Source of the DNA: an uncultured Planctomycetaceae bacterium
Lineage (GTDB): Bacteria > Planctomycetota > Planctomycetia > Planctomycetales > Planctomycetaceae
Reading direction: 5' to 3'
Assembly (NCBI GenBank): GCA_964400945.1
Contig: CAYNWT010000001.1
Span: 1 to 53,545 of the forward strand
Length of the DNA: 53,545 bases
Under the pieces are notes generated by a model. That model was not told the DNA's origin and ran no database searches. It saw only the letters and a list, made by a program, of their open reading frames with translations. How positions within the stretch are numbered: the stretch's first letter is position 1; every line of letters begins with the position of its first letter. Position numbers and translations under genes: made by a program. Shown one piece after another: positions 1-53,545 of the stretch.

Positions 1-56
1 TCCAGTGGCATGTCGACCGCGGTGTATTCGCGGAGCCAGTCTACGCTAACGATCAT
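1..56 (-). CDS. pheT: phenylalanine--tRNA ligase beta subunit, first 18 codons only (gene runs off the window start)
   Basis: Hand translation of the minus strand from the ATG at 56-54 gives MIVSVDWLREYTAVDMPL. The M-x-V-S-x-x-WL-x-E-Y opening is typical of PheT N-termini. The fragment is too short to be certain. Confidence 0.4.
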   Translation of the reverse strand, partial: MIVSVDWLREYTAVDMPL

Positions 57-199
57 TGCTTCCTGTCTCTCTGCTCGGCTTCGTCGGGAACGCGGCATAG
101 TAGCGAAAGTCTGCTCGACTTTCGGCATTCAGTGGTCCAGAACCAAAATCCGGCCAGCCGGTTCGGGCTGTCTAGAGTCAGCCAAAGAAAGGACCGCTA

Positions 200-382
200 A
201 TGCTTGGCTGGCTAAAGAAAGACCCAATCAAAGAACTCGAAAAACAGCACGCGAAGAAACTGGTTGAAGCGCGTGACCTGCAGCGAAAGGGCGATATCGT
301 TGCATTCTCTGATGCAACCGCCGAGGCTGAAGAGATCATCCGTCAGATCGATGAACTCAAAGCCAAAGCCGCTGAGCAATAA
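200..382 (+). CDS. small (60 aa) helical protein, resembles the Lacal_2735-type small protein family
   Basis: ORF track. The pattern MLGWLKKDP...KKL.EA..L...GD......AEAEEI..QI..L matches my recollection of that ~55-60 aa family. No search was run. Confidence 0.45.
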   Translation: MLGWLKKDPIKELEKQHAKKLVEARDLQRKGDIVAFSDATAEAEEIIRQIDELKAKAAEQ

Positions 383-392
383 GTCGAAGGGC

Positions 393-1649
393 TTACAGCT
401 CGTAGCACATCAGCTTGTCTTGTTCGCGGAGGTACATCTTGCCGCCAACAATCACCGGCATCGCCCAAGTCTTGCCCTGCTGGAACTCCGGCTTCATCAC
501 GCCTCTCAGCTCATACCCCTCGGGGCTCGCAGCAATTAAGGCCAGTTCACCGGTTTGGTAGCGGAAAATCAGGTTCTTGCCGACGGCGGACACCGCAGCA
601 GAACCTCTGCCAACACCTCGTGTTTTCGCTCCACCCCAGGCCAGTTTGCCGGCTTTGATGTCGAGACAGGCGGGAAAACCCTGGTTATGCCCATGTCCTC
701 CGTAAATGTGCTCGCCGATCTTGACCATACCGCCATGGTGATTCTGAAGCGTTTGCCGCTTGAGCCAGTAGACCTCTTTGGCAGACACACCGTCACCCTC
801 TTTGCCGAGTTTCAGCAGGCACGATCCGCCACCATCGTAACCGGATGAACCAAAGACGAAGTCGCCGAAGCAGATCGGCGTTGGGATGTTTGCTGTTTCG
901 TTAGCGACCTGGTTGTAGGACCAGAGCAGCTTGCCATCGGATGCTCGAACGCCAATGAGACCGCGTCCGACCAGCGTCACATACTGCTTCACGCCTCCAC
1001 CATTGCTGACCACGATCGACGAGTAGCCGGCTCCGTCTTTCCCTTCGCCCTTGGACGATGGGGCTTCACTGGCCCAGACTTGTTCGCCTGACAGCTTGTT
1101 GAGGGCGACGACCATGCCTTTTGGGCCGCCGGGAGTGCAGAGGACAAGGTCTCCATCGACGAGCGGTGACTCAGAGAAGCCCCAGCTCGACATCATCCTG
1201 CCCTTCCACTGCTTGAAGCTCTTCGACCAGAGAACTTCGCCCGACGCGGCAGACATGCAGGCGAGTTGACCGTCAGAACTCACAACGTAAAGACGCTGCC
1301 CGTCAACCGTCGGCGTGCATCGAGAACCACCGAACCCGTGCTTTGGAGCGTTTTCCGTGATGCCCTTGGACCAGGCAATCTCTCCGTCACCCTTTGCTGC
1401 TATGACATGCTGTGAGTTGTCCTTGTTTCCGGTCGTGTAAATCATCCCGCCCGCCACCGAGACGCCAGCGTAGCCTTGACCCATTCCCGGCTTGATCCAC
1501 AGCAGTTTGGGTGGGTTGGTTTCCCAATTGAGGTCCAGATCTTTATCGGGCGAGTGGCCGTTCCGGGCTGGACCTCGCCATTGAGGCCAATCCTGAGCGA
1601 TGACGGACGCAGAGAGAACAACAAGCAGAAAGGCCGCGCGAGTGAACAT
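393..1649 (-). CDS. secreted PQQ-like (BamB-type) beta-propeller repeat protein
   Basis: ORF 393..1790, with the start moved to the internal ATG at 1649. That start gives a signal peptide MFTRAAFLLVVLSASVIAQDWPQWRGP. The WPQWRG motif and repeated G.(V/I)Y...DG.L.A.D...G..LW blades fit this family. Confidence 0.8.
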   Translation of the reverse strand: MFTRAAFLLVVLSASVIAQDWPQWRGPARNGHSPDKDLDLNWETNPPKLLWIKPGMGQGYAGVSVAGGMIYTTGNKDNSQHVIAAKGDGEIAWSKGITENAPKHGFGGSRCTPTVDGQRLYVVSSDGQLACMSAASGEVLWSKSFKQWKGRMMSSWGFSESPLVDGDLVLCTPGGPKGMVVALNKLSGEQVWASEAPSSKGEGKDGAGYSSIVVSNGGGVKQYVTLVGRGLIGVRASDGKLLWSYNQVANETANIPTPICFGDFVFGSSGYDGGGSCLLKLGKEGDGVSAKEVYWLKRQTLQNHHGGMVKIGEHIYGGHGHNQGFPACLDIKAGKLAWGGAKTRGVGRGSAAVSAVGKNLIFRYQTGELALIAASPEGYELRGVMKPEFQQGKTWAMPVIVGGKMYLREQDKLMCYEL

Positions 1650-1896
1650 GGGGAGGCTTCGCTGAGGAGGGCGGTGAGGCAGGAACACGGTGTTTCGGAA
1701 GTATATCGCCGGGTCAGCAAGTCGCCAAAGGGGACTCTGACTAACCGGCCCTCTCGCGGCTTTTGCCGATTCGAACCAAGGCCTCGCCACGAATCTGGAG
1801 TTGCCGAGTTGATTGCCTGTGAGTGGTCTACCGCGCGGATGCCGGTTTCACGACGATTTCGGAACTCGATTCCCTGCGGGCCACGAGGTGCCACGG

Positions 1897-2295
1897 ATGG
1901 CCGAAGCCGAAGTTTTTGAGATTATCAAATCCAGCCTCAACGAACTGCTGCGTTGGGTCGGATTCGGCACGCTGGTGGGCTTGGCGGCTAAAGCCATTAT
2001 GCCTGGCCGCGATCCGGGCGGAGCCGTCACCACGATGCTGATGGGTATTGGCGGCAGCGTAATTGGCTGCGGCACCGTGATGTTCTTCTGGCGTGAAGCG
2101 TCGATTGACCCGATCAGCGGCAAGGGGTTCTTCGCGGCGACGGCAGGCGCGTTCATGCTGCTGTTCTTCTACCGCTTGCTGGCGGGTTCGTTCTTCACAG
2201 AATCCGACGCGCATGACGACGACGACATTCATCGTGCTCGGCGAAGAAGCCGTAAGCGTCGTATCGTACGGGACGCTTACCGCGACGCCGCTTGA
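1897..2295 (+). CDS. GlsB/YeaQ/YmgE-family stress-response membrane protein with a charged C-terminal tail
   Basis: ORF 1813..2295, start moved to the ATG at 1897 (MAEAEVF...). The glycine-rich TM pattern GTLVGLAAKAIMPGRDPGG...MGIGGSVIGC is typical of the family. Confidence 0.7.
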   Translation: MAEAEVFEIIKSSLNELLRWVGFGTLVGLAAKAIMPGRDPGGAVTTMLMGIGGSVIGCGTVMFFWREASIDPISGKGFFAATAGAFMLLFFYRLLAGSFFTESDAHDDDDIHRARRRSRKRRIVRDAYRDAA

Positions 2296-2307
2296 GTCAC
2301 TGTCGCT

Positions 2308-2724
2308 TCAATTGTCCTCGCCACGTAACTGCGAGAGTTCATCGCGCAGTTCCCGTTGCTTGCGCCGGATGCGCGCCATGTTCGCACGGGAATGCACTTT
2401 GGTTTGCGCCATGTCGCCGACTGCCTGAAACACGATCCAAAGTGTGGCTACCAGAACCATGCCCCAGTAAACGGTGAACCACGCTGGCGACTTCTCAAGC
2501 GGAAGCAACCCATCACCAACTGAGATCATCGCGCCCAGCCCCATGAGGATCGCGCTGGTTTGCATACGTCGCCGGTAGCGTCGCTCACAGAACGCTCGTT
2601 CGTGATCGTCCAGGGTTTCGTCAAACTGCTGCACGTTCCAGCTGCGCTTGTGCGTTCGTAGCAGAAACAAACCGAACGCGACGATGCAGCCACCAGTGAG
2701 TGGGGCGACGAGCCATTGCTGCAT
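2308..2724 (-). CDS. hypothetical membrane protein (3-4 TM helices, coiled C-terminus)
   Basis: ORF track. It has hydrophobic segments and is convergent with the preceding gene. I recognise no family. Confidence 0.5.
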   Translation of the reverse strand: MQQWLVAPLTGGCIVAFGLFLLRTHKRSWNVQQFDETLDDHERAFCERRYRRRMQTSAILMGLGAMISVGDGLLPLEKSPAWFTVYWGMVLVATLWIVFQAVGDMAQTKVHSRANMARIRRKQRELRDELSQLRGEDN

Positions 2725-3305
2725 TTGCTTGCTCCTTCTGCGGCACCGCGACGGCAGGCGAACTTTGAGCCCCCGGCGGTGTCCATTGTGTTATCGATTT
2801 TGTCCCGAAATCTGATGCTCGCAACTGTCGAGCGGTGATCGGTTTGACAACGAGCAAAATGCCCCGCCTATTCTGTGCCCCTCAGGACACTGGCGCGCCA
2901 CCAGAACGACCACAGCTTCTTCGGGGGCGTTATGGCCGTCCGTTCGTAAATCTAAATATTTCAACACTTTGTGCGAATTCCGTGGGAACCCGATTCGGCA
3001 GACCTGACCGCCTTTTGTGAACTTTTCTGCAATCCACGCGTCCCAATTGTGCGTAAGGAAAACTGTCGGCCTTGCGTCTTTACTTTTGGATTTCCAGTCA
3101 CTTTTACCGTTTTCCATCAAGTGTGCAGATTTGACAGGAAAGCCGACACGGAACCTTAGCGGACTCGCATCTGTCCTAATGGATGCAGATCCTTTTCCCA
3201 GGACGACTTACGGCAAATCACCGTTTCTGAACCCTCTGGTTTGGAACGGAACTTGCCAAAACCAAAGTTGGACAGGGAAGCAACAGAGAGAGGAGAGTTG
3301 CAATC

Positions 3306-4970
3306 ATGGCACGTTACACCAACCCGGCAATTGGCGAACTCGCAGCACAGCAAATGAAGTACGCTCCGCGCGATGTTCGACTCGAACAGATCGAACGCGC
3401 TGAGAAGCTGATTGAGGCGATCGACCAAAAGCAGAACTACCAGTACCAGGATCTTTGTCATCAGATCACTTCGTATCGACCAGAGCGGTACCCGGACCTC
3501 GCGCTGCGTGGCACAGAAGCCGTGCGCGATTTGCGCTGCTTTGTGGAAGACCTGTCCGACAGCATCGACCTCGATGTGAAGCAAATGAACGAGCCTGTCC
3601 TGACCGTGGACGAGGTCAGCAAGAGGTACAACGTCTCAACAAAGACAGTTGATCGCTGGCGGAACCGTGGTCTGGCGAGTCGTCGATTCCTCTTTGACGG
3701 CCGTAAACGCGTTGGTTTCCTGATGTCCACAGTTGAGCGGTTCGTTGCAAAAAATGGTGACGACGTTCTGCGTGGAACCCGGTTCAGCCAGCTGACGATT
3801 TCAGAAAAAGAAGACATCGTGCGTCGCGCTCGACGACTGGCTCGATACGGAGCCTGTCCGTCGGAAGTCAGCCGACGCCTCGCGAAGAAACTGAAACGTT
3901 CGCCTGAGACGATTCGCTACACGGTTCGAAATTACGACCGTGAGCATCCTGGAACAGCCGTGTTCCCGAACGCGACGGAACCACTGACAGACGACAAGAA
4001 GCGAACGATCTACAAGCAGTACCGCCGTGGAATGGCTGTTGATCGCCTGGCGAAGCGTCACTGCCGAACTCGCGCGAGCATCTATCGCATTATCAGCGAG
4101 GTGCGGGCGGTGCAGTTACTCGAACAACCGATCGAGTACATGGATAGTGAGGAGTTCCACACGAAGGACGCGGACAAGGTCATCTTGTGCAAGCCACCGG
4201 CGCGTGACCCGAAGAAGAAGGCCGTGAAGGCACCTCCGGGACTACCGGCCTACCTCGCAAGCCTGTACACAGTGCCACTGTTAACTCGTGAGGAAGAGGC
4301 CCACTACTTCCGCAAGATGAACTACCTGAAGTTCAAGGCTTCGGAACTGCGTGAGAAGCTAAATCCGACTCGGCCAAGCGGCCGGGAGATGGATGCGATC
4401 GAGAAGCTGCTCGACAAGGCGACCGACGTAAAGAACTTCCTGATCCGCAGCAACCTGCGACTGGTGGTTTCTATCGCCAAGAAGCACGTGAAACCGAGTT
4501 CGAACTTCTTTGAGATGGTCAGCGATGGCAACATGTCGCTCATCCGGGCGATCGAGAAGTTCAACTACACACTTGGCAACAAGTTCTCCACCTACGCAAC
4601 ATGGGCAATCATGAAGAACTTTGCCCGTTCGATTCCGGCCGAGCACAAGCAGTTGGATCGGTTCCGGACCGGTCACGACGAGATCTTCTCCGGCTCACGA
4701 GACGATCGGGCGAATCAGTTCCAGCAGGAAATGATCAACCAGACCCAGCATTCGCTGATCATGTCGATCCTGGATCGGCTGGATAACCGGGAAAAGGACA
4801 TCATTCTGCACCGGTTCGGCCTGGAGCAGGGAACTGAGCCCGAGACCCTTGAGCAGGTTGGAAACCGGCTGGGCGTGACGAAGGAGCGGATTCGACAGCT
4901 TGAGTCACGGGCTCTGAGGAAGCTGAAGAAGATTGCTCAGGTCGAAAAGCTGGATATTCCTGGCGTCTAG
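3306..4970 (+). CDS. sigma-70 family RNA polymerase sigma factor (RpoD-like core regions 1.2-4 with a ~300 aa HTH-rich N-terminal extension)
   Basis: Region 2 reads [12 protein letters not shown]...[37 protein letters not shown]. Region 4 reads [29 protein letters not shown]. Confidence 0.9.
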
Positions 4971-5020
4971 GCCGATGTTCGAGAGACTTGCGGAAACGCT
5001 GGTCTGAAATTCACCGACCA

Positions 5021-5060
5021 GTCCCGAGGCGAACCTGATTCGTCTCGGGGCTGTCTTTTT
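5021..5060 (+). terminator. intrinsic terminator downstream of the sigma factor gene
   Basis: An ~11-bp stem (gtcccgaggcg / cgtctcggggc, two G-U pairs) with a 9-nt loop is followed by tgtcttttt. Confidence 0.55.
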
Positions 5061-5123
5061 CGGCGGATCATTCCCGGGCGGGAGAGGCTGGGCGAAAGCT
5101 TGTCTCCATGGCTTTGGGTGACC

Positions 5124-5151
5124 TTGCATGGGGAATGCCAATTGGTATACT
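5124..5151 (+). promoter_or_regulatory. candidate sigma-70 promoter of the tRNA-tuf operon
   Basis: TTGCAT, a 16-nt spacer, then TATACT, followed by a GC-rich discriminator (ccgccgc). It lies ~30 nt upstream of the first tRNA. Confidence 0.4.
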
Positions 5152-5181
5152 CCGCCGCTTATGTTTTTTGCGGCACATGCT

Positions 5182-5254
5182 GCTAGCGTAGCTCAATTGG
5201 CAGAGCTCCGGTTTTGTAAACCGGAGGTTGTGGGTTCGAGTCCCACCGCTAGCT
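5182..5254 (+). tRNA. tRNA-Thr (anticodon UGU)
   Basis: Hand-folded cloverleaf. Acceptor GCTAGCG/CGCTAGC, anticodon stem CCGGT/ACCGG with loop TTTGTAA, T-arm GTGGG-TTCGAGT-CCCAC. Confidence 0.9.
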
Positions 5255-5292
5255 CACGAGTTGTGTCAAATACAATTTGATCCGGCTCACAA

Positions 5293-5374
5293 GGGGGAAT
5301 ACCAGAGTGGCCAAATGGGCCAGACTGTAAATCTGGTGGCTTCGCCTTCGCAGGTTCGAATCCTGCTTCCCCCA
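5293..5374 (+). tRNA. tRNA-Tyr (anticodon GUA), long variable arm
   Basis: Acceptor GGGGGAA/TTCCCCC, anticodon stem CCAGA/TCTGG with loop CTGTAAA, long variable arm, T-arm GCAGG-TTCGAAT-CCTGC. Confidence 0.9.
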
Positions 5375-5435
5375 CATTGTTCGCTGTTGCGTTCATCGAC
5401 CCGAAACGAGAGGTTTACAAGACTGCAACAAGATT

Positions 5436-5506
5436 GCGGGCGTAGCTCAACGGTAGAGCTCCTGCCTTCCAAGCAGGTGGTGTGGGTTCGATTCCCATCG
5501 CCCGCT
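5436..5506 (+). tRNA. tRNA-Gly (anticodon UCC)
   Basis: Acceptor GCGGGCG/CGCCCGC, anticodon stem CCTGC/GCAGG with loop CTTCCAA, T-loop TTCGATT. Confidence 0.9.
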
Positions 5507-5549
5507 CTTGGGTGATTCGAATGGACGCACATGTTGCCACGCAACAACT

Positions 5550-5623
<74 letters not shown>

Positions 5624-5734
5624 CGGCGAACGAATGAGAGTTTGCGTTTCGGTCACGGTGGCCGACCGCTCAAAGAAATATCCTTCAACTGATCGCGGCT
5701 GGGCCGCAACACGCTGAATTCGGAGAAACAACTA

Positions 5735-6931
5735 ATGGCGAAGGACACGTTTGTACGGACCAAGCCACACGTGAACGTGGGCACGATTGGCCACATTGAC
5801 CACGGAAAGACGACCCTGACTGCATCGCTTCTGGCGGTTCAAGGGGCAAAGGGCCTGGCTGAGTTCAAGAGCTACGCTGATATCGCCAAGGGTGGTACTG
5901 TCCGTGACGACACCAAGACGGTCACGATTGCTGTTTCGCACGTTGAGTATGAGAGCGAAACACGTCACTACGCCCACATCGACTGTCCGGGCCACGCTGA
6001 CTACATCAAGAATATGATCACTGGTGCCGCCCAGATGGACGGTGCAATCCTGGTTGTATCTGCCGCTGACGGCCCAATGCCTCAGACTCGTGAACACATC
6101 CTTCTTGCTCGCCAGGTTGATGTGCCTGCTCTGGTTTGCTTCCTTAACAAGTGCGACCTGGTCGACGACGAGGAGCTCCTTGAGCTCGTCGAGATGGAAG
6201 TTCGGGAACTACTCAGCAAGTACGACTTCCCTGGTGATGACATCCCTGTAATCCGCGGTGCGGCTAAGCCAGCCCTGGACAACCCATCAGATGAGTCGTG
6301 CAATGCCTGCATCGCCGAACTGATGGCCGCTTTGGACAGCTACATTCCTGAACCTGAGCGCGACTCAGACAAGCCATTCCTGATGGCGATCGAGGATGTC
6401 TTCTCAATCGAAGGTCGTGGTACGGTTGCTACTGGTCGAATCGAGACCGGGATCATCAAGGTTGGCGAGAAGGTCGCCATCATCGGCCTGAAGGACACTC
6501 AGGAAACGACGTGTACCGGCGTCGAAATGTTCAAGAAATTGCTGGATGAGGGCATGGCTGGCGATAACGTCGGCATCCTTCTCCGTGGTGTTAAGAAGGA
6601 AGAGGTTCAGCGTGGTCAGGTTCTGGCTGCCCCGGGCTCAATCCAGCCACACACGAAATTCGAGGGCGAGGTCTACGTCCTGAGCAAAGAGGAAGGTGGC
6701 CGCCACACGCCATTCTTTAGTGGGTACCGTCCTCAGTTCTACTTCCGTACAACGGACGTAACCGGTGCAACGACACTTCTTGGCGGTGCCGAGATGTGCA
6801 TGCCTGGTGACAACGTTACAGTGGAAGTTGAACTTGGTAAGCCGATCGCCATGGACGAAGGTAGCCGCTTTGCGATTCGTGAAGGTGGCCGAACTGTCGG
6901 TTCTGGCGTTGTGACCAAGATTGTTGAGTAG
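5735..6931 (+). CDS. tuf: elongation factor Tu
   Basis: 398 aa. Motifs [18 protein letters not shown] and NKCD are present, with full-length EF-Tu similarity. Confidence 0.98.
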
Positions 6932-7001
6932 AACGATCTCCGCTTCAGCGGGATCAGAAATAGTCGACCGCGCAGGTCGCCGATGGGCGACCTGCTCGCT
7001 T

Positions 7002-7038
7002 GCCTCGCCGCCGACTGGGTGGATGAGGCTTTTGTTTT
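7002..7038 (+). terminator. terminator/attenuator-like hairpin plus T-tract after tuf (preceded by a 10-bp hairpin at 6972-6995)
   Basis: gcctc...gaggc stem with inner ccgcc/ggtgg pairing, followed by ttttgtttt. Upstream there is a perfect GCAGGTCGCC-gatg-GGCGACCTGC hairpin. rpmG starts only 17 nt later, so this may be attenuation rather than full termination. Confidence 0.4.
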
Positions 7039-7054
7039 CGAGTGAGGTGGTATC

Positions 7055-7210
7055 GTGGCAAGAGAGTACGTTTGGCTGGAATGCACAGAGACCGGTCTTC
7101 GCAACTATCGCGTCATCAAGGAAACTCGGGGTACCGAGCGACTTGAGTTGATGAAGTTCTGTCCGAAGCTTCGTCGGCATACGCTCCACAAGGAATCTCG
7201 TAAAAAGTAA
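7055..7210 (+). CDS. rpmG: 50S ribosomal protein L33
   Basis: Not in the ORF track (51 aa). Hand translation from the GTG at 7055, with GAGGTGG 5 nt upstream, gives MAREYVWLECTETGLRNYRVIKETRGTERLELMKFCPKLRRHTLHKESRKK. It sits in the conserved tuf-rpmG-tRNA-Trp-secE position. Confidence 0.85.
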   Translation: MAREYVWLECTETGLRNYRVIKETRGTERLELMKFCPKLRRHTLHKESRKK

Positions 7211-7222
7211 CGAGCCAAGGTT

Positions 7223-7295
7223 ACGGGCGTAGCTCAATTGGCAGAGCACCGGATTCCAAATCCGGCGGTTGGGGGTTCAAGTCCCTCCGCCCGTG
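7223..7295 (+). tRNA. tRNA-Trp (anticodon CCA)
   Basis: Acceptor ACGGGCG/CGCCCGT, anticodon stem CCGGA/TCCGG with loop TTCCAAA, T-loop TTCAAGT. Confidence 0.9.
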
Positions 7296-7333
7296 TTTTG
7301 CAGAGCTGGCTTCCGTTTGGGATCGCAACAGGC

Positions 7334-7798
7334 ATGTCCGCTGTAAAGAAAAATCAATCGCTCGTACAGGAACTTTTCAAAGTTGACCTGTACAAGAAGA
7401 ACCAAGGGCGGCTTACGCGTCAGCTGACCTTCCTTGGCATCGTATTAGTTGTCGGTTACGGGCTCTGGACTTTGGCAAGTGGCCCGCTGTCGGGATACGA
7501 GCCGGTTGTCCATTTCGGTGTACCGCTCGGCTTGCTGGCAGCCTCAGCATGGATCGCGTTTCGGGCGATTAACTACCCCCGTTTTGCCGACTTCCTGATT
7601 GCTGTCGAAGCCGAGATGGACAAGGTAACCTGGGCAAGTCGGAGCGAGCTGTACCGGGCCACGATTGTGGTTCTGGTGACCATGGTTTTCATGGCGCTTC
7701 TGCTGTTCGCCTACGATCGGATCTGGATCAAGGTCTTCCAGTGGATTGGATTCGTCGTAGAGGCGGCACCCGATGCTGCAGATGCGGCTGCGAAATAG
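7334..7798 (+). CDS. secE: preprotein translocase subunit SecE (three-TM form)
   Basis: ORF 7238..7798 overlaps tRNA-Trp, so the start was moved to the ATG at 7334 (MSAVKKNQ...). The C-terminal VTWASRSELYRATIVVLVTMVFMALLLFAYD segment is SecE-like, and the gene lies just before nusG. Confidence 0.85.
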   Translation: MSAVKKNQSLVQELFKVDLYKKNQGRLTRQLTFLGIVLVVGYGLWTLASGPLSGYEPVVHFGVPLGLLAASAWIAFRAINYPRFADFLIAVEAEMDKVTWASRSELYRATIVVLVTMVFMALLLFAYDRIWIKVFQWIGFVVEAAPDAADAAAK

Positions 7799-7930
7799 TC
7801 TGCCGCAGTCCATTCGCTGATTCTCGAACAAACTCCCGTCGATTCGATTGAAATTGAGCGGCGGAAGTCAGATCATTGTCGATTCCCTTCGCGACGGTCG
7901 CGTGGGGCCCGTACGTTCGCGAGGCCCGTT

Positions 7931-8491
7931 ATGTCTGAGCCTGAACCTGGCACAAAACCGGAACTACTCTGGTACGTGCTAAAGGTACAGAGTAACCGCG
8001 AGCGTTCTATCCGCGATTCGCTGGTGCGAAACATTAAGCGAGAAGGTCTCGAAGAGTTTTTCGGCGAGGTCATCATCCCTACCGAAAAAATCGTGGACAC
8101 AAAAGGGGGCAAGAAGAGGGTTACCGAGAAGAAGTTGTTCCCTGGTTACATCATGGTGCAGATGGACCTGAACGATGAGACTTGGTACCTCGTGCGAGAC
8201 ACCAGTGGGGTGGGTGATTTTACCGGCTCTGCCGGCAAGCCAATCCCAATGCAGCAGCATGAGATTGATCGCATGCTGGGCAAAGAAGAGGAAGAGGAAG
8301 TTGCGGCGCCGAGAATTAAGATTGAATTCTCGCCGGGCGACATTGTGAAGATTAAAGAGGGCACCTTCGAGAGTTTCGAAGGCACAATTGACGAGATTGA
8401 CGAGAGCAGTGGCAAGATTTCGGTTCTGATCGAGATCTTTAATCGAACCACACCAGTCGAGCTCGAGTACTGGCAAGTGGAAGCCGTATAG
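7931..8491 (+). CDS. nusG: transcription termination/antitermination factor NusG
   Basis: [14 protein letters not shown] domain, FPGYIMVQM, and KOW segment [22 protein letters not shown]. Confidence 0.95.
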
Positions 8492-8515
8492 GCTCCCGTT
8501 GTTTAGGCAGGAACG

Positions 8516-8941
8516 ATGGCCAAACAGGTTACAACTGAGATCAAGGTACAGGTTACGGGGGGCCAGGCGACTCCCGCGCCTCCGGTCGGTACTGCGCTTG
8601 GTCCGCACGGGGTCAACATTGGGCAGTTTGTCCAGCAGTTCAACGATCGAACCAAAGATCTGAACGGCACGACTGTCCCTGTCGTGATTACCGTATACAA
8701 CGACCGAAGCTTTGACTTCATCATCAAGAGTCCGCCAGCTGCTGTCTTGCTTAAGCAGGCGGCCGGGATCGCCAAGGGGTCGGGAAGTCCGAAGGCGGAC
8801 AAGGTTGGCACCGTGACCCAAGCTCAGCTGGAAGATATCGCCAGGACAAAGATGGCTGATCTCAACGCCACTGACATTAAGCATGCTGCCAGAATCATTG
8901 CTGGTACTGCCCGGAGTATGGGGCTGGTCGTCGCCGACTGA
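8516..8941 (+). CDS. rplK: 50S ribosomal protein L11
   Basis: 141 aa, with [24 protein letters not shown]. Confidence 0.97.
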
Positions 8942-9008
8942 GTGCCCGCAGAATTTTCGCGAACATGATTCCCGATTGCGGTGTCGCAATCTCACAGGCA
9001 GGTTAAGA

Positions 9009-9707
9009 ATGCCCGCAAAACGAATGAAACATCTCAGAGCCAAGACTGAAGATCTTGGCCCTGTCGATCTAAAGACGGCCGTCAAAACACTGAAGGGCCT
9101 GGAGTCAGACCTCCCAAAAGGCTGTAAGCCTTGTGGGTTCGACCAAACGGTTGAGGTTTCGGTCAGGCTGGGTGTTGACCCAAAGCAGGCTGACCAGTTG
9201 GTTCGCGGCTCGATCGTGCTGCCTCACGGCATCGGCAAGGCTCAGCGAGTCCTGGTGTTTTGCCAGGGTGACAACGTTGGCGTGGCGGAGAGTGCTGGTG
9301 CGGACTTCGCGGGCGGCAAAGAGCTTGCAGACAAGATTAAGGATGGATGGCTGGAGTTCGACGTGGCTATCGCCACTCCGGATATGATGGGCGTGGTTGG
9401 CCCATTGGGTCGCGTTCTTGGCCCGCGTGGAATGATGCCTTCACCGCGAGCTGGAACGGTGACGCCGGAAGTTGAGAAGGCTGTTCAGGAATACAAAGCC
9501 GGTAAGGTTGAGTTCCGTGTTGATGCTGGTTCCAACGTGCATTGCATGGTTGGAAAACTGAGTTTCGACGAACAGAAGCTAACGGAAAACATTGAGGCGT
9601 TGCTTAGTTACATCGACTCGCTGAAGCCAACTGCGGCGAAGGGTACCTACGTTCGAAAAATCTGCGTCTCCGCGACCATGTCGCCTGGAATCATCGTGGC
9701 GGCGTAG
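9009..9707 (+). CDS. rplA: 50S ribosomal protein L1
   Basis: ORF 8883..9707, start moved to the ATG at 9009 ([12 protein letters not shown]...). The GTVTPEV and [10 protein letters not shown] motifs are present. Confidence 0.93.
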
Positions 9708-9730
9708 TCTGTCAACGACAGGATTGAGTT

Positions 9731-10246
9731 ATGAGTAAAGTCATCAAGCAAATGTTGATCGACGACATCACGGGGCGACTTGGCGACCATCGTGACATGC
9801 TTGTCATTGATGTCTCAAGGCTGGATGCGATTAACGCGAATAAGTTTCGCCTCGCACTGGCTGAAAAAGACATTACAGCGCTAACCGTGAAAAACTCCCT
9901 TGCTCGCAAGGCGTTGCATGGAGTCGGCGTAGAGTCATTGGATGACATCCTTTCGGGTCCCTCAACTCTGGTCTGGGGCAGTGAAGATGTTGTCGCACTC
10001 TCGAAAGAGATTGCAAAATGGACCAAGGATCTCGAAGCGATTGAGATCAGGGGTGGCACTGTCGAAGGTGACACTCTTGATGCTGCCGGCGTTGACGCGT
10101 TGGCGAAGAGTCCGGGCAGGGAGGAACTGCTTTCAATTATCGCGGGTCAGATTGCTGGCCCGGGAGCACAGCTGGCAGCACAGCTCAATGGCCCCGGTGG
10201 CCAGTTGGCTGGCCAGATCAAGTCGAAGGCCGACGAGGACGAGTAG
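9731..10246 (+). CDS. rplJ: 50S ribosomal protein L10
   Basis: 171 aa, L10-like, located between rplA and rplL. Confidence 0.93.
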
Positions 10247-10341
10247 GTCAGGCAATGGTTTCCGCCAGAGTGGCGGTTTGACATAACGAATCAATGTTGC
10301 CCGATGGGCGACACTCTTTGACAGCGAAAGGCGCTAGTAAG

Positions 10342-10758
10342 ATGGCAACTGCCGAAGCAACCGAAGCAACCGATTTTGACTCAGCAACAACTGAATTGGC
10401 CGACAAGATTGTCGGACTGACACTACTTGAAGCAAAGAAGCTTTCCGACTGCCTTGAGCAAGTCCATGGCATTAAAGCTGCTAGTGGCGGTGCCGTGGTC
10501 GTCCAGGGCGGCGGTGGTGGGGGTGACGATGCCCCGGCTGAAGAAAAGACGGAGTTTGACGTCGTTCTTACCGGCTTCGGCGACAACAAAATCCCCGTTA
10601 TCAAGGTGGTTCGCGGTGCGACTGGTCTTGGCCTGAAAGAAGCCAAGGAAATCGTCGAGAACACACCAAAGGCGATCAAAGAAGGCGTCTCGAAAGACGA
10701 AGCCGACAAGCTCAAGGAAGAAATCGAGGGCGCAGGCGGTTCTGTCGAAATCAAGTAA
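10342..10758 (+). CDS. rplL: 50S ribosomal protein L7/L12
   Basis: ORF 10294..10758, start moved to the ATG at 10342 (MATAEATE...). It has a Gly-rich hinge and the C-terminal [19 protein letters not shown]...EAGGSVEIK. Confidence 0.93.
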
Positions 10759-11134
10759 TCGCCGGGATAAACGGGTTCGGGTACCGAATTTGCTGTCCGG
10801 CGCCCTTCCCAATGCCCTTCGCATGCGTTACGGTTCTCGCCTGTTTGGTTGAGGTCCGTTTCGTGCTTTGTCGTCTCCCCTGTTCCGGCTGTTGCCTCGG
10901 GACAGGGTACTGGTTCGCAGGTTAAGTTCAGATTTGAACCCCACGCTTGTGAGCCACCAACGGGGGAATTGCTGCTCCGTGAACTTGCGCCGGCTTGTCC
11001 GCTCGTTCTCGTATCTTTCCAGTGTTGCCCATTATCCGGGTGCATTGTCGTCTGCTTGCTGCGCGCGACGTGATGCCCGAAATCGTCCCACCCTTGCGTT
11101 CACCCTTCTGCGGTAGACCCGGAGAACTTTCCGT

Positions 11135-14100
11135 ATGCCAATTTCGTCCGTTCGTACCATCGACGCTGATGAGATTCGTAACTTTGGCAAGATCACAGGC
11201 GAGTATGACCTTGGATCGCTGAATGACATTCAGACGGTCTCATACACGCGCTTGCTACAGAGTGACTCCTCAAAGAAATCGGCCGTACGCCGTGAGCAGG
11301 GCATTGATGGCATCCTGCAGGAAATTTTTCCTATCACGAGCTACGATGGTCAGTACCAGCTTGAGTACGTCAAGTACGAGCTCGGCAAGCCGCGATATAC
11401 GCCAACTGAGTGTCGTCAGCTGCGACTGACCTATGGGCGACCGTTCCGGGTTTGGTTGCGATTGGTGAAAGAGCAACCAATCGAAGAAGAGGTCTACTTG
11501 GGCGATATCCCGATCATGATTGGTGGTGGCGAGTTCATCATCAACGGAGCTGAGCGTGTTGTTGTCAGCCAGTTGCACCGGTCGCCGGGTGTGGACTTTG
11601 TGATGGTCGACGAGCCGGGTGAGCGCAAGACTCACTCGTGCCGAATCATCCCCGAGCGTGGCAGTTGGATTGAACTTGTCGTTGGCAAGAAGGACACCTT
11701 GAGTGTCCGTATTGACCAGAGCGGTAAGTTCTCTGCGATGACATTGCTGCGTGCAATGGACGATGAGTGTTCCACTGACGCCGCACTCATCAACATGTTC
11801 TACGAAACAGAGACCAGTAAGACGACGCCGAAGGCACTCGAGACTCTGGTTGGCCGACACGCCGCGGACGATGTTGTCTACCCGGTCGGCCACGATCGCG
11901 TCGGTGAGATCATCGTGGACGCCGGACGCATCTTTACGGCAGAGATCGTTGAGCAGGTCAAGGAATCCGGCCTGAAGGAAGTTCCGGTCATCAAGACTGT
12001 ACCTGACGTCCTCATCCTCAACAGTATCGGCGAAGACACAACAAGTACTCACGAAGAAGCCCTGCTGCGAATCTACCAGCGGTTGCGTCCCGGCAACCCG
12101 CCGCAACTGGACAAGGCTCGCGATCTGTTTCGCGAAAAGTTCTTCGATGTGAATCGCTATCGGCTTGGTCGCGTTGGCCGTTTCCGTATTAATCGGAAGT
12201 TCGAACAGGGCATTTCCGACGACGAGATGACTCTGCGTCCCGAGGACTTCACAAACTCGATTCGCTACCTCATTCGTCTCCGCACAAACGATGGTTCAGC
12301 GTACGTCGACGACATCGACAACCTTGGTAACCGCCGACTGCGAACGATCGACGAATTGGGAACCGATGAAATTCGGAAGGGCTTCCTAAAGCTGCGTCGA
12401 ACCGTTCAGGAACGAATGAGCCTTAAAGACGTCGAGGAAATGACACCTCGAACACTCATCAATCCGAAGAGTGTTTCTGCAGCAATTGACTACTTCTACG
12501 GTCGAAGTGAGCTGTCTCAGGTCGTGGACCAGACCAATCCGCTCTCGATGCTGACGCACGAACGGCGACTTAGTGCTCTCGGACCTGGCGGTCTGAACCG
12601 TAAGCGTGCTGGCTTCGAAGTGCGTGACGTGCACATCTCCCACTACGGTCGTATTTGCCCGATTGAAACACCGGAAGGTACAAACATCGGTCTCATCTCA
12701 AGCCTCGGCATCTACGCCAAGGTGGATGATTACGGTTTCCTGATTACGCCGTATCGCAAGATCGTGAACACCAAGATCACCGAAGAAGTCGTCTGGCTGC
12801 GTGCCGATGAAGAAGCGTCCGTTTACGTTGTTCCGGCCGACACACCGGTTAAAGGCGGCAAGCTATCAGATCAGCGAGTGCTTGCTCGGTTCCAGAACGA
12901 CGTAATCTGGGCGGGTGCCGATCAGGTTCAATTCATCGATGTTGCACCGAACCAGATGGTCGGTGTTTCGGCCGGTCTCATTCCGTTCCTTGAGCACGAC
13001 GACGCCAACCGTGCGTTGATGGGTTCGAACATGCAGAGGCAGGCCGTGCCGCTCCTGATTGCAGAGCGACCTGTCGTTGGCACCGGTATGGAGCCGATGG
13101 TTGCCGCGAACTCCGGCATGATCGTCCGTGCAGAACGTGCGGGCAAAGTGACTTATGTCGATGCAACTCGCGTCGAGATCGACGGACGTAACTATCCGTT
13201 GCGTAAGTTCGTTGGGCTTAACGAACGAACCTGTCTGAACCAAAAGCCAATCGTCTCAGTCGGCGAGAAGGTGAAACGTTATCAGCCACTGTGTGACACA
13301 GCTGCCACCAAGAAGGGCACGTTGGCACTCGGCCGAAACGTGCTTGTCGCCTTCATGTCGTGGGAAGGCTACAACTTCGAAGACGCGATCATCCTGTCCG
13401 AGCGACTTGTGAAGTCTGACGTGTACACGTCGATTCACCTTGATGAGTTCGATGTCGAGATTCGTGAGACAAAGCTTGGTCGTGAAGAGTTCACTCGCGA
13501 TATTCCCAACGTCTCAGAGAAAGCTCTCCGCCACCTGGATGAAAGTGGCATCGTCAAGGTTGGAACTCGCGTTTCGCCTGGCGATATCCTCGTCGGTAAG
13601 GTCTCTCCGAAGGCGAAGTCTGAACTGACTCCGGAAGAAAAGCTGCTGCACGCGATCTTCGGTCGCGCTGGTGAAGATGTGAAGAACGAATCACTTGAGG
13701 TCCCATCGGGCGTCGAGGGCATCGTGATCCACACCGAGAAATTCTCACGTCGCGGAGCAATGTCCGAGGTTGAGAAGCAGCGTTCGATTGAGGAAGAGAA
13801 ACGCATTTCGGCAGAGGGCAACAAGAAGGTTGCGACGGCGTTCAATAAGTTCCTGCCGGAATTCGAAGGGGCGTTCGGAGCGAAACTGGAGGACGATGAC
13901 GGAGTCAAAATCGGCTCCATGACCGACGACAAGCCGATCGCTGACTTCGCCAAGAACTTCAAGCGCGAATACGAGCTGATGAAGATCCGCGATGACGCGA
14001 AGAAGGAAGCTTGTGCAGAAGTCATGGCCCAGCACTGGCCGTTGGTTGAAGACGAAATCGACATCGCCGAACACGCGATGAACACACTGAAGCGTGGCGA

Positions 14101-14857
14101 CGAACTGCCGAGCGGCGTGCTTCAGATGGTGAAGGTTTATGTCGCATCGAAGCGTCAAATCTCCGTTGGCGACAAGATGGCTGGTCGTCACGGAAACAAG
14201 GGTGTGATCTCAAAGATTCTCCCCGAAGAAGACATGCCGTTCCTCGACGACGGAACTCCGGTCGACATCATCCTGAACCCACTGGGCGTTCCATCGCGAA
14301 TGAACGTGGGACAGATTCTGGAGACGCACCTCGGCTGGGCTGCTCAGAAGCTTGGCTTCCGTGCAGTGACACCAGTGTTCGACGGAGCATCCGAAGAGGA
14401 AATTCGGGCGTGCCTGAAGGAAGCTGGCCTGCCGGAGGACGGCAAGGCTCAGTTGTTCGATGGCCGCACAGGCGAAGCGCTTGAGCAGAAGACGACCGTT
14501 GGCCAGATTTACATGCTCAAGCTGCACCACCTTGTTGATGACAAGGTTCACGCTCGAGCAACCGGCCCTTACTCGCTCATCACGCAACAGCCACTGGGCG
14601 GAAAGGCTCGGTTCGGCGGTCAGCGGTTCGGCGAGATGGAAGTTTGGGCTCTTGAAGCTTACGGGGCTGCGTACGTTCTCCAGGAACTACTCACCGTGAA
14701 GAGTGACGATGTTGAAGGGCGAACGAAGATCTACGAATCAATGGTCAAGGGCGAGAACACGCTTGAGGCCGGAACGCCGGCAAGCTTCGACGTTCTAAAC
14801 AACGAGATTCGTGGTCTGTGCCTCAACATGCAGCTCGAAAAAGCATCCTCCAACTAA
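11135..14857 (+). CDS. rpoB: DNA-directed RNA polymerase subunit beta
   Basis: 1240 aa, with [20 protein letters not shown] and [13 protein letters not shown]. Confidence 0.98.
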
Positions 14858-14927
14858 AGCCGAGATAAGCCAGCGGCTGTGCAGTCGTGGCTCCACACCA
14901 ACTCTCTGAACATCAAGAGGTTTTGAA

Positions 14928-17900
14928 GTGAGTGTAGGCGAAGCAACTCAGTTCGATCGCGTCAACGACTACGGTTCCGTGAAGATTGGCCTGGCCAGTC
15001 CACACGACATCCGCAGTTGGTCATTCGGCGAAGTTAAGAAGCCGGAAACGATCAACTACCGAACGTACCGTCCGGAGCGCGATGGCTTGTTCTGCGAGCG
15101 TATTTTTGGTCCGGAAAAGGACTGGGAATGCGCGTGTGGCAAGTACCGTGGCATGAAGTACAAGGGCATGATCTGTGACCGTTGCGGGGTCAAGGTCACG
15201 CACAGTCGGGTTCGCCGTAAGCGCATGGGCCACATCGAATTGGCGGCTCCGGTTGTTCACATCTGGTTCTTCAAGTCCATGCCAAGCCGCCTCGGCGCGC
15301 TACTCGGCATGAAGACGACTTCCCTGGAGAAGGTTGTCTACTTCCAGGACTACGTTGTCACTGATGCTGGTGACACTGAGCTGGAAGTCGGTCAGGTGAT
15401 GACCGAAGAAGAGGCTCGCGTCAAGACGGCCGAACTGGGTCACGGAACCTTCCAGGTTGAGATGGGTGCTGAAGCCATCAAGAAGCTTCTGCTCAAGCTG
15501 AACCTGCGCGAGATGTCCGAACAGCTTCGCGAAGACCTGAAGAACACTGGCAGTCAGCAGAAGATCAAGGACTACATCAAGCGCCTGAAGATCGTCGAAG
15601 CACTGCGTGACAGTGACAACAAGCCGGAATGGACCGTGCTTGATGTCATCCCGGTTATCCCACCAGACCTGCGTCCGCTGGTTCTGCTGGATTCCGGCAA
15701 CTTCGCAACATCGGACCTGAACGACCTCTATCGTCGAATCATCAACCGAAACAATCGGTTGAAGAAGCTTGTCGACCTGAACGCGCCTGAGGTCATTGTT
15801 CGCAACGAAAAGCGAATGCTTCAGCAGTCCGTCGATGCACTCTTCGACAACAATCGCTGTAAGCGCCCCGTGCTGGGCTCTTCCAACCGTCCGCTCAAGT
15901 CGCTGACGGACATGATTAAGGGTAAGCAGGGTCGTTTCCGGGAAAACCTGCTCGGCAAACGAGTTGACTACTCTGCTCGTTCGGTCATCGTCGTTGGACC
16001 AGAACTCAAGCTGCACCAGTGTGGTCTCCCCAAGAAGATTGCGCTTGAGTTATTCCAGCCATTCGTGATCCGACGCCTCAAGGAACTTGGGCACGCTGAC
16101 ACCATCAAGAGTGCCAAGCGCATGCTTGAGCGTCGTGATGAAGATGTGTGGGACATTCTGGATGAAGTGATCCAGAACCACCCGGTCATGCTGAACCGAG
16201 CTCCAACGCTGCACCGAATGGGTATCCAGGCGTTTGAACCGACGCTCGTCGAAGGTAACGCGATCCGTCTGCACCCACTGGTCTGCAAAGGCTTCAACGC
16301 GGACTTCGATGGTGACCAGATGGCGGTTCACCTGCCGCTGTCGATCGAAGCCCAGGTTGAGGCGACAACTCTGATGTTGTCGACCAACAATATCTTCAGC
16401 CCGGCCAATGGTAGCCCGATTATCTCGGCGTCTCAGGACATCGTTATGGGTTGCTACTACCTCACACTGAAGCGACCGGACCGTCCGGGTGAGGGAATGG
16501 TGTTCGCGTCACCGTCCGAGGTGCACATGGCTTTTGCTCAGGGCAAAGTCACACGGCACGCAACGGTCAAAGTGCGAGTCGGTGCCAGCAAGCGCGTGGT
16601 CGGAGACGGCGCGGCTGAGTACAAGCCCGGGCAACTTGTGGAAACCAGTGTCGGGCGCGTGATGTTCAACGACATCCTGCCCAACAAGATGGCTTTCTAC
16701 AATAAGACCCTCGGCAGTAAGGATCTGGCCAAGGTCATTTCCGACTGCTATCTGGAAATGGGTCGTAAGCACACCATCGAACTACTTGACCGGATGAAGG
16801 AGCTAGGGTTCCGTTCGTCCACGGCCAGCGGTCTGTCGTTCGGTTCCAGCGACCTGACAACTGCTCCGAACAAGGATCAGGTGATCGGGGAAGCTGAGAA
16901 AAAAGTGCTCAAGCAAATGAAGCTGTTCGAGCGCGGTGTGATCACCAACCAAGAACGGTACAACTCAGTTCTGGACACATGGACGGAAGCTCGCGAAGAG
17001 ATTACCGAATCCATGATGGAGCAGTTCAAGCAGGACGTTCGAGACGAAGGTGCTTACGTCAACCCGATCTACCTGATGTCAGACTCAGGTGCTCGTGGTG
17101 GTATTGAGCAGATTCGTCAGCTCGCTGGCATGCGTGGCCTGATGGCCAAGCCGTCTGGTGAGATTATTGAGACCCCGATTAAGGCGAACTTCCGCGAAGG
17201 TCTGTCTGTACTGGAATACTTCAGTTCGACACACGGTGCTCGAAAGGGTCTGGCGGATACCGCTCTCAAGACGGCCGATAGTGGTTACCTCACCCGTAAG
17301 CTGGCAGACATCTGCCAAAACATGGTTATCACGCAGAACGACTGTGGGACCACCCGTGGTATCACCCGCGGGGTTGAGTACCGTGGTGAAAAAGTTGAAG
17401 TCGGCCTGGCCGAATCGATCCGTGGACGCGTCAGTCGTCGTAACATCGTAAATCCGATTACCGACGAAGTGGTCGTCAAAGAGAACCAGCTGATCACCGT
17501 CGATATTGCTCGCAAGATCGAAGACATGGGCTTGGAGCGTATTCAGGTCCGGAGTCCGATGACCTGCGAGTCGCCGCTGGGTATTTGCCAGCTGTGCTAC
17601 GGCATGGACCTCTCAAGCGGTCAGCTTGTCGAAGAAGGTCTCGCAGTCGGAATCATCGCGGCCCAGAGTATTGGGGAGCCTGGTACTCAACTGACGATGC
17701 GTACATTCCACATCGGTGGTACCGCGTCACGTGACCTTGAGGACAGCGAGCTGAAGGCGGTCAAAGCTGGTAAGGTTCACTTTACCCGACTGCGTTCCGT
17801 CGTGAATCCGGCCGGCGAGACTGTGGTCCTCGGCCGTAACGGTGAGATTGCCATCGTTGACGCCAAGGGTCGTGAGCTTGAAAAGCAGACGATCCCAAGT

Positions 17901-19334
17901 GGTTCGATCCTCGCAGTGAAAGAAGGCGACGCGGTAGAACTTGGAGCCGTCCTCTGCCGCTGGGACCCTCACGCGATTCCGATTATTGCCGAAGTCGGTG
18001 GTACCGTTCGGTTCGAAGACTGTGTCGAAGGTCGCTCCATGCGGACGGACAAAGACAACAGCGGTAACGAACGCCGAACGATCATCGAACACAAGGGTGA
18101 CCTGCACCCACAAGTTGTTGTGGAAGACGGGACCGGCAAGATCCTCGACTTCTACTACCTGCCAGAACGCGCGAGTATCGAAGTCGATCAGGGATCACAG
18201 GTCAGCGCGGGCACGATGGTTGCCAAGACACCTCGTGAGTCGGCCGGTACGCAGGACATCACTGGTGGTCTGCCGCGAGTCACTGAACTGTTCGAAGCAC
18301 GTAAGCCGAAGGACCCGGCTGTTGTTGCTGAGATCGAAGGTGAAGTTGAGCTCGTTGCGGAACGAAAGCGTGGCAAGCGAATCATCATCATCCGTGGTGA
18401 TGACGGGACGGAAGTCGAACACGTTATTCCGCACGGTAAGCAGTTACTGGTTCACGCGAATGACCGTATCGAAGCTGGTGACGCGCTGGTTCGCGGCCCG
18501 CTGGTTCCACACGACATCTTGCGAGTTGGTACCTCAACCAAGAGCGGTACCGAAGCAGTGCAGGAATACCTGCAGCGTGAAATCCAAAACGTCTACCGCG
18601 CTCAGCGAGTGGAAATCGATGACAAGCACATCGAGATCGTCATCTCGCAGATGCTGCGTAAGGTGAAGATCGAAGACGTTGGTGACACTGAGTTGCTGCC
18701 TGGAATTCTTGTGGACAAGTTTGAATTCCAACGAGTCAACGAAGCTCTTAAGTCATGTGTCCGCGTGACGGATCCAGGCGAAACGGACTTCGAAGTTGGC
18801 GACGTTGTCCCAATCAAGGACATCGAAGAGGTCAATGCCCAGATTTCCTCACCGGTAAAGACCGCCAAACCAAAACCGGCTCGATCCAGTGTTCAGCTGC
18901 TTGGTATTACCAAGGCAGCGGTTCAGTCCGAGAGCTTCATCTCGGCAGCGAGCTTCCAGGAAACCACCAAGGTGCTCACGGAAGCTGCTCTGGCCGGCAA
19001 GGTGGACTACCTTGTCGGGCTGAAGGAAAACGTGATTCTGGGTCACTTGGTTCCAGCCGGAACCGGATTCAAGATTCATCAGGAATCACATGTTCGGATT
19101 CACGAAGAGGCGTTGCTGGAGCAGAAAATGGCCAAGGAGGCGATTCTGGCTGAACGAGAGAGAATGCTCTCCAGTGCGGAAGCGGCTCAGCCAACCTTGG
19201 CATCAATCACCGAAGTTGCTCCTCCACCAGTGATTCAGGACACCCCGCAAGCCTCGGCACCACCGGCGATTGTTGAGCCGGAAAAGCCGAGCTTACCGAG
19301 CATTGCCGACTTAAGCCCGGATCCTGAGCAGTAA
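14928..19334 (+). CDS. rpoC: DNA-directed RNA polymerase subunit beta'
   Basis: 1468 aa with a GTG start. It has the zinc motif CACGKY...CDRCGV and the catalytic NADFDGDQM. Confidence 0.98.
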
Positions 19335-19348
19335 GCCGACCTGGCCGG

Positions 19349-19377
19349 TTGACGACACATTCGGACACGGGTAGAGT
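19349..19377 (+). promoter_or_regulatory. candidate sigma-70 promoter of the rpsL-rpsG-fusA (str) cluster
   Basis: TTGACG, a 17-nt spacer, then TAGAGT. It lies 15 nt after the rpoC stop and ~40 nt before rpsL. Confidence 0.35.
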
Positions 19378-19417
19378 TCCCGATTCCTCATTTTTTCGAC
19401 AAGCCCCGGTATCACCG

Positions 19418-19789
19418 ATGCCCACGATTAACCAACTCGTTCGAAAACCACGACGCCTGCAGAAGCCCAAGAGCAAGACTCCGTTGCTGGAAGGCTGCCC
19501 GCAAAAGCGCGGCGTGTGTTTGCAGGTCAAAACCGTGACGCCAAAGAAGCCGAACTCGGCTCTTCGAAAGGTGGCTCGTGTTCGTCTCTCGAACGGCAAG
19601 GAAATTACGGCCTACATTCCGGGTGAAGGTCACAACCTGCAGGAACACTCCATTGTTCTTGTTCGTGGCGGTCGTGTTCGCGACCTGCCAGGTGTGCGAT
19701 ACAAAGTTATTCGTGGTGTGCTGGATACGCTGGGCGTTGGAGACCGAAAGCAAGCTCGAAGTCGCTACGGAGCAAAGCGATCTAAGTAA
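19418..19789 (+). CDS. rpsL: 30S ribosomal protein S12
   Basis: ORF 19349..19789, start moved to the ATG at 19418 ([12 protein letters not shown]...). The [16 protein letters not shown] motif is present. Confidence 0.96.
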
Positions 19790-19831
19790 CCACTTAGCCC
19801 CGAACCTTTCGGTTAATTCGGAATCAGACAA

Positions 19832-20305
19832 ATGGGTAAGCGTTTTACAGCCAGTGTAAGTCAGTTGAAGCCGGACCCCCGCTTCGATTCGAAGCTGGTT
19901 TCCAAGTTCGTCAACTGCCTGATGCACGACGGCAAAAAGAGCGTAGCTCTGCGAGCCTTCTATGATGCACTCGAACTGATCGAAAAGAAGCTGCCTGAGG
20001 TATCTCCGCTGGAGGTGTTCACCCAGGCGGTCGATAACGTAAAGCCGCAGATCGAAGTTCGATCAAAGCGAGTTGGTGGTGCGACCTACCAGGTGCCGAC
20101 GCCAGTGAGTTCGAAGCGGCAACAGACTCTTTCTATCCGCTGGCTCCTTGAAGTGATCCGTGGCAAGAAGGGTCGTCCCATACACGTGACGATGGCGGAC
20201 GAGTTCGTTGCCGCTTACAAACGCGAGGGTGCAGCGATGACCAAGCGTGAAAACGTGCATCGCATGGCTGAAGCCAACAAGGCGTTCGCCCACTTCGCCT
20301 GGTAG
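19832..20305 (+). CDS. rpsG: 30S ribosomal protein S7
   Basis: 157 aa, with [21 protein letters not shown] and NKAFAHFAW. Confidence 0.96.
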
Positions 20306-20328
20306 ACCTTCGGGTCAACCGAATCACG

Positions 20329-20367
20329 TGCCAAGCTCGTCTGAAGACGCGTTTGGCATTTTTTATT
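20329..20367 (+). terminator. terminator-like hairpin plus T-tract inside the str cluster (between rpsG and fusA)
   Basis: tgccaagc-tcgtc-tgaa-gacg-cgtttggca gives ~12 bp with one mismatch, followed by TTTTTTATT. A GACC-UUCG-GGUC tetraloop hairpin sits at 20305-20316. Confidence 0.45.
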
Positions 20368-20395
20368 GGTACTCAATGAAAGAACGGCAGCGACG

Positions 20396-22501
20396 ATGTC
20401 GCGAGCAATTGAAACAATTCGGAACATCGGCATTGTTGCCCACATCGACGCGGGCAAGACGACGACAACCGAACGCATTCTGTACTACGCGGGCGCATCT
20501 CACCGGATGGGCAACGTCGATGACGGTACAACGCAAACCGACTTCGATCCCGAAGAGGCACAGCGCGGAATCACCATCTATTCGGCGGCCGTAACGTGCG
20601 AATGGGGCGGCGTGACGATCAACATCATCGACACGCCCGGCCACGTGGACTTCACGGCTGAAGTTGAACGCAGCCTCCGCGTACTCGATGGCGCCGTGGT
20701 CGTATTTAGCGCGGTTGAAGGTGTCGAAGCGCAGAGCGAAACGGTCTGGCGCCAAGCGAACAAGTACAACGTCCCGCGAATGTGCTTCATCAACAAGATG
20801 GATCGCATCGGCGCGAACTTTGAACGGACACTCGACCAGATCACGACGAGGCTCGCGACAAAGTCACTTAGCGATACCGATCGAGAGGCGATTGGCCCGG
20901 TTGCTGTGCAAATCCCGATGGGTGCGGGTTCACGCGATGAACCAGGCGCACTTTCAGGCGTGATTGACCTTATCGAGATGAAGGCTCTTTACTTCGACTC
21001 GGAGAGTCGCGGCAAGGAGATGCATTCCAAAGAGATTCCCGACGAGCACAAAGATGCCGCCGAAGAATGGCGGGACAAACTGCTCGACGCACTGACACTG
21101 ATCGATGATGACTTAATGGAACTCTATATGGGTGACGAGCCCATTCCGGCGAAAGAGATCCATCGCGTCCTGCGCGCGGGCACGCTAAGCGGGACTCTGT
21201 TCCCGGTCTTTTGCGGCGCGTCGCTGGACTACATCGGTGTGCAGCCAATTCTTGATGGCGTGAAGCACTACCTGCCAAGCCCGATCGACCGACCGCCGGT
21301 CGAAGGCATCCACCCCAGCCCCAAAAAGCGTGATCAGCCTCAGGTTCGTAAACCAACCGATGATGAACCCGTTTGCGCACTGGTTTTCAAGATTGCGGCT
21401 GATCAACACGGCGACCTGCACTTCATGCGTGTGTATTCCGGAGTACTCAAAACGAATTCACGACTGCTGAATTCGCGAACCGGGAAGAAAGAGCTCATCA
21501 ACCAACTCTGGAAGATTCAATCCGACTCACGGGAGAAGATTGACGAAGTCCGCGCTGGTGACATCTGTGGCGTCATCGGCCCAAAGGAAACAGTGACCGG
21601 CGATACGCTGTGCGATCAGCAGCGACCGGTGGTACTTGAGAGCATTACGTTCCCTGAAACGGTGATCTCGATGGCCGTTGAACCAGATTCCAGCGACCAG
21701 CGAAAGAAACTGGCCGAGACTCTGACCCGACTGGCCAAGCAAGATCCGACCTTCAAAGCTGAGGTGAGTGAAGAAACCGGTCAGACCATCATTTCCGGCA
21801 TGGGCGAACTGCACCTTGAGGTTATCCGGCACCGAATGGAGCGTGACTTCAATCTCAAGGTGAAAGTCCACAAGCCTCGGGTCAGCTATCGCGAAACGAT
21901 CGCCAAAGCGGCCGAGGGCACGGGGGAATTCAATCGTGGCACCGAAGAAGAATCACAGTTCGCGAAGGTGAAGCTGAAGGTCGAACCATTCGACGGCGAC
22001 GCCCCGGTCACGGTCGCCAACAAGCTGAAGCACGACGCCGTCAGTTCCGATTTCGCCAAGCTGCTCGAAGAGACTGCTCTGACAGAGTCACGATCCGGAA
22101 ACATGTACGGCTACCCCCTTATGAAGGCGAAGGTCACACTGCTTGGCGTAGAGACTCGTGCAGAGCAGACAACAGAGACGGCGTTGCAGGCGGCCGCGTC
22201 GATGGCGGTTCGGGAAGCAATGGAGCAGGCCGGCGGTGTTCTGCTCGAACCAATCATGCGGGTCGAAGTCACTACGCCAGACGAGTTTCTCGGCAACATC
22301 CAGTCCGATCTCAACGCGCGGCGGGCGATGATTGTGAACTCGGAGTTGCGAGGGGACCTTTCGGTCCTCGAAGTACATGCCCCATTGTCACAAATGTTTG
22401 GCTATTCATCCCAGATTCGCAGCTTGTCGCAGGGGCGAGCGTCATTCTCGATGGAGCCGCTCAGGTACGCCGAGGCACCGGAATCGGAACTTGATTTCTG
22501 A
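20396..22501 (+). CDS. fusA: elongation factor G
   Basis: ORF 20366..22501, start moved to the ATG at 20396 (MSRAIETIRNIGIVAHIDAGKTTTTERILYY). DTPGHVDF and NKMDR are present. Confidence 0.96.
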   Translation: MSRAIETIRNIGIVAHIDAGKTTTTERILYYAGASHRMGNVDDGTTQTDFDPEEAQRGITIYSAAVTCEWGGVTINIIDTPGHVDFTAEVERSLRVLDGAVVVFSAVEGVEAQSETVWRQANKYNVPRMCFINKMDRIGANFERTLDQITTRLATKSLSDTDREAIGPVAVQIPMGAGSRDEPGALSGVIDLIEMKALYFDSESRGKEMHSKEIPDEHKDAAEEWRDKLLDALTLIDDDLMELYMGDEPIPAKEIHRVLRAGTLSGTLFPVFCGASLDYIGVQPILDGVKHYLPSPIDRPPVEGIHPSPKKRDQPQVRKPTDDEPVCALVFKIAADQHGDLHFMRVYSGVLKTNSRLLNSRTGKKELINQLWKIQSDSREKIDEVRAGDICGVIGPKETVTGDTLCDQQRPVVLESITFPETVISMAVEPDSSDQRKKLAETLTRLAKQDPTFKAEVSEETGQTIISGMGELHLEVIRHRMERDFNLKVKVHKPRVSYRETIAKAAEGTGEFNRGTEEESQFAKVKLKVEPFDGDAPVTVANKLKHDAVSSDFAKLLEETALTESRSGNMYGYPLMKAKVTLLGVETRAEQTTETALQAAASMAVREAMEQAGGVLLEPIMRVEVTTPDEFLGNIQSDLNARRAMIVNSELRGDLSVLEVHAPLSQMFGYSSQIRSLSQGRASFSMEPLRYAEAPESELDF

Positions 22502-22537
22502 TTGACAAAAAACGGCGCACTCAAGTGTCGCCTTTGA

Positions 22538-22566
22538 TTGACAAAGCGAATTCGCAGAACTAATAT
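22538..22566 (+). promoter_or_regulatory. near-consensus sigma-70 promoter upstream of rpsJ (S10 cluster)
   Basis: TTGACA, a 17-nt spacer, then TAATAT. The -35 lies within the second copy of a 10-nt direct repeat GATTGACAAA (22500-22509 and 22536-22545). Confidence 0.5.
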
Positions 22567-22572
22567 GGCCCG

Positions 22573-22601
22573 TTCCCCACTCGACGGTGGGGAATTTTTT
22601 T
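22573..22601 (+). terminator. canonical hairpin plus T7 tract in the fusA-rpsJ spacer (str-cluster terminator and/or S10 leader attenuator)
   Basis: Perfect 8-bp stem TTCCCCAC/GTGGGGAA with a 6-nt loop, followed by TTTTTTT. It begins 7 nt after the putative -10 and ends 32 nt before the rpsJ GTG. Confidence 0.55.
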
Positions 22602-22632
22602 GACGTAAATCATTTGCTGAGGACGAGTTACG

Positions 22633-22962
22633 GTGGCGGCAAACCAGGAAAGTATCCGAATCAGAATGGAGGCATACGACCATTCTGTGTTGGATCAATC
22701 AGCTTCCGACATTGTCGACACCGCCAAGCGGACGGGGGCGATTGTCCACGGCCCTATTCCGCTGCCAACTCGAATTGAGCGCTACACCGTTTTGCGTAGC
22801 CCTCACATCGACAAGAAGTCGCGTGAGCAATTCGAAATTCGAACTCATAAGCGGTTGGTAGATATTGTTCAGCCCACCGGCAAGACAATCGACGCGCTCA
22901 ACAAGCTGTCGTTGCCTGCAGGTGTGGACATCAAGATTAAGGCGACGGCGGTTGGTGGTTAG
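22633..22962 (+). CDS. rpsJ: 30S ribosomal protein S10
   Basis: 109 aa with a GTG start. [12 protein letters not shown] and [26 protein letters not shown] are present. Confidence 0.96.
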
Positions 22963-23112
22963 TAAGTGAGTCAGTTTGGCTCCTTCGCATGTTTAATCGT
23001 TGTTGGTAAACAGCTCGGTTCCGGTTCTTGATGCCGTGGTTCGCCGAGTGTTCGGTTAGTTCGTTCCTTTCGGGTTCGATCATTCAAGGCTGTTTTGCGG
23101 GGAATCTGTACA

Positions 23113-23808
23113 ATGCCAGTTGGGCTTTTGGGTCGCAAAATCGGGCAGACTCAGGTTTACAGTGAGGAAGGGGCTTTGGTTCCTGTCACTGTGATCGAGG
23201 CTGGCCCGTGCGTGGTCACGCAGATTCGAACCATTGAGCGAGACGGCTATGAGGCGGTCCAGCTCGGCTTCGGTGACAAGCCGCGGCGGTTGGCGAGTCG
23301 GTCGGAGCGTGGTCGGATGACATCGATTAGCAGCAAGCGTCAAAAGGCGCGTGAGGCTGCTGGTGTTGAACTACTTGCCAAGCCGGATTGTGAGCCCAAG
23401 CGGTTCGTGAAAGAGTTTCGAACCGACGGCGAAGGTGCCGAATTCGAAGTCGGCCAGGAGTTGGGCGTTGCGACTCTTGCTGAGCTGAAGCGAGTCGACG
23501 TTATTGGTACGACGAAGGGTCGCGGAAACGCCGGCGTGATGAAGCGGCACAACTTCTCCGGCCAGCGTGCGAGCCACGGTGTGAAGCGAGTCCACCGCCA
23601 TGGTGGTTCTATTGGCCAGAGTGCTGACCCGGCTCGGGTCATCAAGGGAACAAAGATGCCTGGCCGGTATGGTGGCACTCGAGTTACTGTTCGGAATCTG
23701 AAGATTGTCCGTGTAGACGAAGAGAACAATATGCTGCTGGTTGCGGGCGCCGTGCCCGGTCCGGTTGGTAGTTACGTCGTTGTTCGCCACTCAAAGAAAC
23801 AAAAGTGA
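23113..23808 (+). CDS. rplC: 50S ribosomal protein L3
   Basis: ORF 23095..23808, start moved to the ATG at 23113 (MPVGLLGRKIGQTQVY). TKGRGNAGVMKRHNFSG is present. Confidence 0.94.
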   Translation: MPVGLLGRKIGQTQVYSEEGALVPVTVIEAGPCVVTQIRTIERDGYEAVQLGFGDKPRRLASRSERGRMTSISSKRQKAREAAGVELLAKPDCEPKRFVKEFRTDGEGAEFEVGQELGVATLAELKRVDVIGTTKGRGNAGVMKRHNFSGQRASHGVKRVHRHGGSIGQSADPARVIKGTKMPGRYGGTRVTVRNLKIVRVDEENNMLLVAGAVPGPVGSYVVVRHSKKQK

Positions 23809-23840
23809 TCGGCCGTAGTTCGGCCGAATGGTAGTCAGTC

Positions 23841-24488
23841 ATGATTTCTGTTCCTGTCCACAATCAGAGCGGTGCTGAAGTCGGCAAGTACGAGTTCAAC
23901 GCTGATGATCTGGCTCCGGGTATCAACAAGCAGTTGCTCCACGACGTTGTCGTCATGTACGAGGCGAATCGGCGTCAGGGCACAGTGAGAACCAAGTCTC
24001 GTGGCATGGTTGCTGGCAGCACCAGGAAGCTGTATCGCCAGAAGGGAACTGGTAGGGCTCGTGCTGGTGCCAGTCGAACACCTGTCCGTCGCGGTGGTGG
24101 TCACACATTCGGCAAGAAGGTCCGTGACTTCAGCTATCGTTTGCCAAAAAAGGCTGTCCGCTTGGCAACGCGAATGGCATTGCGAAGCAAGTTCGAGGAC
24201 GGCCAGGCGATCGTGGTTGAAGACATCAGTCTCAACAAGCCGCAGACTAAAGCTGTCGTCGCGATGCTGAGGGGTATGGGGCTCGATGGCACGTCGGTCA
24301 TGATTTCGGTTGCGGAACACGATGCTACGGTTTGGAAGTCGGCTCGGAACATTGCTGACGTCCGCATGGCTCCGGTTTCTGACCTGAATGCGTACGATTT
24401 GCTGCGACAGCGAAACCTGGTGATCACAAAGAGTGGTCTTGATATCCTGCTCGGCAAGGCGGAAGCCAAAGCCGGGGGAGAGGGCTAA
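23841..24488 (+). CDS. rplD: 50S ribosomal protein L4
   Basis: 215 aa, with KLYRQKGTGRARAGASRTPVRRGGG. Confidence 0.95.
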   Translation: MISVPVHNQSGAEVGKYEFNADDLAPGINKQLLHDVVVMYEANRRQGTVRTKSRGMVAGSTRKLYRQKGTGRARAGASRTPVRRGGGHTFGKKVRDFSYRLPKKAVRLATRMALRSKFEDGQAIVVEDISLNKPQTKAVVAMLRGMGLDGTSVMISVAEHDATVWKSARNIADVRMAPVSDLNAYDLLRQRNLVITKSGLDILLGKAEAKAGGEG

Positions 24489-24491
24489 GTA

Positions 24492-24812
24492 ATGGCAGCA
24501 CCAAAAATCAAAGAGCAGACCGGTGGCGTCCAGCTGAAGCCGCATCAGGTCATCATCAGGCCGCTGGTAACCGAGAAGGGAACGCACCTTTCTGAGCGGT
24601 TTAATCTCTACACGTTCGAAGTGTCGCTGAACGCTACCAAAACAGACATTAAGAAGGCGGTTGAAGAACTTTGGGATGTCCGGGTCGAAAAGGTTCGGAC
24701 GCAGAATCGCAAAGGCAAGCCGCGGCGTCACCGTATGTCGTACGGTCGGACGCGAAACTGGAAGAAGGCAATTGTTGAGCTTCACGAGGAAGACCGGATC
24801 GCGTTCTTCTAA
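24492..24812 (+). CDS. rplW: 50S ribosomal protein L23
   Basis: 106 aa, with IIRPLVTEKGT and FEV...A.K.DIKKAVEELW.V.V. Confidence 0.94.
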   Translation: MAAPKIKEQTGGVQLKPHQVIIRPLVTEKGTHLSERFNLYTFEVSLNATKTDIKKAVEELWDVRVEKVRTQNRKGKPRRHRMSYGRTRNWKKAIVELHEEDRIAFF

Positions 24813-24852
24813 GTCGAATCAATCATGGCGAGAGCTGTGTGAGGTGTGACAA

Positions 24853-25710
24853 ATGGGTATTAGAAAATACAAGCCAACCACTCCCGGACGCCGGGGTGCT
24901 TCTGTCAGTGATTTCACCGAAATCACTGACCGAAAGAAGCGTCCCGAGAAGTCGCTGACCAAGCGCGCGAAGAAGAAGGGTGGCCGGAACAATCAGGGTA
25001 AGATTACTGTGCGCCACCGTGGTGGCGGGCACAAGCGACTCTATCGAATCATTGATTTCAAGCGGCGCAAGGATGATTGCGGGGCAACGGTTGTGGCCAT
25101 CGAGTACGACCCGAACCGTAGTTGTCGGATCGCTCTGCTTGAATACAAAGATGGCGATAAGCGATACATTCTGGCTCCTGAGGGGCTGGTGGCTGGGGTC
25201 AAAGTTGAAAGTGGTGAAAAGTGCGAGCCAAACGTTGGTAACGCGATGCCCCTATCATCGATTCCGACAGGCACCACGATTCACAACGTCGAGATGCAGC
25301 CTGGTCGTGGTGGCCAGCTTTGTCGGAGTGCTGGAACCTATGCGGTTCTCAACGCTCGTGAAGGCAAGTGGGCTCAGATCACTTTGCCCTCGGGTGAAGT
25401 TCGCCGAGTCCCAAGTGCCTGCCGCGCGACGATTGGTGCGGTTGGTAACTCTGAACACAGTAGTATCGTGCTTGGCAAGGCTGGCCGAAAACGATGGATG
25501 GGGCGTCGGCCTCATGTTCGTGGAACCTGTATGAACCCGGTTGCTCACCCGATGGGTGGTGGTGAAGGGCGAAACTCAGGTGGTCGTCACCCATGTAGTC
25601 CAACCGGTAAGCCGGCGAAGGGTGGTCGAACTCGAAAGCGTCGCAAGGCTTCATCGAAGGCCATTGTGCGACGACGTAAGTCAAGACGTTACGGCGCATT
25701 GAAGGTCTGA
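24853..25710 (+). CDS. rplB: 50S ribosomal protein L2
   Basis: 285 aa, with [18 protein letters not shown] and [13 protein letters not shown]. Confidence 0.97.
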
Positions 25711-25720
25711 TAGGTAAAGC

Positions 25721-25990
25721 ATGAGCCGTTCACTCAAAAAAGGTCCATACGTTGACGAGAAGCTTCTCCTGAAGGTTGAGAAGCTGAACGAATCGGGCCG
25801 CAAAGATCCAATTAAGACCTGGGCGCGTCGTTCGACGATCTCTCCGGAGTTCGTTGGTCATACGTTCCTGGTTCACAACGGTCGCACGCACATGAACGTG
25901 TACGTGACCGAAGAAATGGTCGGTCACAAACTCGGTGAGTTTGCTCCGACTCGAACGTTCCGTGGTCACGGTGCGAGGGGGAAGAAGTAA
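25721..25990 (+). CDS. rpsS: 30S ribosomal protein S19
   Basis: 89 aa, with [16 protein letters not shown] and [16 protein letters not shown]. Confidence 0.97.
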
Positions 25991-25991
25991 C

Positions 25992-26336
25992 ATGGCTCTC
26001 GTTCGCGCGAAACATCGTTATGCCCGCATCTCGGCGACCAAGGTCCGTCCGTTCACAGACATGATTCGCGGCATGACGACTGGCGATGCTCTTGATTCAC
26101 TCAGGTACAAGCCAAACCGTGGTGCTCGCATGTTGGAGAAGGTGTTGCAAAGCGCCATCGCCAACGCTGAAGACAAAGGTGCTCGCAACGTTGATCGTTT
26201 GAAGATTGTCGAAGCCCGCGTTGATGGCGGCCCGATGTTCAAGCGAATCCAGCCACGAGCTCGGGGTATGGCGTTCGTCATTCGTCGCCGTATGTCACAC
26301 ATTCACGTCGCGGTCGACGCGCCGGAACTCACTTAG
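25992..26336 (+). CDS. rplV: 50S ribosomal protein L22
   Basis: ORF 25935..26336, start moved to the ATG at 25992 (MALVRAKHRYARISATKVR), 1 nt after the rpsS stop. Confidence 0.94.
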   Translation: MALVRAKHRYARISATKVRPFTDMIRGMTTGDALDSLRYKPNRGARMLEKVLQSAIANAEDKGARNVDRLKIVEARVDGGPMFKRIQPRARGMAFVIRRRMSHIHVAVDAPELT

Positions 26337-26356
26337 AACACGAAGGCGTATCGAAC

Positions 26357-27055
26357 ATGGGACAGAAGGTTCGTCCAACCGGATTTCGCATCGGCATTAT
26401 GGAGCCGTGGCGCAGTCGCTGGTACGCGTCGAAGCGCGAGTTCGGCGACCTCCTGATCGAAGATCAGAAGATTCGCAAGTACATTGCTGACAAGTACCAA
26501 TTCGCAGAGATCAAACGCGTTGAGATTGAGCGAACTCGGGACCAGGTGGTTGTCCATCTACACACGGCTCGTCCGGGTGTCATTATTGGCCGAAAAGGTC
26601 AGGAAGTAGATCGCCTGAAGGGTGATCTGGAAAACCTGACTGGTCGGCGAATGGATCTGAAAATTGTTGAGGTCGGCAACGCCAACCGCAGTGCCACGCT
26701 GGTTGCTCAGCGTATCGCGCAGCAGTTGTCTCGCCGGTCGAGTTTCCGACGTGCGGTTAAGCGTACGCTGGATGAAGTTATGGATGCCGGAGTGAACGGC
26801 ATCAAGATCGAACTTTCCGGGCGTCTTGGCGGTGCTGAGATGTCTCGTAAGGAAAAAGCCAGTCGGGGTTCCATCCCGCTTTCGACACTACGTCGGCACA
26901 TCGACTACGGCTTCGTGGAAGCGAAGACGACGATGGGCATCATTGGTGTCAAAGTGTGGATCGATCTCGGCGACTATTCAGAGGGGACTCTCGATGGCTC
27001 TGATGCCAAAGCGGGTCAAGCACCGAAAGGTCCAAAGAAGACGTATAAAAGGTAA
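26357..27055 (+). CDS. rpsC: 30S ribosomal protein S3 (with a C-terminal extension overlapping rplP)
   Basis: 232 aa, with MGQKVRPTGFRIG, a KH domain and GRLGGAEMSR. Confidence 0.96.
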   Translation: MGQKVRPTGFRIGIMEPWRSRWYASKREFGDLLIEDQKIRKYIADKYQFAEIKRVEIERTRDQVVVHLHTARPGVIIGRKGQEVDRLKGDLENLTGRRMDLKIVEVGNANRSATLVAQRIAQQLSRRSSFRRAVKRTLDEVMDAGVNGIKIELSGRLGGAEMSRKEKASRGSIPLSTLRRHIDYGFVEAKTTMGIIGVKVWIDLGDYSEGTLDGSDAKAGQAPKGPKKTYKR

Positions 27056-27416
27056 CGCCTCTCGGGGTAACACCGTCGTCTTTGGCAACTGGGGCTTGCA
27101 GTCACTAGAACCTGGGCACGTTTCGGCCGCCACTATTGAGGCATGTCGAATCGCGGCAACGCAGTACGTGCGCGGTGAGGGTAAGGTTTACATTCGGATC
27201 TTCCCGCAAAAGCCGGTTACCGCTCGGCCTTTGGAAACACGAATGGGTAAAGGTAAAGGCGAGCCGGATCACTGGGTCGCCGTGGTCAAACCGGGCACGA
27301 TCTTGTTCGAGCTGTCAGGCGTTGGTCATGATGCAGCGCGCGATTGCTTCAATCGTGTCGCTCACAAGTTGCCGGTTCGAGTTCGTCTGATTGGCAGACG
27401 ACCTCAACTGGGTTAA
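26994..27416 (+). CDS. rplP: 50S ribosomal protein L16
   Basis: ORF 26826..27416, start moved to the ATG at 26994 (MALMPKRVKHRKVQRRRIKG; alternative ATG at 27003). The conserved MPKRxKxRK N-terminus forces a 53-62 nt overlap with rpsC. Confidence 0.9.
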   Translation: MALMPKRVKHRKVQRRRIKGNASRGNTVVFGNWGLQSLEPGHVSAATIEACRIAATQYVRGEGKVYIRIFPQKPVTARPLETRMGKGKGEPDHWVAVVKPGTILFELSGVGHDAARDCFNRVAHKLPVRVRLIGRRPQLG

Positions 27417-27448
27417 TCACACACAGTAGTGATCGTTCGGACGAGACG

Positions 27449-27652
27449 ATGAAAGCTTCAGAACTTAGAGAAATGAGTGACGACCAGCTCGAACACGAGC
27501 TGCGTGAAACTCAGCAAAATCTGTTTCGGCTGCGGTTTCAGGCTGCAACGGAGCGGTTGGATGCTCCCAGTAACCTGAAGCGTCTTCGTCAGACGATCGC
27601 CCGGATTTACACGATTCAACGAGAGCGAGAAATCGCCACAGCGGCGAAGTAG
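27449..27652 (+). CDS. rpmC: 50S ribosomal protein L29
   Basis: ORF 27344..27652, start moved to the ATG at 27449 (MKASELREMSDDQLEHELRETQQNLFRLRFQ). Confidence 0.93.
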   Translation: MKASELREMSDDQLEHELRETQQNLFRLRFQAATERLDAPSNLKRLRQTIARIYTIQREREIATAAK

Positions 27653-27666
27653 AAGGTTTCTAAGCG

Positions 27667-27909
27667 ATGAAGAAAGTGCTCGTTGGTACCGTGGCTAGTG
27701 ACAAGATGGACAAGTCACTCCGTGTCGAGATCGAACGGAAGTTCCCTCATCCGCGATACGGCAAGATCGTGCGACGTCGCACCGTCTGCCATGTTCACGA
27801 TGAAGAGAACACCGCCAAAGAGGGCGATGTGGTAGAGATCGTCGAATGCCGCCCGCGATCGAAAACGAAGCGGTGGGAATTGGTCAAAGTGATTTCGTCG
27901 GTTGAGTAG
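27667..27909 (+). CDS. rpsQ: 30S ribosomal protein S17
   Basis: 80 aa, with [14 protein letters not shown] and HDEEN.AKEGD.V.I.E.RP.SK.K.W. Confidence 0.95.
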
Positions 27910-27956
27910 CGAGCGCCTGAGCCTTTCGGTTCCGAGGGGCGAATGGGAGTAGTTCA

Positions 27957-28325
27957 ATGATTCAAATGCAAACACTGCTGGATGTAGCAGACAACTCGGG
28001 CGCGAAGGTGGTCCGCTGCATCAAGGTGCTGGGCGGTACCAAGAAGCGCTTCGCATCGATTGGCGACGTTATCGTGGTCAGTGTCCAAAAGGCCCTGCCA
28101 GGCAGTGCGGTCAAGACGGGTACTGTTGTCCGCGGGGTAATCGTACGCGTTCGAAAACCTGTACGTCGCGACGACGGTAGTTACGTTCGATTCGATCGAA
28201 ATGCGATTGTCTTGATCGACGCCGAAAACAACCCGCGTGGGACTCGAATCTTCGGGGCCGTTGCTCGCGAGTTGCGAGTTCGCAAGTTCATGAAAATCGT
28301 CAGTCTGGCCAGCGAAGTCGTCTAA
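27957..28325 (+). CDS. rplN: 50S ribosomal protein L14
   Basis: 122 aa, with [17 protein letters not shown] and ...[11 protein letters not shown]. Confidence 0.97.
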
Positions 28326-28344
28326 GCAGGCGGGGGAAACAAAG

Positions 28345-28902
28345 ATGACAACTGCAGTGCCGGTTCGGCTGCAAACGAAATACACAGATGAGATCCTGCC
28401 TTCACTGAAGACTCAGTTGAAGCAGGAGAATCACCATGCCATTCCCAAGCTGTCCAAGATTGTGATCAGCATGGGTATCGGTGCAGCGATTGGTGAACGC
28501 AAACGGCTGGAAGAAGCCGTGCAGGCTCTCACTATGCTGTCGGGTCAGAAAGCGATGATCACGAAGGCTTCGAGGTCGGTTTCCGGCTTCAAGCTGCGTG
28601 AGGGTATGGAGATCGGCTGTCGCGTAACATTACGTGGGAAGCGGATGTTCGAGTTTCTCGATCGATTGATCTCACTCGTACTTCCTCGAGTTCGTGACTT
28701 CCGCGGTTTGAACCCAAAGGCATTCGACGGACGGGGCAACTACAGCCTCGGCCTGAACGAGCTGCTCGTGTTCCCTGAGATTGATCCGGACAAGTTCCAC
28801 TACAACCAGGGAATGAACATCACGATCGTCACCACTGCGAATACAAATGACGAAGGTCGAATCCTCCTGAAAGAGTTCGGCTTCCCTTTCAAGACCGACT
28901 AG
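28345..28902 (+). CDS. rplE: 50S ribosomal protein L5
   Basis: 185 aa, with PKLSKIVISMGIG and FDGRGNYSLGL.E...FPEI. It starts 19 nt after rplN, with no rplX between them. Confidence 0.95.
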   Translation: MTTAVPVRLQTKYTDEILPSLKTQLKQENHHAIPKLSKIVISMGIGAAIGERKRLEEAVQALTMLSGQKAMITKASRSVSGFKLREGMEIGCRVTLRGKRMFEFLDRLISLVLPRVRDFRGLNPKAFDGRGNYSLGLNELLVFPEIDPDKFHYNQGMNITIVTTANTNDEGRILLKEFGFPFKTD

Positions 28903-28924
28903 TTGTCAGGCTTAGAGAAAAAAC

Positions 28925-29110
28925 ATGGCCAGTAAGGCAAAGATCGAAAAATCAAAGCGCAAGCCGAAGTTCAGCTCCCGCATTGAGCGTCGGTGCCAGT
29001 TGTGTGGTCGGCCGAGGGCTGTCTACCGGAAGTTCAAGATCTGCCGTATCTGCTTCCGTGACATGTGCCTGGATGGTCTGATTCCTGGTGCCCGCAAGGC
29101 TAGCTGGTAG
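28925..29110 (+). CDS. rpsN: 30S ribosomal protein S14, short zinc-binding (type Z) form
   Basis: 61 aa, with [22 protein letters not shown] (CxxC...CxxC). Confidence 0.95.
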
Positions 29111-29121
29111 GAACAAGCATC

Positions 29122-29517
29122 ATGATGACCGACCCAATTGCCGACATGCTCACGCGCATTCGCAACGCTCTGCAAATCGAGCGAGCGGATGTCACCATGC
29201 CGGCATCGAAGATCAAAATCGGAATCGCAGAAGCCCTTCAGCGGGAAGGGTACATCTGGGACTTCGAAATCATTGAAGAGAAGCCACAGAATCAGATTCG
29301 CATCAACCTGAAGTACGGTGGGCGCGGCGAAATGGTAATTCAGGAGATCCAGAGGGTCAGCAAACCTGGTTGCCGAGTGTTTACAAGTGTTGCGGGCATG
29401 CAGGACGTCGTGCAGGGGATGGGTATCAACATCCTCTCGACATCCAAAGGCATTCTGAGCAACCGCGAAGCGCGGGCTCAGGGTGTTGGCGGCGAAGTGC
29501 TCTGCCGAGTTCTCTGA
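29122..29517 (+). CDS. rpsH: 30S ribosomal protein S8
   Basis: 131 aa, with DPIADMLTRIRNA. Confidence 0.96.
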   Translation: MMTDPIADMLTRIRNALQIERADVTMPASKIKIGIAEALQREGYIWDFEIIEEKPQNQIRINLKYGGRGEMVIQEIQRVSKPGCRVFTSVAGMQDVVQGMGINILSTSKGILSNREARAQGVGGEVLCRVL

Positions 29518-29546
29518 GCCGTTTGGTTCAGTTTGGGAATACAAAA

Positions 29547-30089
29547 ATGTCTCGTATCGGAAGAAAACCAGTAGCGATCCCGGACAAGGTCGAGGTCAAA
29601 GTCGATGGTGGTTCGGTTGCGGTGAAGGGCCCGAAAGGCGACCTGAATTTCACGTTCCATCCAAGCATGAGTGTCGAAGTGGATGGCGGCGAGGTGAAGG
29701 TGACTCGCCCCGACGACTCGCGTCAAAACCGCGCGCTACATGGACTGACTCGCAGTCTGATCAGCAACATGGTCGACGGGGTCACAAACCCGTTCGAGAA
29801 GAAGCTTGAGATTGTTGGTGTTGGTTACAACGCCAAATTGAATGGCAAGAAGCTAGCGTTGCAGGTCGGATTCGCTAACACCGTGGTACTGGAAGTCCCC
29901 GACGGTGTGGATTGCGAAGTTCCCGACGCGACGCACATTACGGTTCGAAGTTGCGACAAGCAGAAGTGTGGCGAATTCGCCGCTGTGATTCGCAAGGTTC
30001 GACCACCGGAGCCTTACAAGGGTAAGGGTATCCGTTACGCAGACGAACATGTACGCCGTAAGGCCGGTAAAGCCTTCGGTGCCAAATAG
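29547..30089 (+). CDS. rplF: 50S ribosomal protein L6
   Basis: ORF 29370..30089, start moved to the ATG at 29547 ([17 protein letters not shown]). [11 protein letters not shown] is present. Confidence 0.94.
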
Positions 30090-30106
30090 ATGGGGTTCAC
30101 AGAGTT

Positions 30107-30478
30107 ATGTCTGTAGCCAAGAGAATCGCAAAGCAAAAACAGCGTCGACGTTTTCGAGTCCGAAAGCGTGTGCGTCGTGATGCTCACGGACGTCCGAGAC
30201 TGTCGGTTTTCCGCAGCAATAAGCACATGTACGCTCAGGTGATCGATGACAAGACCGGCACAACCGTTGCCGCTGCCAGCACAATGGAAAAGTCGCTCGG
30301 TGGACCCGGCAAAGCTGCCGGCAACAAAGAAGCCGCGGCGAAAGTCGGTGCTGAGATTGCGAAGCGAGCCAAAGACAAAGGTATCACCGACGTCGTCTTC
30401 GATCGCGGTGTCTGCAGCTTTCATGGTCGAGTCGCAGCATTGGCTGCGGCTGCTCGTGAAGGCGGACTGAATTTCTAA
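30107..30478 (+). CDS. rplR: 50S ribosomal protein L18
   Basis: 123 aa, with [20 protein letters not shown] and DRG...[15 protein letters not shown]. Confidence 0.95.
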
Positions 30479-30500
30479 CTGTTGAAGTCGGCCACGTGAC

Positions 30501-31004
30501 GTGGCCAACGGAGAGAACAACGTGGCAACAGCCGAACAACAACGAGATAGTGGCGAACAGGTCGTTCAGATTCGCCGTTGTGCCTGTGTGGTAAAGGGCG
30601 GTCGTCGCTTCAGTTTCACCGCCATGGTCGTGACGGGTGACCGTAACGGCCGCGTTGGCTGGGGTTACGGAAAAGCTACCGAAGTTCCGAACGCTGTTGA
30701 GAAAGCCACCAAGGTTGCGAACCGCAGCTTGGTCAAGATTCCGATCGTTGAGGGAACCATCCCTCACCAGGTGAAGGGTCGATTCCGGTCGTCAGAAGTA
30801 CTACTTCTGCCAGCCCGTCCCGGTACCGGCATCATCGCTGGCGGTGCAGTCCGCGCGGTTGTCGAATCAGCCGGCATCACAGACATCCTCACCAAGAGCT
30901 TCGGCTCAAACAATCCAATGAACCTCGTGAAGGCTGTGTTCGAAGGTCTGCAGCGGTTGCGAACCCGTGAAGAAGTCGAACGCCTCAGGGGAGTAGAGCT
31001 CTAA
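30501..31004 (+). CDS. rpsE: 30S ribosomal protein S5
   Basis: 167 aa with a GTG start. [37 protein letters not shown] is present. Confidence 0.95.
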
Positions 31005-31456
31005 TGATTCTCGACGACGTCCATCGAGGCATAAAGAAAAACAAGAAGCGCAAGCGCATCGGTCGTGGCCCGGGTTCGGGGCACGGTAAGACAGCCGGGC
31101 GTGGTCACAAGGGCTACTACAGCCGTTCGGGTTCATCTCGACGAGTTGGATTCGAAGGTGGGCAGATGCCTATCTTCCGAATTGTGGCCAAGCGAGGATT
31201 CAACAACCGAGCCTTTGCTCCAAAGGTGGCAATTATCAACATTGCCCAGCTTGAAGCAGTTTTTGAGGCCGGTGCGGAGGTGACTCCGGCAACTCTCAAG
31301 GAGAAGGGCTTGGTCTCGGGTCGTTTCGACCTTGTGAAAGTCCTTGGAAACGGCGAAATTTCAAAGAAGCTGACCGTCTCGGCCCACAAGTTCTCGGCGA
31401 GTGCTGAGGAAAAGATCAAGGCCGCCGGCGGAGCAGCAAACAGGATCACGGGATAG
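31004..31456 (+). CDS. rplO: 50S ribosomal protein L15
   Basis: 150 aa, with [20 protein letters not shown]. The ATG overlaps the rpsE stop (TAATG), so there is no room for rpmD. Confidence 0.95.
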
Positions 31457-31563
31457 TTGGCTTGGGTCGTCCGAAAGGACGGTGTCCGGTCTCGTGGCGA
31501 AACGGACTTCGCGCGTGGGTGACACGCTGCCTTTGAGCCCGCTTGGGTGATTGGAACGAACAG

Positions 31564-32910
31564 ATGCTCGGCAAGTTCATAACGATCTTTAAGATCCCCG
31601 AACTGCGCAACAAGATCCTGCTCACGCTGGGCCTGTTGGCCGTGTATCGCATGGGCTTTGCGATCCCGCTGCCATTCATCGACCAAAGCCGGATGGCCGA
31701 CGCGCTGACCAAGACCAGTCAGGGTGATTTCGGCTCCATCCTTTCAGCCATTCAGCTGTTCTCTGCCTCGAATTTCGGCTCGATCTTTGGCCTCGGCATC
31801 ATGCCGTACATCACGGCTTCAATTATCTTTCAGTTGCTGGGGACGGTTTATCCACCGCTCGAAGCACTGCAAAAAGAAGGTGAAGCTGGCCGCCGAAAGA
31901 TCAACGAATACACCCGTTGGGCAACCGTTGTCATCTGCCTGTTCCAAAGTTGGTTCTTCATCAGCAACATTGGCAGCTTCTTCGGCGACCCGGCCATCAT
32001 TCTGACCGACTACCAGAGCTTCTACTGGAGGCTGGTTGCGACCGTCACAATGACCGCTGGAACTGTGCTGCTGATGTGGGTTGGTGAGCAAATTGACGCA
32101 TACGGAATCGGCAACGGGATCAGTTTGCTGATCATGGCTGGCATCCTTGCTCGCATGCCGAGTGCATTGGTGGGGCTAATTCGGCCTGCCCTTGAGAATG
32201 GAATTAGTATCGGCTCGGAAGTTGGTATTGAAAAGTTGATCGTCCTTGTCGCGCTGTTCGTTGGCGTGGTGGTTTGGGTGATCGCGATCACACAGGGTCA
32301 GCGACGAATTCCAATCCAGAGCGCCAAACACGTCCGAGGCCGGCGCGTCATGGGTGGCCAGCGACAACACATGCCGCTTCGAGTAAATCAAGCTGGCGTG
32401 ATGCCCATTATCTTTGCATCCAGCCTGCTGATATTCCCGAACTTCATTTTCCAGCAACTTGCGAATCTTTGGCCCAACAACACCTTGGTGGCGGGCCTGA
32501 CTGATGCCTTCACGCCTGGAAATGGTTTTATTTACAACCTCTGCTACGTGGTCTTGATCTACTTCTTCTGCTACTTCTGGACTGCCATCACGTTCAATCC
32601 AAAGGACATGGCCGACAACCTGAAGGATTACGGAAGTTTTATTCCGGGCTATCGCCCCGGTGGTCGCACTGCACAGTACCTCGAACAAATCATGGTTCGA
32701 ATTACGTATGTCGGAGCGGCCTTCCTGGCACTTGTTGCCATCATCCCAACGTTGATTTCCCGCTACCTGGGAGTCGACCCCAACATCGCCAGCTTCTTCG
32801 GTGGAACCGGGTTGCTAATCGTGGTTTCTGTCGGTTTGGACCTCGTCCAGAAAATCGACAGCCACCTCGTGATGCGAAACTACTCCGGCATGCTGGAGGC
32901 CGACACCTAG
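31564..32910 (+). CDS. secY: preprotein translocase subunit SecY
   Basis: ORF 31543..32910 (TTG start). The ATG at 31564 (MLGKFITIFKIPELRNKILLTLGLLAVYRMG) is preferred. It is a 10-TM protein with GIMPYI and GNGISLLI motifs. Confidence 0.93.
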   Translation: MLGKFITIFKIPELRNKILLTLGLLAVYRMGFAIPLPFIDQSRMADALTKTSQGDFGSILSAIQLFSASNFGSIFGLGIMPYITASIIFQLLGTVYPPLEALQKEGEAGRRKINEYTRWATVVICLFQSWFFISNIGSFFGDPAIILTDYQSFYWRLVATVTMTAGTVLLMWVGEQIDAYGIGNGISLLIMAGILARMPSALVGLIRPALENGISIGSEVGIEKLIVLVALFVGVVVWVIAITQGQRRIPIQSAKHVRGRRVMGGQRQHMPLRVNQAGVMPIIFASSLLIFPNFIFQQLANLWPNNTLVAGLTDAFTPGNGFIYNLCYVVLIYFFCYFWTAITFNPKDMADNLKDYGSFIPGYRPGGRTAQYLEQIMVRITYVGAAFLALVAIIPTLISRYLGVDPNIASFFGGTGLLIVVSVGLDLVQKIDSHLVMRNYSGMLEADT

Positions 32911-33011
32911 GCCAAGCCAAGCGAATTCGCCACCTGTCAGGAGTGGTGGCGAACCTTTGCCGAGCGACAGCTGTCATTACCGAATTCGTCGAACTGCAGG
33001 CCCTCGCAGGC

Positions 33012-33041
33012 TTGAGGGCAGGCTGTTTTGGCCGATATACT
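33012..33041 (+). promoter_or_regulatory. weak candidate promoter for rpmJ-rpsM-rpsK-rpoA-rplQ
   Basis: TTGAGG, an 18-nt spacer, then TATACT. The same TATACTCC -10 context is seen at the tRNA promoter. The -35 match is poor. Confidence 0.25.
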
Positions 33042-33119
33042 CCCTCGTTTCCGCGCTGAGTCTGCGGGAGACTCCGTGAACCCCTTAGCAAGTGCTCTGG
33101 TTCACACCAGGAGATTGTC

Positions 33120-33236
33120 ATGAAAGTCAGATCCAGCGTGAAGCGAATCTGCGAGCGATGCAAGATCGTGCGTCGCCGTGGAAAGATCTTCGTCATTTGC
33201 CCGGCGAATCCGCGACACAAGCAAAGGCAGGGCTAG
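33120..33236 (+). CDS. rpmJ: 50S ribosomal protein L36
   Basis: Not in the ORF track (38 aa). Hand translation gives [38 protein letters not shown], with a GGAG 8 nt upstream. Confidence 0.9.
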
Positions 33237-33240
33237 ATCA

Positions 33241-33627
33241 ATGCCGCGTATTTTTGGTGTCGACACACCCAACAACAAACCAACGTACATCTCGCTGACT
33301 TACCTGTACGGGATTGGTCGCACGACCTCGATCAAGATCTGCTACGACCTTGGTCTCAATCCGCAGATGAAAGCCAGCGAACTGTCGGAGGACGACGTTG
33401 CACGCATCACAAAGCACATTGAAAACGAGTATCTCGTTGAAGGTGCAAAGCGTCGTGACGTGCAAGCAAACATCACCCGGCTTCGCGACATTGCCAGCTA
33501 TCGTGGCATTCGTCACCGACGTGGTCTTCCCGTTCGCGGACAGCGAACCCGTACCAATGCGCGAACTCGCAAGGGTGCGAAGAAGACAGTAGCCGGTAAG
33601 AAGGGCGTCAAGGACATGAAGCACTAA
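33241..33627 (+). CDS. rpsM: 30S ribosomal protein S13
   Basis: ORF 33178..33627, start moved to the ATG at 33241 (MPRIFGVDTPNNKPTYISLTYLYGIGRTT). Confidence 0.95.
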   Translation: MPRIFGVDTPNNKPTYISLTYLYGIGRTTSIKICYDLGLNPQMKASELSEDDVARITKHIENEYLVEGAKRRDVQANITRLRDIASYRGIRHRRGLPVRGQRTRTNARTRKGAKKTVAGKKGVKDMKH

Positions 33628-33687
33628 AATGTGCTCTCCCCGCGGCAAAGAACTCCGCGGTTCTCAGCAAGAGTTAAGGTCTGACAA

Positions 33688-34068
33688 GTGGCAAAATCCA
33701 AGAAGAGAAAAGTCCGTCGTAACGTCACGCGTGGCGTCGCCTACATTAAGGCGACGTTCAACAACACGATCGTCACGATGACTGACACCAACGGCGATGT
33801 GCTCTGTTGGGCAACCGCGGGTACTGTTGGCTTCAAGGGAAGTCGTAAGAGCACTCCGTTTGCCGCACAGCGAGCCGCCGAAACTGTGGCCGAACGGGCT
33901 GCCAAGTTCGGTGTCAAAGAAATTGAAGTCAAAGTGAAGGGTCCGGGTTCGGGTCGCGAAAGTGCCATCACGGGTCTGCAGTCGTCTGGCATTACTGTCA
34001 AGACGATCGAGGACACGACCCCACTTCCGCACAACGGCTGTCGTCCGCCAAAGAAGCGACGCGTTTGA
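33688..34068 (+). CDS. rpsK: 30S ribosomal protein S11
   Basis: 126 aa with a GTG start. [11 protein letters not shown] and [13 protein letters not shown] are present. Confidence 0.96.
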
Positions 34069-34124
34069 TTTTGGTTGGCTGACTTTCTCACCAACCCGCT
34101 CTAGGGAATCGGAGAACAAACAAG

Positions 34125-35135
34125 ATGCGTATTCGTTGGCGTGGACTCGAACTTCCAAGTCGTGTTGTTCCAGAACGTGAATCATTCTCGGAAACTTACG
34201 GCAAGTTCACAGCGGAACCATTTGAACGCGGCTTCGGAGCCACCATCGGCAACAGCCTGCGTCGTATTCTGTTGTCGAGCCTCGAAGGCGCGGCAATCAC
34301 CCGCGCGAAGATCCTTGGCGTTCAGCATGAATTCACAACGATTCCCGGCGTCGTAGAAGACGTCACGGACATCTGCCTGAACATCAAGTCGCTGGTTGTG
34401 AAGAACCACAGCGCGTCCGCCAAGACTCTGCGAATCGAGAAGAACGAGCGTGGTGTTGTCACAGGCGCTGACGTCATCTGCGACGATCAGGTTGAGGTCT
34501 ACAACAAGGACCTTGTCATCGCCACGATGACTGACGACGTGCCGCTCAACATCGAGCTGAATGTCGAGAACGGTCGCGGTTACGTTCCGGCGGGCGAGCA
34601 CTACGAAGCCGACCCGGAAGTGGGCGTGATCCCGTTGGACGCTGCTTACTCACCCGTGATTCGAGTTCGATATCACATCGAAGACACTCGTGTTGGTCAG
34701 CGAACCAACTACGACAAACTCATTATGGAGATCTGGACCAACGGTACGGTCACGCCGGACATGGCTTTGGTGGAAGCATCGAAGATCATGCGTAAGCACC
34801 TGAACTGCTTCATGAACTACCGTGAGCCTGGCCCGGAACTACCACCGGAAGGCGGCTTGAAGGGCATGATGGAAGCGACTGGTTACGCTCCCGTCGATCT
34901 CGAAATGGAAGAGAAGCTCAACAAGCCTCTCGCTGAACTCAACCTCTCAGTCCGCGCGACGAACTGCCTTGAATCTGAAGGCATCAACACCGTCCGCGAC
35001 CTGGTCTCTCGTAACGAAGACGAACTGCTTCAGGTTCGAAACTTCGGCGAGACAACGCTGCAGGAAGTTCGTGAGCAACTGCAGCTCATCGACCTCCGAC
35101 TGGGAATGAAGATCAACTCGCAGCCGAACATCTAG
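34125..35135 (+). CDS. rpoA: DNA-directed RNA polymerase subunit alpha
   Basis: 336 aa, with [11 protein letters not shown] and the C-terminal domain [23 protein letters not shown]. Confidence 0.97.
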
Positions 35136-35174
35136 CACAGAGTCGCTCGCTTCGGCGAATGAGGAAACAGACCA

Positions 35175-35882
35175 ATGAGACACCGAGTCCGAGGCCGAAA
35201 GCTCGGCCGCAATTCATCACACCGAAAGGCTATGTTCCGCAACATGGCCGTGAGCCTGATTCGTTCGGTGGCAGTCGATGAGGACGCACCGAACCAACCA
35301 AAGGTTCCAGGGCGTGTTGTCACTACACTGCCAAAAGCAAAAGAACTCCGTCCGTTCGTTGAAAAGCTGGTAACGCTTGGACGCAAGGGTGCGGCGATTC
35401 AACAGGACGCCAGTCAGTTCGCCTCGGGTGCCGAAAAGAACTCAGCTGAATGGAAGAAGTGGCGAGACTCTGATCAGTGGCGTCAGTGGAACCAGGCGAT
35501 GGCTCCTGCGATCGCGTGCCGCCGCAAAGCCTTTGCTCTTCTACGTGATCACCAGGCTGTTCAGATTCTGTTCGACGAACTGGCTGAGCGATTCGCGGAT
35601 CGACCAGGTGGTTACACTCGCGTTGTGCGGTTGGCTCAGGTTCGCCTCGGAGATGCCGGCCAACAGGCCTTCATCGAGTTCGTCGGCGAACGTGATCGGG
35701 TGAAGAGCAAGAAGCGTCAACGACCGACCGTCGAGGACGATGCACCCGCATCAAAGCAGGAAGACGAACCAAAAGCAGAGCAGACCGACGAAAAGCCGGC
35801 TGATGAAGAAAAGCCCGCTGACGAAGCTCCGGCTAAGGAAGACGCTGCTGAGGAGAAGGCAGACGAGAAAGCCGAAGAATAA
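35175..35882 (+). CDS. rplQ: 50S ribosomal protein L17 (unusually long, with an internal insert and an acidic Lys/Glu/Pro/Ala tail)
   Basis: [28 protein letters not shown] and [11 protein letters not shown] are present. It is 235 aa, against my recollection of ~120-130 aa for typical L17. Confidence 0.93.
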
Positions 35883-35955
35883 AGCTGGTCTGGTCGATCG
35901 GATCCTCGAGCGGCTAAAATCGAAACCGACCCCGGCGAGAAGGGAATCTCGAGCC

Positions 35956-36546
35956 GTGACCGGATCTCAAGGACTTTTCGATTTCTCAGCAGCGATGCGC
36001 GAACTGTGCATCGACATCACGCAGCGCCACAAAGAATTCCGTCACATTGACATGATCGATGTGGCGGTTGCTTTTGCGCAGGCCCGACGGAACGTGAGCT
36101 ATGGGCTCCAGGCCAAGCTGACACCAATGCGGTTCGAGCACGGAGCAGAAACAGAGATTCGCGACGGCAAAGAATGGATGGTGCAAAAGCTGATCGTGGA
36201 TGAACGCGAGATGCTTTACATCCTGACGTTCTATCTGCCCCGTTTTCTGAACCTCGACTTCGACGAGAAGCTCACCACCATCTTTCACGAGCTGTATCAC
36301 ATCAGCCCGAAGTTCGACGGTGACATACGCCGATTCGGCGGCCATTTCTACGTGCACTCGCACAGTCAGAAGGAATACGACGCTCAGATGGCAGTCTTCG
36401 CCCGCGAGTATCTGAACGCCAAACCGCCCGGACACCTGCTGACATTTCTACGCCACAGCTTCAAATCGTTGCAGGAAGAACACGGTGGGGTTGTCGGCTT
36501 GCAGATCCCTATACCGCGTCTGATTCCGAAGCGGAAATCCGCGTAG
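35956..36546 (+). CDS. HExxH-motif putative zinc metallopeptidase (start uncertain: GTG 35956 or ATG 35995)
   Basis: The 5' part of ORF 35740..36546 overlaps the rplQ tail in another frame and was discarded. The motif TTIFHELYHISPKFDGDIRRFGGH is present. I have no confident family name. Confidence 0.6.
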   Translation: MTGSQGLFDFSAAMRELCIDITQRHKEFRHIDMIDVAVAFAQARRNVSYGLQAKLTPMRFEHGAETEIRDGKEWMVQKLIVDEREMLYILTFYLPRFLNLDFDEKLTTIFHELYHISPKFDGDIRRFGGHFYVHSHSQKEYDAQMAVFAREYLNAKPPGHLLTFLRHSFKSLQEEHGGVVGLQIPIPRLIPKRKSA

Positions 36547-36594
36547 GCCCACGCGGTCATCGAGCTGGCTCGCGTGGCCACACGCCGGCGGTTC

Positions 36595-37224
36595 CTACGC
36601 GATGCCAACCCCAAACGCGTCACCTTCTTCAAGGTGCGAAGCCCGTAAGCTCTTCCTCGCGGGCGCTTGGTTGTGCGGACCACTGACTGGTTCTGGTTGG
36701 TCTACACGCCGCTCAAGAGTATCGGGCAGTGCTACAGCCGGCTTCTCGGCTGGGGGACTCGTTGAAGCCGGTGCCACGTCCGGCTCGTCGTAGGCTTCAG
36801 CAAACGACGATTCGCCATAGTCGTCGTAGCGGCAGATATACCCCGGCTCTCTCGCTTTAACCTGTTCCTCATTGAACGCGTCCAGGACCTTACTTTGGAT
36901 CATCTCACGGCACTCCGTGTTGATCGGGTGCGCAATGTCAGCGTATAGCTTCGCGCGGCCACTGTGATCACGAATGGCGCGTTCCTGGTTTAGTTTGCTG
37001 CCACAGTTGCTGCAGAAGCCCGCGCGGAGCTCGTTCTTGTTACCGCACTTTGAACAGCGGTCGTTCAGCTTGCGGCTGGGCATGGCGACGAACGGGCCAC
37101 GCGTGCCCTGAATGATCTTGAGGTCACGGATCACGAAGGATCCATCGATCGTGATTGAACAAAACGCCTGCAGGCGATCGTTCGGTTCTTCCATTAATTT
37201 GATGCGGACTTCGGTAATCTCCAT
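36595..37224 (-). CDS. spoVG: SpoVG-family protein with an inserted CxxC-x10-CxxC zinc ribbon and a ~100 aa C-terminal extension
   Basis: MEITEVRIKLMEE...LQAFCSITIDGSFVIRDLKIIQG..GPFVAMPSRK...DIAHPIN aligns with the canonical SpoVG core. It lies just downstream of ispE on the minus strand. Confidence 0.8.
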   Translation of the reverse strand: MEITEVRIKLMEEPNDRLQAFCSITIDGSFVIRDLKIIQGTRGPFVAMPSRKLNDRCSKCGNKNELRAGFCSNCGSKLNQERAIRDHSGRAKLYADIAHPINTECREMIQSKVLDAFNEEQVKAREPGYICRYDDYGESSFAEAYDEPDVAPASTSPPAEKPAVALPDTLERRVDQPEPVSGPHNQAPARKSLRASHLEEGDAFGVGIA

Positions 37225-37284
37225 GTTGTGCTCCTGCTGTCCACTTTGTCTCGGTTGTTAACTCTGTTGACCCGCGTTCTCCGT

Positions 37285-38151
37285 TCACAACGTCATCGAA
37301 ACAGCCCAAGCTCTTTCAAAGCCTCGGCTCTTTAAAACACGCACATAGCGACTCGCGATCCGGCGATTTTTCGTAATTCCGAACCAGGCAGCGCCGCTTC
37401 CCGTTAGTTCATTCGGTATTTGCAGCCGGCAAAACTCTTCACTCAGAGCCGTTATCGGAGGACAAAGCCTGCTAGCCGATTCCGCCAGCCTGTTATGAAG
37501 AGACGGATTGCCCGACACGAACCCATCAACGAAATCACCAATGTCGTGTAAGGCACCAAAGTCGCACTCACGGAATACCGCCCCCGTGCTCAGCCCTGCT
37601 TTCGGCGGCATCGCCACAACGAAGCTCAGCCGATGCCCGGAGACGGGTTCAACCAGTTCACCGCGTCCCCGGCAGATCGCCGCCGAGGTCTGGGCAATGA
37701 AGAAGTTCAGATCGCTCCCAAGTTCCGCGGCCATTTGGTGAAGTTCGCGCCGCGAACAACCCAAGTTCCACAATCTGTTTAGACCAAGCAGAGTCGCAGC
37801 TGCATCGCTGGAACCACCGCCCATACCGGCCTCGGACGGGATCCGTTTCACGAGTTCAATGGAGGCTGACTTATCCGTCCCAGAGCGTTCGCGGAGCAAT
37901 TTCGCCGCTTTGAGAACCAAGTTCTCGGGCCCATCCGGGATGGCTTGGCCAAGCAACGGTCTGACGCAGAGACTTAACGGTTCCCCAGGAGCAAGCGGAC
38001 GAAACCGTAGCGTGTCGTACAGGTCGACGGAAACCATACACGTTTCGAGTTCGTGGTAGCCGTCTTCTCGCCTGCCGATAACCTCAAGGTACAGGTTCAG
38101 CTTTGCCGGTGTGTGCACCAGCAGCTGATGTGAATTCTGCCGGAAGAGCAT
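37285..38151 (-). CDS. ispE: 4-(cytidine 5'-diphospho)-2-C-methyl-D-erythritol kinase
   Basis: 288 aa, with PAKLNLYLEV.GRR.DGYHELET and the GHMP kinase loop IPSEAGMGGGSSDAAATL. Confidence 0.9.
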   Translation of the reverse strand: MLFRQNSHQLLVHTPAKLNLYLEVIGRREDGYHELETCMVSVDLYDTLRFRPLAPGEPLSLCVRPLLGQAIPDGPENLVLKAAKLLRERSGTDKSASIELVKRIPSEAGMGGGSSDAAATLLGLNRLWNLGCSRRELHQMAAELGSDLNFFIAQTSAAICRGRGELVEPVSGHRLSFVVAMPPKAGLSTGAVFRECDFGALHDIGDFVDGFVSGNPSLHNRLAESASRLCPPITALSEEFCRLQIPNELTGSGAAWFGITKNRRIASRYVRVLKSRGFERAWAVSMTL

Positions 38152-38552
38152 TCGATTTATCCGATTCGCTGAGCAGAGTGGTCAAAGCAAGCTGGTTGCG
38201 AATCGCAGCACCGAACCTATCGTGAGTGCGGTGCGTGTCGCTGAGGATGCTATTTGGGACCCAAAAGTCGGTCAAGATCGCTTTTGTGTCAGAGCGGCCA
38301 AGACCCCCAAATGAACCGTGTTTCATAGCGTTTTCGTGACCAGGCCGGTGCTCGTTGTTCGCCGTGATGGCAGCGTTAGAATGTCGAGTCAGACGAGGTG
38401 CCGCTTAGCCCGGTATGTCAACGTGTTCGGACGCAGAGATCGCTGCTCAAATCCCGGGTACGGCACTCCGCGCCAACAGATTCCCTGGTTTCACCGTCTT
38501 AACATTTGCGGCGCAAGCAATCGCACATCACGTCAATTTGGGTGAGGGTCTC

Positions 38553-39881
38553 ATGAAGCTGCCAGTCATTGAACGCGTCATCAACTTGCTTGATGAGAAC
38601 GACAACACGTTCCTGAATACGACTTACGAACAGGCTGAGGTCTGCGTGCGTGAGGGTGATGTCGATGGCGTCCGCGCGATTGATGGCCAGTTCGCAATTC
38701 TGGCAAAGAACCAACACATCGTGCGGATGGCTCGCTCGATCGGTCGTCCGATGCGGTACTTCCTCGCGAAGCAGAAGGCTGGCCCGTGTTTGGTTGTCGC
38801 CGAACGCATGGACGAGATCCTTGAGTTCCTGAAGTCCGAAGGCATAGACGATCAGTTTCATCCGTCGTACACGCGGATGGTGCCGGCACATTTCATTGTT
38901 GAACTCGCGCTCGTGGGATGTCCTGATCCCAACCCCACGAACACTCGCTTCTTCGCGCCGCAACAGAACCAACTCAGCACGGACCTGGACGAGATCGGCG
39001 CGGCCTACATCGGTGCGGCTGCGAAAGAGATCGACTCGTGGCTGAACTCGATTCCGGACGATGCGCCGATTGGTGTCCTGTTTTCCGGCGGCATCGATAG
39101 TGGAGCCGTGTTCCTGCTGATTCACGACCTGCTACTCAAACGTGGACAGGCTCCGCAGCGGCTGAAGGCGTTTACGCTGTCGGTCGACGGCAATGGGCAA
39201 GACGCGGCGCAAGCGGAACAGTTCCTCGGTGAACTGGACATGAACATGTTCCTCGAAGTCATCGAGGTTCCAAAGTCGGCCGTCGATTACCGCGAAGCAG
39301 TTCGCATTATCGAAGACTACAAACCGCTGGATGTTCAATCGGCGACGATGGCCGTGGCCTTGTGCAAGGGAATTCGCGAACGCTATCCCGACTGGAAGTA
39401 TGTGCTGGACGGCGATGGTGGCGACGAGAACCTCAAGGACTATCCGATTGAGGACAATCCAGAACTCACCATTCGCAGCGTGCTGAACAATATCATGTTG
39501 TATCACGAAGGCTGGGGCGTGGACGCGGTAAAGCACTCGCTGACTTACTCGGGCGGACAAAGTCGTGGCCACGTTCGCACGTCGGCGACCGGCAAAGCAT
39601 TCGGGTTCTCGGGCTTCAGTCCGTTCGCGGTACCGAACGTGATTGAAGTTTCCGAAGGCATTCCATTCATCGAACTGACGGACTGGGACCACGAAAAGCT
39701 GTACGCGCTGAAGGGCGAGGTATGTCGTCGCGGTGTCGAAGCCATCACAGGCAAGACGATGCCGGTATTCGAGAAGCGACGGTTCCAGCATGGAGCCGGC
39801 AACGAGAGTGCGGCGAGCGACTTATTCCCTGCCGATCCGCAGGCCTATCGCGATGCGTTCGCGGAAATGTTCTCCGAGTAG
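38553..39881 (+). CDS. asparagine synthase/beta-lactam synthetase-like PP-loop adenylating enzyme lacking the N-terminal Cys nucleophile
   Basis: ORF 38415..39881, with the ATG at 38553 preferred (GAGGG 6 nt upstream; MKLPVIERV...). The PP-loop SGGIDS is at 39084-39101, followed by LDGDGGDENL. The N-terminal domain is Ntn-like (DGQFAIL) but has no Cys2. Confidence 0.75.
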   Translation: MKLPVIERVINLLDENDNTFLNTTYEQAEVCVREGDVDGVRAIDGQFAILAKNQHIVRMARSIGRPMRYFLAKQKAGPCLVVAERMDEILEFLKSEGIDDQFHPSYTRMVPAHFIVELALVGCPDPNPTNTRFFAPQQNQLSTDLDEIGAAYIGAAAKEIDSWLNSIPDDAPIGVLFSGGIDSGAVFLLIHDLLLKRGQAPQRLKAFTLSVDGNGQDAAQAEQFLGELDMNMFLEVIEVPKSAVDYREAVRIIEDYKPLDVQSATMAVALCKGIRERYPDWKYVLDGDGGDENLKDYPIEDNPELTIRSVLNNIMLYHEGWGVDAVKHSLTYSGGQSRGHVRTSATGKAFGFSGFSPFAVPNVIEVSEGIPFIELTDWDHEKLYALKGEVCRRGVEAITGKTMPVFEKRRFQHGAGNESAASDLFPADPQAYRDAFAEMFSE

Positions 39882-39883
39882 AC

Positions 39884-40834
39884 GTGTTCCCAACGTTCAC
39901 CGACGACGACATTCTCGAGATTCGGGGAGCGAAAAACCCGGTTCGACACGATCGAGCGTACGCATTTCACGTCGAACCCGAATGCGGTGCCAACGGCAAG
40001 GTCGAAGATGTTGCGACTTTGTTCCTGACGAACCGCGAGTGTCCGTTTCGTTGTTTGATGTGCGACCTGTGGAAGAACACGACGGACGAGCGTGTTCCTT
40101 TCGGAGCGATTCCGGATCAGATTGACCATGCGTTCCTGCAGATGCCCGAGTTGAGGCGCGCGAAGCACATCAAGCTTTACAACAGTGGGAACTTCTTCGA
40201 CGCTCAGGCGATTCCACCAGGAGACTGGGAGGCGATCGCTGAACGTGTTCGCCACTACGACACGGTGATCGTTGAGAACCATCCGAAGCTTTGCGGCGAC
40301 AAGTGCGTAAAGTTCCGCGACATACTGGGGACCCAACTGGAAATCGCGATTGGACTGGAGACGATTCACCCAGACGTCCTACCACGACTCAACAAGCAGA
40401 TGACAGCGGACGACTTCCGAAAAGCTGTTGAGTTTCTTGTCGAGAACGACATTCGCGTCCGCACTTTCGTCCTCCTGCGTCCGCCGTTCCTTTCTGAAGA
40501 AGAAGGCGTCGAGTGGGCTGTGAAGTCCATCGAGTTCGCATTTGATTGTGGGGTTTCGTGTTGCGCTGTCATTCCAACTCGCGCTGGCAATGGCATCATG
40601 GAAACACTCGCGATGAATGGGCAGTTCACACCGCCAAAGCTGGAATCGCTTGAGTACGTGCTCCGACACGGCATTGATATGGTTCGCGGGCGGGTGTTTG
40701 CTGATCTCTGGGACATCGAACAGTTCGCCGACTGCGACAAGTGTGTGGCTGAACGCAAAGAGCGGCTGAATCGGATAAACCTGACGCAGCAACTGCTGCC
40801 ACCCGTTGAATGCGACTGCGAGTCCAGTCAATGA
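39884..40834 (+). CDS. radical SAM enzyme (CPFRCLMC = Cx3Cx2C)
   Basis: ORF 39722..40834. The in-frame GTG at 39884 lies 2 nt after the upstream stop. The Cx3Cx2C motif is at 40040-40063. The motifs KLYNSGNFFD, IAIGLETIHPDVLPRLNKQMT and LLRPPFLSEEE remind me of Elp3/TIGR01210-type radical SAM proteins, but this is unverified. Confidence 0.75.
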   Translation: MFPTFTDDDILEIRGAKNPVRHDRAYAFHVEPECGANGKVEDVATLFLTNRECPFRCLMCDLWKNTTDERVPFGAIPDQIDHAFLQMPELRRAKHIKLYNSGNFFDAQAIPPGDWEAIAERVRHYDTVIVENHPKLCGDKCVKFRDILGTQLEIAIGLETIHPDVLPRLNKQMTADDFRKAVEFLVENDIRVRTFVLLRPPFLSEEEGVEWAVKSIEFAFDCGVSCCAVIPTRAGNGIMETLAMNGQFTPPKLESLEYVLRHGIDMVRGRVFADLWDIEQFADCDKCVAERKERLNRINLTQQLLPPVECDCESSQ

Positions 40835-42327
40835 AGCTGCGGGTCGACGTCGCAATTCTTGGATCAGGGTTTGGCGGCAGCCTGCTGTCGCTGATTCTGA
40901 CAAAGCTTGGCAAGCGGTGTGCTCTCATCGACAAGACGGCTCATCCTCGCTTCGCAATCGGTGAATCATCGACGCCGCTGGCGGACTTTGTTCTCTCGGA
41001 TCTAGCAAGGGGTTACGACCTGCCAGACGTGTTGCCATTGGCTTCGTTTGGAACCTGGCAGCAACGCCATCCGCGAATCGGATGCGGGCTCAAGCGTGGA
41101 TTCAGCTACTTCCATCACTCGGCCGGACTGCCGTTTCGAACGGATGAGAACAACAGCAATCAGTTGCTGGTGGCCGCGAGCAGCAACAATGATGACTCAG
41201 ACACACACTGGTACCGCGCGGACGTAGATCAGTTCTTGTTCGATCAGGCGCGTGAGGCTGGCGTCGAGTGTTTTGAGAACACAAGTGACATCCAGATTGA
41301 TCGTGAGACGACTTGGAAAGTCATCGCTGCCGACGTCGACATTCGATGCGACTACATCATTGACGCATCCGGTGCGGCAGGTGTTTTGTTGAAGTACCTC
41401 GGCATACAGGATGCCACACACGAGTTGCAGACCAACTCGCGAGCGATCTACGGACACTTTGAGGGTGTGCGCCGCTTTCAGGATATTCTGCTGGATGGGG
41501 GAATTGACACAAACCAGCATCCATACACCTGCGACAACGCCGCGCTGCATCACGTGCTTGAAGACGCATGGATGTGGAACCTGCGATTCTCGAACGATCT
41601 CGTGAGTGCCGGGGTCTGTTTCGATGCGAATCGGACCAGTGCTCAGCTCGGTTCCACCGAAGCCTGGACTCGCTGCGTGGAACGCCACCCATCAATCGCT
41701 GCGCAGTTCGAAGTTGCATGCGTGCGGAAGGAAGTCGGGCTGCGCGCGTCTGGCCGATTGCAGCGAATGCGGTCATCAGCGGCTGGCGTGGGCTGGTTCG
41801 CCTTGCCGCACACTGTCGGGTTCATCGATCCGCTGCACAGTACGGGTATCGCGCATACGCTCTCGGCTGTCGAGCGGATTGCGCGGTTGTTCGAAACAAA
41901 GTCGCAAGACGATCAGGCAGCGATAAGGGACTACGACGAAACATTGCGGAAGGAACTTCGGTTCATCGACCGTCTCGTCAGCGGTTGCTACCAGACCCTT
42001 GGCCGACCACGGATGTTTAACGCCTGGTGCATGCTGTATTTCGCAGCAGCTCATTCGTGTGAGATGCGGCGGATCGATGGAGAGCTTGCGTTTGAGAAGG
42101 GCTTTCTCGGTGCGCTCATTCCGAAGTTGCGCAAAACAGTCGATGCACTGCAGTTGCCGCTGAGTATCTCGCTTCAGTCTGTTGATCCATCAGCCGTTGC
42201 GACGTTTGAGAGTGCAGTTCGGCACGCCATCAAGCCGTTCAATCTCGCAGGACTGATGAACGATGACGCGGGCAACATGTACGCCAACACCGCACCGCCG
42301 CGAAACCTTGGGCAATACGGCTATTGA
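40831..42327 (+). CDS. FAD-dependent oxidoreductase, flavin-dependent halogenase/monooxygenase-like
   Basis: ORF 40810..42327. The ATG at 40831 overlaps the radical SAM stop (ATGA). It has VDVAILGSGFGGS (GxGxxG), FAIGESSTP, GLKRGF and WMWNL (compare the halogenase WxWxIP motif). Confidence 0.7.
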   Translation: MKLRVDVAILGSGFGGSLLSLILTKLGKRCALIDKTAHPRFAIGESSTPLADFVLSDLARGYDLPDVLPLASFGTWQQRHPRIGCGLKRGFSYFHHSAGLPFRTDENNSNQLLVAASSNNDDSDTHWYRADVDQFLFDQAREAGVECFENTSDIQIDRETTWKVIAADVDIRCDYIIDASGAAGVLLKYLGIQDATHELQTNSRAIYGHFEGVRRFQDILLDGGIDTNQHPYTCDNAALHHVLEDAWMWNLRFSNDLVSAGVCFDANRTSAQLGSTEAWTRCVERHPSIAAQFEVACVRKEVGLRASGRLQRMRSSAAGVGWFALPHTVGFIDPLHSTGIAHTLSAVERIARLFETKSQDDQAAIRDYDETLRKELRFIDRLVSGCYQTLGRPRMFNAWCMLYFAAAHSCEMRRIDGELAFEKGFLGALIPKLRKTVDALQLPLSISLQSVDPSAVATFESAVRHAIKPFNLAGLMNDDAGNMYANTAPPRNLGQYGY

Positions 42328-43277
42328 ACTCCGCCGTAACCGCGTCGCTTTGGTTGCGGATTAACTTCGACCAGCAGTTTGTTCGGGCCATCAGGTGTGA
42401 CTTCGAATCTCAGTCCGCTGGTTTCGTACTTGCTGTGCAGAGTCGATACAGGAAGGCCATGGTCCTTCACGTGATCTGCAGTTCCATCATAGATGACAAT
42501 CTGCATCACGATCGCCTGGTTCATTCCAGCAGCAGCTCCATCGTCACGAGTATAGGTGCCGAGTACAAAGCTCCCGTCCTCCTTGATCGTGCCGTTGGCT
42601 GTTGTACCTGCTTCGGACCGCAACTCAATCTTGCCCGTCTTCACCGGCGCACCGTTCTTGAAGACAACTCGCCCGCTAACGGGATAGACAGGGACACGCC
42701 CGTTGTCGCACCCCTTCGGCATGAGAGCAACGCCGGCCACGAGAATCAGCCCCGCGAAAACGAGGTACAGCGGCTGCTCCCGAAACGTCTCCAGAATCTG
42801 TTCTTTCGAACTGAACTTCTCTCGGATCTCAACTTTCAAGGCCACACGCTCGGCTGACGGAGCAGGCTGAACCGGAATCGTTGCCGGACGCAGCTGCTGC
42901 ATGGCCACAGCAGCAGCTGCAGCGGTGACCGTGTTCGGTGTGGCCTCATCCGATTCCACAACGTCTTTGTCTTCGATCGCGGACTGGATTGGCGAGACTT
43001 CCACTATCTCCGATACGTCAGGTACCGGTTGTTCGATCGGGTGCGTCAGCACATCCATCGGATCAAACGGTTGGTCCGTTTCGCTTTCGGCCTCGGTCGC
43101 GGGTGCCTGGCCCAAATCTGTCGGTGGGTCGGACGCGTCATTCGAGACGGCGGCAGATTCCGACACGCTCGGTATGGCAAACTGACTGCCGCAGTCTGGA
43201 CAGTCACCCGCAGTCCCGGCGAGGTCATCGGTGATGCGCAGGCCCGCTTCGCAATGAGGGCACTTCATGCGGATCAT
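42321..43277 (-). CDS. zinc-ribbon / single-TM / carboxypeptidase-regulatory-like (transthyretin-fold) domain protein
   Basis: The N-terminus MKCPHCEAGLRI...GDCPDCGSQFAIP is an MJ0042-type zinc ribbon. It is followed by an acidic linker, a TM helix PLYLVFAGLILVAGVALM and a beta-rich C-terminus (VSGRVVFKNGAPVKTGKIELRS...GSFVLG). It lies immediately downstream of the DUF1559 gene. Confidence 0.65.
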   Translation of the reverse strand: MIRMKCPHCEAGLRITDDLAGTAGDCPDCGSQFAIPSVSESAAVSNDASDPPTDLGQAPATEAESETDQPFDPMDVLTHPIEQPVPDVSEIVEVSPIQSAIEDKDVVESDEATPNTVTAAAAAVAMQQLRPATIPVQPAPSAERVALKVEIREKFSSKEQILETFREQPLYLVFAGLILVAGVALMPKGCDNGRVPVYPVSGRVVFKNGAPVKTGKIELRSEAGTTANGTIKEDGSFVLGTYTRDDGAAAGMNQAIVMQIVIYDGTADHVKDHGLPVSTLHSKYETSGLRFEVTPDGPNKLLVEVNPQPKRRGYGGVQ

Positions 43278-43356
43278 GTTCGGTGACTCCGTGAACGCGG
43301 ATTCGGAACCAGCCCACAGCGGCGAAAACGCCAGGCTACTTATTCAAGATCGACTC

Positions 43357-44379
43357 TTAGAAGTCTTCCCAGGAGAACGAAGTTTGATCCTGACGATTTG
43401 TAAGGTAACCAAGAACCTGCGTGCTGATCGTAGTAGGAATCGCGCGAACGCTGCCATCAGCGAGTGCAAACTGAACAACGCCGGTGTGCGAACTGCCGAA
43501 TGCGAACTGACTTGCGCGGTGGTCGTTGGCGTCATGCGCAAGTGGAACGCCGGGACCGCCGATACGAGCGAAGTGTGACAGGAACCGACCGTTGTAGGCC
43601 GGACCGTTAAACGGTGGCGTGTTCTCCTCGCCAAATGGAACGTGTGGCTCGCCAATCAGTATCGTGTTGGACATGCCGTCCAGAATCTCTGCGATCGTGA
43701 CTTTGTCGATCCAGTCTTCGGTAATCTTGTCGTTTTCCCGAACGGGCCGTGAGGAGTTAATGACTCCGGTTCCGTTTCCGCCCCAATAGAAATCCGTGTC
43801 TTCTCCAAACGCCCCAGGGGACGGATCCCCATGGTTGCAGGCATAGTCGGCAACTGCGCCACCCAGCACGACCTGTGGCCACGCAGGACAACCACAATTC
43901 AAAACGCGCTCGAAGAATCTCCTCGGAGCAACGGCATTCAAAACGCGATGCCGGTCGGGGCAGAGGAACACAGAAACCACATGGTTTCGTACCTCAAGAG
44001 GGTGAGCACCGTAGACCTCATCCAGGTTCCAATGCTTCGCGAAATTTTGCTGCTCGATGAACGGCAGAATCCGAACGAACCACGAAGGTTCATCCATCGC
44101 CTCGTAGTCAGTGACACCACCACCCGGTTCGGCACGTGGCAGATCTTCAATGATGCGAGCCGGCGGGAACGCGTCGTAAGTGTCGTGGAATAGATGCGTC
44201 CCCAACGCCATCTGTTTGAGATTGTTCTTGCACTGCGTGCGGCGTGCCGCAGCGCGAGCCTGCTGAACGGCTGGCAGTAGCAATGAAACAAGGATGCCGA
44301 TAATTGCGATCACGACGAGGAGTTCGATTAGAGTGAATCCACGTCGGCGATCATTGCTGACAAAAGATGTGGCTCGCAT
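43357..44379 (-). CDS. DUF1559 domain protein (prepilin-type N-terminal methylation/cleavage motif, H-x9-DG C-terminus)
   Basis: ORF 43357..44601, start moved to the ATG at 44379 ([42 protein letters not shown]). The C-terminal [17 protein letters not shown] motif is present. Confidence 0.85.
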
Positions 44380-44640
44380 GGCACGCGCCCGGGGGTTGGG
44401 GAAAAGTCGCTTGGGAAAAACGCCTCTTATCACTCTAGCCCCAACCGCTGCGGACGCAAAAAGAGATCGCCCCAAGGCGCGCGATTTGCCGACTTTGTGC
44501 AGGTCTTGTGGCCTGAACCACTCTAACCCGCTCGGTTCTGACCCCGAATGTATGCGGATCGACAAATCGCCTGACCGGCCTCTCACTTCCGAAAACACCA
44601 CCGCAATGCACCTACCGGCACCTTGTGAAGTGGGAGCTTC

Positions 44641-45573
44641 CTAAGCTTTCGCGTAGTCGAACATCGGCGTGGACAGGTACCGTTCGCCCGAATCCGGCAG
44701 GACGACCACGATCGTCTTGCCTTCGCTTTCCGGTCGAGCAGCCACCTTCAGGGCTGCGGACATGGCCGCGCCGCAACTGATGCCGCAGGTGATCCCTTCC
44801 ATACGGGCCAAACGCGGAGCCATCTCCATGGCTTCGTCGTCGGTAACCTGAACCACTTCGTCTATGAGGTCCATGTCCAGGATGCCGGGCTTGAAGCCAG
44901 CGCCAATTCCCTGGATGCGATGCTTGCCTGGCGATCCGCCGGAAAGAACGGGGCTGCCGGTCGGTTCGACGGCAACCGAGTGGATATTCATCCCCTTCTC
45001 TTTCTTAAAGTATCGCGAGACACCAGTGATGGTTCCCCCCGTACCGACCCCAGCGACGAAGATATCAATCTTGCCTTCCGTGTCCTCAAAGATTTCCGGA
45101 CCGGTGGTCTTCACGTGAATGGCCGGATTAGCTGGGTTCTCAAACTGCTGCGGCATATACCAGCCGTCTTGTTCCGCCAGTTCAGCCGCGCGATTAATCG
45201 CACCCTTCATACCTTCTGCACCGGGAGTCAATTCCAGGTTCGCTCCGAACGACTTCAGCATCATGCGACGTTCGAGCGACATGCTGTCGGGCATTGTCAG
45301 CGTCAGGCTGTATCCTCGCGCCGCGCAGACGTAGGCGAGCGCGATACCGGTATTGCCGCTGGTAGGCTCGACAACGTTCATACCTGGTTTCAGCACGCCA
45401 CGTTCTTCGGCGTCCCAGATCATGGCGGCACCAATGCGGCACTTGACGCTGTAGGCCGGGTTGCGGCCTTCGATCTTGGCCAGGACTGTGGCCTTCAGAC
45501 CTTCGGTGACCTTGTTGATACGGACGAGTGGTGTGCGACCGATAGCGAGAGAATTGTCTTCGTAGATGGGCAT
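44641..45573 (-). CDS. cysK: cysteine synthase A (O-acetylserine sulfhydrylase)
   Basis: 310 aa, with [11 protein letters not shown] (PLP lysine), [10 protein letters not shown] and [10 protein letters not shown]. Confidence 0.93.
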
Positions 45574-45628
45574 GGTGTTTCTCCTGTGGTGTACCGAACG
45601 CGGATTATTGAAGAACCGGTCCGGGGCG

Positions 45629-45653
45629 CGTAGTGGAACTCGCCAGAGTTCCC
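45629..45653. repeat. 25-nt hairpin motif CGTAGTGGAACTCG-NNN-GAGTTCCC, copy 1
   Basis: GGAACTC-gcca-GAGTTCC stem-loop in the cysK / coiled-coil gene divergent spacer. It is 22/25 identical to copy 2 at 47549-47573. Confidence 0.6.
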
Positions 45654-45784
45654 TAAATCAACAAATGCGTGTTTGAGACCGCCCCTGCGGGCAGGGAGGC
45701 TTCCGAGTAGCCAACCCAACGTAATTCCAGCCGCCTCATGCAACTGGAAGTTGGTAGACAAATCGATCTCAGAAGCGAATCCTG

Positions 45785-47545
45785 TTGATGACCGGAAATT
45801 GCCGAAATAAGATGAAAACAGCGGCGAACACCTTTCGCCGCCTCTTTTTCCTGCGGAGCCTCGCCATGAGCGACCTGCCGAACGCCTCCTCGCTGATCAA
45901 TCGAGTTTCCACCCGCATGCGGATCTCCGCACTCGCGCGGGCGTTCTACAAGGCATTCCTGTGGGTCGGCGGGATCTACCTGGTCGCGTTGTTGGTGAGT
46001 CGATTGACGGGTGTCATCCCGCACAACTGGTTCCCGCTGGAGAGTGCTCTGGCGGTTCCTTGTCTGGCAATCCTGCTGGCGGCGGTTTTCCACAAGCGGC
46101 CAACCGTCCGCGACTCGGCACGCGAGATCGACATCCACTCAGATTCCAAAGATCTGTTCCTCACCGTCTCGGGGCTCGACCAGACAGCCGGCAAGTACCA
46201 GGAACTGGTCAAGCGCGATGCAGAGAATCGGTCGGAGAAGATCGAACCAGAGAAAGTCGTCCCATATCAGGTCGGCAATCGTGTCGGGCCAATGATCTTC
46301 ACAACCGCAGCCGTGTTGGCACTGACTCTGTTTGTTCCACAGCTTGATCCGTTCGGCAAAGTCGAAGCAGCCGAAGCCAAATCGAAGATTGCCGACACAC
46401 TTCGCAAGAGTAAGAAGGCAACACTGCAACGCGCAGAGCAGTTGAAGAAGGACAAAGAGAAACAGGGCGACGAAACAGTCGTGCAGAAAGAACTAAACAA
46501 GCTCAAAGCTTCACTCAAGAAGATGAAGCCTGGCAAAGTCAAGAAGGCCGAGCAGTCGAAGGTTCTGATCGACAAGAAGAAGAACCTGAACTCACTGTTC
46601 AACAAGAAGAGCAGGAACTCGGCTCTGCGGGAAATGCTTAGCAAGCAAATCTCCAACCAGAGCTTTGGCGGGATGCAAAACGAGAAAGAGAAGGAATGGC
46701 TGAAGGACCTTAAAGCGGGCAAGACCGACAAGCTGCTGGGTGAACTCAACAGCCTCCAAGAGCAACTCAAGCAGCTTTCCGAAGAGAAGGATCCGGTCGA
46801 AAAGGCGAAGAAGGCTCGCGAGCTGAAGAAGCAGTTGCAGAAGATGGCCGACTTCGCCAACAACAAAGCCAACTCAAAGCAGATGGCGCAGGCGCTTGAA
46901 CGAGCTATGCAGCAGATGGAAGCCGGCGAGCAGAACCAGGAGATGTCAAAAGAAGCAATGGAAGCCGCCATCGAGTCTTTGGAACTCAGCAAATCCGAAA
47001 TGGAAAACCTCGCGCAGGCTGCCAAGGAACTCCAGAAGCTGGAAGAGGCACTCAAAGCGGTTCAGATGGCTCGTCAACTAAACGAGAACGGCGAGCTGGA
47101 CGGTTCCGAAATGGAAGGCATGGAGTCGATCGAAGACTACGCCGAGATGTACGAACAAATGATGGCCGAACGAGGTGAAGGCGGCGATGGTGAAGGAGAT
47201 GGCATGGGCGGCGAAGGCTCAGGCCGCGGCGACGTCGCAGAAGAAGACGATTCGCAGACGACAGGCTTCAAGAAGGAAGAATCAAAGGCTCAGGTTCAGG
47301 CCGGCAAGAACATCCTGAGCATTAAGACCAAGGGCATGTCCGAAGCCGGTGAGTTCAAGAAGCAACTTGGCGACAGCGTGCGTGCACTTAAGTCCGGCGT
47401 CTCAGAAGCGATTCGTAAAGAGAATGTCCCCCCTGGTTACCGCGAGGGCATCCAGAAATATTTCCGCAACATCGAAGGTGGCGACGAAGGTTCCCAATCG
47501 TCAGGCAGCGAATCAAAAGCATCTGACGCTGGTGCCGATGAGTAA
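45785..47545 (+). CDS. membrane-anchored Lys/Glu-rich coiled-coil protein (start uncertain: 45785/45788, 45812 or 45866)
   Basis: ORF track. It has N-terminal TM helices (FLWVGGIYLVALLV, ALAVPCLAILLAAVF, MIFTTAAVLALTLFV), ~300 aa of K/E/Q coiled coil, an acidic Gly-rich stretch, and a C-terminal VPPGYREGIQKYFRNI motif. Confidence 0.7.
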   Translation: MMTGNCRNKMKTAANTFRRLFFLRSLAMSDLPNASSLINRVSTRMRISALARAFYKAFLWVGGIYLVALLVSRLTGVIPHNWFPLESALAVPCLAILLAAVFHKRPTVRDSAREIDIHSDSKDLFLTVSGLDQTAGKYQELVKRDAENRSEKIEPEKVVPYQVGNRVGPMIFTTAAVLALTLFVPQLDPFGKVEAAEAKSKIADTLRKSKKATLQRAEQLKKDKEKQGDETVVQKELNKLKASLKKMKPGKVKKAEQSKVLIDKKKNLNSLFNKKSRNSALREMLSKQISNQSFGGMQNEKEKEWLKDLKAGKTDKLLGELNSLQEQLKQLSEEKDPVEKAKKARELKKQLQKMADFANNKANSKQMAQALERAMQQMEAGEQNQEMSKEAMEAAIESLELSKSEMENLAQAAKELQKLEEALKAVQMARQLNENGELDGSEMEGMESIEDYAEMYEQMMAERGEGGDGEGDGMGGEGSGRGDVAEEDDSQTTGFKKEESKAQVQAGKNILSIKTKGMSEAGEFKKQLGDSVRALKSGVSEAIRKENVPPGYREGIQKYFRNIEGGDEGSQSSGSESKASDAGADE

Positions 47546-47548
47546 GTC

Positions 47549-47573
47549 CGTAGTGGAACTCGTTCGAGTTCCC
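47549..47573. repeat. 25-nt hairpin motif CGTAGTGGAACTCG-NNN-GAGTTCCC, copy 2
   Basis: GGAACTCG-tt-CGAGTTCC, 3 nt after the coiled-coil gene stop. Confidence 0.6.
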
Positions 47574-47600
47574 GGAGCGCAGCCGGCTATGCATTGTCTG

Positions 47601-47635
47601 CCCCTGACTTTACGTCAGGGGTTTAGCGGCTTTTG
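47601..47635 (+). terminator. intrinsic terminator-like hairpin after the coiled-coil gene
   Basis: Perfect 8-bp stem CCCCTGAC/GTCAGGGG with loop tttac, followed by TTTAGCGGCTTTTG. An inverted 12-nt copy of the stem-loop core (gacgtaaagtca) recurs at ~47689-47700. Confidence 0.45.
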
Positions 47636-47743
47636 CACTATTCCGTCGCGTCTTGATAATCCAGTAGTGCACAAGCCGTGGGCCCACCGACGTAAAGTCA
47701 GTCGTGGAGAAAGGCTCTCCCATTCGCGCGGTGAGGTCGCTCG

Positions 47744-48790
47744 ATGAACGGCGGCAACAAACTCGTTGTGCCGCTGGCGATCGTTGCACTGGCCGCAGGG
47801 CTGTTCGGCATTTCCGCATGGCGCAATGCTCAGGACGCTAACGACGATGCACTCGTCGTCTACTGTGCTCACGACGCCGTCTTCTCCGAGGCGGTCATCA
47901 AGCGGTTCGAAGAAGAAACCGGCATCCGCGTGCGAACTCGGTTTGATGAGGAAGCGAGCAAGTCGCTTGGGCTCGTGAATCAGATCATCGCTGAGCGTGA
48001 CAATCCGCGGTGCGATGTGTTTTGGAACAACCAGCTTCTCAACACACTGCAGCTCAAAGACGCGGGCGTGCTCGAACCGTACAAGGGCCCCGGCTACAAG
48101 CGCATGCCCGATCGCTACAAAGACGAAGACGGACTTTGGACTGGCTTTGCCGGTCGACTACGAGTTTTCATCGTGAACACAGAACGCATGGAGTGTTCTG
48201 AAAACACGATCAAAAAACGACTGGCTGGCGATCTAAGCAACGTGGCAATCGCCAAGCCTCTGTTCGGGACAACTCGTTCTCACTACTCAGTGCTGTGGGA
48301 ACAACTCGGAGCTGACAAGACAAAGCAGTGGCATCGCAGTCTGCATCAGCGATCGATTCGAGAACTCCCAGGGAACTCCACAGTGCGGAACGTTGTTGCC
48401 GATGGCGTTTGTGATTTTGGTTTCACAGACACCGACGACTACTTCGGAGCCGTTGATCGTGACAAGCCAGTCGATGCCCTGCCGGTTCGACTTGATGATG
48501 GTTCCACCATCTGTATTCCGAACACGATCGGGATCATCAAGGGAACAAAACGCCGCGAGCGAGCGGAGAAATTCCTGGATTGGCTGCTGTCTGCCGAACA
48601 GGAGCTAGCGATGGCCGATTCCGCCTCGCGACAGATTCCGCTCGGCAAGCTGACACGGGCCGACGAAGCAAAGATCCCCGAGGACGTAAAGCTGCTGCGC
48701 GAATGGGCGATGGACGGATTCGATCTAAAACGCACAATGGAGTCGCAGGCAGCCTGCCTTGATTGGCTGAAGGCGGAGTACCTTCAGTGA
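47744..48790 (+). CDS. ABC transporter periplasmic substrate-binding protein, Fe(III)/thiamine (family 1) type
   Basis: 348 aa with an N-terminal anchor LVVPLAIVALAAGLFG. LVVYCAHD..F.E.VIKRFEEETGI.V and DVFWNN are typical of FbpA/AfuA/ThiB-like binding proteins. Confidence 0.75.
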   Translation: MNGGNKLVVPLAIVALAAGLFGISAWRNAQDANDDALVVYCAHDAVFSEAVIKRFEEETGIRVRTRFDEEASKSLGLVNQIIAERDNPRCDVFWNNQLLNTLQLKDAGVLEPYKGPGYKRMPDRYKDEDGLWTGFAGRLRVFIVNTERMECSENTIKKRLAGDLSNVAIAKPLFGTTRSHYSVLWEQLGADKTKQWHRSLHQRSIRELPGNSTVRNVVADGVCDFGFTDTDDYFGAVDRDKPVDALPVRLDDGSTICIPNTIGIIKGTKRRERAEKFLDWLLSAEQELAMADSASRQIPLGKLTRADEAKIPEDVKLLREWAMDGFDLKRTMESQAACLDWLKAEYLQ

Positions 48791-50358
48791 GCCTGACGAC
48801 GGCCTGTGTCTGGTCATTCATCCGCGCGATTGTGGTTGCGCTGTTGTGCCTGCCCATCGCGTGGCGGGTGGCGGGGACGCTGCGGACGTGTTCCGAACGA
48901 ACGCGACGGTGGCTTCTGGCCGCGTTGTTGGTTCCATTCCTGATGCCGGGTTTGCTGATCGGCTTCGTGTATTCCGAAACGACGCTGCGGGTCGTGCGCG
49001 AGTTGTCTGATCCGAGCGCGACGGTCGTCCCACCGACTCAATTGCGCCTGCCGCAGTCGATGGATCGACCAATGAACTCGGCGGATGTTGTTGCCGAGGG
49101 ACTGTACGGTCTGATCTTGCTGCTGCGGTATGTGCCGGTGGCCGCGTTGATGATTTGGTTGCTACCCGCGCCACGGATGTCGGCCGAAGCAATTCACTGT
49201 CGGCGATTGTTGCGGCGTGCGCGGAATGAGCCGCAGGGCGTTAGCCCCGGTTCCGGTGGCTCACCCGCGCGTCCAACCGGGGCTAACGCCCTGCGGCTCA
49301 CGGGTTGGCTAAGCGACCTTGCGCGCGGCCCTTTCAGCGCGATGCTGCCCGCGTTCGCGGTGGTCTTCCTGCTGACGTTTCAGGAGTTCGAAATCGCGTC
49401 GTTGCTGCAGATCAGTCGCTCGCCCGTCTCGTGGGCGGTTTGGCTGTTTGATAATCACGCGGGTGGTTTGGTGCTGTCTCGATCGCTTCTGCTCACAATT
49501 GGTCCTGTCGTCTGCGAAGTTCTGGTAGTTGGGACAGTCTTCGCGTTGATGCTGCAGGGGCGAACTCATGACGCGGTTCAATCATCAGCAATCGGAAAAG
49601 CAAGCTGGCCTGTTTCGTTGATCGTGGCGGCACTAGCGCTGGTCGTTGTTGTGTTCGCACCACTGGTTCGAATGAGTCGCGGGTTGTCCGTCGGTGTTCA
49701 GAGCCTCGTGAATCAACCGACGATGCTCGCTTCGTTCGGTGAAGAACTACTGATCAGCCTGGGGTTTGCAATCACCAGCGGCTTGACTGCATTTTGGATT
49801 TCTGGAGCACTGTTCGATCGCAGTCGGGTGCGAGTTCCACTCGCCTTGATTTGCGTGGCGCCCGGCCTGATCGGAGCATTGGTTCTGAGTCTCGTGGCAC
49901 TCGCCTTGTTCCAGCTACCCGCAATGAACTTCGCCTATGACACGCCGCTCCCGATGCTTCTTGTGTTGGTTGTGTTCCTGCTCCCACGCGCGCTGTTGTT
50001 GCGGTTGGTGTTCTTCGCGCGGCAACCGGGCGAACCGGTTGTTCTCTCGCAGCTACTGGCGCGCTCGGAAGACTCTGGTCTCCGACAGAGTGGGCGAAAC
50101 TTGCTCTGGGCTCTCGTAAGCCGGCCCGCATTCTGGGTCGTCGCCTTGCTGACATATTGGGCGTACTGGGATCTGACAATCGCGTCGATCCTGCGGTCGA
50201 TCAACTTAGAACCGTTCACGCCACGGCTGTACAATGACATGCACTATGGACGTAACGAGACACTGACTGCCAAGACGGTTCTGGCTGCGTTGTTTCCTGT
50301 TGTTCTGGCGACGTTGGCTTTACTCCTTCGACGTGGCGTTGAACGGATCCGACGATGA
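48787..50358 (+). CDS. ABC transporter permease, duplicated (two-module) FbpB/ThiP-like
   Basis: ORF 48763..50358. The GTG at 48787 overlaps the binding-protein stop (GTGA). It is ~523 aa and multi-TM, a length typical of fused two-domain iron/thiamine permeases. It carries a palindromic insert at 49227-49300. Confidence 0.7.
   Translation: MSLTTACVWSFIRAIVVALLCLPIAWRVAGTLRTCSERTRRWLLAALLVPFLMPGLLIGFVYSETTLRVVRELSDPSATVVPPTQLRLPQSMDRPMNSADVVAEGLYGLILLLRYVPVAALMIWLLPAPRMSAEAIHCRRLLRRARNEPQGVSPGSGGSPARPTGANALRLTGWLSDLARGPFSAMLPAFAVVFLLTFQEFEIASLLQISRSPVSWAVWLFDNHAGGLVLSRSLLLTIGPVVCEVLVVGTVFALMLQGRTHDAVQSSAIGKASWPVSLIVAALALVVVVFAPLVRMSRGLSVGVQSLVNQPTMLASFGEELLISLGFAITSGLTAFWISGALFDRSRVRVPLALICVAPGLIGALVLSLVALALFQLPAMNFAYDTPLPMLLVLVVFLLPRALLLRLVFFARQPGEPVVLSQLLARSEDSGLRQSGRNLLWALVSRPAFWVVALLTYWAYWDLTIASILRSINLEPFTPRLYNDMHYGRNETLTAKTVLAALFPVVLATLALLLRRGVERIRR
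49227..49300. repeat. perfect 26-bp inverted repeat (22-nt spacer) lying in frame inside the permease gene
   Basis: TGAGCCGCAGGGCGTTAGCCCCGGTT ...22 nt... AACCGGGGCTAACGCCCTGCGGCTCA, checked base by base. It is translated as ...NEPQGVSPGSGGSPARPTGANALRLT... Confidence 0.9.
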
Positions 50359-51350
50359 CAACGCTTTGGGAACTCAACAACGTCTCGCTGGAGACAAATC
50401 GAACCGCGCGTTTGCGCGATGTGACTGTGCGCGTTGAATCCGGTTTGACTGCCGTGTTGGGTTACTCGGGGTGCGGGAAGACTTCGCTGCTGAATCTGCT
50501 TGTTGAATTTGAGAAACCGAGTCGAGGCACAGTCACCAGGAAGTTAGCCAACTCGCGGCTGCCGTTGTTTTGGGTTCCCCAAAACGGTGGGCTTTGGAAT
50601 CACGTGACGGCTCAGGGGCATATTGATGCGGTGAGCGGTGACGAAAGCTGGCTCGCTATGTTCGACCTGGAACATCGCGAGAACTCGCGGCCGCCGGAAC
50701 TCTCGCAGGGCGAACGCGCGCGGTTAGCGGTGGCTCGGGCGGTGGCGAGTCAGGCCGATGTGTTGGTGATGGATGAGCCGCTGGCTCATGTGGATCCGGG
50801 ACGGGTCACAAGTTGGTTCGATGTGATTGTGGGATCGCTCGAGCCACGCGTGAGCGGTACGGCGATAGCCGCCGACGGGACGCCAGAGCAAATGTCGGCC
50901 GCGCCTGTGCCGGGGGCTAGCGCCCGCCCGCTCACGAAGTCGCTCGTCTTCGCCACCCACCAGCCGGAGTTGGTTCTGCGATACGCGGCAAATGTGATTT
51001 GTCTGGATGCTGGGGGGTGCGTGTTTTCCGGTTCAGTTCGCGATTTGTACGAGAAACCGGCGAATTCTCGCTTGGCGAGCCTGCTTGGGCATGGAAACTG
51101 GATTTCAAAAGACGAATCGGCGAAGTGGTTGGATCATGGTGATGACACCACCGGTGTCGTGCGCCCGGAACAGTTACGGGTTGAGAAGTCGAACGATGGA
51201 AAACTGCGAGTCGTCTGGTCGCGAGATTTAGGAGCGATTAAGGAAACTCGGGTCTGTCATGAGGCGTCGAAAGACGAACGGACTTTCGTACATTCGCCGG
51301 GATTGAAGTCTGAGCCTGGAGATTGGGTGCGGTTGGTGGTTTTGGAGTAA
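50355..51350 (+). CDS. ABC transporter ATP-binding protein (FbpC-like, with a C-terminal regulatory/TOBE-like domain)
   Basis: Walker A GYSGCGKTS, signature LSQGERARL and Walker B VLVMDEPLAHVD. The ATG overlaps the permease stop (ATGA). A ~30 aa insert lies before the H-loop (LVFATHQ). Confidence 0.85.
   Translation: MTTLWELNNVSLETNRTARLRDVTVRVESGLTAVLGYSGCGKTSLLNLLVEFEKPSRGTVTRKLANSRLPLFWVPQNGGLWNHVTAQGHIDAVSGDESWLAMFDLEHRENSRPPELSQGERARLAVARAVASQADVLVMDEPLAHVDPGRVTSWFDVIVGSLEPRVSGTAIAADGTPEQMSAAPVPGASARPLTKSLVFATHQPELVLRYAANVICLDAGGCVFSGSVRDLYEKPANSRLASLLGHGNWISKDESAKWLDHGDDTTGVVRPEQLRVEKSNDGKLRVVWSRDLGAIKETRVCHEASKDERTFVHSPGLKSEPGDWVRLVVLE
50850..50935. repeat. imperfect inverted repeat (24-nt arms, 19/24) in frame inside the ATPase gene, related to the 49227 element
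   Basis: GTGAGCGGTACGGCGATAGCCGCC ...38 nt... GGGGGCTAGCGCCCGCCCGCTCAC. The arm consensus TGAGC.G..GGGCG.TAGCCCC is shared with the permease element. Confidence 0.7.
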
Positions 51351-51471
51351 GAAGTTTATTGCGGAGCCGAAGAACGAATTCGGCGTGTTGTTTGGTGGAG
51401 TAAGGACGTTGAGAACGCGGGGTCAGCAATTGAGCATGTGGGCAGGAGTCGCAAAGCGACGCCGCGCAAAG

Positions 51472-51659
51472 CCCCCTCTCCCCCGAGTTGAGTCTGTCCA
51501 CGTGAGTAGACTTTGTTCGGGGGAGAGGGTCGGGGTGAGGGGGTTTGAAGGAACTCTTGACGGGCAGGAGATGTGCAATGAACTGTACCCCCTCACCCTA
51601 GCCCTCTCCCCCGCTACGAGTACTGTTGGAGTTGGCCGATCGCGCGCGGGGGAGAGGGG
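51472..51659. repeat. cluster of nested G-rich palindromic repeats (CGGGGGAGAGGG / GGGGTGAGGGGG units)
   Basis: CCCCCTCTCCCCCG (51472-85) pairs with CGGGGGAGAGGG (51518-29). The 26-nt unit at 51518-43 is 23/26 complementary to 51588-613. CCCTCTCCCCCG (51602-13) pairs with CGGGGGAGAGGGG (51647-59). Confidence 0.85.
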
Positions 51660-52572
51660 ACTTTGCCTTCGCTTCGCTTCACTGGTGTTGTGCTTGCTGG
51701 TCTTGGCTGTGGCCGGTTGTTCCAACTCAGACGAAACCGACACGCTCGGCATCAAGAGCGTTCGTTCGTTTCTGTTGCCTCCGGACGGCCACATGATCAC
51801 AGCGCCCCGCGCGGTGAATGTTGGGCCGAACAATGAAATCTATGTGCTCGATGACAACGGGCGCGTTTGTGTGTTTGGCGATCAGAACGAATTGATCGCC
51901 CAATGGCGGATGCCCAACAATGACGTTGGCAATCCGGAAGGCGTTTGCTTCCTTAAGGATGGCCGGATCGTCGTGGCGGACACGCATTACGACCGGCTTG
52001 TGTTCTTTGCTCGCGATGGTGAGGTGCTGAAGACCCTCGGGAAACATGGAACCGAGCCCGGGCAGTTCGTTTACCCGGTTGCGGTCTGTCAGGACGATGA
52101 TGAGTTCATCTACGTCGCCGAGTATGGGGATCATCAGCGAGTTCAAAAATTCGCGTCGGATGGGGAGTTCGTTCTGCAGTTCGGAACACAGGGCACCGAA
52201 CCCGGGCAGTTTCAAAGACCAAGTGGCGTGATTTGGCAGGACGGACAGGTGTTTGTTGCGGACGCATTCAACAATCGCCTGCATGTATTCAAAGATGACG
52301 GAACCTTTGTGAAGGTGCTCGACGACAGAACTAATGAACTTGAGTATCCTTATGACATCACGAAGGCTCCGGATGGCACGCTGTATGTAGTTGAGCACAA
52401 GGCGGGTCGTGTCTCGCACCTCAGTGGCGAGGGCGAGTTACTGGGTCGCTTTGGCAAACGCGGCAGGTCGAAGGGCGAGTTCATCACTCCGTGGGGAATT
52501 TGCTTTCGTGGTCAGTCGCGAATCGTGGTAGCGGACACCGGAAACCGACGAGTTGTGGAGATCGAACTGTGA
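51571..52572 (+). CDS. NHL-repeat beta-propeller lipoprotein (start uncertain)
   Basis: The 5' part of ORF 51385..52572 is made of repeat elements. The ATG at 51571 (GGAG just upstream) or the GTG at 51685 is more plausible. It has a lipobox LVLAVAGCS and repeated G.EPGQF..P.GV......(I/V)(Y/F)VAD....R(V/L)..F blades. Confidence 0.7.
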   Translation: MCNELYPLTLALSPATSTVGVGRSRAGERGLCLRFASLVLCLLVLAVAGCSNSDETDTLGIKSVRSFLLPPDGHMITAPRAVNVGPNNEIYVLDDNGRVCVFGDQNELIAQWRMPNNDVGNPEGVCFLKDGRIVVADTHYDRLVFFARDGEVLKTLGKHGTEPGQFVYPVAVCQDDDEFIYVAEYGDHQRVQKFASDGEFVLQFGTQGTEPGQFQRPSGVIWQDGQVFVADAFNNRLHVFKDDGTFVKVLDDRTNELEYPYDITKAPDGTLYVVEHKAGRVSHLSGEGELLGRFGKRGRSKGEFITPWGICFRGQSRIVVADTGNRRVVEIEL

Positions 52573-53545
52573 AGAAGTTTTTTCAACGGTTGTTCCCACC
52601 ACCGCGCACGCAAGTCACCTGGAAGAGTGCCATTCCGCTGGTGTTGTTCCTGGTTATCTTCGGTGGCGTTTGCTTCTATCTGGACTGGGCCGATCACTTG
52701 ATGTTCGTCCAGCCACTGGCATTTTTGCTGCTGCTGGTCACGCCGTGGATCTGGTGGATGAACATCGCAGGCTATTCGGGTCTGTCGAAGGCTCGATCAG
52801 CAGTGTCACTCATGGTGCGGCTCGCGATCGTCGGCTTGTTCATCATTCTGATCGCGGAACCACGGGCGGTTCGGACGAAGGATGTTGTCAGCACGGTATT
52901 CGCCGTCGATGTATCGGATTCAGTCGATCAGACGACAGACGAAGCACTTGAGTTCGTTTCCGGCTGGGTAAGCCAGAAGACCAAGGAGGAAGACGAAGCC
53001 GGCTTGGTTGTGTTCGGACGGAACGCAGCCGTTGAACTCCCGCCGCGGCAGACGTTCCCATTCGAAGCCATCAACGCGCGAGTCCCGCGCGATGCGACGA
53101 ATATTGAGCAGACGTTGTCGCTCTCCGCAGCACTACTTCCGGAAGAAAACCGTGGGCGCATTGTTCTCATCAGTGACGGCACAGAAACCAGTGGCCACAT
53201 GCGCGAGGTTCTGGACGATCTGAAGTCGCGCGGTATCGCGGTTGATGTGATGCCCATTGAATACAAGTACGACAGTGAAGTGCTGCTCGAACGTTTGGAC
53301 GTGCCGCGGTACGTCAAGATCGGTGAGAACTACGAGGCCGATGTTGTCCTGAGTTCGCGGAAAGCCGGCTCAGGAACATTGACGCTGAAGGAGAACGGCG
53401 AGCAAGTCTTCCAGGACAAGATTGATTTCCCGGCCGGAAAGAAACGCATCACGCTGCCAATCAAACTGCGTGAACCCGGCTACTACGAGTACACAGCGAC
53501 GATCACTCCCGATGAGGGACTGGATCACATCAAGGCGAACAACAC
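52569..53545 (+). CDS. BatA-like N-terminal TM / von Willebrand factor A domain protein, 3'-truncated by the window end
   Basis: Not in the ORF track because there is no stop in the window. Hand translation from the GTG at 52569 (GTGA overlap with the NHL gene stop) is open to 53545. It reads VKKFFQRLFPPP...PLVLFLVIFGG...TPWIWWMN...VFAVDVSDSV (MIDAS DxSxS)...RIVLISDGTETSG. Confidence 0.7.
   Translation, partial: MKKFFQRLFPPPRTQVTWKSAIPLVLFLVIFGGVCFYLDWADHLMFVQPLAFLLLLVTPWIWWMNIAGYSGLSKARSAVSLMVRLAIVGLFIILIAEPRAVRTKDVVSTVFAVDVSDSVDQTTDEALEFVSGWVSQKTKEEDEAGLVVFGRNAAVELPPRQTFPFEAINARVPRDATNIEQTLSLSAALLPEENRGRIVLISDGTETSGHMREVLDDLKSRGIAVDVMPIEYKYDSEVLLERLDVPRYVKIGENYEADVVLSSRKAGSGTLTLKENGEQVFQDKIDFPAGKKRITLPIKLREPGYYEYTATITPDEGLDHIKANN

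Follow-up and report, generated by a model that had tools for sequence, protein, structure and literature searches.

Organization of the three-gene locus

The window analyzed here, a 53,545-nt stretch of DNA from an uncultured Planctomycetaceae bacterium, carries three tightly packed genes on the plus strand, namely g1 (38553-39881), g2 (39884-40834), and g3 (40831-42327). The ATG of g1 (38553-38555) is directly preceded by GGGTGAGGG. A possible earlier start of this ORF lies at 38415, but we placed the start at the methionine of MKLPV because the homologues of 441-443 aa align from this residue. The TAG stop codon of g1 (39879-39881) is followed after a 2-nt gap by the GTG start codon of g2 at 39884, while the TGA of g2 (40832-40834) overlaps the ATG of g3 (40831-40833) within an ATGA stretch. 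From this layout, the three genes are predicted to form a co-transcribed operon. The original prediction had described the same three ORFs, gap and overlap, together with the motifs SGGIDS, GDGGDE, CPFRCLMC, GxGxxG, IGES, GLKRGF, and WMWNL, all of which were recovered exactly where it had placed them.

The gene products, all acidic (pI 4.8-6.1), are predicted to be an AsnB-like ATP-dependent ligase that lacks the glutamine-cleaving half, a radical SAM relative of the archaeosine synthase beta subunit RaSEA, and a flavin halogenase-like enzyme. As anticipated, the flanks hold housekeeping or typical planctomycete genes, including an IspE scoring above the TIGR00154 cut-off and a DUF1559 protein; SpoVG and a PALP enzyme are also present. 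The earlier statement that the trio maps to no described pathway likewise held, since none emerged from curated families, the literature or PDB entries.

Predicted enzyme families and catalytic motifs

The assignment of g1 (442 aa) as a glutaminase-dead AsnB-fold PP-loop ligase/amidotransferase homologue draws on Pfam, Foldseek, and its homologues, which are 68-88% identical and share the start methionine. Pfam Asn_synthase matched at 4e-14, restricted to residues 169-304, and the Foldseek neighbours were AsnB, beta-lactam synthetase, carbapenam synthetase, and TsnB9. The PP-loop SGGIDS (S178-S183; 39084-39101, plus strand) and GDGGDE (residues 287-292) are both invariant in 25 orthologues and align with SGGLDS and GEGSDE of AsnB. 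With these enzymes and the lasso cyclases, all of the class II amidotransferase synthetase fold, g1 shares SGGxDS, GxGxDE, and the overall C-domain fold. It differs from them in that sequence alignment spans only ~130 residues (E 0.002-0.03 vs PDB), in its length (~500-650 aa in the AsnB-type enzymes) with a shortened N-terminal domain, and in a unique invariant insertion, NPELTIRSVLNN...GGQSRGHVR. No profile match to a GATase domain was obtained for g1, and the protein begins with MKLPV and lacks the Cys nucleophile, as originally noted; the N-terminal 160 residues are nonetheless highly conserved. Beta-lactam synthetase and the lasso cyclases also lack the N-terminal Cys nucleophile. The family is narrow (736 clusters of 50% identity at E<1e-3), and g1 can be classed as a very divergent AsnB-fold PP-loop enzyme.

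For g2 (316 aa), the proposed TIGR01210/Elp3-type nature was borne out by a TIGR01210 match at E 7.7e-36 that covers profile positions 9-297 of 313 and by an AF2 model (pLDDT 91) whose closest matches in the PDB are radical SAM domains of Elp3 (Foldseek E 7e-08, TM ~0.5). Elp3 differs in carrying an acetyltransferase (KAT) domain, which g2 lacks, and their sequence similarity is insignificant (E 0.7). Pfam Radical_SAM scored 28.2 bits, slightly below its 29.5-bit cut-off. By this profile, g2 is related to archaeal RaSEA (TIGR01210) over its full length but lies under the family cut-off; because it scores 124 bits against a cut-off of 212, it represents a paralogous subfamily and need not share RaSEA's chemistry. 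More than 7600 homologues were found, the best being 60-75% identical. The CX3CX2C motif CPFRCLMC (C53/C57/C60; 40040-40063, plus strand) is invariant in 18 orthologues. A C-terminal Cys quartet (C284/C287/C310/C312; 40733-40819, plus strand) may form a second metal site; three of its members (C284, C287, C312) are invariant, with conservation of at least 90% for C310. SPASM and twitch domain profiles did not match g2.

The third protein, g3 (498 aa), has its nearest relatives in the phenol halogenases PltM and CtcP, matched at 9e-71 and 5e-67 by PDB profile search (~400 residues aligned) and at 5e-43 and 2e-39 by single-sequence PDB search. Pfam Trp_halogenase (9e-18) and FAD_binding_3 matches further agree with the flavin-halogenase likeness noticed originally, whereas GoxB, QhpG, and LodB (1e-12 to 1e-14) and the geranylgeranyl reductase family (1.6e-11) matched more weakly. 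The protein carries GSGFGG, IGES, GLKRGF, and WMWNL, and keeps the GxGxxG, HPRFxxGE, and GFIDPLxSxG signatures of PltM/CtcP. K88 of GLKRGF (codon 41092-41094, plus strand), invariant in 23 orthologues and at least 95% conserved in 43, aligns with PltM chain residue 107, that is, native K87 after a 20-residue tag, which we take to be the catalytic lysine. In turn, W247-M-W-N-L-R-F253 (41569-41589, plus strand; W247, W249, L251, R252, and F253 invariant) aligns with WLWVIPF of PltM and WMWIIPF of CtcP, so WxWxIP is replaced by WxWxLR in g3. Further differences are FIDPLHS in place of FIDPLFS, a location unconnected with polyketide or pyoluteorin clusters, and the lack of a nearby flavin reductase; halogenation by g3 is putative. 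Altogether, the PP-loop, the Cys triad and the halogenase lysine are intact on alignment rather than degenerate.

Distribution and genomic context

A g2 relative is encoded in at least 579 GTDB species stretches (579 of 600 among the matches listed), which belong, among those matches, to Planctomycetota, Rhodothermales, Bacteroidia, Gemmatimonadota, Acidobacteriota, and Verrucomicrobiota. The module recurs across several phyla, in bacterial species that number at least in the hundreds. Gene content was scored in the 60 GTDB loci where both flanks were long enough: 25 carried g1-g2-g3, 14 g2-g3, 12 g1-g2, and nine g2 alone. The trio also occurs in Salinibacter, and one 5.2-Mb genome contains all three genes dispersed. 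Neighbour-joining trees of g1 and g2 yielded the same groupings, and both proteins are 55-72% identical between phyla. No g1-g2 fusion was found. The loosest of the three is g3: roughly one locus in three, and every Bacteroidia locus, has no g3 nearby. Because dozens of genomes spread over different phyla show the same genes side by side, the arrangement is far above chance. Synteny had been proposed as a check on the original prediction, and co-conservation is what it revealed.

Beyond the trio, no core biosynthetic gene, transporter, regulator or any other neighbour is conserved across ~80 loci, in line with the absence of transporter, regulator and precursor reported for the window, and 82 loci lack a conserved small precursor ORF within 700 nt of the module. 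Similarly, searches for a conserved riboswitch at the module, a link to defence families and viral copies of the module returned none. The flanks across loci are unrelated housekeeping genes.

Candidate functions of the module

By analogy with known enzyme pairs, we tentatively favor, as one possibility among several, a self-contained module whose substrate is supplied from elsewhere in the cell, with g1 and g2 as a ligase and radical lyase pair and g3 acting on the same substrate. In this scheme, g1 would spend ATP to adenylate the substrate at a carboxylate or a carbonyl oxygen. Since the glutaminase active site of g1 is lost, the activated group would then be joined to a donor amino acid through the amino group of the latter, with lysine as the precedent, rather than to glutamine-derived ammonia. 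Perhaps in a physical complex with g1, g2, as the bacterial sister of RaSEA, would then cleave the donor-side C-N bond with a 5'-deoxyadenosyl radical, so that the substrate retains the nitrogen in a primary amide or amidine and the donor skeleton is released as an aldehyde or imine. The O2- and FADH2-dependent g3 would halogenate, or possibly hydroxylate, an electron-rich ring of the same substrate, a step that may be dispensable or replaced in some lineages.

Ligation of an amino acid followed by cleavage that leaves its nitrogen behind is the logic of PurA/PurB, PurC/PurB, and ArgG/ArgH. PEARL with Amm14 provides a further precedent (PMC12715798). All these pairs attach the amino acid with ATP or GTP, as proposed for the trio, but belong to unrelated families, and cleavage in the trio would be radical-SAM-based. 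ArcS-RaSEA is another precedent for this logic. The lyase RaSEA turns preQ0-lysine into archaeosine and is active only when complexed with the lysine-transferring ArcS (PMC11298593). As in euryarchaeal ArcS-RaSEA, the radical SAM gene is paired with that of an enzyme able to attach an amine to an activated carbon; however, g2 is bacterial, its partner is ATP-dependent and AsnB-fold rather than TGT-like and PUA-containing, and the trio comprises a halogenase-like third gene and lacks preQ0 or TGT context. Against the ligase-lyase scheme, free ammonia could serve g1 as nitrogen source, as it does NH3-dependent NadE or AsnA-type enzymes, or g1 could close a lactam ring within one molecule in the way of beta-lactam synthetase or lasso cyclases, and the tie of g3 to the g1-g2 chemistry may be loose, given its absence from many loci.

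A rather unlikely alternative is nucleobase modification in tRNA, rRNA or DNA, a bacterial counterpart of archaeosine-type chemistry, in which a carbonyl or carboxylate of the base would be adenylated by g1 (cf. TilS, QueC, GuaA), the resulting adduct handled by g2 in the manner of RaSEA, and the base oxidized or halogenated by g3. The sole characterized g2 relative has tRNA as its target, the solved structures most like g2 are those of Elp3 tRNA-modifying enzymes, nucleobases are common substrates of PP-loop enzymes, a divergent QueC adjoins g2 in one locus, and very high conservation, scattered genes and housekeeping flanks typify modification enzymes. Yet no RNA-binding domain (PUA, THUMP, TRAM) was detected in the acidic trio proteins, g1 is of the AsnB rather than the TilS/QueC class, the nearest relatives of g3 act on free phenols, and neither tRNA-guanine transglycosylase nor another deazaguanine gene is consistently near the module.

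The original prediction had envisaged a compact tailoring pathway. To a compact biosynthetic or tailoring cassette for a halogenated small-molecule secondary metabolite or signal, for instance a chlorinated or brominated phenolic amide, we assign a low likelihood. PltM makes a small signalling molecule, g3 falls in the PltM/CtcP clade with its lysine kept, and many hosts are marine or halophilic. However, no nearby core synthase, regulator or exporter is conserved, cross-phylum identity is unusually high for secondary metabolism, some genomes disperse the genes, and g1-g2 of Bacteroidia have no adjoining g3.

Less probable is post-translational modification of a peptide or protein encoded elsewhere, with g1 either forming isopeptide or lactam bonds in the manner of lasso cyclases or amidating a C terminus, g2 as a radical cross-linker, and g3 halogenating or hydroxylating Trp/Tyr, as do MibH, LodB, GoxB, and QhpG. 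Ligase, radical SAM enzyme and hydroxylase also make up the EpmA/B/C logic on EF-P, lasso cyclases are among the AsnB homologues without the Cys, g3 does match GoxB, QhpG, and LodB, and a basic protein substrate would suit acidic enzymes. This is countered by the lack of a conserved small ORF, RiPP recognition element, protease or exporter, by a g1 ~150-200 aa shorter than lasso cyclases, by a g2 devoid of SPASM or twitch matches, and by g3 matches to free-phenol halogenases ~50 orders of magnitude better than those to LodB/GoxB.

A link to isoprenoid metabolism (quinone, carotenoid or hopanoid precursors, with g3 as ring hydroxylase/halogenase or reductase) is very unlikely. Three MEP-pathway genes adjoin the module in three arrangements, ispE in the window, ispD at a second locus, and ispA-dxs-g2 at a third (same strand, 40-nt gap); but this count (~3 observed vs ~0.25 expected among ~141 neighbour slots) is post hoc and not significant once many noticeable pathways are allowed for. 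Each gene was seen only once, in classic housekeeping neighbourhoods, and g3, weak reductase match included, is far closer to halogenases. Finally, that g1, g2, and g3 are functionally unrelated neighbours, as variable flanks and the breakability of every pairing might suggest, is extremely improbable given that every pairwise adjacency recurs (at least six phyla), start and stop codons overlap or nearly so, the genes co-occur even when dispersed, and g1 and g2 trees are congruent.

Of the original interpretation, the families, intact motifs, co-conservation and want of a described pathway stand, while the tailoring framing is not supported. Because the module has no conserved core gene, precursor, transporter or regulator, and because it shows housekeeping flanks, high cross-phylum identity and scatterable genes, a stand-alone, strongly conserved function fits better than decoration of a secondary metabolite or tailoring within a larger cluster. 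The module would then act on a common metabolite, cofactor or macromolecule that is produced outside it.

Layout and co-inheritance of the three genes

The first gene of the module (g1), encoding a 442-aa homologue of AsnB-fold PP-loop ligases, starts on the forward strand at an ATG (38553-38555) directly preceded by GGGTGAGGG and ends with a TAG (39879-39881). The GTG start of g2, which codes for a 316-aa RaSEA-like radical SAM protein, follows at 39884, two bases past the end of g1, while its TGA stop (40832-40834) shares an ATGA with the ATG of g3 (40831-40833), whose 498-aa flavin-halogenase-like product is encoded up to position 42327 on the same strand. The mechanical ORF of g1 reaches back to 38415; we set its true start at 38553 because thousands of homologues of 441-443 aa align from the Met of MKLPV. 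This survey recovered every structural element of the original prediction, that is, three same-strand ORFs, the 2-nt gap, the ATGA overlap and the motifs SGGIDS (39084-39101), GDGGDE, CPFRCLMC (40040-40063), GSGFGG, IGES, GLKRGF and WMWNL.

Flanking the trio are genes for IspE, whose score exceeds the TIGR00154 cut-off, for a PALP enzyme, for a SpoVG homologue and for a DUF1559 protein that carries an N-methylation motif; farther upstream lies a large ribosomal-protein/rpoBC/secY/rpoA region. This region accounts for most of the sequence that precedes the trio in the window and is headed by a cluster of five forward-strand tRNA genes flanking tuf (5182-5622 and 7223-7295). Between rplQ and spoVG, a 268-aa forward ORF (35740-36546) carries a HELYH (HExxH) motif and weakly matches a 'putative phage metallopeptidase' profile (PF18894, 1.9e-06). 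In the SpoVG homologue (36595-37224, reverse strand), a zinc-ribbon (Pfam Zn_Ribbon_1) is inserted at residues 57-78 and the tail is long, acidic and rich in Pro and Ala, an architecture unusual for SpoVG. Convergent with g3 and overlapping its last 7 nt, a reverse-strand gene (42321-43277) encodes a protein that begins with a zinc ribbon of the form CxxC...CxxC (a weak match of LysW type) and continues with an acidic linker, a stretch predicted to span the membrane and a C-terminal domain rich in beta structure.

We found more than 7600 homologues of g2 in a database clustered at 90% identity, the best 120 of which, Salinibacter sequences among them, are 60-75% identical to the query. Homologues of g1 are more conserved (68-88% identity among the best 120) and those of g3 less so (43-69%). 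In a pattern scan across GTDB, with each species represented by a single genome, at least 579 stretches encode a g2 relative, out of 600 matches listed, and the best 80 belong to Planctomycetota, Rhodothermales, Bacteroidia (Maribacter, Roseivirgaceae, Cyclobacteriaceae and Saprospiraceae), Gemmatimonadota, Acidobacteriota, Verrucomicrobiota and a few others. By tblastn, g1 lies directly upstream of g2 in 47 of the 74 loci with upstream room, and g3 directly downstream in 41 of the 65 with downstream room. The trio does recur across phyla, all three genes being present in 25 of the 60 loci that extend far enough in both directions; the remainder comprise g2-g3 (14/60), g1-g2 (12/60) and g2 alone (9/60). 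Salinibacter sp. 10B, for instance, bears g1, g2 and g3 in identical order. In a 5.2-Mb assembly with a solitary g2, g1 and g3 were located 1.2 Mb off and 38 kb from each other; co-occurrence of the three genes thus does not depend on linkage.

Trees built for g1 and for g2 by neighbour joining resolved identical major groups: the window sequences group with Fuerstiella-type planctomycetes; Rhodothermales, Gemmatimonadota and Acidobacteriota are nested among planctomycetes; and Bacteroidia plus Gemmataceae form a separate clade. The two genes have thus been inherited together and, as this branching pattern suggests, were probably also transferred together. An adjacent g3 is missing in the Bacteroidia loci. 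In six of these (L051, L069, L061, L038, L052 and L056; ~1300-12600), the g1-g2 pair without g3 sits on the same strand between genes for very large FG-GAP/VCBS and ASPIC-UnbV (CRTAC1-like) proteins, and at another locus (L083) an FG-GAP/ASPIC-like protein is encoded 5 kb upstream. In a metagenome-assembled genome (L042, 6038-7802) the g1 orthologue is seemingly frameshifted and the g3 match spans residues 22-208 only, a damage that could be either pseudogenisation or an assembly error.

Family assignment of the encoded proteins

Each of the three proteins belongs to a known superfamily, and each falls outside the characterised families against which it was scored. The AsnB-fold PP-loop assignment of g1 derives from SGGIDS and GDGGDE, both invariant among orthologues, and from a Pfam Asn_synthase match (PF00733; 53.4 bits versus a gathering threshold of 21, 4e-14) confined to residues 169-304. 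Its scores are far under every AsnB equivalog cut-off (44 bits versus 267 for TIGR01536; 26 versus 499 for NF006949), and the sole match among PDB sequences was E. coli AsnB (E 0.002-0.03), around the PP-loop only. Foldseek placed the AF2 model next to AsnB, beta-lactam synthetase, carbapenam synthetase, human ASNS and TsnB9, with E-values of 1e-6 to 1e-4 for AsnB, beta-lactam synthetase and CarA. This model is confident at residues 140-250 (pLDDT >90) and poor at 1-137 and 295-341; the N-terminal domain stays under pLDDT 50, with a shallow alignment. The Ntn glutaminase with a first-residue Cys after Met removal is absent, since g1 starts with MKLPV and its orthologues with MxxxxxIER, and the Pfam search returned no GATase_6 or GATase_7 match in g1. 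By eye, a likeness to the distal half of the AsnB glutaminase domain is seen in the segments DGQFA..., SIGRPMRYF and LVVAERMDEI; if it is real, the g1 domain would be truncated and catalytically dead, yet very conserved. A metagenome scan for divergent g1 subfamilies gave a single weak locus.

The radical SAM identity of g2 is evident from its cluster motif (CX3CX2C, CPFRCLMC), invariant in orthologues, and from a TIM-barrel-like core revealed by model matches, with a PF04055 score of 28.2 bits, slightly under the cut-off of 29.5. Four further conserved cysteines (C284, C287, C310 and C312) lie in the C-terminal part, beyond this triad. NCBIfam TIGR01210, the RaSEA family, matched g2 over nearly its full length (7.7e-36), at 123.9 bits against an equivalog cut-off of 212.15. 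We rejected canonical RaSEA as an identity: RaSEA partners the TGT-like, PUA-containing ArcS in an archaeal preQ0-tRNA pathway, whereas the partner here is AsnB-like, neither TGT nor ArcS is encoded in the neighbourhoods and the hosts are bacteria. As for Elp3, its radical SAM domains, together with pyruvate formate-lyase activase and others, are the closest of many solved radical SAM structures matching the AF2 model (pLDDT 91); this identity was dismissed given the 316-aa length, the lack of an acetyltransferase (KAT) match and a sequence E-value of 0.7.

The third protein is a member of the flavin-halogenase superfamily, with the phenol halogenases PltM and CtcP as its nearest solved relatives (5e-43 and 2e-39 in single-sequence searches, 9e-71 and 5e-67 with the family profile); pyrrolyl-carrier and other halogenases matched much more weakly. 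Equivalogs of CmlS, GoxB, LodB and QhpG in NCBIfam scored 45-67 bits, versus cut-offs of 240-900. The GxGxxG FAD motif (G11-S-G13-F-G-G16) is invariant, and FAD motifs and GFIDPLxSxG are conserved. K88 (GLKRGF) is likewise invariant and aligns with the catalytic lysine of PltM (chain residue 107, native 87). In PrnA, the catalytic lysine of flavin-dependent halogenases is K79. While g3 and PltM/CtcP both keep the lysine, they differ in WxWxIP, since the g3 family retains both Trp and has LR invariantly in place of IP (WMWNLRF). The g3 product could be a halogenase, because the lysine is kept, or, given the change in a motif credited with suppressing oxygenation, an oxygenase. Judging by its relatives, its target would most likely be an electron-rich aromatic ring. 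No conserved flavin reductase gene was found near the trio in the neighbourhoods of 82 loci; housekeeping reductases could supply FADH2. On checking the catalytic residues across the module, the PP-loop, the Cys triad, the FAD motif and K88 all proved intact and invariant.

Neighbourhoods and known pathways

Neither ORF clustering at 82 loci nor Pfam searches of the 224 genes one or two positions away disclosed a further conserved partner; recurrent neighbours are lineage-specific only, in that Bacteroidia have FG-GAP/ASPIC proteins, planctomycetes have DUF1501 and Fuerstiella has a gene of the phosphoglucomutase family. The original prediction had assigned the trio to AsnB-like, radical SAM and flavin-halogenase families with no assignable pathway, which holds, and had read it as a compact tailoring pathway, which is not supported: a real self-contained module under strong constraint, with arbitrary flanks and no conserved partners, argues against a tailoring cassette attached to a larger pathway. 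We rather favour as substrate something that every host already makes.

Pfam, NCBIfam, PADLOC, PDB sequence and fold searches failed to map the trio to a characterised pathway, returning superfamily-level matches only, and a literature search on TIGR01210, RaSEA, trio-type enzyme combinations and Planctomycetes retrieved no paper on these genes as a set. No account of the combination exists in the resources searched, and it is not categorically new. A halogenase and an AsnB-like amidotransferase also occur in the ammosamide pathway, whose architecture is unrelated to that of the trio. A lasso peptide cyclase role for g1 was discarded, as no conserved small ORF or B protein (RRE plus transglutaminase-like protease) occurs nearby at the 82 loci, where no small ORF that might encode a precursor peptide is common beyond 3-5 close relatives. 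Long candidates for g1-g2 fusions turned out to be upstream-extended or frameshifted reading frames. The trio has no match in the PADLOC defence families, and no copies were found in viral contigs. Upstream of the module, no riboswitch or other Rfam element was detected in the window or at 8 loci. An AdoCbl-II riboswitch right after the Salinibacter g3 (L001, 10754-10833, forward strand) precedes class I ribonucleotide reductase genes and was rejected as a trio regulator because it belongs to that downstream operon.

Just upstream of g2, three related planctomycete MAGs without an adjacent g1 conserve a reverse-strand gene for a 76-aa protein (MADKFDPYREA...; L002 7521-7751, L003 7615-7845, L004 7621-7851). 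At a planctomycete g2-g3 locus without g1 (L031), a reverse-strand gene for QueC (7-cyano-7-deazaguanine synthase; 7154-8017) is divergent from and adjoins g2. An MbnB/TglH/ChrH-family and HvfC_N gene pair lies ~6 kb upstream of a solitary g2 (L084, 2247-4085) and probably bears no relation to it.

Three distinct isoprenoid-precursor genes adjoin the module in three distinct arrangements, one case each: in the window, ispE and g1 are divergent neighbours; ispD (4587-5342) comes after g3 at L025; and at L080 (4882-8885) ispA (FPP synthase), dxs and a g2 orthologue share a strand, with 40 nt between dxs and g2 and no g1 or g3 nearby. This MEP/isoprenoid adjacency is roughly ten times as frequent as chance would predict, but the comparison is post hoc and made of single cases, so we keep it as a weak hypothesis.

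A candidate ligase and radical lyase mechanism

Of the homologies in the module, the most informative is that of g2 to RaSEA, which forms the beta subunit in archaeosine synthase. In that enzyme, ArcS moves lysine onto the nitrile of preQ0-tRNA and RaSEA, in obligate complex with ArcS, strips the lysine skeleton radically so that the nitrogen remains as formamidine (PMC11298593). Similarly, PEARL plus Amm14 in ammosamide biosynthesis attach an amino acid that is then cleaved, leaving its nitrogen (PMC12715798). The module is alike to ArcS-RaSEA in its two-component logic and differs in the partner and in the added flavoenzyme. PurA/PurB, PurC/PurB and ArgG/ArgH are further precedents for attaching and then cleaving a nitrogen donor. 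Unlike AsnB, g1 keeps the adenylation site without the ammonia-generating domain, which, together with the homology of g2 to RaSEA, makes it a natural candidate for an analogous 'alpha subunit'.

By analogy, g1 would use ATP to join the amine of an amino acid to a carboxylate or carbonyl, g2 would lyse this product radically, leaving the nitrogen on the substrate, and g3 would act as a halogenase or oxygenase on an electron-rich aromatic ring. We propose this composite tentatively, deeming it possible with the odds leaning against it. The substrate may be a small metabolite, an RNA or DNA nucleobase or a residue in a protein; the acidic pI shared by the three proteins and their lack of RNA-binding or peptide-recognition domains slightly favour a small molecule or a basic protein. 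A more speculative and rather unlikely extension is that the module is a widespread bacterial amidotransferase of unrecognised type, in which g1, its glutaminase lost, would ligate an amino acid to an activated carbonyl and g2, as a RaSEA-like lyase, would cut off the donor so that its nitrogen stays on a conserved cellular target (a cofactor, a quinone/isoprenoid precursor, a nucleobase or a protein residue), with a genuine flavin halogenase working in a housekeeping-type pathway instead of secondary metabolism.

Hundreds of species from environmentally dominant phyla (Planctomycetota, Bacteroidota/Rhodothermota, Gemmatimonadota, Acidobacteriota and Verrucomicrobiota) carry the module, with g1 and g2 conserved like core housekeeping enzymes, and we found no curated functional family, structure or paper for any of the three proteins. 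Widespread, well defined and experimentally tractable, it offers a compact entry point to the function of the bacterial branch of RaSEA, a family so far associated with archaeal tRNA modification alone, to the role of a glutaminase-less, highly divergent AsnB relative, and to the reason for the conservation of a halogenase-like enzyme of PltM/CtcP type outside natural-product clusters. If the idea of a ligase plus a radical lyase is true, the module would represent a new mode of metabolic nitrogen delivery.
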